Shown here: one piece after another, positions 1 through 64,000 of the stretch
How positions within the stretch are numbered: position 1 is the stretch's first letter
How the letters are laid out: the number at the start of each line of letters is the position of its first letter
DNA from: Haplodiscus bocki
Taxonomy: Eukaryota
Length of the DNA: 64,000 nucleotides
NCBI GenBank assembly: GCA_965655095.1
Contig: OZ296657.1
Location: 27,404,001-27,468,000 of the forward strand
Direction: 5' to 3'
Program-made: the position numbers and the translations under genes
Notes under the pieces: generated by a model
What the model was told of the DNA's origin: nothing
What the model saw: the letters and a program-made list of their open reading frames with translations, nothing else
Database searches by the model: none

Positions 1-271
1 GCTTTTAGCTTAAAACTGTCAAAACTTCTGCAAAACTCCAACTGGTCAGGTCTTAAAATGATCAACTTTTGTGAACTTGTTTGGCGGTGGCAATTTCAAT
101 GACACTACCAATGCAGCCACGTTTAGGCCCGAATTCCAGTCTTGTGCAGTTTTCCGACACTTTGGAGGTGATATACTCTAAAAGCCTCCCAGCTTTTTGT
201 CAAAAAATTGATTGACCATCAGTTTCTCATTCCTCAAGCAGTCAGGAATTCAGATTTTTGTAGACGCATGT

Positions 272-414
272 TTTTTCTGGTATAACGGCGTTAACGGCGT
301 TGAACCGGAACGCTAATGGCACTAACGGCACTCCTTGTTGGTATAAAGTTGTTAACGGCGTGTTGCTAGTAAGTTAACGGCGTTAGCGGCGTTTATGCCA
401 CTGTACCGGAAAAA
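272..414. mobile_element. Short MITE-like element with internal TAACGGCGT repeats
   Basis: Imperfect terminal inverted repeats TTTTTCTGGTA (272-282) and TACCGGAAAAA (404-414), with several (T)TAACGGCG(T) copies inside. Confidence 0.45.
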
Positions 415-859
415 TAGCGACGTTTTCCCAAAAATGTTCAACCCGGGTATTCAGCAGCTGTTAACACACGGGAAGCTAACATGCCAGTTACAAACCAAAC
501 ATTCTTTTTGTTTTAAAAAACAGAAGAAGGTTTTTGGTCCTCATTCAGAATTTAACACGGATTTGGCTAGCTCTCTGACAAACATCTGTTATATAACCAA
601 AGATATGCAATTAAAGAAACAAAACTTGAAAAAGAACACAACATTAAACAAAAAACGCAACGGTAGTTCGATTTTTTTTCGTCAATGGGGCGCAAAAAGG
701 AGTGGTGAAAAATACAGATATATTTGACTAAGAGAGCCAGTATTTTGGATGGAACTTGGTTTTAAAAGAAAAACAAAAGGAAATGGAGTTTTTTGTCCAA
801 TTCGGGATATTATAACAGTTTTTAACCTAACTTTAGTCAATTAGATAATCTTTACCAGT

Positions 860-1300
860 ACTTGTCCATAAAAACCTTGATGGAAGAAACCCACCCCGGT
901 AGCTATGGTGAAATATAGAATTGGGGGAACGTCCTTACTATAAGTTTTGTGTTGTGGACTTACCAGCAACTCGACATGAGGAACAAACTCGCGTTTAAAA
1001 AATTATAGAATTGGAACGCTGTTGATAGAAATCTTAATAGAAAAGATCAAGCCGGTAGTTCTGGGTGATCATGTTTTGGAATACTACAAAAATTCAACCC
1101 TGATTGAAAAAATGTGCGTTTTCTTTTCATCAGAGTCATGCATTCCAATGCCACACAAAAACTGAGCAATGACTCAAACGAAAACGCTTCTGCTAGTGGG
1201 AAACTCACGATTGGGATTTTCAAAGATTTATTTCACCCAGTAATTATGGAGAAACTTCAGTTTAAAGTTCTTTGAAAAAATATTGTAGATAGGAATTTTA
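860..1300 (+). repeat. Degenerate ~175-bp tandem repeat family, short array
   Basis: ACCTTGATGGAAGAAAC..CCGGTAGCTATGG (~875), AAGATCAAGCCGGTAGTT (~1043) and CCAGTAATTATGGAGAAA (~1237) match the core seen in the 39-41 kb and 51-52 kb arrays. Confidence 0.55.
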
Positions 1301-1492
1301 AGAAGTTTTTTCAAACCTTAACGTAAAATGGGTGATAGCTATTTTCAAAGTGCTTCCACAAAAAAACTGATAAATGGCAAACTGATGAAAGTAAAACAGT
1401 TGGTAGTTAATGACAACAATGATTTTTTTGTCGCCAAAATTTGTTATGAATAGCCTTTGGCACTTTAGGCCTCTCGAGTGTTAGGTCCAAGA

Positions 1493-1970
1493 CTAACACT
1501 TGCAATGATTCAGTAAAAGATGTTTCGCCGAGCAGAAAACTAGTAATTGGGACCTGGATGGATGATTTGAAGCTGCCATTCTAATTGAAAATTGAGTTCG
1601 ATTACAACGGCGAACCAATAATAATAAGAAACTTTGGCTTTTTTGAGCTATCATGATCTCAGTGGAAGACACAAACACAACGGTGACTTGCATGAACAAA
1701 TCTTGGCTACCGGAAGCGCGCTGATTGGCACCTTGTTGGACGTGATCGAGCCACTCTTTGTGCAAAAATTGAATTGGATTATATTGTAAAACAACACCAA
1801 AAGAACTTTCGACACTTTTGACCTTTCAGAGTCCCAATTGAAGGCGCAAAACGGGCACAAAAATTGCTCGAAAAAGTTTCAAACTGTTCAAAACTATAAT
1901 TAGGACGTCGATGGAAGTAATCCAGACGAAAGCTATGACGAATGTTGAGTTTTAGTTCGCTAAAAATCAA
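1493..1970 (-). pseudogene. Polinton-like A32/FtsK packaging ATPase remnant
   Basis: Frameshifted pieces 'VAKICSCKS', 'KFLIIIGSPL*SNSI' and 'KHLLLN' loosely follow the Polinton ATPase motifs (LFT.GxHH; IVLFKSPRD..Q; YGYLLID). Lies next to the integrase remnant. Walker A not recognisable. Confidence 0.3.
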
Positions 1971-2164
1971 TTAAGTTAACACTTTTTGGTAATTTTGGCC
2001 CTGCAAATTCTGTTTACAAAACCAAACATACTGAACGTTGAGTTGTAAATGCTTCGAAATTTAAAAACTGCTGCTTGGGATCATGAAAGATGTGATCAAG
2101 CTGCTATTCGAGTCCAAACTTGAGTGTGGATAACGCGCAAAACTAAAAACAACAAATTTTGGCA

Positions 2165-3170
2165 TTTTCGGCTTATGGTAATTCAACAGAAGACGCAAAC
2201 ACGGAGCTGAGTATGAAATAAGAGGTGCTTCTAGATTTTTCAAACTGATCTTTGCGATCTTGGTCGAGGTTCTCCAGTTGGTAAAAATTTCGAGGTTTGA
2301 GTGCAAATAACGGTGAAAGCCATTACAACTAGAAAATTTCACAAAATGGGACTTTCTCGTTTCAGATGCAAGAGACGACTGGAAGTCCTTCAGGAGCCAT
2401 CAGACTTTGATAAAGAAGGTAAAGATCAACCTTATCAAATCAATTCCATAAATTTTTGCTCTGCTCCAAAAGAACACTTCAAAAGACTACCGCTCACTTC
2501 ATGTACAAAATGGAAGCAATTTGAAAAAAAAACAATATCGTCATTAACGAGAATTTTGGAAACATTTGCAGGAGAATTTGAAGCGCAACTTCAAAAGAAT
2601 CACTGATAAGGACAAAAGTGCACAAATACCGCTCACATTCACATTGTAGACTTGCAATGGACACTTGCAATTCAGACTGCATGTCTGCTCTAAAAACGAC
2701 CAATTGACGCAGTCACCGAGCAATGTTTCGCAAAAAATCGAAAAAACTATTGTAGATACTAAGAGATTGCTTTTTCCTTCGTACTTTGGTGCGACAGGAA
2801 AAAACAATATATTTATCACTTTACGGTTAAGCATACCTGTTCTTACCTATTCAAATATTGAATCTGGAACTCAAATGGAAGAATTTCAGTTACGTAACCT
2901 GTTGATCCAGAAGAAAAGTTTTGATATAAGAAACTGACTTGAGCCGTAGAACAGAACTTGACGCAGTAGGCAAAGCTCCTCTTTTGTTTCAGAAGCTATG
3001 AATTTTAAACTAAGCTACGGTGAACGACAGAAACGAGGTGCTTGTCCCAGTTTTCAACAAAAAAAAGCAAACTTGAAGAAAACTTTGCAATCTGAGACAA
3101 AGATTGGAAAGTTTTTGCCAATGTACCAAGATACTACATAAAATACATGGGCAACCTGAAAGCGAGGAAT
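2165..3170 (+). pseudogene. Polinton-type retroviral-like (rve) integrase remnant with C-terminal chromodomain-like piece
   Basis: Colinear fragments: 'SAYGNS', 'TTRKFHKM', 'ETFAGEF' (cf. TDxGxEF), 'SPSNVSQK', 'LRLS...TQMEEFQL' (cf. VRIS..NWTxExF) and 'RYYIKYMG' (cf. YLVKWxG). Interrupted by stops and frameshifts. Confidence 0.55.
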
Positions 3171-4399
3171 CTAAAGAAACATTGAGGGACGCAAAGTGAG
3201 ACAGAACCCAGCAAAAGTTTTTTTGGTGTTGGGACCGGAAGCAATAAATCAAGAAGCCCGATGAGAGTACCGAACTGAACGGAAAAGAAGTGGAGGGTTG
3301 TATCAAACTTTGTACCAGCTGTTACATTCAGAAAAAAATTGTAACAACTGAGTCGGAAAATAAAGTGTGGATGTGGGTAAACCGTAAAAGTTCTGTTAAA
3401 AAATAAAAATTGTAGAACAAGATCGCTAACTCCTCAATTTCAGTTCTGGAGCATTCTTTTCGAAGCCTATAATATCATTCAGATATTAAAAAAAACGTCG
3501 AGACAAACTGGAGAAAAATAATAACACCGATATAGTTTCTGATGTTTCGAAACTGTTTTGATGTTTACGCAGCAGTTTTCAGGACAAATTACGGGTGCCA
3601 GACCATTAGGTATTGATGAAATTCTATGGGGAAATTTTGAAAAAGCATGGCTGCTTTAAAAAAATGGGACCAACTTCTTCCCCTAAAAATTTGTTTTTAT
3701 TTAGAGTTTGGGAGTTTGAAGTAAAGCAGCAGCCCAAAAAATAAATCTTCAATGCAGCGCAATCTTATATGTCAACGTTTGACGTTTGATACAAATTTCT
3801 GCTAGATTGAGTAACGGGACGTCCCGGTGGAGATTATTTGGAGTTACTTAAAAGTGTTGCGATGCATATTGAGGAAACTCTCTCCTAATAACAATTTTTC
3901 ATAATTCTTTCCTTCTTTTTTTCGCAGTTTCTGGCTCCTTCCAGTTTTCTCGTACCGGTACAATTTGCGAGTTTATATATATCTTTTTTTTGTGACGTCG
4001 AACAGGTTCTCACCTAAGCTGTTAAGGGGACGAAAACCTACGTAAATTCATAATTCCTAAGGAACCTCCAAACAATTCTGTAAGAATTTGGAAGAATGGA
4101 ACGTGGTTGAGTACGTTTTAATGTCGCCCTGAAGTTTTTTCTAAATTCAGTTATGATGGACTAAGAGTTCAGGGTCCGAAGTTCCAAGAGAGAAGATGCT
4201 CAACATAAACACTCCAAATTTTTGAACAAATTCGCAAAATGGAGCTTTTCTTTCGGATTTTTTCGAGTTTTCTTGGTTGGACATCAAGTGAAGTTGTTAT
4301 AGACAACAAAATCAGCTGAAACTGAGCAGTAAACGGTTGGGTTAAATATGGTCAAGTCCTCAAAATGGATGTCGTGGGACATCTGCTTCTCTTGCTGTT

Positions 4400-5591
4400 T
4401 GTATCTATACAGAATCCAACACAGAAGTCATTGTGATGCCAGGAGAAAAGATTGCTTAGAATATTTCCCCGGAAAAAACGATGCTGCTGCAAAATCCGCT
4501 CTGCATCAGAACAGCAGACAGGCGCATATCAACTGCAGGTTGACGTTTGTTTCAAATTTGTCAAATACTCTCATAGACCCAATTGAGAGTAGCGCATTTT
4601 CATCAGTATTGACAGTCTTTATTCAAGAAAAGTTAGCTGGCGATGAACCTTCTGGCGTGCCAAGGAAGAGGATCAATCTGGTGGGCTAATGTAACTTTGG
4701 AAAGCCGGATTTGTATCTTTCATCAGATTCATGACCTGTTATATGCTTTCTTGGCTGTCACAAAGAACAGCCCGTCCAGCAATGTCATTCTTTGGAAAAA
4801 GTACCTCGTCCATATTATGTGCTAGTTGACTTGAAGTCAGTGTATGGGTCATCAGGAATCAATTCCATGATATGGTTCTTCAATGAGGTTTGTACAAGAA
4901 AATCCACTTTCCTTGTGAGAACAGAACAGCAGGTTAATTTAATCAACGGGAAAAAAAGTGGAAAATGCAAAAAAACCTGCTTTATGACGGATTGCAGTGC
5001 TTGCTAACAAGTGTTTTTGGGTAACAGTGAACGTCTTGCACTGCCGTTCCTTGTCCCACTTGACAATATGAGCATTGTTAAATTGGATCCTGCTTTGTTC
5101 TGTCTAATGAGGAGTTAAGTCAGTGCGATTTCCATGTCAAGTTTAATGATGAATACCACCACGGAAGTTGAGCTCCTACGAACCGACAAAAATTTCAAAC
5201 TGGAATCACTAGTACTTTCAAGTTCATTGTGCATGGGCCTGGTATGAAGAGAATGGATTAAGTTTCTTTGCTTTTCATTCTGAGAACGTGTCTTTGAAAA
5301 GATCTGAAGTTCTCCCTGAAGGAAATTCTGATTTTGAGCGAGAAAATAAACGGACGTCACAATACTGAACTCCAGGACCTGATTGAACGCCCTATCTTTA
5401 TCATGGGGAACCGTAGCAACGGAAGCAGTGAGCATTTTGCCAACTGAAGCTAATATGTCGTTGTGAGGAAGAATGCCGACCGTTGCATGCGCATGGTCTC
5501 GAAACATGGTAAAAATTTTATTTGTAAAGCTCATCCACGCGGCGAGTGAGGACGAAGAATGACGCCAAAAAATGAAAAATAAAAGCAGCAA
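4400..5591 (-). pseudogene. Polinton/Maverick major capsid protein (PY-type) remnant
   Basis: ORF 5115-5591 has 'VLEFSI...FLQGELQI...NLIHSL' (cf. IEF..L..KI..NNxLHSLF). Downstream are 'KLTCCSVLTRKV...DPYTDFKS' (cf. ASLFVRKV..YP) and 'MRVFDK...CRADFAAA' (cf. LFAFDLT..LExxFAxAL). Confidence 0.55.
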
Positions 5592-5734
5592 TTACAACAT
5601 TTGATAGACTTAGGCAAGACTCTTTCATCATATTCATCATGGGCCGCACAGACAGGCGCATATCGACCAGAGGGCGGTGACGTTTGTTCCGAATTTTCCC
5701 AATTGTCATTTATTCTCAAAAAACTCATTTACAC

Positions 5735-7300
5735 TAGCGTAATTTCATCAGTATTGGTGATGATGAGGAAAGAAGTCGAAAATTAAATCTGTTCCACTTT
5801 GAGGCAGCTGAATGATGAAAGAGGCAGCGAAGACAGCTGAGCTCGCTGCCAATGGCTGAAAAAACGTTTGTGGCCTAAGCAAGGACAAGTTTTCACTGTA
5901 ATTGACTTCACTTGAGCCTTCCCTTGCAGACCTTCAAAATGTCAAAAACAAAAACCAGCAAAGACAACCTTTGCCTGCGAATTAGGACTCTTTCATTCGA
6001 AATGACTTTCATTTTGTCTCTATAACGCTACAACCACGTTGCAGAGTACAAGGAAGGTGACGCTTGTTCCCATCCAATAACGGAGAGGCTTCGAGTTCAT
6101 GAGATATTTCGACGACACAATCAGTGCCTTGAAAGCATCGATGATCACCCGACTGATTTTGTACAAAGCCTGCAGCTACACACCCGCTGTCGTCGTTGAG
6201 TGTGAACCAAGCATAAGCGGTTCCTTGAAAGCCAGAGCCAAATGCCTGTCACGAAACATGATAGAAAAGATACGCTGCCCAGTGAGGACGAAGTGAGGAA
6301 TTTGTGAAAGCGGTTTTTCACTCAAAAAAAGAACCAACCACCAATTTTTTTCGGACTGCACGATCTTCTTACTGAATGAAAGTGACAGCTGCAAACATGT
6401 CTAAGTTTTCATCACCATACATCATGTAAATTGCATTCTGTAAATTACTGCCAAAGTGTTATTCTTCCATGCATTTCCTGTTCCTGGTGTAGTGCTGCTG
6501 AGAATCCAACATTATCAAAATCAGTGTCTTAAACAAAGCGTCTTTCGTCCGCTGGCCCAAGGGAGTTGATCAGAGTTTTTTCCACTAAAAGAGCTATCAA
6601 TACTAAAACTGTTGAGCAATTATGTCAATTTCCAGTGGTCCCCTGACAGGAACCGAGCTTTCGATCCTATTAGGGACAGTGTATACAACACTACAGCCAT
6701 ATTTTTGCCAATGGACAAAGGATGTTTTGTCGTGGATACTGTTTCTGCTAAATTACGATTGGCGGGAGTATTGCACCAAAAACGAGGACGACATAGAAGA
6801 AACATATTTTAGCAGCAAATTTGAGAATTCAAACTTGGGAAAGAAAAAACATCTCTGAAGTTAGAGATGTTTGCTTCTATCACTTTTACTGAAGCAATTC
6901 AATTCATGCCTGGTACCACAACCAATAACCAATCAGAAAATAGAGACTTATTTAGGTTTCGTCCTGGCTGAAAACGCTATCACACAAAAAAGGTTTTTTT
7001 ACGGAAGGTGAGCTTTTGTCAGCCAGTAGGACATGGAAGTTTAACTTTACCTCTGGCATGACAAGCATGGCAATGTTTACGCTTGTTCCTGAGAAACGAG
7101 TACGCATTCTTACGTGCGACATGTTAAAAATCACAAGTGATTGCTTTCGCGCCCGGAAACAAGCCAACAAGGCATTCTAAAGCCCGTAACAAAGATTGAT
7201 TCCAAGTCCAAACCAGCAGCAGTGCGAATCGTACAGTTTGCCTCAATGATTAGTGTAGAATGCCGGAAACGAACGCCTGCAGTATGTTAAGAAGCGTCTG
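5735..7300 (-). pseudogene. Second major-capsid-like (double jelly-roll) remnant, interrupted by an LTR-retroelement fragment
   Basis: Colinear pieces 'LDLESIF', 'MLVMPEVKL' (cf. W.MPxV), 'RHLALAFK' (cf. PRYIIVGFQ), 'DAFKAL..YLMNSKPLRY' (cf. FDH..YVMLNSxRYP) and 'LVFVFDILK...RLK' (cf. LFVFDVSKQxExLK). Confidence 0.4.
6612..6910 (+). mobile_element. Ty3/Gypsy RT-RNase H connection fragment
   Basis: ORF 6612-6812 'FQWSPDRNRAFDPIRDSV...FLPMDKGCFVVDTVSA...AGVLHQ' matches FxW..E..AF..LK..L..P....F.xxTDAS..GAVLxQ. It is followed by 'KLEMFA' (cf. xxELLA). Confidence 0.7.
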
Positions 7301-7999
7301 AATTGTGACCAATTTTTCCAATTTGAAATTGGGAATAGGAGTTTATTGATGATTTACTGGTGGCCCAACTGTTCTGAACCCTTGTTGTACCCAGGGAAAC
7401 TTTAATTAACAACCCACAAGCGTTTGGAGAACATTAGTTTCCTATCATCTCACACAAATTGAAAAGAAAATCAGGCAAAGTTTATTCTGTCGATGAGCTT
7501 TCCAAAACTCAACGGACCTAGTCAATCATACAAACCTTCGGCCGCAAAAAGAACTGCGATACTAAAACAAAACTCACAGGATCCTCAGTGTCAATCCACC
7601 AGTTCAATAAAAATTTTCAAGCTCTATCTTGTACGCCAGACGAGTACCTGGCACATGCCACAGGTAAACAGTTAAACCACTCACTCGCGCAGCATAGAAC
7701 AACTTCGATCTTCTACGCCTTCGAAGCAACTCAGTTCTTAGCAGGCAGCATTCACTCAAAATTCAGCACTGCATAGTTTAAAACAGTTGTAACGCAAGAC
7801 TCAGTGATTAATTGCATTTACCACTTTTTTCTTTTTTCAATGGAAATCCATGATGAGTAGCGAAAAATCATAGATCAAAATTATTTAAAAATGAGCTCAA
7901 AAGAGTTTTATTTTTGTCATATTAAGGTGGCTTATATTTTGGTACACTTTTAAATACGGTTGGAAAAAAAATTTCCGAGGTAGCGAATAAAACAGCTGT

Positions 8000-8400
8000 T
8001 CACAAAGAATGCAATGAGTGTAATTTATTTTTCAGCCAACAACAGAAATGCTTTCAAGTGGAATCAGTGCACTGGTGTTTGATTTCTTATGATTACATTG
8101 GTTGAAAAGCAGTCAATTGGAAACACACACGGATAACTTAAAATGAGATCGATGCAAAAAGTGACAAAAAAGGCCAGCAGAAAACTTTTATTTAGCTCAA
8201 GAATCCAGATTTTAGTCGCCATACTCGACTAAACAGTTGAAACTATTTATCCGTTATCAAAAGAGCTCAGCGAATTCTGTGGTGATGTGTTCTTGAAACA
8301 TCAGTTCACGTACTCCATTGACGGAGGCGTTTATCTGCGATGCTCATGCGGTTCATGAACAAGGACTGTTGGTAATGGCAGTAAAAGTATCACGTGCTTT
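8000..8400 (-). pseudogene. Adenain-like cysteine (maturation) protease remnant
   Basis: 'ELFDN' (cf. YFDSxG) and 'FC/GLFCHFLH' across a 1-nt frameshift (cf. CGxYCxxF), within the Polinton gene cluster. Confidence 0.35.
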
Positions 8401-8451
8401 TATCAAGAAATATGGTAAATTGTGTGAAAACACAATAAAAAAAACTGAGGA

Positions 8452-8730
8452 ATGAAGTACATAGGCGCTAAGGTGCTTAGTTCAAGGCTTGCGAAGGCAA
8501 TCAACCTCTTGATTACAACGCTGACTACATGTTTATGCAAGGCCAGAGAGCATGTACTGAACTCCGGAGAGATAAGGCAGAGAACAACCATGAGATAACA
8601 GCGGAGGTTCAAGATAACTATTATAACTTTAAACGAAATTTAGCTGAGAAAGAGAAAATTGTAATCCCAAAAGTCAACGGAAGTCAGCCAGTGTTTGGCT
8701 AAAGCCGTATCAGAGCAGCAAGCTCCCATA
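8452..8730 (+). pseudogene. Small basic Polinton-associated ORF remnant (putative core protein)
   Basis: ATG at 8452; 'TTCLCKAREHVLNSGEI...*QRRFK..ILAEKEK' resembles the CICECxxNxLxGNI...L.R.K..LR.LA pattern recalled for small Maverick ORFs. One internal stop. Confidence 0.3.
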
Positions 8731-8799
8731 AATTGAAAAGTAGGGTGTCAAGTGAAGAAATACAAAACTGGGAAAAAATTCTCGAAGAAACCGTGTTTT

Positions 8800-9650
8800 C
8801 TTGCTAATTTATGTCAGAAAACCCGATTAGAATATATTTCGCGCAAAACAATATATCACATGAACAGTGAGGAAACCCTGAGGGTTTTGTGGACACACAC
8901 ACATTTGAGGCAATTTTCCAGGTGATGAGGGTCTTAGTAGACTATCTCAAGGGGTAAAACTATCGAAAAACATGCTCTACATCTATAAAGTAGCTTGGTC
9001 AGACCACTTATCTGCAACCCAGCATACCCTGATAAGCTCTCATCTGTTTCTTCAGGCAATACAATTGGCGCAACAAAACCCAGTTTACTTTTTACTGATG
9101 GAACAACAGGATAAACAATCTTTGGACAAGTCTTAAGCAAACCTTTTTACAACAGGGTAAAAAGTCTCTCAAATTGTCAAAAATTCTGGAAAAAACTTAC
9201 GTCTTGGCACTTTTTTGCAAGAAATTCATGAGAAAAGTTCGGTTGGAGTCGAAACTTGCATCAAAACCAACTGTTGTACGCATTGCGTAATCTGCTTTTC
9301 AATTCGATTGATACGCATCATTTTGAGGTACGCTGAACAAGCTAAATTTTGGATAATATACAAAATTTTTTGAAAACCAGAAAAAGATCGGACAAAATCT
9401 TGTGGAAGATTAAAAAACTTTTCGTTTGATTTTTAAATGCAACTTACTCTTGACATTCATTGCCTGACGACCATTGAGAAGCCATTCTTGGGATAATAGG
9501 CCAAAGAAGTGCAACAAATTAACATTTGCCCTCTGAAAAAGCCTGGTTTTTCAATTGCTTTCGCCAAAAACTCGCGGGCGAAAAGCTTTCGTCCTTCAGA
9601 AACTTCGGCCCCGGTCAATCAGGATCTTGACAACACAGCTAAGTAATAAG
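8800..9650 (-). pseudogene. Possible penton/minor-capsid remnant
   Basis: 'SEGKC*FVALLWP' (cf. LxGxWEVALxEIxYP) and 'GYAGLQISGLTKLLYRC' (cf. YPxDL..G...LYVYC). Weak match. Confidence 0.25.
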
Positions 9651-10899
9651 CAAACGGATCCTACCAATGCCTTCCGAGAAAATGATCGTCAAAGTTAAGG
9701 AGCGCAGTGGGCAATGGGGAATGTAGAATTTGCTTCAAAATCATTCAGAAATATCAGCTTTTTTTTGACGAAAATTGGCGAGAATTTTTTTGGGCAAAAT
9801 TTTTAAAACACCCCGCTCAACCGAATGGTGATCCATTAATTAGTGCAAAACTATTAGCATTTCCAAGCGCCTACTGTAAAAACAGGAGTAAAAAAATAGC
9901 CTTTATCCTCTGAAAAATTGGAAAATTGTAATTTTTCGTAAATAACTAGCCAAAAAACTTTGGGCCGCTGCAAATTTGGAATATGATAGATCGTGAACAC
10001 GTCGTAGTATTTTTACACAAATCGGATAAGAGATGAAATGCAAAGGGATGTCACGTCACGGAGGGGAAAGAATGAAATAATTTTGACGTGTCCTTGTGCG
10101 AATAGGCTTCACTCCGCTCGTCTAAAGCTGTTTAAAGAAAAAATACGAATATATATCAAGAAGGAAGAGCTTAAAGCTAAGACATCTGCAGAGCGAGAAC
10201 GTCAACGGCTATCCCGTAGATTGAAGCACCCAATGTTGAAGACAAGAAACTCAAAGAGGCAAGAGGACTGACTATTACTCAAATTGTTTACTATATTTTT
10301 ATGCTTGCTGTAAAAATTGGTTGACTGACGAAGAAAACGATTTAAATGAGTGCTCCTTTTTGTTCAAAAAAAGGTGTTTTTCAGAAACCTTGAAACTTGT
10401 GAAGGAAACTTTCGAACAATAACACGGCAAGAAGACGTTTCCCCTGTTAAGGTGAGAAACAAAACTATTGGTAACTCATGCAACAACTTTTTCTTCTGAG
10501 TGAAGTAAAATTCGTTTCTCGAAGCCAGTATTGAGCATGTGAGTAGTGAGTAAACAGGTGACATACTTGGGCTTCTGTCCCCTAGGATGCTGGGGGTTGA
10601 TCTCACGATACTGACTCATGAGACAGAGTGGTAGAAGTGTTTTTGCTTCTCGTTAAATATCACACCTCTCACTCACGCCTGATCAGGTGCGTGAGCTGGT
10701 GTGTAAAACAAAATTTTTAAGAAAAAGACCTTCTGATTTTCCTAAACAGAGCTCCTTATATCGTCAGTTCATAAGTTTGGCTAAAAGGCGGAAAATTCAC
10801 ACACTAGAGTTCTCTGAACATTGCAACAAAAATAAAAATCCCATGAAAAGTTCGCGCTCATCAAAGCTAAGGTTTTTTGTGATAAGTTGAAGAAACAAA

Positions 10900-12750
10900 C
10901 GAAACGAGTGAAGCACTTCAGTATTTGGATATAGTGGATCCACTAAGAGTAGGTGAATTTCTTTTCAATTCTAGTGAAGTGATTGTGATTTTTCTGTGGA
11001 TGCAAAAGTATTCAATGATATCACCAAACAAATATCTGACCGTCCATCAAAAATGCTGCCCCTGAAAGGGTTTATAACCTTAAAGCACTGCAAAAGTGAA
11101 AAATGTTTTCTCACTGATTTGATGAATTTTGTTCAAAATCATTCTCATACAAAACCACCAACAGAATCTCTCAAACTCAACTGCTTTACCATCTTTAATT
11201 AGTGAAAAGTAGGCAGAGTAATAGCTGCAGAACAACTGTCCGAGCTAAAGGGTTCAAATCGGTGAAAACTTGGCACCGATGTTAAAATTCAGTTGTTGTA
11301 GTAAGACAAGCATCTGTTTGACACTTTTGAAAGAAAAAGATGAAGCTTTAGAACAACCACTGGTATTCTCAGATGAATACCTTACAGAAAAACATGAGAT
11401 AAAATTCATCAAAATGTTACCGAGTATTATACATCCGATCTCAGTTACTCAATGATAAATAGAAAAATATCGCTGATGTTCGTTACACGACGAAATTATC
11501 ATTTGATGAAAAGATACTCATATTTTGCTCTAGGTATAGCTGCCCAACGGGAAGAAAACTTATTCCTAACGTAATCTTCTGCTATCGTTAACTAAGAAGA
11601 AATCGACAACAAAATCGAAAAAATTTGATAGCTGCAATTTTTCTTTTAATAAGATCAATCTACCGCGGTGATGTTTACAAAAAATAGAGGTAACCAGAAA
11701 CTTCATCAATAAAAACCATTTTGATTAACAAAGCTGCTTCTCTACTGAGCGTTGGAATAACATCCTCCTCTGTAACACATCTAACACACATTGCAAGTTG
11801 TAGCGGTTTGATGGTACGTCCAACATTATCCGGAGTTGAATGCCCAACAGCACTCAGTATTAAAAAAGTGAACAAATTACTTAAAAGGAAAGGAATACTC
11901 TTTCTGAACAAACTTTCTTTGACAGTGAACACTTCACATGACTTCCGAAATTTTTTATTTTAAGTTCATATGAACTTACGGAGTACGGAAAATTTACCAC
12001 TTCTTCCATGAAATGTAAAATAGAACAATCTATGTGGAAGAAGACTTATACGAATACTTTTTTTAAAAAAAATTTACCAAAAGGTAAAATATCCAATAAA
12101 CTAATGCGATGTTTGTCAAAAAAGTTTTTACTGATAAAATTAGTTAGTTTCAAAGTGGAACTCAGAGATTAAAAGTAGTCCACAGAAACAACGGATGGCA
12201 AATCAGTTTGCAAACCTGGAAAATAGCCATATATAGTGACTTGAAATCGAGGACCAAGTGAAAAACTAAGTGGAGATCCGTGTTGTAAGGAGTTTCAAAA
12301 AAGTATAACTTTGACTGAAGACACCAAATCTGTTTTACGGGAAACATGAATTATTTGAAACTTCTCCGTAAAACAAGCGTTGAATGACAAACTCGAAGAA
12401 ATGCTTTAAAAAATAACCCAGGTGTTTTCACCAGAAACAGAACTCGAAGAAAGAAGGTTTCGTGGCTCTCATTTTGAAAAATTGACATTGTACTTCCGTC
12501 GGAAAAATGATACAGCACCAACTCGTGAAGATCTAGTACACCTGGTTGACGATATCTTGGTGGAGAGATCTGGATTTGTTTTTAAAGGAAAAGTAAAGAC
12601 AGATGTATAAATTTTTGGGACAAAAATTACACAAAAGGCTTCGTTTGTTGAATTTAAAAAAACTAAACTTTTAGAACCATCACCAGTGTTATGAACGAGG
12701 ATTGATTTTGCTTTTTCCTTCCTCAAATTAATACCCCAGAAAAAGACGGC
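10900..12750 (+). pseudogene. Protein-primed DNA polymerase B remnant (element A)
   Basis: Frameshifted 'FK/MN/YGKF' at ~11960-11995 (motif B, KxxxNSxYGKF), 'TLTEDTKSVL' at ~12310 (motif C, YxDTDS) and 'SGFVFKG' (cf. GxFKxE), in the correct order and with plausible spacing. Confidence 0.45.
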
Positions 12751-14549
12751 CTACCTTTCTGTTCTAAAAAAGATACCTTTTCTCTTTGCAAGTATAGAAA
12801 TTACGCATGCACAAAAAAAGTCTCCTAGAACGCAAAAATTTATCCCAAATTTAACGTTTTAGAAATTGAAGATGATTGTACTGTTTTATTAAAAAGTACG
12901 ATCGGGAGCAAAAACTCTAAGGCTGAGCAAAAATCAGGATTGCTTCAAATCACTATAACACCCGCTTTAGCCGAAACATTCACAGATGAAACATGTCAGC
13001 TCAAACAGTTTAAGTTCTTCCTTTGAGACAGCAATCACACAAAAAAATCAACTGAAAGATTGTATAAGACAAAATTGAGAAAAATTTTGAAACAACAAAA
13101 CCACTGTGAAGTTTAATGATTTTAGATTGGAAGTAGATTTTTACAATTGGATCGTAAGCAGATTTTCTATGTTAATATGAAATAATTTCTTCTGCTGCAA
13201 CTGGAAAATTCTGAAGAAAGACTATTCGAAACAAAACCAATAGCAAACGGCTGTTCTTTGTTTGCCTCAGACAGAGTTTATTCACACGGAAGTACTTCGG
13301 ACAAAAAGTTTTCAAACAATTGTCTTTCGGGGTAAAAATTTTTGCTGTAGAACCGTAAGCGCTCACTTTAGAGAAAGAGGTTTCTAACTATGGCAAATTA
13401 GATTAACCTGTCGAAGTAACTCGCACCCTTTAGGCGTAATTCCTTGGAACCACCTCATTTTGGATATATGGTGGTGATTTCTGTAATGAAATCAAAGTCG
13501 AAGGATATGCAAATGCAGGAACGATAAATGAAGGATTCATAGCGGAAGGCACTTCCCAGTAGAATAGTAGGGAAAACTACATATCACAACCATCTGAGAG
13601 GTGTTCACGGCGGTGCAGCTTTTGTTGAATGCACTCCTGATTCTGAAGAAGTTCTCAACTTTTATTGCTATGTTGTTCGATAACTTCCTATTTTTCGACT
13701 ATGATTTCCTTCTGAAGGATTTAATTTCTCCATCCCCTGAATAACGATCTCTTGAACCTCATGAAAGTCCCAAAACATTGGAATCTAAGGTTAGTCTTGG
13801 AGTAGTTTTATTGTATTTTTTATCTAATTTTAGACTTTACCCTCATAAAAAATCTTCTTCAAAATATCTTCACCGCAACTTCCTTTTTAAGCGTTTTGTC
13901 AGGGAAATTCCTCTTCTGGACAAAATTTGACTTCCCCCTATGAAAAAATTTTGAAAAAAAAATACAGTGAAACCTCTATCCTGGAAAGTGGAAGAATCTT
14001 GGTCAACCTTGAATCAAGATTTTCGGAAAAGCAAGATCTAATGCGAACAAATTTAGCAGTTCAGCAGAAAGTACCCAAAATGGTCAAAGAGTTAAACTTG
14101 CTCTGTTTAAAAAAGGATATCTTACAGTTTGCTGAAACAGTTGAATCGTTCGCAGAAAGGACCAAAATTTTTTTATAAAAACAACCCCCCTTTACTCTTC
14201 TATTTTGCTAGGTTATGCAAGAAGATCAGCTTTTCAAAACTCAAGTCCATTCAGTTTTTCTAAAAACGAAGATTGTTCTTTCTATTCGCTGTTACAGAGA
14301 ATGATAAGAGGGCATTTCAAGTGTCAGGACGGATCGCCGCTCAGATAAAAACTCCACAGGATTTTTTCCAAAAATATCTTCTAAAGTAAGGATTGATATA
14401 GGGAATCTTTCTGTAAAAATTTGTGTTTGGATGCCATAGTATGTATTAATAGGCAATGAGTTAGTATCTTCCCAGCGGTGACTTTACGAAATTAGATCTC
14501 TAGGCGGTATATTCGGAAGAAAGTCTTCTGGGAGGAAAAAGAAGCTAAA

Positions 14550-15250
14550 TCCAAGCTCTACGACAACAGTGAGTTGGTGTTTTTTGTAAATTAAGATCTA
14601 GAATACCGAGCCCAGAAAAAGATAACGAATGTTTTATCCTTTTGCCATGGATCCAAAACGAACTGAGTTGATCAATTCAGTAATTTTATGAATCAGGTTA
14701 AGCAAACCGAAACTAAACCCACAGAAGAATTCCTTTTTGAATTTGAGAACAAGATTAAACATCTCACACGTTACGGAAACCTCAATCGCTGTGTGGAACT
14801 TGGATGCACGTCTCAAACCTGTATGCTTTTGCCACCCTCACCCATTGTCCACTGTTAACAATTATAATGGTTCCAATAGAATGACGATAAGACCTTCAAA
14901 AACAGATTTCGAAAAGAATTCTATAACTTGGTGCACAATGATTCGTTTCGAAGAAACAACTAAGAAAGTAAGAAAAAAATGTAATCTGTACTTTATCCCC
15001 CCTACAGATGTATGCATAAGGCTAGAAGTCTGCTTTAAAATAGGCTTTGATGGAACTATTGTTTGTAATGAAGATTTTGATTTCGATGGAAATTCTCGGG
15101 AGAAAAAAAATAGTTGGACCTAATTACTTAGACTAAGCAGTTCTAGAACTCACAAACTTCATAAAGTTTTTTGTTTTGGGAAAAATTCATCCCCAATTTC
15201 AAGAACAAAAAATAGGATTACATCCCATGCGTAAAGATCCAATTATACTC
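14550..15250 (+). pseudogene. Second packaging-ATPase remnant (element B)
   Basis: ORF 14737-15123 contains 'MIRFEETTKKVRKKCNLYFIP...KIGFDG..NEDF' (cf. QSYF.xPKxIRxNxN..ILF...DI...DM..EF). Confidence 0.3.
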
Positions 15251-16059
15251 AGCGTCCACTTAGAAATTTTAACCATGACATGGATAATTTTGAAGACTTC
15301 GATTTTCAGGTAATAAATACGAAGCGCAACTTGTAAACACCAGTCAAAATTTTTTAGAAGTAAGATTAAAACTGAAGCAAAACATGTTCTGACTGATGTA
15401 GAGTGGCCGTTTTGAGAACAAATTTTTCTCCCAATTCAAACAAAGAAATCCCGAAATCAGAAAAAAAACAAGTTTTCAACAACTCCACTTTTTGCCAAGA
15501 ATTTCAAAAGTCTTTTTGAGAAACCCAAGCAGCAAGTCTTTTCTCAGAAGATAAAGAAGCAACCCGTGGCTGTTCAAGTTAAGCCAACGTTGGCCTTGAA
15601 TCATTTTGTAGAAACCCTCCGGCTGAGCAACATCTTAAGTACCAAGGTAAACTTTGGGAGACCCATCTCCGAAAGGAACACTGTAGAGTCAAGCTTTTTA
15701 AATAATTTCGGAAAGATTAGTGAGTTAATTACTCAAATTCAGTCAGGAATTTTATTTCAACAATATTGCACATTTCAAAAAAACATGTCTCAGCATTTAA
15801 CACAAAGAAAAAGAAGTTTTTATAGTTGAAAGTTAAAAAGAGGTCTTTGAAACAATTATCAAATTCTTTTTTACACTAAAGAAAATATCATCAAGTAGGG
15901 ATTTTTCTAAAACCCTTGATTTTTTACAAAAAATTTTTCTTCAGAAAGAATTTTTTAGACTGTTTGTTTCTTCAGAAAACACATTCGAAATTTTACAGAA
16001 GGAAAAAATTGTTTCGAATTCATGAGTGAGTTTTTTTTCATTTGTGTTTGTATCTGAGG

Positions 16060-16950
16060 GAGGGAGTCAGGTTCAGTCAAGTGGCCGAACACCACAAACA
16101 ATGACACTAAAAAGTAGGTCTGATAGGTCCAGTGCGAGAGCTATTTAGTAAATTGAGAAAATATGAATTCCAAAATAATGCGTGGTGAGAATATAGGATC
16201 CTTCTGATATGATATGTCAAAACCATAAAAATCGTATTTGATTCTGAATGACAGAATTTCAGAAGAAGTTTTTAGTGTGTACAAACGAAAAAGACGTCTT
16301 CACTTGAGAGTCAGCTATATGATAAGCATCCCTATCGTAGTTACAAAAAAAATTAAATAATGTGATCACTGTCACATCCTATTCTACACACCCCACCACA
16401 CACAGTGTGTTGACAAAAAAGCCTGTTGTGTTTGAGATTCACATCTATTTTTCTTCAAAAATCCAACCGCAAACAAGGAGAAAAGCGAATCCGAGGCGTT
16501 GACACCTTCAAAGACTCAGGTCTTTTTCCAATCACTTATTCCTACAATACTGTACTTTTATAAGAAGTTAACTCGGTTCCAGTTTTGATAAGCATCTGAT
16601 CAGCAACTACTTGTTGATTTTCCAAAGTGGGCATGAAATGAGTTAGAAAACAGGATGCATTTTCGGACAGTTTTTCAACATTTGCAATTGCTATGAGAAC
16701 AACATCATTGTTGAAAGTAGCATCATCATAAACTGATCTGTGAAAGGAATTTTTCGTTTTCAATTTTGTGGGGTGACGTTTCCAGCGTTTTGTCTGTTTG
16801 AGCAACAAACCTGGACATCAGTGCTCTTGTTCCAGCACACCTTGTTAGTGTTTCACGCCTTCGGCTTACGATGTGTAGAATTGTCTACAAGTAACTTTTT
16901 CACAAGTGATATGGCATTGCCATTAGCTCGCAGAGTACATGGTCAATTAA
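16060..16950 (-). pseudogene. Major-capsid-like (double jelly-roll) remnant (element B)
   Basis: 'SLVKKLLVDN', 'HFMPTLENQ' (cf. xPxxIPSxETQ) and the open stretch 'IKYDFYGFDISYQKDPIFSPRIILEFIFS' (~16240-16155; cf. YxLYVFDIxYQK....PIxVEFxF). Confidence 0.5.
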
Positions 16951-18547
16951 ATTAAATAAATTTAAGAACATTAAAATCAACAAGCAAAGAACTTCATCGT
17001 ATACTAAAATAAGTGTTCTCGCTTGGTACATTATATTGGAAATTTGTGTTTGCAGCGTTTAATGTAGCCAAAAAACAAGGTGATTTTCTTGAAAAGTTTA
17101 AATTTCAGTTGGCCTTTGATGAATTGTTTTTGCTTTTTCATAAAACATATTTACGAAAAATTTTTGCAAATAGAAAGACAAAATTCGGAAACTGTTTAAA
17201 AAGTATTTTTTTCTCGAAGTGTTTCTCATAAAGATGGACCCTTCACCTTTATCTCCTTCTGATAAATTTGAGAGGCTGCTACTAGAAGTAACATAAGGCT
17301 CTGGAAAATCAGAAGGGGAAAGCTTTACAAAAACTCAAACAACGAGATTTCTAGGGCAAACGAACCCTGTTCTAAGTTTAGTGTTGTTCTTCCGTTATAA
17401 TTGGGAACTGAAATTGGATAAAGGCAATCACTAGTCCGAATTAATAGAAAACTGCCTATAACAAAACTGAAAGTAATAATTCTTTCCCAACAGATGTGGA
17501 TTCACAGATATTGGCTAGAACATTCGACACTGAATCAAGATCCAACTATACATAAAACAAAAGGCAATCCATATATGCAAAACCGGACGACGCATTCATG
17601 TCAGTATGAAACAGCATGCACTGAGAGTAATACTTCTTCCAATGACGAAAATATTCAAAATGCATTTGATCTGAACAAAATAGAATGAACACGATATTAA
17701 GTCAGTTTGCAGAATTATAAACGCTTAAACGTCATCCTTTCAATAAAAAAATTTCTTGACATAGAGCTACCATCAGGAGTATACGAGTTTAACAGACCTA
17801 TATCTAACAAATGAAAATTTCGAGGCAGAGTTTTTTGAAAAGCTCAAAAAGTTTTTGTTAAAACGCTCCTATCCAGATTTGTATCCAAGCGGAAACAACT
17901 CCTTTGCGTTCTGTCGTAGCAACAACAAAGTTGGGTCTTTTCCGTTTCTTCCACCCCAGCGGATTATTTCCCCCCCCCCCAGTCGAAGCTGTAGCTGCTG
18001 CTAGCAGTGTACAAGTATTTATTCACTGAATACGTCTTTCGCGAGTCAGTAGACAGTGCACACAATTCACAAATCTCAAGTACCTTCCAAGAAGCTGACT
18101 GCTTGCTGAAGATAGTTAAAATAAACAAATAGGTATTTGCAATAACTCTATTACGCAGAAACTTGAACCATACTGCTCAGACACCCGGAAAAACTGCTAG
18201 CAGCAGAAATGGGCAGAATAGGCAGAATTGAGGTTCAAAAGCAGAAAACGATTTTTTAGAGCAGAATAGCGGCAGAATTGAAATTTTCCAGATTATGTTT
18301 GCATGTTATAGAAAATTTTAATTAAAATACGATGTATGCGCATCAAAATCAAGATTGGAGCTTGTTGACTAAGCGGTAAGTACTTAGGCAAACACTTCAG
18401 GCGTAGGCAGTACACAGAACAGGTCCTGCTCTGCAATTTACATGCACGATATTCTTGCTATTGAATTATTCCTGCAATCCTGCTCTTTATTATTTCCTAT
18501 TCCTTTCCTACCAGTGTTAAAATATTTCTATCCTCTCGTATTGAAAA

Positions 18548-18799
18548 ATGCCCAAGGTTACCGGGAATATTACAGTTTCATCTCGAGTAAACGAGCACCC
18601 GACTATATTTTACGAAGACGATGGCCTGCTTTTCTGTAAGTTCTGCTGTCATTCGGTCGATTTGAAATCTTCCACCATCAAAGATCATTTGCAGATTAAA
18701 AGTCACAAGAACAAGCGCGAAGTACAAGAAGCTACGTCGGCACCAGTTTTGAGGCAGGTGACCCTTACGACGGTGCAGAAAAGCCAGGAAAGCCGTTAG
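18548..18799 (+). pseudogene. hAT transposase N-terminus with CGGBP1/BED-like C2H2 zinc finger
   Basis: MPKV...RVNEHP..FYEDDGLLFCKFCCHSVD..SSTIKDHLQIKSHK contains CxxC...H....H. The frame ends at the deletion junction. Confidence 0.8.
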
Positions 18800-18800
18800 C

Positions 18801-19310
18801 CGAATCGAGGCCATATTATCCGAAGCCAATTTAGCAAATCGGAGTCTGGCAGATTGCCTAATTATATATCAAAGTGCGTTTAAAATAGCGTCTGAGAAAT
18901 TTAATAAGCATGTTGACAACCAGAAACCAGCGCTAAACTTCTTCAAAAGCGCAAGAATTTTTGAAATTCGCCAGAAAGCAAGTCTCAGTCGGAATATTGT
19001 TGACTATCTTAATATTCCTGGGTTTTCTTCCAATATCGAGTTCCTGAACGAGTGGGTTATTTATATGAATGCAGTATACCCCTTAGAAAACTTTGAAGTT
19101 GACAAATTTTGGGAGGGGAAGAAGAATGAACTGCCACTGATGTGGAAGGCTTCACGAAGCCTGTGGGCACCCGCCTCCGCAGCCGACGTGGAGAGAAGTT
19201 TTAGTATTTTAACAATCCTTGATTCACCAAAACGAGCAAATTTATCTAAAGAAGCCTTGAAAAACCTTCTTTATTGTTATTTTAACAGCGATTTTATAAA
19301 ATTTGAATGA
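18801..19310 (+). pseudogene. hAT transposase C-terminus (dimerisation domain)
   Basis: Frame open from at least 18801 to the TGA ending at 19310: '...FFKSARIF...FWEGKKNELP...APASAADVERSFS...KRANLS'. This is the hATC signature. Confidence 0.85.
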
Positions 19311-21202
19311 AGTTTTCAATTAAACTTGCAATTTACCCACGTTTTGCCTAAAGAGCAGAAATAAGCGGAATTGAGGAATTTAACGAGCAGAATTTAATTT
19401 TTTTGGCGGCAGAAATTCCGGGTGTCTGATACTGCTCAGCTGAGCATATCAGCTAGGAGAGGAATAATAATTTTGTCAGTAGGGCTGGGGGGGGGGGGGA
19501 GAAACGGAAAAGACCCACAAAGTTAATAGCAATCATTTCTATTCTGAATCAGTTGCTGAAACTCAATGAGAACAATTGCACCGCAGGAGAACACACACCA
19601 GATAAAAATATCACTGTTACAACCCTAAACAAAGGAGATCTGGAAAGCGACTTTATGGCTGGATGGAGTGTCATTGATGTAAGGGAATAAGTTTTACTTA
19701 GTTTCTTTTTTGGTTGCTGCCAAATTGGTCCAAGAATCTAAAAGGACCAATACACCCAAACTGGAAACAGTTCAACCTTATCCTGAAGATGATGATCATG
19801 TTTCTGTTGAATTCACCTAGAAAACTCTTTCATTTACTGTTCAATTCAAAAGAACATGTAACTTTTGACTTGAAAAAAGTCATAGTCTTTGAATACTGTC
19901 AATGAATTTTCTTCTGAAGAAAATCAAATTTATTCGTAGGTGTAAGCTAAGCTTGTCTGAGCCTCGTTGAAACTAAAATGAAAGACTTTCTTTTCTGTTT
20001 TCAAAAACTGGACACATAATTTTTCGTGTTGGTGCAGAACAAAAATCTGCAAAGTCAAATGCAACCAACAATTCTTCTAATACTGAACAAAATGTTAAGG
20101 AAAAACTTTCACAGAAGGAAAGGTACACTCTAATAGTGGTAAAAATCCGACATCGTTCCTGATGAAACAAGACAAGCAAAATGGATTTTGTGATGCTGGA
20201 AGAACTCTAGAACTGACTGCAAACCTGCGAACGGTCGCAGCAACAAAAACATCACCGTTGATTTGCTTCAACACCATATTTGCACCCGAAGTTATTAAAA
20301 TTCAGCTGGAAAGCAAAGTCTGCACTTCAAAACAGTTCTCTGAATTCTCTTTCAACAAGAGTTCCTTTTGAAAAGTTTTGAATTCCTTGATATTTTTTTC
20401 TTTCCACCCCTTTTGTTAAATTTTTTCGTTTTAAAAACCTGAAAAAAAGAAACTGCGTTGTTTGTTATTGAGTCAGCCATTGTTTAGGAGAAACTAAACA
20501 ATATTCTTCCAGGCGAAGGAACTTAGGAGACAGAAAAAAGTGAAGGAAATATTGGGAACACAAGATTTTCACTGAAATAGGAAAAAAGTATTCGAACTTG
20601 TGACAAATTTATAATCAGAGGCAGGGAGAAATTATCCACCAAAAACAATTCCACTCAGACCAACCTATAGCAGTACAACTTGAAGAACAGAAATGAATCT
20701 AGTTTGTAGAAAGTTTAAGGCAAGCTTTTCAAGATTTTGATTGGGTGAGCAAAGACAATGAAAAACTTTTTTAAGTTTTTTATGGCCTAGTTAGCACATA
20801 TAACTGATCGGTTGTTAAAATATAGGATTTGTTGCACAAGAACTCAGTACACCAAGTCAATTTCAAAATACGACCTCTGAGTTCGGAAACTCAATCATTT
20901 TTATCCTTTATTTCCAGAAAACTCGCAAACACTTGAAATAGAAAGCCTACCAATGGAGTCTCTAAACGCCGGTATTTAAAATTAGTCGATTGACCCCGAT
21001 TTGAAGACACTTTTGACTATTTCAGAAACCGTAAGAAAAGAATTGGAAAACTAGTGTCCAGGTCACTGTTTCGTAGATGATAAGAAATACGATATTAACG
21101 CACAAGGAACGGACAAATCATTTTCGCGCAAAAACTTATTTCTGCTGACCAAAAATGAAAAACACAGAGAGAAACAAGGAATACTGGCACTAACATAAAA
21201 GT

Positions 21203-21490
21203 TTGTTTCTAAATGTCCAACTAGAGACCAAATTTCATCTCGAACAAAACGCGGCTGGCCAAATCTTGGCTGCTCAAGAACTGGGTTGTCAGAATGGATC
21301 GTCGTTCTGTTTAATTCTATCTAATCCCAAAGATCGTGTTGATCGTCTACAGTTGTTGTTTCAGGAACTGTTGGTTGGCATTGATATCTAACTGCAGAAA
21401 AAAGAGGTAACGGAAACTGCTTCAAAAAAGGTGGAGCACGAAAGTAACATGGAAGAACACCACAAAGATTTGTTTCACAAATTGATCGCC
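21203..21490 (+). pseudogene. Conserved Polinton ORF C-terminus (DPNELxDRLxLL...AGN family)
   Basis: 'LSNPKDRVDRLQLLFQELLVGIDI*LQKKEVTETASKKVEHES' reads through one stop and matches the recalled DPNELxDRLxLLxxExxAGN...EIxxIxxxLxE pattern. Confidence 0.6.
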
Positions 21491-23139
21491 TGCATTAGTG
21501 GAAACTTTAAATTTTTTGCTGGATTTACTGCTTGATGTAGAAATATCGCCTGATTCATCTTCCTATCGGTCTAAGGTCAGATAGTTACACTTCCCTTTGC
21601 ATGCATCTCTACATGATTCATTATACTCATAATCATTCATACCTGAATTTCCACTGTCTACTTGAATGCTTTCCACATCCTTTAGTGTTTGCTGAAACAA
21701 TTAAATTTTGTTACTTGTAAAATTCTTTTCTGTCTTCGCAAGATTAGATAATGATTGAATTAAATAAGGAACACCTATATTTTTAAGTTCTCCGCGGTCT
21801 TGTTGCAACAAATTTGTCTGGAAGTTTTTGGAGGTTTTTTCTAACACCTTTTGATATGTGTACAAATCATTTCTTAACGACAACAGAACAAAATTCAAAA
21901 ATTATTTTTTCAAACAAACAAATCTTACGTTTGTTGTACACTCAATCCTATCGGCTGTAGAGAAAACAACTTGTCAGTTCATTTCGATAGATAACACCTT
22001 CACAAATTTAAAAAATCCGCAAGTAAAAAATTCGTGTATTAGCGTATACATTTGGTTTGTTTTTTCTGGGAACACTACTAAAAAAAAGTGTTTTTAGTTT
22101 TTCAAAAAAAATTGAAGGTTTTTAATTCCAGTGATCTAATTTATTTCAGAAATATAAAATGTTAAGAATAAATTTTTTAACCTTTCGTTTTTATTGTCTT
22201 TTCGTGACTCTGTTGTAATGTCACTTTTTGTTAAGAACTTTTCCCATAAAGAAATGCACTAAAAAAAGAAAATGAAAAATAAATCACATAATTTTTGAAT
22301 TTTTTTGTGTTTGGCAGGTGATCAGACGGTGTAAAATTCGCAACTTCAGAAAAAAAACAATACACCTAATAAAAAAAGGAAATGATTGAAAAACAGAAAA
22401 GATTAGAAGACTAAACAAAAAATGTTGCTGGGAAAAATGATTTACTGGGAAAAAATTTTGAAATTGTTTTTCTGAGGATAATAAATTTGAAAATCAAAAG
22501 TACTTATGCGGAGAGAACTTTTATCGTAAAAGTTTTTCTTCAATTTTTGTTGATCATACCCAAAAATTCATTCGTGAATTCCAGAACAAAGTTTTTCAGT
22601 ACTGTGATTTTTATTGTTATTGCCGTCTGAATAAAATCTTTCTTCTGATGCGTTTATTTTCCAATTGAAGTCCAAACAAAAAGAGACATTCGTTCTAGCT
22701 GTTTCTATATTCTAATCACACATCTTTTGTTACGAGTCTTTGATCTGATTGAACAACGCAACTAGAGAAATAAAATCCAATCTAGTATGTTGAGTTGAAG
22801 TGAGGTCAGATCGAGTATCAAAGCGGTAGTTTTGAATGAAATTTTGCAGCTTTGCTTTGCTTTTACTCTGACTTCTAAGATAATGCTTTGTGGAAGTTAT
22901 TCCTGTGTTTTCTTTCTGAGCAACTTTTAGGTTTTTTCAAGTCTTGAACTATAAGAAATTTCGAAACTCAGCGATTTCGCTGCCCTGGTACTGGGTACCA
23001 CAACTTTAGCATAAGGAGGCCGACAATTTAAACTTTGTGTTTTTGTTCTGACCTTTTGTAGATAATATTCAACATTTCTCTTTAGTTCTATATAAGCAAC
23101 AGCAACATTTACTCCAGCTGTTTTGTCCGAGATGTTGTC

Positions 23140-25500
23140 TTTGTTTGTTTCGTCGAAAAGGGATATCCGAACGATTCTTTCTGAAAGTAATTCCCTAGGA
23201 TCTCGATCGAAAACGATGAGCCTCGAGTTGCAGAGTTCCTTTAGAAAATGCTTCATGAAGAAGTTTCTCTCATACCTATTCCAACAAAAAACTTTTAGAA
23301 AAATTTACTTCAGCCTAACTTAACGGCTTCAACACTTTTCTCTCGTAGAAGTTGATGACATTTGAATGCGTTGAAAGATGTAAAGTGTTTCGCTGAAAAG
23401 TTTGTTTTTGTAATAGAGTAAACAAATCCAAGATACAACTCGTACACCATAACATGAACAACAAGCATCAAAAATTTAAATACAAAACTATCATTGAAGA
23501 ATTTCACCTTAATCATCACTCCTATAGTTTAGAAAACAAAACTTCAAATTCGGGCTAGATTTTTGTGTTTTAATTGTTCCAGAGAAGTAAATGATTTTTA
23601 GGGGACCACATGGAGGCTCTGTTTAGTGGGAAGACAAGAAAATTCCGACCTCAAGAGCTCAAAAGTAATTGAACTTTTTCTCGTGTCAAAGTTTTAACGC
23701 ACTATAAGTATGAAAACAATCAAATACAGTGATTGACGGAAATTCTCTGAGTAAAAATCAATAACATCCGCAAACTTAGTTTCACATCAGTTGGTACGCG
23801 AAATAATTACGCATAGGGTATCCCCTCAAAGATAAATAAAGAGCAACAATCAGAGACGTCTTTGAAGACCGTGAAATAAATAGAAAACGGAGTCCAGATG
23901 AAGTTTGTTCCGAATGAAATAAACTATTTTTATCGATTTTTTCCAAGGTTTCCAAAAGAAGAAAGTATTCAACTGCATTTTACTCACCGTGGTCTTCGAA
24001 TTGTTTTCTTGAACTTCATTTGCACTTCAACAGGGAACCAATCTGCATACAGAGAAAAAGAAACTGGTTACATCATCGTTGAATTGGTTCGAGTGTTTTA
24101 CTAGTAAAAATCTTTCCTTAAAGAAATTGCGCCCTTCTGGAAAATCACGAACGAAAAACTTACAATTTATGAAGGGAAAAACCAAAAAGAAGAAAAAAAA
24201 GAAATTATCTTCATTTCTCTAGAGGCAATTTCTCGGGAATTTCTGAAAGAAAATACTATTCTGGTGAAATTGTCAGGTTTTTGATAAAATATGTTCTTAC
24301 AAAAAGAGATTTTCAACAAATTGGAAGAAAATACTTAAAGGCAAAACATAAACACCTCAATATCTTATTATTATTTCTTCGGTATAGAAAGAAAGGGTTG
24401 TTTTTTTAAAAAAATTGTTACTAGAAAGATTTCTTAAGAGTTTTTATGATGTTGATTCAGACGACACAGCAAAGAATGTATAGTATTTGTTTTGACTAAT
24501 TGGTGTCAAAGGATGTCGTCATAAACATTTAAAACCATTGACGGATGTAGATGGTTTTATGGTCAGTTTTCTTCTATTTTTCTGCTGTAATTTCTGTTGT
24601 TCTCTAATTTCTTTACTTTTGTTTCCACTTGTGTTAAGCCTGGTTTTGTCCAGCCAGCTTTAGTTTTTTCAAATGTATACGTTATTCCATACGATTTGAT
24701 TTTTCTTCTAGAAGTGTTTTTTACAAACTTCTTTTTTTAACAGAATATATTCACAACTGCTCTTTGGAAACGATCGAGCACTGATAATTGAAGTATTTGT
24801 TTAAAGTATAAATCGCGTAGGTCGCTTTCATTTTGAGTTTATTTTTGTGAATGTGAACATGTTTTTAGGTTCGGTTTTGAATTGATTACAAGATTTAACT
24901 AGTGCTCAACATCCGTAAGAATCTAGGTAATAGAGGTTTGTGTATAAATCCCATGGTAATCTTTCTGTTGGATGTGGAGTTAAAATTTCTCAGTTTGGAG
25001 AAAAAATGCCATCACCTAATAAAATCAACATGGGATATCAAGTTAACCTAATACCTCTTGTACTTTCAACTTTGTGATACCATGCTTTTCAATTGTGTTT
25101 ACCCAAAAAACTTTTCGGAAGTCAAAAAATTTCTAAGTTTGGTAATGTGAAAAACATTTGTTTCCACATATGCTTCACTCTATTCACAAGTGCCTTAAGT
25201 CACAAACAATTTGCCCCCATCTGTATGTTCCAACGCTGACTATTGACCAAAAAATTGTATCAAATAAAACTCTGTCTTGGTTTTTACTCAGCCTTTTTGC
25301 TTCAGTCTGCTTGGAATTTCAGCATATGTGCTTCGACTTGTCCTATCTTACAACACTCTAGTGGAAAAGCTTTAAACAAATTTTGCATTCCATTACTTTC
25401 ATTCTGTTGATTGAATTTTGAGTCATAAACGATGCAATCACTGTAGACTATAATTCTTTTTTCCACGATCAAAAAATCCCTCTCCAACATAGATTAAATT
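23140..25500 (-). pseudogene. Protein-primed DNA polymerase B remnant (element B)
   Basis: Colinear pieces 'IIVYSDC' (cf. ExoI IYADFE), 'LYYLDSYGC*ALVKS' (cf. FIDSxxF..SL..LV), 'LCFAFKYFLP' (cf. motif A LYxxAM..LP) and 'RISLFDE' (cf. LSxFDDKR) near the C-terminus. Many stops. Confidence 0.5.
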
Positions 25501-26299
25501 CTTTCACGAAGATATCAACATCTTTGTGTGACAAATAAACTTCTTTTGAGAACAATTTTTTCCGTGACATTCCAAGTTTTTGCTTCTCTTATCTCTCTTT
25601 TTTTAATCATGAACTTCATTAAAACGTTGAAAATCAATTTTTGGGCTTGGCGTCATTACCAGATTGTAGTAACGACAATTAGTTCAATTGGTTCCTGCTG
25701 TTCAAACATCTTCGATAGCTAATCATCCGCAGACCCTTGGCATAGAAGATAATGAAACTGAATTGTAAAATTTTGATTCTTTTGTCATCTTACTGCAGCC
25801 GGAACTGAAGGAAATCGACTCATACCTGGAAAAAGGTGTTCGAACATAGAGAAACGCCCGTCACAATTCCCCTGAAATTTCACGAGAAAAACGAAAACGG
25901 CGTAGGAAAATCTAACCACTTACCACTCCCTCCCCTCTCTGGCAACAACGAGTTGATTCTGATCAAATGTACGTAGCCGGAATACGACTTCTTCCAAAAA
26001 CGTGAAAGTGCTCTCAAAATTTTCCACCAATCTCAAAAAAACGAAAATTTCACAGCTTCTCCAAAAGCAAACTTCCAACCGAGGTGTCAAACCCAAGAAA
26101 AATTTTCCTGGCATCCCATTGGAGGAAAAAGCAAACTGCTGCGTTCGTGGAGGGAACCATTCGATGATCAACGATATAAAGCGAAAAAGATGGTACTTTT
26201 CTCTAGGATGATAAGTACATTTTGAACCTGTTAAGCAACTCGTCAATGGTCATTCAGACTGGAAATTCGAGAGAACTCTCCACGAAGGCAAAAGTCATT

Positions 26300-27050
26300 C
26301 GGACGCTTTTGAGGATTTTTTAAAAAAAATTGTGGTTCTCAGATACGTCACTCACTGTACCGTTTAAAAGGATAATTTTTTCCTATGGATCGCGTCGACA
26401 ACTTCGGCGCAGCTAGTGTATTGAGCAAAAACCACACACGTCAGTCTTCTTTGACAACACATATACATATAAGACTTCTCAGACGTCACTGATGAAAACA
26501 ATGATAATCCAAGGATGCCCTAAATGTTGGAACAACAAGACAATGTGGAAGAAAGTTTTTTGCCTGGCAAGCACGCTCCTTTTTTTGGAAATCCAATTAG
26601 AGAGTTTACGTCAGAACATGAAAATTTGTAAAGATCTTCTGGAAACTTTCATATTTTGCAAACATAGGCGTTGGTGTCAAAACCGGGGCGTAGCAATTTC
26701 CTAGATAACCGCGTGAACACACATCCGATTACGATTCGTAGTCACCACATTGCATACTCACGCAGACCAAAGTTGTGTTGAAAGTCCAAACTTCTAACTC
26801 ACTTTGCCAAGAGATGTGCTAGTTCGAGGGATGAAACAGTCTTGAAACAATACATTTATCGTTTTCAGGACTTAGAAAATTCCGAGTTGTCGTTTTCTGG
26901 TTCTGACGATACATTGCGTTGTAGAGATCATGATAACAGTCAACACAACCAACAGAACAAAAGACATTCATGGCTGTCTCTGGCAGCCATCAATGACCCT
27001 GCTGCCGATGAGGGCCACACATAACCCCGAAAGGCCTTGCGCTTGGGGAA
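26300..27050 (-). mobile_element. Gypsy-like integrase fragment
   Basis: Degenerate 'RPF...GSL' (cf. PFxxxxxDxxGPL), 'KED*RVWF' (cf. GDxVW) and 'VTYLR' (cf. LSxVxYRI). Confidence 0.3.
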
Positions 27051-27099
27051 ACTTCCAAATTGAAAACGTTTTTTTTTGTTCTCATAGTTATTGACACGC

Positions 27100-27900
27100 T
27101 CGCTGCATTTGCCTTCATCAGATTTAGGAAATTGAATATTGTGATCTGAAAAGTACTCCAGAAATTAGTACCCCACGAGTGGTCTTCTTGGGACCAAGGC
27201 CAGCGTACCAGGAATCTGCAATCTATTGCGAACTTTTGAGAGATCGATAAGAGTCGATGAAGAACACCTAAAAAATTTTTCGGATTTTCAACCCAATGTA
27301 CACATCAAAGCCTAGATCAGAGGCTAAAATATTCCACTGTAGAAGTGTTTCATGCAGTGCCAGAAATACCTTTGAACGACATTGCTTCTGAAAATGAAGC
27401 AAAATGAAAAAAAGGCGCCAATTGGAAACGATCGACAGTATAAAACTTGATGTCTGAGCTTTTGTAGACCCCGGAATTCCAATTGGAGCCAGAGAGTGTA
27501 GAGAGTTCAAACCATTTCACTAGGTTCTCTCAACAACCAGCAATGTGAGGAGGTGCTAGTTGCAATGGAGACCCCTGAACGGGTGGAAGAATCTGTGAGG
27601 GTGGAGTATAGAGTTTGGACAATCTCAACTGCACCCTCCAATTAAAATCTGATCCCAACAGAGAGTTTGCTGAGATGTTCGGGAAAATATGAAGAAAGAG
27701 GGTCTCACAAGGACCTTTCACATCGACAATGATGCTTTTTTTCTGTAAGTTCTTTTTTAACGTTAGTAGTTTCTAGTACGTTCGGTTTTGTCTCAGGTAC
27801 ATCCAGTAACCTTCAACGACCTGGGACTGTTGAAGAGGCCTTCTGACAGTTTCGTCAGTGGATCTCTAGAACAAAGTAAGGTGATCAGCAAACCCAATCA
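27100..27900 (-). mobile_element. Bel/Pao LTR-retrotransposon integrase fragment
   Basis: 'IFPNISANSLLGS' (cf. IxSDNxTNFxGA), 'LAPPHIAGC*ENLVKW' (cf. PPxAPHxGGxWERLVRS) and downstream 'GTLALV' (cf. GDLVL). Confidence 0.6.
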
Positions 27901-28012
27901 GAAGGACAACCAGTCAGTTGAGACATCTGGCTAGATAATAGACAAACTTTGGGTCACCAGATAATAGCTGATTTTCTCGGTCCTCCTACCAATAGCAGGG
28001 ACATCAGGTTTT

Positions 28013-28600
28013 GTGAAAACGGTCCGAAGAAGTATTGAAGTAGCTGTCTTTTCAAGTCTACGATGGACTTTTGGAAGGACAGAAGCTTCAGTTGGAGATG
28101 TTAAAGGGGACAGAAACTGCGAAAGGAGGCCCACGGTAGGAAAATTGGTTTATGTCAAACATGACGAAATAAGGAACTGGGGCAGTTTTATTCCTGAAGG
28201 TAAAAACGAAATACTTCCTAGAAGCTTTATGGATGTGCATCATAGCTTTGCAGAGTGGTATGGTAGAACACAATAACGATGAGATTCACTTCCCCATCCT
28301 GGGACATAAACAATGGTTCAACGACCTACAAAATGGTATTTACACCTAGTGGATTGCTTTGAAAATGTTGGAAACTCCGTCGTCTTGCACGACCGAGACT
28401 GTTTTAGCATAACCTTTGAAGAATGGACGACAGAAGTTGGAACTTGTCATAATGGTGACGGACAAAGAGAGCAGAAGAAAATTTAAGTCAACTGGAAAAC
28501 AAAAACTCTCCGGAAAAGACATTGAAACGCTCGAATGTCCGGTCGTGATCAACTCTTCAGCCGTTCAGCGACCTGAGAGAATCTTTCAGTGTTGCTGTTG
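28013..28600 (+). mobile_element. Gypsy-like integrase zinc-binding-region fragment
   Basis: 'FIPEGKNEILPRSFMDVHHSFAEWYGRTQ' resembles the xVP....IL...H.....H.G..xT start of the HHCC domain. Confidence 0.35.
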
Positions 28601-29287
28601 AGTTCTTTTGATAACACCTAAGTTCAACAGTTATTGACCGCATTTGGTCTCAAGGAGCTTTTAGTGAAATGCGGAAGTCATGAATGGTAAAATACTCTAG
28701 GACTGTTTTTTGCAAACAGTCCTTTTTACGGAGCTTCATGACAGCATATAAATGGATACAACTTCTGTAGTCAAGAAAAATGAAACGACTAAGGCAGAAA
28801 AAACAGGTAAACAAATCCAACACGTCTTAAATTATTGTCGCGTTATAGCTAACGCTTAAACAGATATATTATATTTCTTAAAAACGTGCAGTAAGTTATT
28901 AAACAGGGAATGAATAATGTTTAACAAGAGAAGTGCAGATGGTATTGACTAACCTGGGAGTCGCAGTTGGTAATACAATATAAAACCGCGTGCTGTATAA
29001 AGGAAAGCTGAAGGATTGGAATTGCACAAAGAGAAGGAAAAGCAAAATTTCTAAAAGCGTGGAAATGTGGTTCAACGCTATTGGCTCAACGACTAGTCAC
29101 GAAGGTGCCGTCATAACTTCGGTTCATAGCTGGTACGAGAAAGCGGCTTGGCCATTTTTGACTTACTCGCTTACCGGCCGGCAGCCATATTCCTTTCCCT
29201 TATTTCACTTCCTTTCCCTTACGCCTCGCTTTCTTTTCCTTCTTGCTTGGCTAGAATTATCCTGAATCCTCTCCTCTCTTTCCGCGG

Positions 29288-29895
29288 ACGAAATTATTCT
29301 AAGACAATTCCAGTTGTCTTGCCTACAAGTATTGCCGCTTACAGACCCAACCGTCCAGCTCTCCACTTCTTGCCAAATGATCTGATTGGCTCTCACTTAA
29401 ACGGCGGCCATCTTGAAAATTCAAGTATGAATAACCGGCGCACAGCCATAGCTTTCATTCCGCTTTTTAGCCTATTTCCCCGAGGCGAAACTCTCTTTCT
29501 TTTCCCTCTCATCATAATTTTGGAATTAAATCTTAACTCCGAAATTATTCCAAGACAATTTCAAAACTTGTCTTAGCCAAATTTCCTTATCGCTTCAACG
29601 AAATTATTCTAGGACAATTTCAAAACTTGTCTTAGCCAAATTTCCTTATCGCCTCAAAGAAATTATTCTGAGACAATTTCAAAACTTGTCTTTGCTAAAA
29701 ATTCTGCTCTACAGAGCCAACCGTCCCGCTCTCCACTTCTCACCAAATAATTCTATTGGCTCTTGCTCAACCGGCGGCCATCTTGAAACATCGAGTATAA
29801 ATAACTAGCGCACAGCCAGAGTATTCATTCGCTTTCTAGCCTACTTCCCCGAGGCGAACCTCTCTTCCACTTCTCTCCCATCAATATTCTGGAAA
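29288..29895 (+). promoter_or_regulatory. Duplicated CCAAT-YY1-TATA promoter-like module (370-bp offset)
   Basis: ATTGG at 29385 and 29755, GGCGGCCATCTTG at 29403 and 29773, TATGAATA at 29426 and TATAAATA at 29796. The flanking ~230 bp align between the two copies. Confidence 0.6.
29541..29695 (+). repeat. 59-bp tandem repeat, ~2.6 copies
   Basis: GAAATTATTC..GACAATTTCAAAACTTGTCTT units start at 29541, 29600 and 29659. Confidence 0.9.
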
Positions 29896-30010
29896 TATTC
29901 AAAGACTTTTCACCAACAACCCGAAAATGTTCATAGACTTTTTCGCCTGCAAATTTGTCTTAGCCGCAAATCATCAACTATATTCCGGAAATATTCAAAG
30001 ACTTTTTGGG

Positions 30011-30140
30011 CAATCAACAGCAGCAATTAACAGCAGCAATCAACAGCACCAATCAACAGCAGCAACCAGCAGCAGCAATCAACAGCAGCAACAAGCAGCA
30101 GCAATCAACAGCAGCAACCGGCAGCAGCAACCAGCAGCAT
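30011..30140 (+). repeat. CAG/CAA-rich minisatellite
   Basis: Repeated CAATCAACAGCAGCA(A) units and CAG/CAA triplets. Confidence 0.9.
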
Positions 30141-30874
30141 CTACACAATCCACGACGACTTCTGTTAGTTATAACTACGGTTCCTAGCAGAGGCTATGTC
30201 CTGCTAGAAGTTGACGTAGGACTAGCTGCCAGGTAGCGACTGCAGCCACCGCACCGCGGCCCATTTTTGTTACTTTTCAATTTTTCTAAAATTCCCTTTT
30301 TGCGATTTTTCCCTTTTTGCTAAGACCTAGTACTAACTATTAACCAGTAAAAGTAAAACTTCATTTTTCACGACCTATTGGCAGTCCCTATGACGTATGC
30401 CTTGGTCGCAGATAAAAGAGAACAAAATTTATTTATTACTGGTTTCCCGTGGGTCCGGACTGTTAATCGGCAGGGACTAAAACACCAGTTTAAGATTAAG
30501 ACACCATTTGGTAGTCATTTTTTATACTAAGAGTAGTGTAAAATGCATGTAATGTAAAATGCATGTAATTTGAACCCCGTTTCCCTAGAGACTGGCATAT
30601 CCAGCTTGGGACTAAAACAGGGGCTAGTCTTTTTTAACCCGTAAACCCTAGAATTCTAGAGAGTGACGTGGTTTAGCTAAACGTAAAATGAAACGTAAAA
30701 TGGCGGGCTAAAAAGAGCCGACCAGAGGTAAGACGGGACTTGTTCGCCACCCGCACTGGTCAGAAAAGTAAAATGGTGTATGTGAAACGTTTTGTTCTAT
30801 TATCAGGCAGTGGATGTGGATGTCGATTAGCTTTAATTTTGATGTTTCATAATTTTAATTTATATTTTTAAAAT

Positions 30875-31130
30875 TTATTGGGACTAAATTTGGATAGTCC
30901 AAGAATGTATTGCAACGATTTAATTTATAATTCAATTGGACTGAATTGAAAAAGTCCAATTTCTATTCATGATTTTATAGATCCTAAATTCAAATTAATT
31001 CAATTAATTCAACATTTATATTTCATTTAATAATTTCAATTCAGACTAAATTAAAGTAGTCTGAATTGATTGATGTTGATTGCATTTATAATTTTAATTC
31101 AGACTGAATTGAAGCGATCTGAATTATTCT
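30875..31130. repeat. Four tandem AT-rich hairpins in two ~160-bp duplicated blocks
   Basis: Stems GGACTA/TAGTCC, AATTGGACT/AGTCCAATT (30934-30961), CAATTCAGACTA/TAGTCTGAATTG (31037-31068) and TAATTCAGA/TCTGAATTA (31095-31126). Confidence 0.8.
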
Positions 31131-31851
31131 ACTGAATTATATTCTCACACCTAAAGTGAGATTGACTTAATGTTAATTATTTTTTTTTACATTTTGTGGC
31201 ATCCTCAATACAAATCCTGATTTAATTCTCCCAACTTCTTACTGGGTAAACTGTTCACTGTAACATTGAACTGAAGCTGAATAAATCTGGTATAGGATTG
31301 CTAAGGTTGGGATCGAATACAAATGAGAAAGAGCTAACTGGAATCTATAACAGTAAAGACCATATGGTGAATTTCCCTGTGCTATTCCACGCTTACAACT
31401 TGGTAACTTCCCCTTACGAACGTGCAGTCATTCAAACTCAGAAATTTGGCAATTTGGAATACATTCAATAACAATTCAATGTTCTTTCATACCATTCTCC
31501 GCTATAGCTCAAAAGTCCTTGCTTGAATTCACGCAATCCCTTTGTTCGCACGGTTAAGCAAGGCACGCTATCGAGACTTATAAGTATTAGCCGTCGCTAC
31601 CCCGCAGCAGTGTTGACCAAGCAACCGCCAGCATGGCTAAGTAAATAATAAACTTTTAATACCCCTACCACGTGCGACATTATTAAATTAGTCTAGTAAA
31701 CATTTGTAAATCATTCTCGACTAGTTCAAACGAGAGACTGTTGTTCTCAAATGAAGGTTCAGACTTGGGCTTGGCTTCAATGGCTACGAAACGCTTGAAA
31801 CGCTAATACTGTTCGCGCAAATAGTTTAGGGAGCAGTAGTTGCAATTCAGG

Positions 31852-33950
31852 TTAATGAAAGGTCCACAAGGGTAGATGATGCACGTTATGGACATAAGAG
31901 CCAGATGAAACAAGGGTGACATGCTTTGCAATTGACAAACGACCACCAGAAAAGTTTATAAAAGCATGACAAACTAGATTTTGACGATACTCCAAAAAGA
32001 TAGAGGCCCAAAGATCTGCAAGTGGTTTAATCCATGACAGTGGAATGGCCAATAGAGTTGCAAAAGACCTGAAATCCGCGCGACCTGTCTGACACTGTCC
32101 CAGGCCACGGCCTTGTCTGTTCCGTGTTAGACCGGAAAGCACAACACCTCTGAACTCCAGGTGAACAGACGTATAATAGTTGATTTGGAAGCCGTCGGAG
32201 AAATTGTATTAAATAGTATTGATGTTAGTGGAATCCACGTCCCATCTGCACGTTTAGCTACATTGTTAGACGTTGGAAAAAGACTCCACACTCCAGCCCG
32301 CAAAACGTAGCCTTTTAACGGCTGATAGATAATATGTCTCCTTTTTCAAACAATGATTGGAGAATCTTCAGGCTTCACAACAATAGGTAAAACAGAGAAA
32401 CGACGACGAATAGCCAGGTTGACCGGCAGAAAGCTGAGCGTGAATGAAAACATACGAGAGATGAACTCCGCGTTATCCAAGTTGAAAGAAACTTTGGTAT
32501 TTCCTATCGACTGAAAACTCTGTCGGATATCCACCAACGTCTGAGACAAAGCAAAGACGTCACCTGGACGCTGACTTCCTTGGAAACACCTGCTACTCAT
32601 GCACGCCCACAAAAGCCCATCAGAAAATTCTTTCGTGCTGCGAAAATGTTTGGATCCTGAACTAATCAATGGCAGCTAAAAGTTTGTTTTTAAGCCAAAG
32701 CATCTCTCCTAAAGGGACAGTGTCCTCCCCACTTAAGAGCATTAGATGAGAGCAGTTTCTGTGGCCTTAGAAGTTCGAATTGAGAAGAACTGTGCAAGTG
32801 CAGGATTTTGGTGATCACTGTTTCAACGCTTCAACCAACAGTAGACAACCGGAGCTTCCTACAGGACGTTGTTTGTCTAAAATTCTTTTACATGGATATA
32901 TCACGCATTGTCCAAAGAATCTATCCCACCAACGCTACAGGATGGTCATTGAGACTAGCTGCGGCCTATTGAGTTATCTCAAACCGTTTGGTGGCGAGAA
33001 GACAGCTGAGGAAGTTAGTTCTTAACTGCAGCCGCATGTATATCGAGAAAGCCTGCTACATCCAAACAAATGGAAATCAGAATGTCTTGAACAGAAAATG
33101 AGATGAATGCAATGCCCCGCCATTTGTTTTTGACTACCTAGCTTCACCCAATTGCGTCCTAGTTTTCAGGAGACTTTCTATGAAACACTGGATACTCTGG
33201 TGGGTACTTTTTCTGTCATGACTGTTTTCAATATCAATGTGGAAACACTACATCCTCAAAAACTATTCTACTGCGCTTCCTCCACCCATTTTTGTATAGT
33301 TCGTAATCCAATTCTGAAATTTGAACCATCAAATGACAACCTCTGACATCGCCGCCGACAATTACTGAATGGCATGGGGCTAGGTTGTAAGGAACAAAGA
33401 CTTGGACCACTGAAAGAACAGGAAAAAACAAATTTGGAGATAAGTTTTTTTGCTGAAAGACAACCTTATCCTCCCATCCCAATGCTGAACGCCAGGAGAA
33501 GCTATTGTTTAAAACTCGCACCATTATTGAAGTCTGAAAAAAAATTAATGAGAACTTATTTTGTGTCATACGCTAACCTAACAACTTAACAAACGTGATA
33601 TAGTCAAGAATGTTGTCGATTTTGCGAGAAACCAAGTCTGTAGCACACCGGTTGAGTTTAACTGGCATGCACTTCAAAGGACGTGAACGCATGATATATG
33701 ATATGGCTGTGTCACCGCTGAGCTTGTGGATCAATACGATCATAATCCAAGTGGCCGGAAACTTACACCAAGCCGTAAACAATCGGTTCACTGATAGCGA
33801 TGTGGCCAGAGACTTCACCCATCCCATTTTGTGAGATTCTTATACGGTGATTGAGGGGATCTAATCTCTGCAGTTGCCCCTGTCATGATTAGCGTCTTCG
33901 GCCGGGTGACGACTCTGAGTAACCCGGAGTGACGATGAGACTAGCCAAGG
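31852..33950 (-). mobile_element. Decayed Bel/Pao retrotransposon internal region
   Basis: 'VAGFLDIHAAA' (cf. LHxFxDAS..AYAA), 'LADLWASIFLEYRQNL' (cf. FWxRWxxEYLxxL) and 'GSYVHNVHHLPL' (cf. G...RPVxKLxPL), in the expected order. Confidence 0.55.
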
Positions 33951-34499
33951 AATAGTCTAGCTGCAGTTTGTTCTCCTTCGTCTGAGATCAATCAACACTG
34001 ACGCTTCAGCCAAATGATGAGTAACGAGAAAATTAGGATTATCTTGAGAGCCTATCAGAAAGAAAACTGAGTTTACGGTAGCAGTGTTCGATGCCATTGT
34101 TTTTTCCCACCTGAAGTTTCTGTAAAAAAATATTACTCTTCAGGACTGCAGGACTGGAACACGACGCCGCAGACTGTTTCAAAATACTGTCACGAAATGA
34201 CGATACATCAAAGTTTTCCTGTGGACACATAGAATGCAGTTTTGACAAGTGCACTGAAGATGTTCCGCTTAATGCCCAAAATAATTTTTTTATGGAACTG
34301 TATTTTTTTCGTATGCTCCCAAAATGTCCATCGAACACGAAAAATGCAGTTCTGACAGCCCTGTCAAAAAATTCTTGCTCACAGTCCGAACCTTTCTGGC
34401 TCGTTCCAGAAAAATTTAATGGTTCTTTCGAAAATTTTCTTCCGGAAGGATCCTGGAAAAATAAAAACTCAGTTCTTGATTTCACTGAATGTTGATACC

Positions 34500-37200
34500 T
34501 CTCCTTTTCTTAACTACGTGGCTAATTTATTTCATCAGGGTGTTAATCGATTGTTTCTTACTTGAGGAGAAGTTTTCAAAAAGAATATCAATATTTTCTT
34601 CTGCGGCCTAATCCTGGCAGGCCGTGAATGCCGAAGAATCTAAAAATCAATACAGACGTCAGTTATGAAAATCATATTTCAAAACCATCAGCTTCAAATT
34701 TTTCTTCCAGTTTTCAATCCAGAGCTCTCTACTTGAAGAGATATTTTCATTAGAGAAAATTTTGATTCTGATCTGTTTCGTCGAAATGCTAATAGTGCAG
34801 AAATTGCATAAAAAGTAACTACTTAGACACACCTCCATATTCAAACTCTTGTTTCTAAATAACGTTTTGCTTGACCCCTGACATCAACATCGGAGTCATC
34901 AACTTTCTACTTAAAGAGAAAAATGGCAAAAACAAAAACAATTTTGTTTGTTTTCTCGGATTCCAAACCCCGAGAGAAAGCCAAAGAGTGCTGCTAATAA
35001 TCTTATATCTCGACAGTCAAAATCTCATCCACTACCTGTTTCACTCCTTCAGCAAATGTATCAAGGGACAACTCTTTACTCTAGACGAACCTTTTAAAGC
35101 TCGTCATTTCCAGGTTAATGTAACGAAAGAGACGCAAAATTTTATCATGAACCCACACTGGAAACTTCAAGAGGCAATCTATGTCCTTTTCAATTCAAAC
35201 ATATACGTTCAAATCAAAACAATTGGTACTTGGTTGGCGAATGTCTTCGAACTCTGCAGAATAGCTACAAGACTGTAATAGTGCACATGGTTTTTCGGTG
35301 GGAGTTCTTTTGGTGGAAGAAGGTTGGAACTCGAGCTTTTGCTGGACACTTTGACTATAGTTGTCCAGTTATAGAAAGTTTATTTCAAGAAATAGAAAAG
35401 CAAATTCAGTGAAAACTTCATGCACTTCAAAATGAAGATGTTAATTCACGTACTAGACTTAGGTTGAGGTCCAAGGTTTTTAGGACCGGTTTTTCTACAA
35501 AAGAAACTTGAAAATCGAACTTTTTCGGGGTTTTTCGACGATTTCTAAAGATTAAAGTTTTCTTCGACACCTAGTTCCTCAATTTACGCTATTTTCGAGC
35601 ATTTTCTACTTGAAGATTCAAATAATCTATTAGATTATGTATTTTTGCGGTAACCAAGTTTGGCGATAGATTACTTTTGCTAACAGATCTTGAAAATTGA
35701 CCTTTTTTCAACAGTTCGGGTCAAATTTCAGTTTTTTGTACAGAGAGCAAATCCGAAGAAACCCTCAGTTTGTCATAACAGAAGGAAAAGACCCGAACAA
35801 GTAAGGTTATATGTCTTGAATGCTGACAGACATTTTTTAATTTAGGCTTCTTCCATTAAAATTGTTTAGAAATTGACCTTTTCCTGTGTTTTTCTGACAA
35901 TTTGAAAACTCATTTATTGGACATTATTGTAGCAAGAATCTGAAGCCTTGCACAAGATTGCTGGAAAACATTAGCCAGTAGTCTCCTATAGTTCGGAGGC
36001 GGTCACAAAATACAGAATTCTTTGATAGGTTTGTTAGCCAGAAAAAACTGGAAGTCGAGACAGTTTTAGATTTTTTGATTTCTCATCCTCAATTAAAGTA
36101 CTATGTCTTAGAAGATAGGCCTGAAAATGGGAGCAATTCTCGACTGGAATACCAAGGAGACTGCAGTTTTTTATCTACTTTTTCTTGGTTGAGGTTAAAA
36201 AGTTTCTTCTGGGTTCTTTTGGCAAGAAAATGTGATGATCAAGATATTTCTGAACTTTTGAGTTTTTTGTCGTCTTTCTTTATCTAAGGGCTGCTCTGTC
36301 TGAAAAAGAGCAACGTTTTCGGATAATGTGAAAGAGAGTCTTTATATTCTCAATTATGGTTTTTGATTCGCGATCAGAAGGTCTTTCAATTTGTTTTGAA
36401 CTAAAAACACATCAAAAGCGGGGTTTAAATGCCGTTTCATTTAATGTGAATAGTTAGTTTTTTTATCATGGAGGCAAGAGCTTAAAGTGAGATCTATTTG
36501 GCTTTGCAATAGGATAAACAGTCCATTGTATGACACACTAGGTTAAAGTAGAAGTGAAGTACTTTTTTGATGATTAACAGAACTCTAACCCTAACCCTAA
36601 CTGAAACTCTATCCTGAACCCTAACACTTGAATTTTTCCATCAACGGTTCAAGCAACATATCTCCACTTGTGGACGACTATTCAATAGAGAATTGATGGG
36701 TGTTGATCCTTGCGTTGGAATCGACCTTCCAAAACGCCCAAAAGTGATAATATTTTTCACATAATCTTCTACTGAAGTTCTTATTTTTCCATAATTATTG
36801 GCTTGAATTCCTAAATCAAATTATTATTTGACATTTTTGTTCATCTATAAAAGCGTCGTGGTATTCAATTTTGTGATTTTTGCACAACCAACAGAGTTTT
36901 CATGGTGTGTCGAAAACGTCGAAAAGTACCACTGTTAATGCTTTTTCATCAATTTTCAAACTCATATGTTTTTGAAGCTCTTCTGAGATATAACACTGCT
37001 TGTGACAGTGTATTAAATTTTTATCCCACTGATTATAATAAAATTGCAAATTGAAGAATGAAACAAGAAAATGGAAGCTTGAATTCTTCCGACAAAGTCC
37101 CCATCTACAACTTTGTGTTAAACCAAAATTCTCATGAACAACTTTTTTTATATCTTCGATCAATCGTTTTTACATCCTTTTGACGGAATCGCACAGCGAC
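34500..37200 (-). repeat. Degenerate ~175-bp tandem repeat arrays, minus strand
   Basis: Reverse-complement cores at ~34545, 34720, 34890, 35065 and ~36645, 36820, 37165, for example TTGATTTAGGAATTCAAGCCAATAATTATGGAAAAA and CCGTTGATGGAAAAATTCAAG. Confidence 0.6.
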
Positions 37201-37943
37201 TGCGCCTCTTGTTCTACGTATATTAAGGTGCTTTATGGAGAAAACAGTTTTCAACTTCAGTCAGTTGACGCATCAGAAAAGCAAAAAAAAAGATGAGATA
37301 ACTCAAAAGAAATAGAGAAGAGCTCAAAGAAAAAACGCTATCAAGAAGAAAGAAAAAGAAAAAAACCAAAAAAGAGCTTGTCGAAAATTTCTATTATTTC
37401 AAGAAAACTTACTGAAGAAAGATTGGTTTTCTTCTAATTGAATATTTTCAAGCTACCATCAATTCCGAGCTATGGAAGACCTATGGAAGAAAATCGCTTC
37501 TGCAGATTTTTCTTGGAAAAATTGAGTTCCTCCCTTCTACTTTGACTCCCGTTGTGTTTTAGCGCATTGGGACAAAAAATAGAAGCTGAATTTTCCCTGG
37601 AATATGTACTTCCCGAACACGTCATTTTAAAACATCAAAGCCGGAAGCAGGCCTGGAAAAAAAGCCCATAATAAAGGTAAATTCGGTTGAAAATTAAATG
37701 GCAAAGCATTAAACTTTCAATACTATATTAAAAATTCCTGGCTGCTGGAAACTAGATATGAAAAACAACTGTTTCGATCACAGTAAGTTTTCAATTTTCC
37801 AAAATCGAAAAACTAGTGAAAACAGTAACTTTTAAGTTTTTTATGCTAAAACCTTAGCTACTATAAATAATCTAGTCAAGATTTGTAATTACTTATTTTA
37901 TCGTTATCAAGCCAAATTTAGGATGGAAGGAATTATAATTTCT

Positions 37944-38320
37944 TCAAAAGTCTGAAGAATTGAACTCATCATCAGTATTATTGTCATCAGATTTGGTATC
38001 ATCTGTATCAGAATCACTATCATTATCATCTTTATCGCTACCTGGATCAAGCTCATAGTCTTTCTTGTTTTGATCATTATTGGTTTCAGATACAGAAAGT
38101 GTCATTTGAATACTGCTCACAACATCTTTAGCACATGAAGCGTCACACTGTTGAGGTGAAGCAGACTTGTAGAAATAGTATCTGTACTCTTGCGCAATAG
38201 AGGGATCTTGCAACATCCGGGAAAGGAGATTGTCGAAATCAACAGGCAGCAATGACGTCATGTTATAAGCTGACTTGAAGTTGTACTCAAACTTCAAATT
38301 GAAATCTCCGCTTTCATTTG
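37944..38320 (-). CDS. SMPD1: SMPD1-like exon 9 (C-terminal domain, acidic tail, stop)
   Basis: Acceptor TTTTCTAG; (A)NESGDFNLKFEYNFKSAYNMTSLLP...QQCDASC...SSDF*. Confidence 0.9.
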
Positions 38321-41300
38321 CTAGAAAACAATACATTTGATGCTTATTTAGAGAAAACATAAAATTCGATCTTATTTCGGACTTCGGTTTTTTTTAGCTA
38401 TAGCACCCATAGTCCAAAATTTTGCATTTTCACATGACTCGCATCTTTCAGATGATGCACTTCTCAATTAGGTTGTATTTTGTTGCATGTTTCAAAACTT
38501 TTTTGCGAGATTGATTTCCACTTGAGTATTTTTTCCAGAACAAACATTTTAGAAAAACTAAAAGTGCTTATTCAGAGTTTGGAAACATTCTTCGTGGCTG
38601 AGATTTTAGGACGCTTATTGATTACATAAAAAGTAAAAATGACTTTTCAACACTGTCAGTTTTTTGCTAAATTTGTGAAAACTCGTCTGAAAAACATCTT
38701 CAAATCTTTTTAATGTTGACATATATACTTTTCATACAAAAGTCAATTGTTCTGCAGAGAACAATTACACTAGTGAATTGAAGTCTTTGAAAGTTACTCC
38801 CCATATTGAATCAAAAAACCGGGAAATTATTAAACTTCCATTTGCTTTATAGAGGTTTCTCCAAAAAGACAAAAACTACACAAAAATAGGCCCTCCTTCG
38901 AATATATTGAGTCGTGAGAGTGGAGCCGACTCTGTCCGTTCTTGTCTTGTTTATTATTTCTCTGTAATAAATCCCCCGTTCTGACGAGTAACTCATAAAA
39001 ATAATAATTAGTGGAAACTAACCACATCAGAGTGGAACTAAAGTGCAGTATGTCATAACCAGTGAACGGATATTATATGATTGAAGTCTTTGAAAGTTAC
39101 TCCCCATATTGGAGAGATCATTTTTTTTCTCCGTAGGCTCAGGGATTAAACAAACGAGCCACCTAGTTATTCTAGCATTTTTTCAGCCAGTCTGATCTCA
39201 AAAATGCCGTGCAAAAACATTCATTTTGGTGAGCAAAAATATAGAAATCTAAAACTTCCACTCAGCTGACATATTTTTCAATCACTTTTAATTCGAGTCG
39301 TTCAACAAGCGTCAATAGTTTTAGATTGTGACTTTGAAAGAAGAAATTCTGTCACTTTTGTTGGAAAATTGATAGGTCGTTTATTGAAAAAATGATCGCA
39401 ACTAATGTTTTTTCTGCTTTTTTGTGAGATAAAAACTCCATCGCAATGACTAAAATCACAAACGTTTCAATGAACATCAGTTCTACAAGTAAAACTCACT
39501 TTTTTGAGACCTTGATGAAAGAAATCTATCTTGCAGTTAGTGAAAATTACGAGATTGAAAATCGGAAAAAAATCAATGAGAGAAACCTTTTTGGTCGTCT
39601 CAACAATATTGGTTTTTTGTGTTGAGAAGCGGTTTTTCAATGGAAAACGCCTCTACAAACCAAAGGCTTTCGGTTGATACTTGTTGAAAGAAATATTATC
39701 TCTAGTTGTCGACAAATAGGAGTTTGAAAATTGAACTTTGTCAAAATTAAATTCTGCAATTCTGCTACATCAGTACTCTGATTCAAAAAACAAAATGATT
39801 GACTTTTCAATCAAACATTCTTTTGAAAGTAAAAAGTTTTCGATAGCGACCTTGATTGAAGAAGTTAAGGTAACAGTTACGGAGAAATCATAGTATGAAT
39901 AACGAGATGAGAATCATTATTAGCGGTTTCTAGAAAATATAAATTATCAAGAATCTGATGCTGGGAACAACAGAAAAAATACTAGAATTGCATAGTTCAG
40001 CATAGAAAAAGGTATTTTGAGACCTTGATGGCGGGAATCAAGCCACTAGGTGTTTAGAATAGGAGTTTGAACGTCGATGCATGTAAAAGCATTTAGCTTT
40101 TTCGGACATTTTTTAGCTGCTAAGATTCCAACATACTGAGTACTATCAATGATTTTTCATTTCAACATTCCTCCACAAGTCAATACTGTCAATTGGGGCT
40201 CTGATAAGAACAATTTAGCTTGTAATTTTTTGTGAGTAAGATTTTGATTTACGGATAAGTCAAATATAAAAACCCTTGTATTCAATTTTTCATTATCAAG
40301 ATACCCACGCAATGATGGGAATCAACAGTTTTTCGATTGCGCACTCCATCAATTGTAAAAACTTTCAGATTGAGTCCTATATGGAGGTAATCAAGCCTTA
40401 CCAGGAGAGAGTTATAAGCTTGACTAACGAATTATCTGAAAAAAAACAGAAATCCCGCGTCAACGGACAATAGGATTCAACAGATGAAGAAATGTCATTT
40501 GATTTTGATTCTCATAGTGCATCATAGGCTAGACAATTTCAAGTCGAGGGTTTTAGGTAAGCAATCAAATCAGCAGTTTTGACGAAAAAAGAGTTTTATT
40601 ATCGATACAAATCAAACCGAACAGCAGTTTTCTGCCTTTTCCGGCTATCAATATCCCACGATATTTCAATGCAACGAAAGTAATCAATAAAGTTCGAATT
40701 CAAACTTCCTCGGGAGATGAGAAATTACGATATAAAGCTTTGATGAAAGAAAGCAACTTTGAAGTTATTTGTTATTGAGAAGTTAGAGCTTGAAAATCTA
40801 AATAAGTCAATAACGAAAGTCTCTTTTTGTGATTTTCGGACTTTCAGGGTTCCGTCGACTGCAATCTGATTCAAAAATATTCAGTCATATAGATAGCAAC
40901 AAGTAGAAAGCATTGGATTGAAACATTGATGAAAGAAATCAAGTCTGTGGTTACGCAGAGTTTATCAGTTTGAATATCGAGATGAGTCAATATCAATGGC
41001 ACTTTCTGGAACTTGCAGATTATTAGGATTGCAATTGAAAGCACGAAAAAGACAATTTTTCGTTGAATAGTTTGCCACAAGCCAATATTTTTTTATTAGG
41101 ACCTAGATGAATGAATTGAACTCTGTTTCTTAGAAAAAAATCAGTTTCAGTATATTGGAAATTCAAAACTAATTGCGATTTTTGGCATTCCCCTCAATAT
41201 GGGAACGGAACATGTCACAGAACGGCATGCTGCAGCGTAACAAAAATTTGAAAAACTTTTATTTATTCTGGCCCTAGAAAAACTAGGAAGGCAAAAAACT

Positions 41301-44300
41301 GAGTACATGAAACCTTGAACAAAAATCAATCAATTTCATTCATGAAAATTTTCTTAATAGATTTTTAGTTTTTTCGGTGTTTTGGGAATATCGAGAAATT
41401 ATTCCCACTTATAGTGGTGAGCGAAAAAAATGTCGCATTGAAAAGTCTCTTTTTTCTCCAAATCAAAAGCAAACAAAGAACAGATTTTTTAACGGAGCAA
41501 CGGAACGATATATCGTCTCTCGATTTGCTTTAGATTAATTCTCCTTGTAATCTTTTACAGGACTTTAGACGCTTTCCAACAGAATTCATCAAATTTTCTC
41601 TGATTTCAATCGTGATGACACTTTTGGAATTCTGTATTGCTTCAATCAGTTCTTGCTTGGTTTTTGGATTTTTTTGCTCAACTGAATTTTTCAATCGGAA
41701 ATGTTCTTGGGGCCATACTTGATAAGTTTCGTAAGGTGTTCCGATCATGAGTTAACTCATTGAAGCATAATTCAAGAATATCTCGCTGCTTCTGCATGTT
41801 TTCACGAAATCGTGAACAAACTTTACGTGTTCTGCTTCTCAGCAGCTACACACGAGAGAATAAATGTTACATGTTTTGAAAGAGAAGTTCCATGTCTATA
41901 TATTGTGTGAATATCAAGAACATTCGTCGGTTCAAAGATTCACAATAACCCTTTTTGTAAAAGCGACATTCTTTTCGCTCACCACTATACTTGAAAAATA
42001 TTGAGAAATACCGATTTGTTTCTGTTAGGTCAAAAAAGCGAAAATTTTTTGAGAATGAAAGAACCCACTTATCAAAAAACTCTAAATTTTATTGAAAAAA
42101 CCCTGTTTTTTGCTTTTAAAGATTAAAAATTTGTTAACAAGCATCTGAAGACTTGTTAAAATTCAAGTCGATAGAAGGATTATAGCCTTCCGCCTCTGGT
42201 TTCCGAACCGCGGTGAAACCTGACACATGTATTATGCACGCCGCCATCGTTTCTGCGGATATGAAGTCTGCGTGTCACTGCCAATTTCAAGAAATCGAAA
42301 AAAACTCATAAACTGAACGAAATATTTTCCTTTCGGAAAACTTTTGGACGGAAAGTAATAGTTGAAAGCATCTAGATTAGACATAAAATATGAAGATTAG
42401 GATCAGATTAAAAGCGTTTATTTTTTAAGTGGAGTACTATGTTGAGGATCCATCATTGAATACTCACCGTCAGTTAAGTTCAGGAAATAGGTATCATAAT
42501 CCGCTACTCTAAAAGTGGCATTGCTTCTCTTGGAGTCAACATAATAGATTCGGTATCCCAAATTGATATCTTGATAAGTGGTAACACTGGGGGCTACAAA
42601 ACCAGTCAACACAGGTGTGCCTCCGTTGATTGTTGGGTCATAAATGACTCTCAATTCATCTTTGTGCGTGTGCCCATTGAACCACCCCGCAATCACATTT
42701 ATGTAACGTCGAATAATATCGTCGAACCTGAAAATCGATTGAAAATTTCTTCTATTTGAATTGATTCGCATAAAAAACGAACGCACAAATTGATTGTTCA
42801 ATTTTCCCAAGTTTTTTAACGCATTATGCAAAACTCTCAAGAGGGCAATTAAAATAAACAGCTATTTTTGCGGGCTCCAGAAAATTTGCAAAGACAAGTA
42901 CACATTATTTCAAGCAACCTGCCTATTCTTTTGTTTTCTATTAGAAATTCACGTTATTATTTTCATATCATTTGTCTTCAGGGGACGAAAATACAATTTC
43001 TCATTTTTTGTTACTGAAATGTGACCAAAACTAAAAATGTCAAGGCACGTTGTCTAAAAAGTCCCAAATGAGACAGAACTTCAGCTTAGCAACCCGGGTT
43101 TACCACCCAGGGATGGAACAAGGTATCTTTAGTAAGACAGATGAGTACATGAGTAACAGGAATGTCTCAGTGCGGGCGGACGGGCCCAGTGAAATCTTAC
43201 TAAAGTTCATCAATGAAACTTGTTAAGTCATCCGTAGCTGAAGAAATTGTACTTACACATTGAATGCCAGTGAAACATTCTGATAGTTCATAAGATGCAG
43301 CAAACGGTCAATAAAAACACCATTGAATGTGGGTTTTGACAGAAATCTTTTTTTTCTCAATTGGAAATATTGCTGAGAAACATGTTCCAAAAGCATCAAA
43401 AATGAGCAATCTTCCATAGTGTTATAACTTTTTGATTTACTTCATAAAACAATGCTGAAAATGGAAAAAAGCAAGAATAGCTCCTTGTGAATAGCATTTT
43501 TCCAGCAGCCTCTGGCAGATAGAAGGAGCTCAGTTCGTAGGTAAGTTACTCTTACTAAATTGCTACTGCTTACGTTAGGTGCTGTTGGGACTGGCGCATT
43601 ACTGACAAGATCTTGGTACGAGTCTCACCTCTGGCAAGGTTGAGATTGTTACATGTACTCACTTAGGTCTGCGATGGTAAAGGCGGGGAGAGTCACTACG
43701 ATAGCAAAATTTCAAAACTAACTTCTGCTTGTAGTAATCCAGAGTAAATTTTGGATGGTGTGAAAGCAACCAAACTTTGAGGTTCCTGCTCTCTGCGTCT
43801 TGCAATTCATCAACTGTAAACAAGAAAGTGAACAAACGCAATTTTGAATGGCAAAAATTTGCTTCAAAAAATTTAAGCGGCGATAAACACTAGGGAAATA
43901 CAAATCATGCAAGTTCATTGCAATTGTGTTCAATTTGGAGGTTTGTATAGTATATTTTTGCTACTTACAGACAGTTCATGTGCAATTGCACGATGAAATT
44001 TATCTATGAAAAGTATACGTTATTAAACGAAACTACCAACGAGGTCGGCCAATTGAGAAGGATTCCAATAGAACATTGAAAAGAAAGAAGATTTATAGGT
44101 TAAAAAGACACAGCAAGCCGGGAACAGCCCCAGTCGATGGCGCCCCTGAGGCACAAAATTACCATGAGGCTCACTGTTTTTGAAAGATTATGGCTTTTTA
44201 GACAAAAAAATGATATAATCACATTTTTCCCCCTTAAAGTTAGCTCTGACAGCGCCAAAAACTTAGTAATGGGACTCTTTGGTACAGTATTTACTGCCTG

Positions 44301-47300
44301 AAAAAGCTATGAGTTCAAACATTTCTAGTGGATGTCCTGTTTGAAAATATTGAGTATAATAAGGTTCATTCCGCATTTCCGACTCCTAATCCTCGTCCTG
44401 AAACTAAAAAGAAATGCTTGAAAACTTTAAATTTCAATGTTCCAGTTGTGAACTGCTTGAACAATTGGTAATCTTCATGGTGGAAAAAAAAACAAAACCC
44501 ATTGTAATAGTCGGGCTTTTTTGTTAACAGTGCCGGCTTAGGCTAAAAGCAGTTTCTGACGTTTCACGTGTCTCGTTGAGTTTTTGATGAACGTACATTT
44601 TATCAAGTTCAATACTCAAACAGAACACATTGACTTGACACGTGACTGACACCGGGATATTCTCCACTCTCCAATTTTGTTAAAATTGCGTTTTTTTTTC
44701 AAACTAAAAAGTTACCTTATAGTTAAATTCTACATCAAATTTGGTAGTTTTCATACTGTTGAAAGAAGTTCTAAATTTTGGTCGAACAAAACGTTTTTAA
44801 AAATGATATCTTTTTATTCGCATTCTGCAGTGAATTTTATAAAATTTGTTTGAAAAAAAATTTTCAAAGTCAAAAAGCCACAAAATGCACGACGTAGGTA
44901 GAAATTCCCTGAATAGTAGAATCGTGCAATTGACGCACACGGCGAATGAAAGATTTTACTTTCCTATTAAATATTACGGGCAGAAAATCATACCAGACGC
45001 CCAACCAACCCGAGTATATTCTCCATCACACTTTAGAAGTCACTCTTTTGAAAGCTTTGAGAAAAAAGTAAATTGTATTTTTTTTACAATTTTTTCAAAT
45101 TTCTATCACAATTTTTCATGGAACAAAATTAAAGTTCATTTTCCCCATTTATGTTTTATGGTTTTTTGCGATTTAGAAAAAAAATGTATCGAAAATTCCG
45201 GGTTAAAATGCTCAAAAAACCCTAGTTTTTTGGGATATGGACATTTTTTTAGAAAGACATGATTTATTGGTTGTGAAATTTGGAAAACATCCGAGACTCA
45301 AACACACAACCTTTGTGGTACAAAATTCACACCCACTTGATTTACCCCTACAACAACCTACCTTTTAGGTGCGTCAAAGTGCACATAAATTGCATCGTCC
45401 AATTGACAAATTTTATGTAAAAAAACTGAATGTCGAATGAATGATTTTCATTCCATATATTAAATATATAGGCGGAAAATAAAAACGGCTTCAGATTATG
45501 AAAACAATTTGCATCTATAAAACTTTTCTAGAGGGATAATTTTTGTTCGAAATTCGGACTTAAAATTGACGTCTATCGAAAGTTAATTGACGGTTACCTT
45601 TGTCGGCCAGGTGTATTAGCCTTTATTTGCTCTCACAGTAAACGAATTTGGTCACTGTGTTACGTAATCGATCGTGATTGATTTTGACAATATAGTGTAA
45701 AAATACTATCCAAAAGTTTTTCAAAAACAAAAAATTCAAAAACTTTAGGCATCTTTTTAACTTACTCATCCACTGCAGCATTCCATGGACGTCAGTGTTG
45801 TTGGCAGTAGTGTACCAGTCGGCGGATTGTCCATACCCGGAGTTGATAGAGATGATTTTTAATCCTGGAATGAACTCCCACGCCCAGAAAGCTCCTTCTT
45901 TGACAGTGTTCTCAGTAGACTCTGGAAGCCATCTCAACCACTTCTCCGCCAGCATCTGAAACAACAATATCATCTCAAAAATGTCAGTTGAATGATTCAA
46001 GTTTTCAGAAATTGTTTTAATGGATCAAAATGAATTCAAGAGGAATTTGATTTTGCTACGTAAGTGTTGAGACCATAATCTCATTTTAAACCAAACTATA
46101 ATTTATATTTTAATTCATTTTTTTCGATGAATCTTTTATGAGGTGTCACGGATGTGTTTTTCCACCAAACGCAAAGAATAATGTTATTGGCTTAAACCAC
46201 GATGATTAACTTTTTGAAAAGTTCTCTGAAATCTCTTTTTCAACGACAGGAATCAGGACATATTTTTTAAACTATTCGATTAAAAGCGGTATGGCGAAGA
46301 GAAGCTATACCAGGGTTTAGGTCCCTGAAGTTTTTAGTGCTGAACAGCCCTAATTCAGAGAGTTAAAGCTTTTCAGCCGTGTACATACCAGCATTGATAA
46401 GAGCTGTTTATTTAAATCAACGCTATTTATAACTAAAAAAATTGGCGCTTGTGAAGTGCAAAAAATGATGTGTGGTTGGGTCTTTATGGAATCGCAGCAA
46501 AAAGTCTCAAAAGCCACTCTATTCCAAGCTAGAGAACTATCCCGAAACTCAGGACAAGTCTCCTAATTCAATTTTGCGACTGTTGCCTTCCTACACTTCA
46601 ACAAAGGTCGTCTCAGGCGTGAGTTCGAAAAGAAGGACTTTTTCTATCTGGTGAATATTGTGAAGAAACCTTGTTATTATAAACAGATAAATTGGTTTCA
46701 GAAATAATATCAACTGGTGACTTACAGTTATAAATAAATCAGAAAAACAAAATATCAGAAACGTTAATAGTATTAAGATATCAAACCAGATGAAATAAAT
46801 CAAGGTATAAATCATAGAGGCAAGATACAAAAGCGGAAAAGTGTTATAAATATTATGAACACAAGGAAATCTAAAAAGATCATCAGTAAGTCTTGAGAAA
46901 AGGTTTAAAGTTAGTATTTTAGATGATTAGATTCAGTGATAGTAAGTATTTCAAAAATCCGCCACAGGCTAGGACTCTACCTCAGTTGAGGAATGGTTTG
47001 GTTCTCTCAAATGAGAAGAACATTTAGTTATTTTCCAAATATCAAGCCGGTACTTGACCCAGGCTGAATAAATCCGTTCTTGACGAGACCACCTCATAGA
47101 GGGTTTGTAGTTCACTTCAATGAGTAGAAGTAAGAGTTCTGTTTTAGAATTTTAGTTTCAAATTAAGTTAAAGTTAAATACAGTAAGAGTTAATTTTTAT
47201 AAAGTTTTAAGTTAAAGTTAAGTTAAATAAGGTTTAAGTTAAACTTAGAAATTTTACCGTTTTTATTAGTTAGGAGTTAGGCTTGGTTACTTGAACATTT

Positions 47301-50300
47301 AGTTCACATCAGAAGAATAAGTTAAAGTTAGATTATAAAGAGAATATCAGCAAAAGGAAAAGTTAGAATTAAAAGGAAAACTGGAAACATTATTTAACTA
47401 ACGATTACCGCTCAAAGAGTAATGCACTGGGTTCGATCTGCTGTCGTTCGAAAATGGATGGAGTGACTTCATGGATCGTTGGACATCTGATCAGAGCTGG
47501 AGAGGCGCCTTCGCCAATGGGTAAATTTCGTCCGCTGTATATACTAAATTTTGTGCTCCCGGGAGCGAATCAGAATGAAGATAGCACAGGATTGGCTCCG
47601 AGAATGACGTCAGTCACGTGACCTAGTCACGTGACTTGGGAGTCGTCAGTATTTATAATATCAATACACACATGACGTCAGATGACGTTATTATCTCGGG
47701 AGTTGAGTCTATTGTTTTGTTGGGTGATGCCGTTGGCCATGTAAGGTAAGTGAAAGTGTCATGGCGGCGTTATTTTTGAAGTGGATGTAAACAAATCGGG
47801 GACGTGTTCGAACTTGCGCATCGGCAGTGAAAATGGCGGATTTAAATTATTACAGTTTTAAGTTCTAGTTTTTCAAAGTTTTCTCTCTTTTTTCTTTGCT
47901 GTATGTCGAACACGACACGCTCTTTAACACTGAACAACGCTGTTTCAGCGCTGATTTTAAAAAAACTCTGAAAAATTGGGTTTTCAGCGTTGAACAACGC
48001 TGATTCACTTGAAACTGAATCACGTATGTCAGCGTCACATGTGAACGATAACAGCAAAACGTTAAAAAGTAATCCAAGAGGATGAAATCGCAATAACAGC
48101 TCCTTAAAACGATATAACAGGTGTTTAAAATTAACTTCTCCCCAATTGTTCACAAAATATCTTTGTAAACTCCTCTTTTTCAATACTTCTCGAGAAGTTC
48201 ATCAAACTGCTCAAGAAAATGCTAGAACTTACTCTCAGAGCTTCATCAACTCTCTCACTTGAGCAAAACCAAAAACCAAAAAAGATTTTTAAAAAATGGA
48301 ATTTTATTAGTTTTGGCACTTTACAAGATTGAACGTTAAATTGTTCAACTGTTTAGGTTTTTCCGTAATGTGGGTTGAAAATCAGAACTCTCTGCCGCTA
48401 AAGTGTGGTAGGTTTAATTTATGAGCAAAAAGTGAGAAAAAAAGAGTCATTCAGAATTTAAAAAATTAGTGTTGTCCTCTGACGCTTCTCAAAAAATTAG
48501 AACTGAGCCCAGTGCTGTTTAGGATTGATTTTTTTTTATTTGGAAAAATAGCTTTTTTGCATTTTTTGCACAAAGTAAAGATGAGCCACCGTTGCTCAAA
48601 GATTCGATCTTTTCCGTTATCGCCCGCCCCCAGCGGACTATTCCCACGTCAATCAAAGCTGTAGGTACTGCTGCCAGTGTATTCGCTGAAATCATTCTTG
48701 TAACTCACATATCTCAAGTACCTCGAAGAAGCTGACTGCCAGCGGGGAATAATAATTTTGTCAGTAGGGCTCGGGGGAGTAACGGAAAAAGTCCAGAGAA
48801 TTTCAGGCGACGTAGAGCGCTAGATTTTTGGATGAAGATCTCATCAGCACTAATTTCAGCCCGGGGGAGCTGTTACTTGGATACTTTACAAGGAAATCTC
48901 AAAAGAGCAGACAGGAGGCAACATAGGAAATCAAGAAATCCATGAATTCTTGTCTTGAGAAAGTTTTTCCCATGGATCTAAAAAAACAGAAAGAATGGCC
49001 AGTAGATAGTATTTGAGCTGAAGCTGAACAGGTGATCCGTCCAATGAATAAAGAAAAGAACCTGGGGAGAGAGCAAGTTGGAAGAAAGCAGAGGGCGGCG
49101 AAAGATGTAACACGCAAAAGACCAAACTCTGAAACCAACAAAGATAATATTTTAAGAAATGCAGCAAAATAAATAAGTATCTGAAAGACATATAAATGAG
49201 GTGTCAAAGTGTAAAATTTGCAAGCAGAACATTGGTAACTGAAAACTGCATTATTTTAAAACTACTATAGTAATAAAAACAAACGCATTTTCTTCCCTGA
49301 AGCCACTGATACCTTCTTTGATCAGTGTTTTCCTTTTATCAGTTTCAATTTTGCAAAATTCGATATCCTTTTTCAATACATGTAAAATCAATATTCCGTA
49401 TTTTGGGAAATCGCTGTTTTTACAGTTTTAAATTAGTTTCTGATTCAAAATATATCAATGGCTTCAGGATGGTCAGGGGGAATTTTATTATAATAAAACT
49501 TGCCGGAAAACATTTTTTTAAGTTGATCGAAAACTGAAATACTCAATTTCAACCAAAATTGCCCCAAAATGGCTATTCGTAAGTTTTGCAATTTTGACCC
49601 TGGAAGTTTCAAATGAAAACGATTGTAAACTAGATAAAATTCTGAGAAACTGTTGCTGAGGAAATTTTTGAAAATTTTAGTGGTTTTGGTGCTAATCGAA
49701 TTTGGGATTTGTGCTTTGATGAGCTTGTTTTTATCACTATTGCAGATGTCAATATAAGTTTGGAAGAATAAATATAGATGAATTCAAAAGCAATAGTTTT
49801 TTTTGCAGAAAACATTGAAGTAGCTTAAAATGCTCCCAGACAATGCCGTGTATGATCCCAAATTCTTTGCCTTGTCAGTCACTTTCATATTATCTGTCCA
49901 CATTACAGAAATGTATGGACGCGCACTTTCATAGATTTATGGTTATAAAATGTCTACTAACATCATACAACCATGCCATTGGTCTAACAGATTTATCCTC
50001 GGTCATGTAAGGAGGTATGTATTGGTCCACCGGTGCAGATCCGTGATTACCCAAAGCCTGCAGAACAGGTGTGTGGGGGAAGTATTTCCACAGAAGATCG
50101 TTGATCAGACTGAAATGGAATCAAGCTTTTTTAAGCAGACGCAACTTAGGATTGAATTGAATATATCAATATAGAGGCTAGTACAATTGTTTCTCTTCGA
50201 AATTAAATTAACTACGAGATTTTATTTTCCAGATAGTATGGTGGCGCATAAATAGCTTGGAGCAATGATTTACTGAAGTGATTTTTTTTCACTAGAAGAA

Positions 50301-53300
50301 GAATACGAAGACGAAGAAGAAAACGAATACTAAGAAAAAAATACTCTAAGTTACGCCTGGGAATTTAAAGACCTTCTCAAAATAAACAAAGCACTTAAAT
50401 TTTTCCTCCAACTCATCTGGTTACCTTTGTTCTACAACAGGGGCTCGCAAGGACAACTGCATTAACCTCGTATTCCTGGAGTCCTCGGGAAGCGTCCGTA
50501 TGATGTTACGACGTCATAGTCGCGTTAGTTTTTCTCAGCCACTTAAAATAGTAGTTATAAGTTCTTTCAATTAAATTAATTCGAGTTAGCAGGTCAAGAA
50601 CGGCCAGAGTCAGTGCTGCCTCTAAGTCTCAAAGTCTGTGTTAAAGCGAGCTCTAGATGTTTTGAATAATTTTTTCCTCAAGTTTCTTTCACCATTAGGC
50701 GGATGAACGAGAATGGGCCCGAGCTTGATTATCTTCTTTTTCTACAACGAATAACCATTAGTTTATTCATTTTGACGGTTACTTACCGCAGCCAAAAAAC
50801 ATCCTCATGAGATTGCGGGTAATCGATTGGCGGATAATTGAGGAGAACAGGGGATTTTTCTGAAATTTGTGCTTTCGGGAAAAAATGTAGAAAACACAGT
50901 AAGGTAGTAAAGTATCAAAAAATTTTAACGTGTTCACCTTCCAAAAATGACCCGCTGTTTCCAAATAGGGGTTATCGCGAACATTTGCAACAGGTTGGCA
51001 TCATCGAAACCACGGAAAATCTTGCACAGCCTGACTTCCTGCCAAATTCCGAGTTGAGCTCTGGGAGGAAAGGGAAGGTAAATTTGTGGATTGATGAAAT
51101 GAAACAACTCTTGGGCTCAACCTACTATCTCTTAAAATCTAACCTTCTAGCGTGAAATTCTGGGCTATCTGACGCTGAGGGTTGGTGATTTCTAGTCAGT
51201 AGTTAAAAAGAAAATACTGAGAGACATTTCTCCGAATTCACCCATAAAATCTGAATAGGAGGCACTGTCACAGTGCGATATATTCAGTCAAAACAGCACA
51301 GAAATGATTAGTTGAACGAACAACTAATGATTTTTAAAAGAAACCCATTCATTCAATTATTCATGGGCAAAACATGTCGATTAAGACTTTGATGGGAGAA
51401 TTCAAGCCGGTAGTTTTAGATAACTTTGAGTTTGAAAATCGAAAAAAACACACTATTACTGTGATTCGTTGGCATTTTTGGCCCATCAAAAGTCCAAGCC
51501 AAAAAAATCAAAGGTTTTTCAATCTATGAGTCATCTAAAAATATAAAACCGTCAATTCAAACCTTGATGGAATAAATCAAATCTGTACTTTTCAAGAAGG
51601 GTGATTTGGAATACTGAGATGTGTCTATACACATAGCACTTTTGCTCAATTGGCGCAATCAGGATTCCGACTCTAATGTAGGAAACTAATTTTAAAACTT
51701 TCAAGAACAAAAAGTTCTCAAATGAACAGTTATCGATTTGCGCTTTGGTGGAAAAACGAAACAGCTCTATTTGAAGAGTTAAAAGTTTAAAACTCAAGAC
51801 TAAAAGCACTTGCTGACATTTCAGGTCCGTCAAGTTTTCACTGCACCGAAAAAAATTGACGAACATCAAACGAAATTTTCAACAGAAGGAAAAATTTTCA
51901 GATTGATATTCTTAAGGAAGAGATCAAGTTGGTAGATATAGAAAAACACGAGTTTGGCAACCGAGGAGAGTGCTTTTTGAAATTGTTATCAGTTTTTTCT
52001 TTCATACGCAAGGTGATGGAATAGTTTTTTTAAAAAACTCCTCTCAGAAACAAGGACTTTCCGATTGCAGCCTTGATTGAAAAAATCAAGCTTGTAGTTA
52101 AGGAGAAAATGAGTTTGTATGCCAACTATATCAATAACACAAGCTTTTTTGGAGTTTTTGGTCTGCCAGGCTTCTTATTGAAGAAGCAACTTTGACAACT
52201 TTTTCATCAAAAGGTTCACAACAAGTAGAAGTCTTTCGATTGAGACCTCGATGGCGGAATTAAAGAATTAAAGTCTGTTGCCAAAGAGAAACAGCAGAGA
52301 TAAATCATTTTAAATAGCAGTTTTTTTGCATTTTTGGAGTGTATTTTGAAATATGGTTGCTTTTTTGGCCCTGGAGAACTATCTCGATAAAACCAGTGAT
52401 ACCAAAAGATTCAAAAAAGTGCAATTTTTTTCATTTAAACGAAACTTTTAATGTGGAGTAATTTTTTTCGGTTTGTTGGGAAAATTGAAAACATTTCCCA
52501 ATATTAAGAAAAAACATTTAAAAACAACAATTTGTTTCAGTTACCATGGAGACTTTTTTCCAACAAAAGACCCCCATTCATCAAAAAACTTCGAATTTTG
52601 TCAAACAACCTTGCCTTTCGCCATGAAAAACAAAAAGTATCAACTAGTGTCCGAAAAATTGTGAAAAATTTTGGTCGATAGGGAGATTCGAATCCATCAC
52701 CTCTGGGTTTCCAATCGCGGTGACACCGCACACATATGTGTTGTTCAAGACACCAACTATTGTCCTCTACAACTCACGAAATCTGCGCTTCATGCGCAAA
52801 ATCAGGAAAATGAAACAAAAAACTTCGACAATCGAATTGATTACTTTCCTTTCGATAAACTTTTTTCGATATAAAAATAATAACGTATTAGCATGACAGT
52901 CAGTGTGAGTTTTTTTCTGATATCGTTCGTTTGTGGGGTTTCTTTTCTTTCCGTAAGTAATGAGGTGTTGGTTTGCGGATAATGGGACTTGGGTCTTCAG
53001 TTAACCAGTTTTTGATTTCTGGGTTGATCACTCAATGCCCAGCAAGTTGAAAAAATATCCAATATGGGATTTTGAAACATTCAAATGTCTTTCAATTTGC
53101 TTTTGTTGAAACTTCGTTTACGGTAAAAGTGGAGCGAGCCCAATTGATATATGTGGTCTAAAGAAACCAAGAACTTTAGAAGTAGTCATCCCTACACTGT
53201 AAAGACGGCACAAGTGATATGCATGTGGCAGCCGCAGGTGAAATGTTTTCGTAGGTGAAATTGTCTGCGGGGGCAGTTTTTTTTCGCAGGCTTTGTTTAC

Positions 53301-56300
53301 ATGCCGTTTCAGCACTCCTGCGGAATTTTACTTCCAACCCAGTAGACAACTTGTCCATGCATCTATTTTACATTACTATAACGTAGGCAAGCGCATCAAG
53401 GGGCTGTAACTATATCTTTTTGGGGTTCAATCCTGATACCTGGTAGTCTTTTTGTAGTTCCAAAGTAACATTCCTTGTTAGCCTTTGGTAGTTCCTGCAA
53501 AAATACATTTTCCTATAACACACGACTGTTTTTATACCCAAGCCTAACATGGAAATGTCAATTTGTAGAATTAAACTTCAGAGTTTATCCGTCTTAGTCT
53601 CATCCTCTCTCAGTTTCCAACAGAAAGAAGTTTTCAATCTTTTACTTCTTAAAGGGCAAGGTAAAAGTAAACATCTTGACTGTTTCCAAAAACCGGTTTG
53701 CTAATCGCGGACTAGCCACAACTTTCGAGAAAATGGAAAGAACCCCTACCCCAGAAATAAAAAAAAACAAAACTGCCTGCGGTTCCACTGTTTTTTCTGC
53801 TAAAAATACACACGACAGGCAGGTAAATTTGCCTGCGCCTCTCAGACAAAATTACCTGCACCACAGGCAAAATTCATGTAACCCACAAGTAAACTACAAA
53901 CTTCGGAGGTCCTAGATGGAAACCTGAACGTAAATATGCTTGTGGTATCCAGTAAAAAACCTGCAAGCGCAAACACCGCTGGCAAACCGCATTTTGGGCT
54001 AAAATATATGCGGGTCGCAGTTATATTTGTCTCCTTTCCAAGTAAATCTAACTGCGCCGTTTTTACTTTGCACTCAAGTCAAGCGGCGACTGAAAATGCA
54101 CCTGATAGCAATGACAATTAAATTCTATCCACATCCTTACGGCAGAAAATAAAGATGAATATTTCAAGCAGTTAAAGTTTGAAAAGTTTGAAAAATGAAA
54201 GACAAATCCTGTCTCGAGTGAATGGTTCTGTAGGTAACTTCAGTTCAGGTGCGGTTAAAATTTTGCAGGTACTGAATGCCCGCAGAACCGAAGTCTAACG
54301 GGAATTTTTCTGCACATTCTCATGCACCTGGTCAGGATCTGAATTCCCGGAGTGAGTGAACATGTTGACCGCAGTACCCACTTCAGGATGAGGACCATTC
54401 TGGGAACGGTCTTCGATGAAAAGCTGATTTTCCGTGTCGTACTTCCGGAAGTCTCCACAACGGTTCCTGATTCCACCCGAAATTGTGAGTTCAGAAGAAA
54501 ATCGTACATTCTCGGCAGAGCAACTAGAATCCGAGTCTCTGTCCTGCTAAACTCCTGCGACACATTTTAGTCACTATCATTTCTATTGCTTCTGAGATTG
54601 GTGTAATGTAAACCTCATTCACTCCAGGCATGTTGGCATCCCGTGACTCGTTGATATAAGGGTGTCCCTCGTGATTGACTCTATTGACGGCTGCTAGTTT
54701 TCTTTTGTTTCTCAACGTTGACATTTTCGCAGGGAACAAATAATCAAACAGCGTTTAAAACTAAATTAATCATTTTGTTTTCAAGTTGAACTTGGGGCTA
54801 AATGCAGTCAGTATCACGTTATTTGATATTAAAGTCGTTATTAATGTCAGTACAAAGTTTGTACCCTTTGGTACTTCCGTTTTGCCTATTTATATTTTCT
54901 CCTTGGCGAGAAACGCAATTGCTCACATGCTAAATCAAAGTACAAATAGGGAAAGTACTTTCAACATCAAAACATCAGAGTTTAAATGCCGATTCAGGCG
55001 GGCAATGAACAGCTTTCCATCGAACTTATTTCCTCATAGGCCGGGTCTTTCATCTTTTTGACAAAAAATAGATTGAACTAATCCGTCGCAAATGGCCATC
55101 GAAGTGCTTTTTCCCGCGCCGACAATATGTTCACTAAAAAGCAATTTTACAAAAAAACCCATTTATGGACAAAAAAAACATTTTCAAGTCCAGCATGAAT
55201 ATAATGAAAATGAAATACCTAAGGAAATAACGGTGAGCATGTCATGCACAATACAAATTTATTGACTGATTTGTGTCAGTACTCGGAAGAAGAAGCGAGA
55301 CTAGGAGGACTCCTGGTGTACTTCTTGATTAAACTAGTTTTTACTAGGGAGTTCCGAAAAAATGCCGTGTTTCAACTAGTTGCGGCGAATTGATATTAGG
55401 AAACGCGATGGGAAGGAAGGAACACGGCTTCAATCCGTATTGAAGTTTTTGCAGCACAGCAAAGCAGAAGGGACTAATAATAGTATAGTTGTAGTAATTG
55501 TGACGTCACAAGATACTTAGCGACGGAACAAACACTCACTTCTAGAGTGTTTCACGCTTTAATACAGTGGTATTGCACTTAAACCGGCTCTTTTACAGCA
55601 CTGCTTGAGTCGACAAACTTTGCAAATCAAATATTCTATTTCTTTTAAGTTATTGTTTAAAAACATAAAGTAGAGAAACAAAAAAAAAAGAAGAAGCAGC
55701 TTTTAAGGTAAAATACCCCGTCAATATGTGCTTGTTCCGTAACGGTTCTTTCCTAGTCTGGAGCGATTTAATCTGATGATCTGTAAAGTTTGATCATTTA
55801 CATTAGATTTGAAGTGAACGTAAAAATAAAGTCCAATAACTGTTAAGCCTGCAGATTAGTGATTATCTTGAGGATCAGAGAATGCGTTTTCGTGTAGAAT
55901 TCTCTGACCGCAGGCTCCGCAAATCTGTTGCGAAACCCTTTTGAGAACGGATTTTCCCATAATCAGTCTTCCTTTTGTTTCGACGAGGCAAGGCTTGAGG
56001 AGGAAGAATTTCCCCGGGTTTCATCTGAAAAGACCGTGCGGACGTCTGACGGCATATACCACTTGTCTAAGAAGCTCGTTGTCCCAGACGCGGCCAAAAA
56101 CTCCAAGATATCTGAGGCCACCTCTGATAGGGGTGATTATGGTGGGCTGGTAGATGCATTTCAGTCTCCGTTTATTGCGTTAGCTATACAGGAGTCATAA
56201 CGTTGAAAAAATGTATGGGCATATCCAACTCATTCCATCTTGTTGGACTTTTTAGCTTTTGTCTCCCGTTGGCCCATGGTATTGTCGGATTGGTCGTTCA

Positions 56301-59052
56301 TGATATAATGACAATGATTCGCGGCTTAGAGGATACTACAGATGATAATCTTACTTTTTCGTTGTTTATGTTTTCAGATAATTCCGTAGAATATAAAAAT
56401 TTTGGGTTATGCTGTCTTGGTAAGCTCTGCTCCTTTGAAGATTACTCCACATACAGAACATCATAGTTAAGGAATGCCAAGTTGGAGCAAAATTTTGGAA
56501 TCATATTTGAAAATTTCGATTCACTGATTGGAGCTACTGAATTCAACGATAGAATTTTATCAAAAGATGGAATAAATACGGAAACTGTCAGCAGCTTTCC
56601 TTCATGCAGAAGTTTTTTGTAGTTTCCGAGGTGATTGGTAAAATTGAGGAAATCAAGTGATAGTTGGTAGGATCTAAGCATGATAGGATGTAAGCCAATC
56701 AAGGAATTGAAAGTTTTGAAATGAGGAAATTTTTGGCATCGTTCCTCAACGTGTCTTTTAATCATGCCTACGTTTCTGCTGACAGACCAGTTCATCAAAA
56801 TTAAAATAAATGAGACATATTTGATTCATTTGTGTAAATCGGCAATTCCATGGCCACCTCCAGCTTTAATCTTCAATAAGATTGTGCTTGAGGGTATTAA
56901 CTTGTCGCAAGCTGAGACTGAGTCAGTTGTTCTTGTCCCCGGAGTTGATACGTCACATTCCCAATGTCTTCCAGATGTCCTCGAGGAGAAAATTGTTCCT
57001 TAGAGAGGCGAGGAGGGTCCGGAACGAGTCTCAGAGCAGAAGGTAGAGTTGCGCCGTATGGAAGATTAAGAAATTGCCATAAGTATTTCCAAGATTCTGC
57101 CTTCTTTTTTCGACAAAAAAGGAAATAGTGTTTTGCCATTTTAGAGTGAAAGCACCTTGTTCAAACAAAATATCGCGAAGGTTTTTTTTTAAATGTCATA
57201 ACTGGTTTACTAAATGTGAAAATTGGAATTGAACTCAAATCTCTGAAAATAATTGTATCTGAAAACTCAAATCGTCCGGAATTTCGCCTGTTGTTATGGG
57301 GGCCGCAAGTTAACCACCTGTGGGGCCAAAAACACACACTTCAAAAGTAAAATTGCTTGTTTCTAATGTAAATTTAACTGCGCTGTTTTTGCAGTGCTTG
57401 TTTTCATAGTCCAGCATTTCATTCTTTGACTTTAGTTTCATTTGAGATTGACTTACCCAATGACGTAAGCATTTTCTTCTTTAGTCTGATTGTACACGTC
57501 ATGGCCAGGCAAGTCTCCAGTTACAAGGATCCAATCAAACTTCTCTGGAGCCAATTTGGACAGAAGTAACTCAAAGGTCATCAGAGGAGTATCACAATCT
57601 AGAAAAGTTATCTAATTCTGATAAGGAGAAGTAGGGGTTTTTTGGCGAAACAAAATCCAAAAATCACTATTATATTGACAGCCATTCTTCAAATGCTAGG
57701 AACCCGTTCAATTACTTCAAGGTTCATCTTCTACAACATTTGCGGAAGCAAGCTACATGAAAGGAACGAATATAAAATGGCAGCATATTTTCGAGGCAAC
57801 AATGTTGTTGAAGATGCCTTATAAAAGCATGGAAGCGTGTTTTCTCAAAAAGCACTTCTTCTTCATCAAATTTTGTACCAACTTGAAATTTTGCAGGAAA
57901 ACTCACAATTAGAGTTGAGAAGACATTTTCCTAGAATTAGTATCATTTGACACGCCTTCTACAGTAAATTTGTCACCTTTGCCGATTTTGAAAATAATCA
58001 GCTTTTTTTTCAAAAAAAACGAAATTTTCGTACTTATTTGAGAAATCCTACTATTTCAGTCGCAGTTTACGGCAAATTTGCTATAAATTGATGATAAAAA
58101 ATATTCAAATTCAGTATCGTCTTCCTGTCATTTTGCCCGGACAATTTGCAAGTAAACGTTAAAAAAACGCTTCGCGTTGAGTGCATGATTTTCCTTCCAT
58201 ATTATAAATATGGGCAGAAAATAATAATAAATACTAACAAGCGAGACTTCCGTATTTCCCAGCTTCCCATTCTTCCGAGATGGGTTCTCCGTCTATGCCT
58301 CTGCAGCACAGCGGGTCATGACAGTGGGCATTGGACCCCTCTTCGTACAAGATATCCATGTGGATGTCACTCAGATGCAGCACTCGCGCAAACTCAGTCC
58401 CCTACATCAATTGTTCTTTTAAAAAAATTGCTGAAAACTTCAAACATTTTAAAGTTTCACTCAAAGTTCTGAAATCTTCTGAACAGGCAAGAGCATCTCA
58501 TTCGAAGTGAAACTGACCATGGATTAAGTGAAAATTTACAGACACAATAAGTTTCTGCCAAGAATAGATTGCCTCTATATTTTATACATATTAAACATCG
58601 AGAGATAACGGAAAGTATTGAAAACTGGGAGATTTGTCGGGTAATCAAAATGATGTAAGAAATTATCTAAATGGGTTAACGGACAGTTAAAGCAAAAAAT
58701 GAACTGACGCTTGGAGGACTAGTTGGGGCAACATAAGCTGGCTTTGGAACATCAGGGAAATTCAGAGTCCAGTTCGCTTTTGGGTCAACGGGATTGGCAC
58801 AGGTAGGACCGAATACTGAATAACATGCCTGGTCCGGTTCCAAATAGTCGTTCTTGGCCAGGAAAAACACTGAAACAATAAATGATGACGCTCTTTTTCC
58901 TCCTTCCACACATTATTTTTTTTCAATTTTTTCATTTAATTTTTTATGCATTATTTTTGGAAATATTATTGAACATTTCTTCAAGCATGTGAAAAAACCT
59001 TAGGAAACGTTTTTGCTATCTAGTGGAAATCCGATTGGAAAAAACATTGGCA

Positions 59053-59124
<72 letters not shown>

Positions 59125-59650
59125 AAATATGTATTTTTGATGTTTTTTGTCATTTCTGCTTAATTGTTTCTAAGTGAATGCACCATTTTTATATTTTTTA
59201 AAAAATGAAATGAATTCATTGCGCATTAGCTCTTCTAGAAAAATTGGGAAGCTCACCCTGGGGCCCCCACTCTTTCACACCCGCTTCGCAAACTCTGGAA
59301 CTGAAAATTGGATGGAGGGTGCAAAACAAAACTGCCAAGGAATCGAAGCCTTCTTCAAACTTTGGATTGCCGACATCTTTATCTATGACAGTCAGGATTT
59401 CCAGACATGTGTCACAATCAAACGCTGCTGCTTTGAGGAAGATAGGTTTGATCTCTCGGATCAATTCCTGGTCGAAGTCCAAAATTTTATTCAATTCTTG
59501 GTCCAAATCAAAATCTTGGCGGCTAAAGGCCAGCTTAGGTTCACTGTTTCGGTCCTCTGTGTAAGTGTTGTGCCCATCTTCAGGAAGAACGAATCCTTCG
59601 GCCAAAGAAACGATAACCCAAAGAAATGATATACTTGGAAACCAATGCAT
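37944..59650 (-). CDS. SMPD1: Acid sphingomyelinase (sphingomyelin phosphodiesterase, SMPD1-like), 9 exons, 641 aa
   Basis: join(59650-59257, 58869-58709, 58401-58239, 57598-57457, 50109-49962, 45955-45766, 43813-43723, 42727-42468, 38320-37944) = 1926 nt. All introns are GT-AG and phases 1,0,1,2,0,1,2,1 are consistent. The protein has a signal peptide, a 6-Cys saposin-B domain, a Pro-rich linker and metallophosphoesterase motifs SDIH, TGDLPGHD, GNH, SH and GHTH. The symbol is a family-level call; orthology was not tested. Confidence 0.93.
38777..39111. repeat. Perfect 32-bp direct repeat flanking a 271-bp insert
   Basis: ATTGAAGTCTTTGAAAGTTACTCCCCATATTG at 38777-38808 and 39080-39111. Confidence 0.9.
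39290..41340 (+). repeat. Degenerate ~175-bp tandem repeat array (~12 units) in intron 8
   Basis: Core GAGACCTTGATG..AGAAATCAAG...AGTT...GAGTTTGAAAAT recurs at 39328, 39506, 39676, 39846, 40019, 40195, 40372, 40546, 40734, 40920, 41098 and (41309). Confidence 0.8.
41412..41987 (-). mobile_element. Internally deleted Tc1/mariner element
   Basis: TIR TAGTGGTGAGCGAAAA(A/G)AATGTCGC at both ends, with flanking TA. ORF 41530-41748 'LKNSVEQKNPKTKQELIEAIQ...ENLMNSVGKRLKSCKRLQG' is a Tc1 transposase C-terminus. Confidence 0.88.
42167..42345 (-). mobile_element. tRNA-derived (SINE-like) dispersed repeat, copy 1
   Basis: Aligns with 52672-52865 (GTCGATAG..CCTCTGG.TTTCC..CGCGGTGA...TTTCCTTTCG). Confidence 0.5.
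42468..42727 (-). CDS. SMPD1: SMPD1-like exon 8
   Basis: TTTTCAG acceptor, GTGAGT donor; FDDIIRRY...FNGHTHKDE...APSVTTYQDINLGYRIY...YFLNLTD. Confidence 0.95.
43723..43813 (-). CDS. SMPD1: SMPD1-like exon 7
   Basis: TTTACAG acceptor, GTTAGT donor; DELQDAESRNLKVWLLSHHP. Confidence 0.9.
44640..45485 (+). mobile_element. Two copies of a hairpin-terminated dispersed repeat (Helitron/Helentron-like end)
   Basis: Ends at 44952-44992 and 45443-45485 match GATTTT..TTCC..ATT..AAATAT..GGC(A/G)GAAAAT, as at 58187-58226. Confidence 0.4.
45766..45955 (-). CDS. SMPD1: SMPD1-like exon 6
   Basis: TTTCAG acceptor, GTAAGT donor; MLAEKWLRWLP...PGLKIISIN...NNTDVHGMLQWM. Confidence 0.95.
46469..47820 (-). mobile_element. 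LTR-like insertion in intron 5
   Basis: TG...CA ends, a motif-dense promoter-like segment and an AAGTT-repeat low-complexity middle. It interrupts a CAGCGCTG-rich repeat. No TSD found, so boundaries are uncertain. Confidence 0.4.
47591..47690. promoter_or_regulatory. Cluster of CRE, CLEAR/E-box, CCAAT and TATA motifs
   Basis: ATTGG at 47591, TGACGTCA at 47605 and 47673, GTCACGTGAC at 47613 and 47626, and TATAAATA on the minus strand at 47657-47650. Confidence 0.6.
48606..48794. mobile_element. Shorter, older copy of the 17933-19516 MITE family
   Basis: Shares TCTTTTCCGTT..CCCCAGCGGA, ATCTCAAGTACC..AAGAAGCTGACTGC and AATAATAATTTTGTCAGTAGGGCT..AACGGAAAA. Confidence 0.8.
49962..50109 (-). CDS. 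SMPD1: SMPD1-like exon 5 (absent from the ORF track)
   Basis: TTTCAG acceptor, GTTAGT donor; LINDLLWKYFPHTPVLQALGNHGSAPVDQY...MAWLYD. Confidence 0.95.
51380..52300 (+). repeat. Degenerate ~175-bp tandem repeat array (~6 units) in intron 4
   Basis: Cores at ~51383, 51559, 51742, 51905, 52070 and 52242, for example AAGACTTTGATGGGAGAATTCAAGCCGGTAGTTTTAGATAACTTTGAGTTTGAAAATCG. Confidence 0.75.
52672..52865 (-). mobile_element. tRNA-derived (SINE-like) dispersed repeat, copy 2
   Basis: Minus strand reads ...GAGGTGATGGATTCGAATCTCCCTATCGACCA (B-box-like, CCA end). No intact cloverleaf. Confidence 0.5.
53770..54100. repeat. Dispersed ACCTGC/GCAGGT-rich repeat
   Basis: Repeated ACCTGC(A/G). GTAAAT(C/T)TAACTGCGC(C/T)GTTTTT is shared with 57290-57400, and related inverted sequence lies near 53220-53340. 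Confidence 0.45.
54255..54724 (-). pseudogene. Frameshifted helical ORF, probably retroelement-derived
   Basis: Two overlapping ORFs join into MSTLRNKRKLAAV...YITPISEAIEMIVTK/MSQEFSRTETRILVAL..YDFLLN. Protein-like composition; lies in an intron. Confidence 0.4.
55720..57050 (-). mobile_element. Bel/Pao gag-protease remnant in intron 4
   Basis: Gag-like helical ORF 56442-56798, followed by 'LEFLAASGTTSFL' (cf. aspartyl protease ALLDSGSxxSFI). Confidence 0.45.
57457..57598 (-). CDS. SMPD1: SMPD1-like exon 4 (absent from the ORF track)
   Basis: TTTCTAG acceptor, GTAAGT donor; (Y)CDTPLMTFE...FDWILVTGDLPGHDVYNQT. Confidence 0.95.
57830..58226 (+). mobile_element. Hairpin-terminated dispersed repeat filling most of intron 3
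   Basis: Terminal hairpin ATTTTC..CCATATT-ATA-AATATGG..GAAAAT, similar to the 44.6-45.5 kb copies. Confidence 0.45.
58239..58401 (-). CDS. SMPD1: SMPD1-like exon 3 (absent from the ORF track)
   Basis: TGTAG acceptor, GTTAGT donor; RVLHLSDIHMDILYEEGSNAHCHDPLCCR...AGKYGS. Confidence 0.95.
58709..58869 (-). CDS. SMPD1: SMPD1-like exon 2
   Basis: TTTCAG acceptor, GTCAGT donor; LEPDQACYSVFGPTC...NWTLNFPDVPKP (end of saposin domain and Pro-rich linker). Confidence 0.93.
59054..59123. repeat. (TG)35 microsatellite in intron 1
   Basis: Perfect dinucleotide run. Confidence 0.97.
59257..59650 (-). CDS. SMPD1: SMPD1-like exon 1 (signal peptide, pro-region, start of saposin-B domain)
   Basis: ATG at 59650; MHWFPSISFLWVIVSLAEG signal; CDTC...FCTL...VCEAG; GTGAG donor. 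Confidence 0.92.
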
Positions 59651-62415
59651 TGTCAAACTCGAACAAAGGGTTGACTTGTGATTTCACAGCAACTCACTTG
59701 GTAAATGATTTGTGGTATGATGGACTTTCAAACTCAAATATAATGATTGATTATGCTAATTTGGAACTCGCTCTACAAATATTATATAACATGACGGGGC
59801 ACACATGTTACTTTTCTATAACTGACGAGTTGATTTTGAAAGCCAAGCTCTAACTTCTTCCAAAACAACAACTTGCTGTTATAAATGCATTGTTTAGGTG
59901 TTTAAATGAAGAAGTTGGAACGAAACAAGAACTCCAACAGTCACACCGCTGGCAAATATCAAGCGATCACAATTCTTTGTCAGATTTTTGCTTGTATTAC
60001 TTGTTGAAGGCTACTTTTAGTTTGCTCTCCTATTTTTCAAAACTAATCATTATTAATTAAATATAACATAGCCAATTTTAGGGCATAAGATAGTGCTTCA
60101 TTGCCTGTTTAAACTATTGGAAACTGGTCTCTGTTGAGCGTTCATCTAGCTAAAGTTTCAAGAAATAAGAGGATTTAAAAAAAGTTGTGAAATCAATTTT
60201 TTTTGGAATTTTGACAAGGTTACAAAAGTTTACATCTGATAAAAATCTGAGCAGTAGTCAAAAAGTCTCAAACCCTTTTTTTTGGAAATTTTCACCACAT
60301 CTTTTCTCTTTTCCACCTTTTCAGTGGTTAAGTCACATCATTAATTAGCTATAAAGCCGTCGAGTACACGGAATTCCCATTTGGAGAGTAAAACCTGCAT
60401 TTAAAAAATTCCCGATTCCAGGCGCCGCAGAAACAATAGAACGCGAGGAGTCCTTTGCGTTCTATATTACATCGTCACGATGATAATTGGGTTAACGAAG
60501 TAGCCATACAGAACCCTGCCTAATCTTTGTACGAGTTTCAGAAGGGCATCTTTTTGAGTGAATCCTTAACAAACTAATGAATTCGCTATAGGTAGGTCAT
60601 GATCGCACGAAGGAAATACTAACCTCGACATATCACTGAAAACGATGCTAATGTCTATCAATGTACTAAACCCTAACTATAAGTAACATCCACATTAGTT
60701 TACTTATGTTATGAATGCTGCTGAGTTAAAGGCAATAAATCACAATGTCCAATATCATATGCTTGGGTAAAATGCAGTGAAAACAAAAAAAGTGCAAGAG
60801 ACTGACTCCTAGACAGAAACTAAACAGTGAACTTGGACTATTTGACCAGTGATCACACAGATCTTTTTTTAACAAATGGTTTAGCCAGCAGGCTTTTTTG
60901 ACAGGACTTTGAACGAGAGTAGATTCAAAAAATTTTAAGCTAGAATGAAGTATTATACACCATTAGAAAAGTACTCTCACGTACGATTTGAATCTGAAAC
61001 TATTTTTGTAAAATGGTAACTTCAGTTGAAACCATGAGTCTGAAACGTGAAACCCTTAAACTTGTAGAGATTATAAAAATTTCAGCACGATTGGAGTATT
61101 ATAAATTGTTAGCGAGGTATTTTCGAGGACAATACGAATCTAGCACTGTACAGAAATTGTTTCGAAGCAGTCAAGTGAATTGAAAGAAATTAAGGATGTG
61201 TTCTGATGAAATGACGAATATGTAGAGTTTATTGAATCCAACCTAAAAGTTGAAGCAATCATCAATAGACACAATTCATCCTCTAACAAATTTCAGCAAC
61301 GACCATTTTTTTCATTTTAAAAGTTTGGAGATAGTCACTTTATTAGATCTACAAAAAAATGCGTGTGCTCACTCATCCGAAATAATTCACCTTTCAAACA
61401 TTTATTATGATATCAAATACAAAAGGAAATCATAGCCGATCAAATGTTTTTAAACCTTCTTTAACTCATTAAATCATAATTCTAAGCAAATCCAATTTTT
61501 TCAACATTTTCCTCAACCATTTTTCTGTCATTCTTTAAATCTTTTGAGGCATATTGTGAAGCCTTTCCATTTCGTGAAACAGCAGTTTTAACATTTTCAT
61601 AATTAGTTCAAAGTTCATCTGAGGCATATGCTAAGGAAGCGTACTGCAAACACACTAAGTAATTTTTCCTGCCACATTTTCAACAGATAATGCATCAATA
61701 TTACATCTGACAGTTACCATACAACTTCTGACAAGAGGTAATCCATTACATTTTCATTTTCAAAAGTAATTCTTCCATAATCATCTTTTTCAATAGAAGA
61801 CATTAAAACAATATTTGTCATCGATAGTACATGGTTTCACATAATTAACGATCTGAGGATGCATTGGAGATTTATGAATAGAAGTATATGAATACAACCA
61901 CCTCTTTATAGACCGCACTTCATACTTACGTACATCTGTCACTACATAATACAGGATGTTTGATTCCAATACAATCTTTTGAACTAACTGAGTTTTCGTC
62001 TTTCACATTTCAATCAGAGCTTTATCAAGTCTTTGTTGTTTTATCATGCTCCAGATTCAAGTTAGGTGCCTGAAAACGTTATAGAAAAAAATGAGTGATT
62101 ATTTGACCTATTATGTTTTGTACGGCGTACTTTCACTAAACATTCTTTGCAAAAATGACACCATTCATTAAAGTATTAAGGTTTCAAAAGCTCTCCCTGT
62201 CAACATCATCTGATTGATTCAAAAAAATACCATGTAAGATGAATGGTTCGATTACTCATAAAATTGTGAGCATAAATACCACCCAAAAATGTGAATCGGA
62301 GAATCAACAATGAAATTATAGCAGCCGAAACTTTCTTAGACTTAAACTGAAATTTTCTTTATTAAATTTTCTTTCTTAAGACTTGAACTAAATTTCATTT
62401 CTATTTTCGTCCGTT

Positions 62416-63853
62416 TGATAAACAGCTCGCGCTGAGTCAAGTACCTTCGAGTACCCTCGAGTGCTTTTGCTAAACAAAGCCCCTTTCATAACAGTATTTT
62501 ACAAACAACAAAATCCTCCTATCACTACTCTGTAAATTACATACAACACTCTCTCTATTCTTTATTCTTACAAGCAATATTCTTTCTTTATAACAAGTGT
62601 ACAATTTAATCACATACGTAACATTTCAACAACTTTAATACAACACATTTCTTATCATTGACATAAAATAACGTTTAATATTTTCCGTTATAATTCACTG
62701 CTAGTATTTTATTATAAGATACACTCTGCATAAATACTTCGCACAACAATCACATAGCAGATCTGTATTCTCTGTTTTGTTTTCGTAACCCGCTGACCCT
62801 TGCACCTTCCATGCCCGCATTCAAATTAGTGCAAATTTCGAAATCTTTCTCTTAATTTTGACCAAAAATAATATCCACCTGAAAATTTCTACTCATTTGT
62901 CGACAACAACTCAACGGAAGACAGAACCGAACAACTCTACCCAGAAACAGTTGCCTCGTCTTTCACGAAAAAGAAGAAAACTCCCTTTTGTCAACGCAGT
63001 GACTACCAGTCCCCCACAACAATTTCAAGGAGAAACTTCCAAAATTATGTAAGCTACTATTAGCCTTTGTATTATTTTTTCTTTCTTTTCTCCTTTTCTA
63101 ATTTAAATTCTTTCCTAAAAAGCCAAAAACATTTTTTTATTCACTTGAGATATCCCGCTAACAGCCACCAAACCAAAAACACCTAAATAGTAATTTTAGA
63201 AATCACTGAAGTACCTTTTCCAACAACATTCGTCCTCCGGATCCAAAATTATTTCCTAGCGAACTGTTTTGAAAGCATACGACTGTTACAAAATGGTGAC
63301 AGGAGTGGGATACCTCAAGTGAAGGGTCGTTTAAAAACGATCCGTGCGTGTGCGATTTTCGAAAATTGTAAAGGTGAATTAGTTTTTCCTTTTTCTTAGT
63401 TTTGGCTCAAGACCTTCGCCCACTGATTTTCTTGTCACTGAATTTCAGTGCCCGCCAGCTAAGATCTTCTTCACCGGACTTTGTCCGAGCCTGGTTTTCC
63501 TAAGATCCTCTTCAGCGGACTTTGTCCGAGCCTAGTTTCCCCAGCTTCGTGCTGTGTGTTCCGCGTTATGCGAGATCTGGCAAGACCCGCTAAGATGGCC
63601 CTGAAGTTTTGAGGATCTCACGTGAGTACTAGCTAAAACTTCAATTTTTCTTGAACTTCTTCGTACATTTTTGCTTTTGTAGCCCCTTTTCTCTTAATGT
63701 CCGTTCAGTTTTGTGCGCATACGTCACCCCATGCCCGAATTCTCTCTGTGAGTCCTCCTTCACCCCCACCAGCGTACCGAACCGTGCAAAATCGTTTCCA
63801 AATCATCAACACAACCTGCCTTTTCAACATTTTTCTCGCACTGACTGTCATCA
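62416..63853. mobile_element. Putative solo LTR (~1.44 kb) upstream of the gene
   Basis: Termini TGAT...ATCA, near-TSD CGTT/CGCT, strand-skewed non-coding interior with an internal tandem repeat. Confidence 0.45.
63459..63540 (+). repeat. 41-bp tandem duplication containing a CGGAC-TTT-GTCCG hairpin
   Basis: Units CTAAGATC.TCTTCA.CGGACTTTGTCCGAGCCT start at 63459 and 63500. Confidence 0.88.
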
Positions 63854-64000
63854 CGCTACTCCTACTGATAGCCGCCATAACTGGATTAGCTTTTGAAGTT
63901 CAAGAAACCAGAAAACAGTGTTTTTGTGCAGTATATGCTAAATTGTTAACAAAACAAATTTTTTTAATAGAGTTTGCAATTCCGATGTATCTTTTTGGTT

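What the first reader, a model, noticed from the sequence alone, without database searches (positions are those of the whole stretch)
1493..12750. Fossil Polinton-like virus with a near-complete virion module, hidden beneath the ORF track
Seen: reading through stops and frameshifts gives colinear motif fragments for ATPase(-), integrase(+), two capsid-like genes(-), protease(-), a small basic ORF(+), a penton-like gene(-) and PolB(+). Known: this is the Polinton/Maverick gene set (pPolB, rve integrase, A32-like ATPase, double jelly-roll MCP, penton, adenain). Inference: one old endogenised virus about 11-12 kb long. No terminal inverted repeats were found.
Basis: partly seen in the sequence, partly recalled or inferred. 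Interest (0 to 1): 0.7.

Follow-up and report, generated by a model that had tools for sequence, protein, structure and literature searches.

The report
Dead Polinton virus with nested transposons
A decayed virus-like jumping element (a Polinton) does lie here, but mostly to the right of where it was first placed and with two other transposons inserted in it; it is likely an ordinary old fossil in a genome full of such elements.

Summary
A Polinton fossil is real, but not where or as described. Frameshift-aware alignment to intact Polintons of the same genome places pPolB at 12,494-15,607 (+), major capsid 17,098-16,153 (-), penton, A32 ATPase, rve integrase and adenain-like protease out to 25.1 kb, between probable inverted arms at ~7.9-8.2 and ~25.3-25.6 kb. 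Four other fossil loci are partly colinear with it. Of that, 8,459-10,126 is a high-copy non-coding repeat (Helentron-like, inferred), not PolB. The 'ATPase' (650-2,800) is a dispersed tandem-repeat family. The 'integrase, two capsids, protease' block (2.8-7.8 kb) matched none of four Polinton families above null; it has internal duplications and a weak retroelement RNase H hit, and stays unresolved. The fossil is a far-diverged relative (pPolB 26% identical) of an AT-rich family whose genes start at TAAATG; 4 of 17 fossil gene starts keep that motif (chance 3.6% each). Verdict: new member of a known kind; interest 0.3.

The parts
7887..8193 (+). Probable left inverted arm of the Polinton fossil (true end not defined)
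   Evidence: Inverted match to 25,261-25,559, 188/314 columns; score 34 vs 0 of 1,286 genomic null segments (max 24) with gap -3/-1, but 2 of 1,286 and 10-18 of 1,286 with stricter gaps
8459..10126 (-). Nested high-copy non-coding repeat, 1.67 kb, Helentron/HINE-like (inferred); not PolB
   Evidence: A/T-run flanks without duplication; terminal hairpin in copy L057 z -2.8, decayed in the window copy
10333..11570 (+). Left-arm accessory gene region of the fossil, unnamed
   Evidence: Colinear DNA matches to sibling fossils L083, L131/L132, L134-L136
11575..11882 (+). Broken homolog of the 177-aa accessory gene of the AT-rich family (group A)
   Evidence: Score 64 vs null 45/49; same gene at same place in four siblings, scores 60-156
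12494..15607 (+). Broken protein-primed DNA polymerase B (pPolB); N-terminal end not located
   Evidence: 260/990 identical to L023 pPolB (PF03175, E 1e-19); 22 frameshifts, 22 stops; score 350 vs null 56/49
16153..17098 (-). Broken double jelly-roll major capsid protein
   Evidence: 93/309 identical to L023 MCP (PF21738, E 2e-10); score 137 vs null 40/46; 4 frameshifts, 5 stops
17234..19844 (+). Broken penton (minor capsid), split by the hAT insertion: N part 17,234-17,623, C part 19,583-19,844
   Evidence: Scores 53 (N part, near null) and 105 (C part, null 48/50); the intact group-A homolog folds as a penton
17933..19516 (+). Nested hAT transposon with 8-bp target-site duplication (17,925-17,932 and 19,517-19,524)
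   Evidence: Inverted arms; PF05699 E 3e-6; duplication read from sequence; depth to 87,000
20117..21481 (+). Broken homologs of the group-A 132-aa (20,117-20,296) and 283-aa (20,458-21,481) accessory genes
   Evidence: Scores 63 and 70 vs null 45-50
21569..21796 (-). Broken A32-like packaging ATPase, C-terminal part matched
   Evidence: 28/76 identical, score 120 vs null 45/45; intact homolog PF04665 E 2e-6
23822..24274 (+). Broken rve integrase
   Evidence: 46/144 identical, score 87 vs null 46/49; intact homolog PF00665 E 4e-13
24743..25129 (-). Broken adenain-like protease
   Evidence: 38/127 identical, score 93 vs null 41/44; family profile hits adenovirus protease 1avp at E 2e-6
25261..25630 (-). 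Probable right inverted arm
   Evidence: Matches the window's left arm and, inverted, the left end of sibling L083 (89/140, score 30)
650..2800 (+).
   Evidence: similar units at 39.5-41 and 51.3-52.3 kb
2800..7800 (.). Outside the element: single-copy, decayed, coding-like block of unresolved origin, with a direct duplication (4.5 vs 5.7 kb) and an inverted one (6,310-6,580 vs 6,670-6,900)
   Evidence: no match to sibling fossils
6627..6805 (+). Weak match to the RT connection/RNase H region of LTR retroelements
   Evidence: PF17919 E 0.0035, 17.8 bits, below cut-off 29.8, 1 of 22 ORFs; 4 of 5 PDB rows are retroviral RT, E 0.31-0.34

Best explanation
Between about 7.8 and 25.6 kb lie the broken polymerase, capsid, penton, ATPase, integrase and protease genes of one Polinton, likely a single old integrated virus genome of about 14.5 kb, now interrupted by a hAT transposon and a likely Helentron-type repeat. 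Shown: the six core genes, their order, their breaks, the two nested repeats, single copy state, colinear sibling fossils. Inferred from established Polinton biology: the element was packaged in a double jelly-roll capsid, copied by protein-primed synthesis and inserted by its rve integrase. Inferred from the breaks in every gene: it then decayed neutrally and does nothing today. The stretch to its left (0.65-7.8 kb) is likely unrelated repeat debris: a tandem-repeat family and a decayed block that may include LTR retroelement pol pieces.
For: Nine group-A proteins hit 11.6-25.1 kb above reversed-sequence nulls, the six core ones at 87-350 vs null 40-56; profiles repeat this. Intact homologs are identified by Pfam, PDB and fold. 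Sibling C2 (L083/L084) has the same order 177-POL-MCP-penton-283 and L131 likewise. Inverted arms bracket the genes. Depth ~25-70 outside the nested repeats in two samples. No sibling extends into 2.8-7.8 kb.
Against: The arms are significant only with indel-tolerant scoring (9 of 1,010 null segments tie or beat them), may be paralogous small genes, and no target-site duplication was found. 21.8-23.8 kb and 10.1-11.5 kb have no named gene. The fossil could be two abutting fragments. For 2.8-7.8 kb, absence of a match is weak: Pfam, which also misses the proven fossil, and phmmer have little power on frameshifted DNA.
Confidence: 0.85

Rival explanations
1. First reader's model, restricted to 2.8-7.8 kb: a second, older and more divergent Polinton with integrase (+) and duplicated capsid genes (-) lies next to the proven fossil.
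For: Two stop-poor minus-strand frames with shared motifs. HHalign of the 4.4-5.6 kb frame to group B/D capsids aligns 102 columns at a fitting position, E 0.16. With relaxed gaps, integrase profiles peak on + at 3.2 kb (1.5-2.5% of 202 null bins) and capsid profiles on - at 4.2 and 6.1 kb. Several short motifs resemble Maverick capsid motifs as I recall them (recalled, no call).
Against: None of this passes a null: HHalign probability 0.4% against E 0.0015 for the true capsid control; nearly all 12 profiles peak in the same places whatever the gene; no hit; no polymerase or ATPase is left for it, since those stretches are other repeats.
Confidence: 0.25
2. 2.8-7.8 kb is made of decayed LTR-retrotransposon pol fragments in both orientations.
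For: RNase H/connection match at 6,627-6,805 in Pfam (repeated) and PDB; that stretch has an inverted paralog (score 82 vs null max 53); Gypsy RT profile 37-46 near 6.8-7.0 kb vs null max 39.
Against: All hits are below curated cut-offs; Gypsy integrase and RNase H profiles from this genome give little or nothing; HHalign to integrases E 0.26-0.33; no LTR pair seen.
Confidence: 0.35
3. One element of 11-12 kb spans 1,493-12,750 exactly as first described.
For: The span does end inside the real pPolB and includes real Polinton accessory genes.
Against: Its ATPase and most of its PolB are shown to be other repeats; the element's left arm lies at ~7.9 kb.
Confidence: 0.03

Closest known systems
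Polintons/Mavericks (adintoviruses of Starrett et al., PMC8502044, passages read; definition as in Jeong et al., 10.1101/2023.08.22.554363, passages read)
   Same: pPolB, rve integrase, packaging ATPase, major and minor capsid, adenain-like protease; 13-25 kb with inverted repeats; degraded germline relics are described, including one in the human genome.
   Different: Every gene is broken; target-site duplication not found; Alpha/Beta or pPolB1/pPolB2 class not tested.
AT-rich Polinton family of this genome ('group A', my label; loci L022/L023, L028/L029, L030/L031)
   Same: Closest intact relatives; shares all six core genes and three accessory genes; TAAATG-type gene starts partly kept.
   Different: Only 26-37% amino-acid identity; different gene order (POL and MCP convergent, integrase and protease at the far end); one clear penton where group A has two in tandem; 33-35% GC against 25-28%.
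HINE / DINE-1 non-autonomous Helentrons (Thomas et al., PMC4067079, passages read), for the 8,459-10,126 repeat
   Same: No coding capacity, defined ends, insertion in T-rich sites without duplication, hairpin near one end.
   Different: A 12-15 bp subterminal inverted repeat was not evident; autonomous partner not searched.

Membership tests
Polinton/Maverick (7.8-25.6 kb element) | Protein-primed PolB | tested here: met
   260/990 identical, score 350 vs 56
Polinton/Maverick (7.8-25.6 kb element) | Retroviral-type (rve) integrase | tested here: met
   score 87 vs 49
Polinton/Maverick (7.8-25.6 kb element) | A32-like packaging ATPase | tested here: met
   score 120 vs 45; only the C-terminal 76 residues align, Walker motifs not recovered
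Polinton/Maverick (7.8-25.6 kb element) | Double jelly-roll major capsid protein | tested here: met
Polinton/Maverick (7.8-25.6 kb element) | Single jelly-roll penton | tested here: met
   Fossil matches group-A 356/364-aa proteins; model of the intact protein (mean pLDDT 55) matches PBCV-1 chain 6ncl_a6 Z 11.8, rmsd 2.7 over 119 and mavirus penton Z 10.3, rmsd 11.5 over 229, and viral minor capsids at E 1e-7
Polinton/Maverick (7.8-25.6 kb element) | Adenain-like maturation protease | tested here: met
Polinton/Maverick (7.8-25.6 kb element) | Terminal inverted repeats of 100-1,500 bp | tested here: inconclusive
   ~300-bp inverted match at 60%; significance depends on gap costs; sibling end supports it
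Polinton/Maverick (7.8-25.6 kb element) | 5-8 bp target-site duplication | not tested
   Exact ends could not be defined
   Stretch is a tandem-repeat family; ATPase profiles at null
   No score above null with four in-genome families; a fifth family is not excluded
Non-autonomous Helentron (8,459-10,126) | No coding capacity, T-rich insertion site, no duplication | tested here: met
Non-autonomous Helentron (8,459-10,126) | Subterminal inverted repeats and 3' hairpin | tested here: inconclusive
   Hairpin clear in 1 of 4 ends folded; long subterminal repeat not evident
hAT transposon (17,933-19,516) | Terminal inverted repeats, 8-bp duplication, hAT dimerisation domain | tested here: met

The most novel reading that the evidence does not exclude
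The fossil records an extinct sister branch of a Polinton lineage whose genes start at TAAATG/TAAATATG, the poxvirus late-promoter signal (recalled; also earlier finding e1-8580207). The motif heads 13 of 13 group-A and 7 of 11 group-A2 genes but 0 of 10 group-B genes, and survives at 4 of 17 fossil gene starts. Dependence on the transcription machinery of a poxvirus-like helper would then be an ancient, lineage-wide trait, and this host would have been invaded in repeated waves by a 'poxvirus virophage' whose helper has not been seen.
Probability: 0.3. Interest if true: 0.6.

Novelty: new member of a known kind. Interest (0 to 1): 0.3.

Why it matters
As a single fossil it matters little: degraded Polintons in animal germlines are in print (PMC8502044), and this genome holds very many (10,963 first-look pPolB candidates) in at least four families. 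Two things are of some use. It shows an old, rearranged branch of the AT-rich family and suggests that family's TAAATG gene starts are old, which bears on the idea that some animal Polintons parasitise a poxvirus-like helper. It also shows how motif reading through stops can assemble a plausible virus out of unrelated repeats.

Tried and rejected
Pfam on six frames of 1.2-13.5 kb: nothing relevant; uninformative, since it also misses the proven fossil. phmmer of one minus frame (4.4-6.8 kb) against 1.84 billion representatives: 0 hits. Homolog search with another frame: 308 candidates, 0 at E<=10. ESM Atlas on the 158-aa ORF: best 0.81, no family. PDB with three minus frames of 2.8-7.9 kb: 0. 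PHROGs on 21 ORFs: nothing useful. IMG/VR scan with group-B capsid: 434 pattern matches, none confirmed. Own-genome searches for copies of 2.2-8.45, 4.3-6.5 and 12.8-17.3 kb found only the window; these need near-exact seeds. One search used the wrong frame; one search had a masking error, redone; one search used gap costs too lax to separate signal. Homolog searches listed only close copies (best 120 of 3,211 and 428). No RNA holder listed. No empty-site allele among the 15 joints shown of 176. I first read 640-1,460 as a pPolB C-terminus and a DTDS at ~10.6 kb as its motif C; both rejected. A weak protease score at 12,553-12,680 lies inside pPolB and was rejected. Paper searches: 'polinton + poxvirus + TAAAT + promoter' gave 1 paper (PMC6211774, listing only); 'polinton + acoel' 4 unrelated listings (a guess at the host group, not established); two searches gave none. 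No supplements were read; those of PMC8502044 hold protein sets that could resolve 2.8-7.8 kb.
Full report
Setting. The window is G000:C10:27,404,001-27,468,000 of a 1.5-Gb eukaryotic genome. Exon-like fragments resembling acid sphingomyelinase at 42-46 and 59 kb (name recalled) and earlier scan notes point to an animal; I did not place the host further. The genome is full of Polintons: PF03175 gave 10,963 first-look candidates and 98 matches from the 91 scored, many in frames of 1,100-1,335 aa; PF04665 gave 5,173 candidates and 150 matches of 150 scored. Fetched copies fall into four families (my labels): A and A2 (AT-rich), B and D (about 40% GC).

Method. No ORF over 160 aa lies in 1.5-12.75 kb, and Pfam sees neither that span nor the fossil proven below. 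I therefore wrote a frameshift-tolerant protein-to-DNA local aligner, with reversed sequence and other genomic stretches as nulls, and ran intact natural proteins and profiles over the window.

Where the Polinton is. Group-A proteins hit a colinear set to the right of the reported span: pPolB 12,494-15,607 (+), 260/990 identical, 22 frameshifts and 22 stops, score 350 against 56 and 49; major capsid 17,098-16,153 (-), 137 vs 40/46; penton 19,583-19,844 (+), 105 vs 48/50, with a weaker N part at 17,234-17,623; ATPase 21,796-21,569 (-), 120 vs 45; integrase 23,822-24,274 (+), 87 vs 46/49; protease 25,129-24,743 (-), 93 vs 41/44; and three accessory genes at 63-70. The intact queries are what I call them: PF03175, PF21738, PF04665, PF00665, adenovirus protease at E 2e-6, and a penton fold (model pLDDT 55; PBCV-1 chain Z 11.8, mavirus penton Z 10.3, viral minor capsids E 1e-7).

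Ends and siblings. 7,887-8,193 matches 25,261-25,559 inverted. Against 1,286 genomic segments it scores 34 with none above 24 when gaps are cheap, but 2 and 10-18 segments reach it with stricter gaps, and 9 of 1,010 larger segments did; the arms are probable, not proven. A sibling fossil on C2 has the same gene order and its left end matches the window's right arm inverted (89/140). Three more loci share the 10.3-12.6 kb region or the gene order. Sibling DNA identity is 58-61% in four local alignments. Outside its nested repeats the element is single copy and present in both samples laid. Length about 17.8 kb, about 14.5 kb without the insertions.

Nested elements. 8,459-10,126 is a 1.67-kb repeat: all 51 rows from 38 scored candidates (of 3,931) map to it, mostly end to end at 69-73%; 10 copies share both ends and sit in A/T runs without duplication; none of 12 copies fetched has a long ORF in it. 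These features fit non-autonomous Helentrons (PMC4067079, passages), though the long subterminal repeat was not evident. 17,933-19,516 is a hAT element with an 8-bp duplication, inserted in the penton gene.

650-2,800 matches 10 other decayed loci as a run of ~150-nt units on the + strand, with similar units at 39.5-41 and 51.3-52.3 kb; it is not an ATPase. 8.46-10.13 kb is the repeat above. 10.3-12.75 kb is real Polinton: accessory genes and the start of pPolB. 2.8-7.8 kb is single copy, modestly poor in stops (5-10 per 300 codons in the best frame at 4.2-6.9 kb; background median 11) and holds a direct duplication and an inverted one (score 82 vs null max 53). It matched nothing clearly above null: 14 group-B proteins, about 105 ORFs, 36 profiles (one non-core gene scored 48 vs 38), group-D capsid, new group-A2 and B ORFs, 32 profiles, 378 ORFs (best 60, null max 58), and none of the sibling fossils. 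For a retroelement origin: PF17919 at E 0.0035 in 1 of 22 ORFs and retroviral RT in 4 of 5 PDB rows at E 0.3; in-genome Gypsy profiles were marginal. I leave this block unresolved, about 0.35 retroelement, 0.25 older Polinton, the rest other.

How it worked. Shown: gene content, order, breaks, nesting, copy number. From established knowledge (10.1101/2023.08.22.554363 and PMC8502044, passages): such elements copy themselves by protein-primed synthesis, integrate with the rve integrase and can be packaged in double jelly-roll capsids with penton, ATPase and protease. Inferred: one genome integrated long ago, lost all reading frames by neutral decay, and was later hit by two transposons. It has no evident present function; expression was not testable.

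Gene starts. An earlier scan note (e1-8580207) reported poxvirus-style promoters in a Polinton family of this genome. I checked the motif: TAAATG heads 13 of 13 group-A, 7 of 11 group-A2 and 0 of 10 group-B ORFs. In the window and five sibling stretches an exact TAAATG or TAAATATG lies within 36 nt of 4 of 17 predicted starts (window capsid and integrase among them), against 3.6% at 3,000 random places; 5 further genes were left out because their N-ends did not align, one gene is counted twice, and two siblings may be nearer to group A. By my arithmetic P is about 0.003-0.01. That TAAAT(G) is the poxvirus late signal is recalled; the one paper search on it gave a single listing on yeast plasmids. 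The helper reading is inference.

Verdict. Observation partly confirmed, interpretation partly supported. The element is a Polinton by six of six core genes, with probable inverted repeats: a new, old member of a known kind. Interest 0.3.

Noticed in passing
L036:6304-9999 and L035:2-1039 (about 8.5-13 kb before the window start): A further decayed Polinton (group D) with a frameshifted pPolB and accessory ORFs, one EGF-like by recall, lies just upstream of the window.
   Followed up: partly
window 650-2800, 39,500-41,000, 51,300-52,300: Dispersed family of ~150-nt tandem units that translate to a recurring hydrophobic/acidic motif; no Pfam match for one natural ORF. Nature unknown.
   Followed up: partly
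L014/L015 (C4:88.369-88.388 Mb): Two near-identical group-A pPolB genes face each other as a large inverted duplication without capsid genes between them, next to an HSP90-like gene (name recalled).
   Followed up: no
L019:8839-9978: A Fic-domain gene (PF02661 E 1e-14, DUF4172 E 2e-21) lies at the right end of a group-B Polinton, just beyond the short inverted arm.
   Followed up: no
L022:3708-5979: Group-A Polintons carry two tandem penton paralogs (43% identical) with a large helical insertion in the jelly roll.
   Followed up: partly
L019 and L023 pPolB: Both group-A and group-B pPolBs carry a weak Endonuclease VII/HNH-like match (PF02945, E 1e-4 to 1.5e-3); remnants align in the fossil.
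   Followed up: no
window 42,418-46,024 and 59,216-59,683 (-): Exon-like ORFs resembling acid sphingomyelinase with a saposin domain (recalled), probably the host gene beside the fossil.
   Followed up: no
window 29,288-30,165: Tandem repeats with 13-, 59- and 370-nt periods.
   Followed up: no
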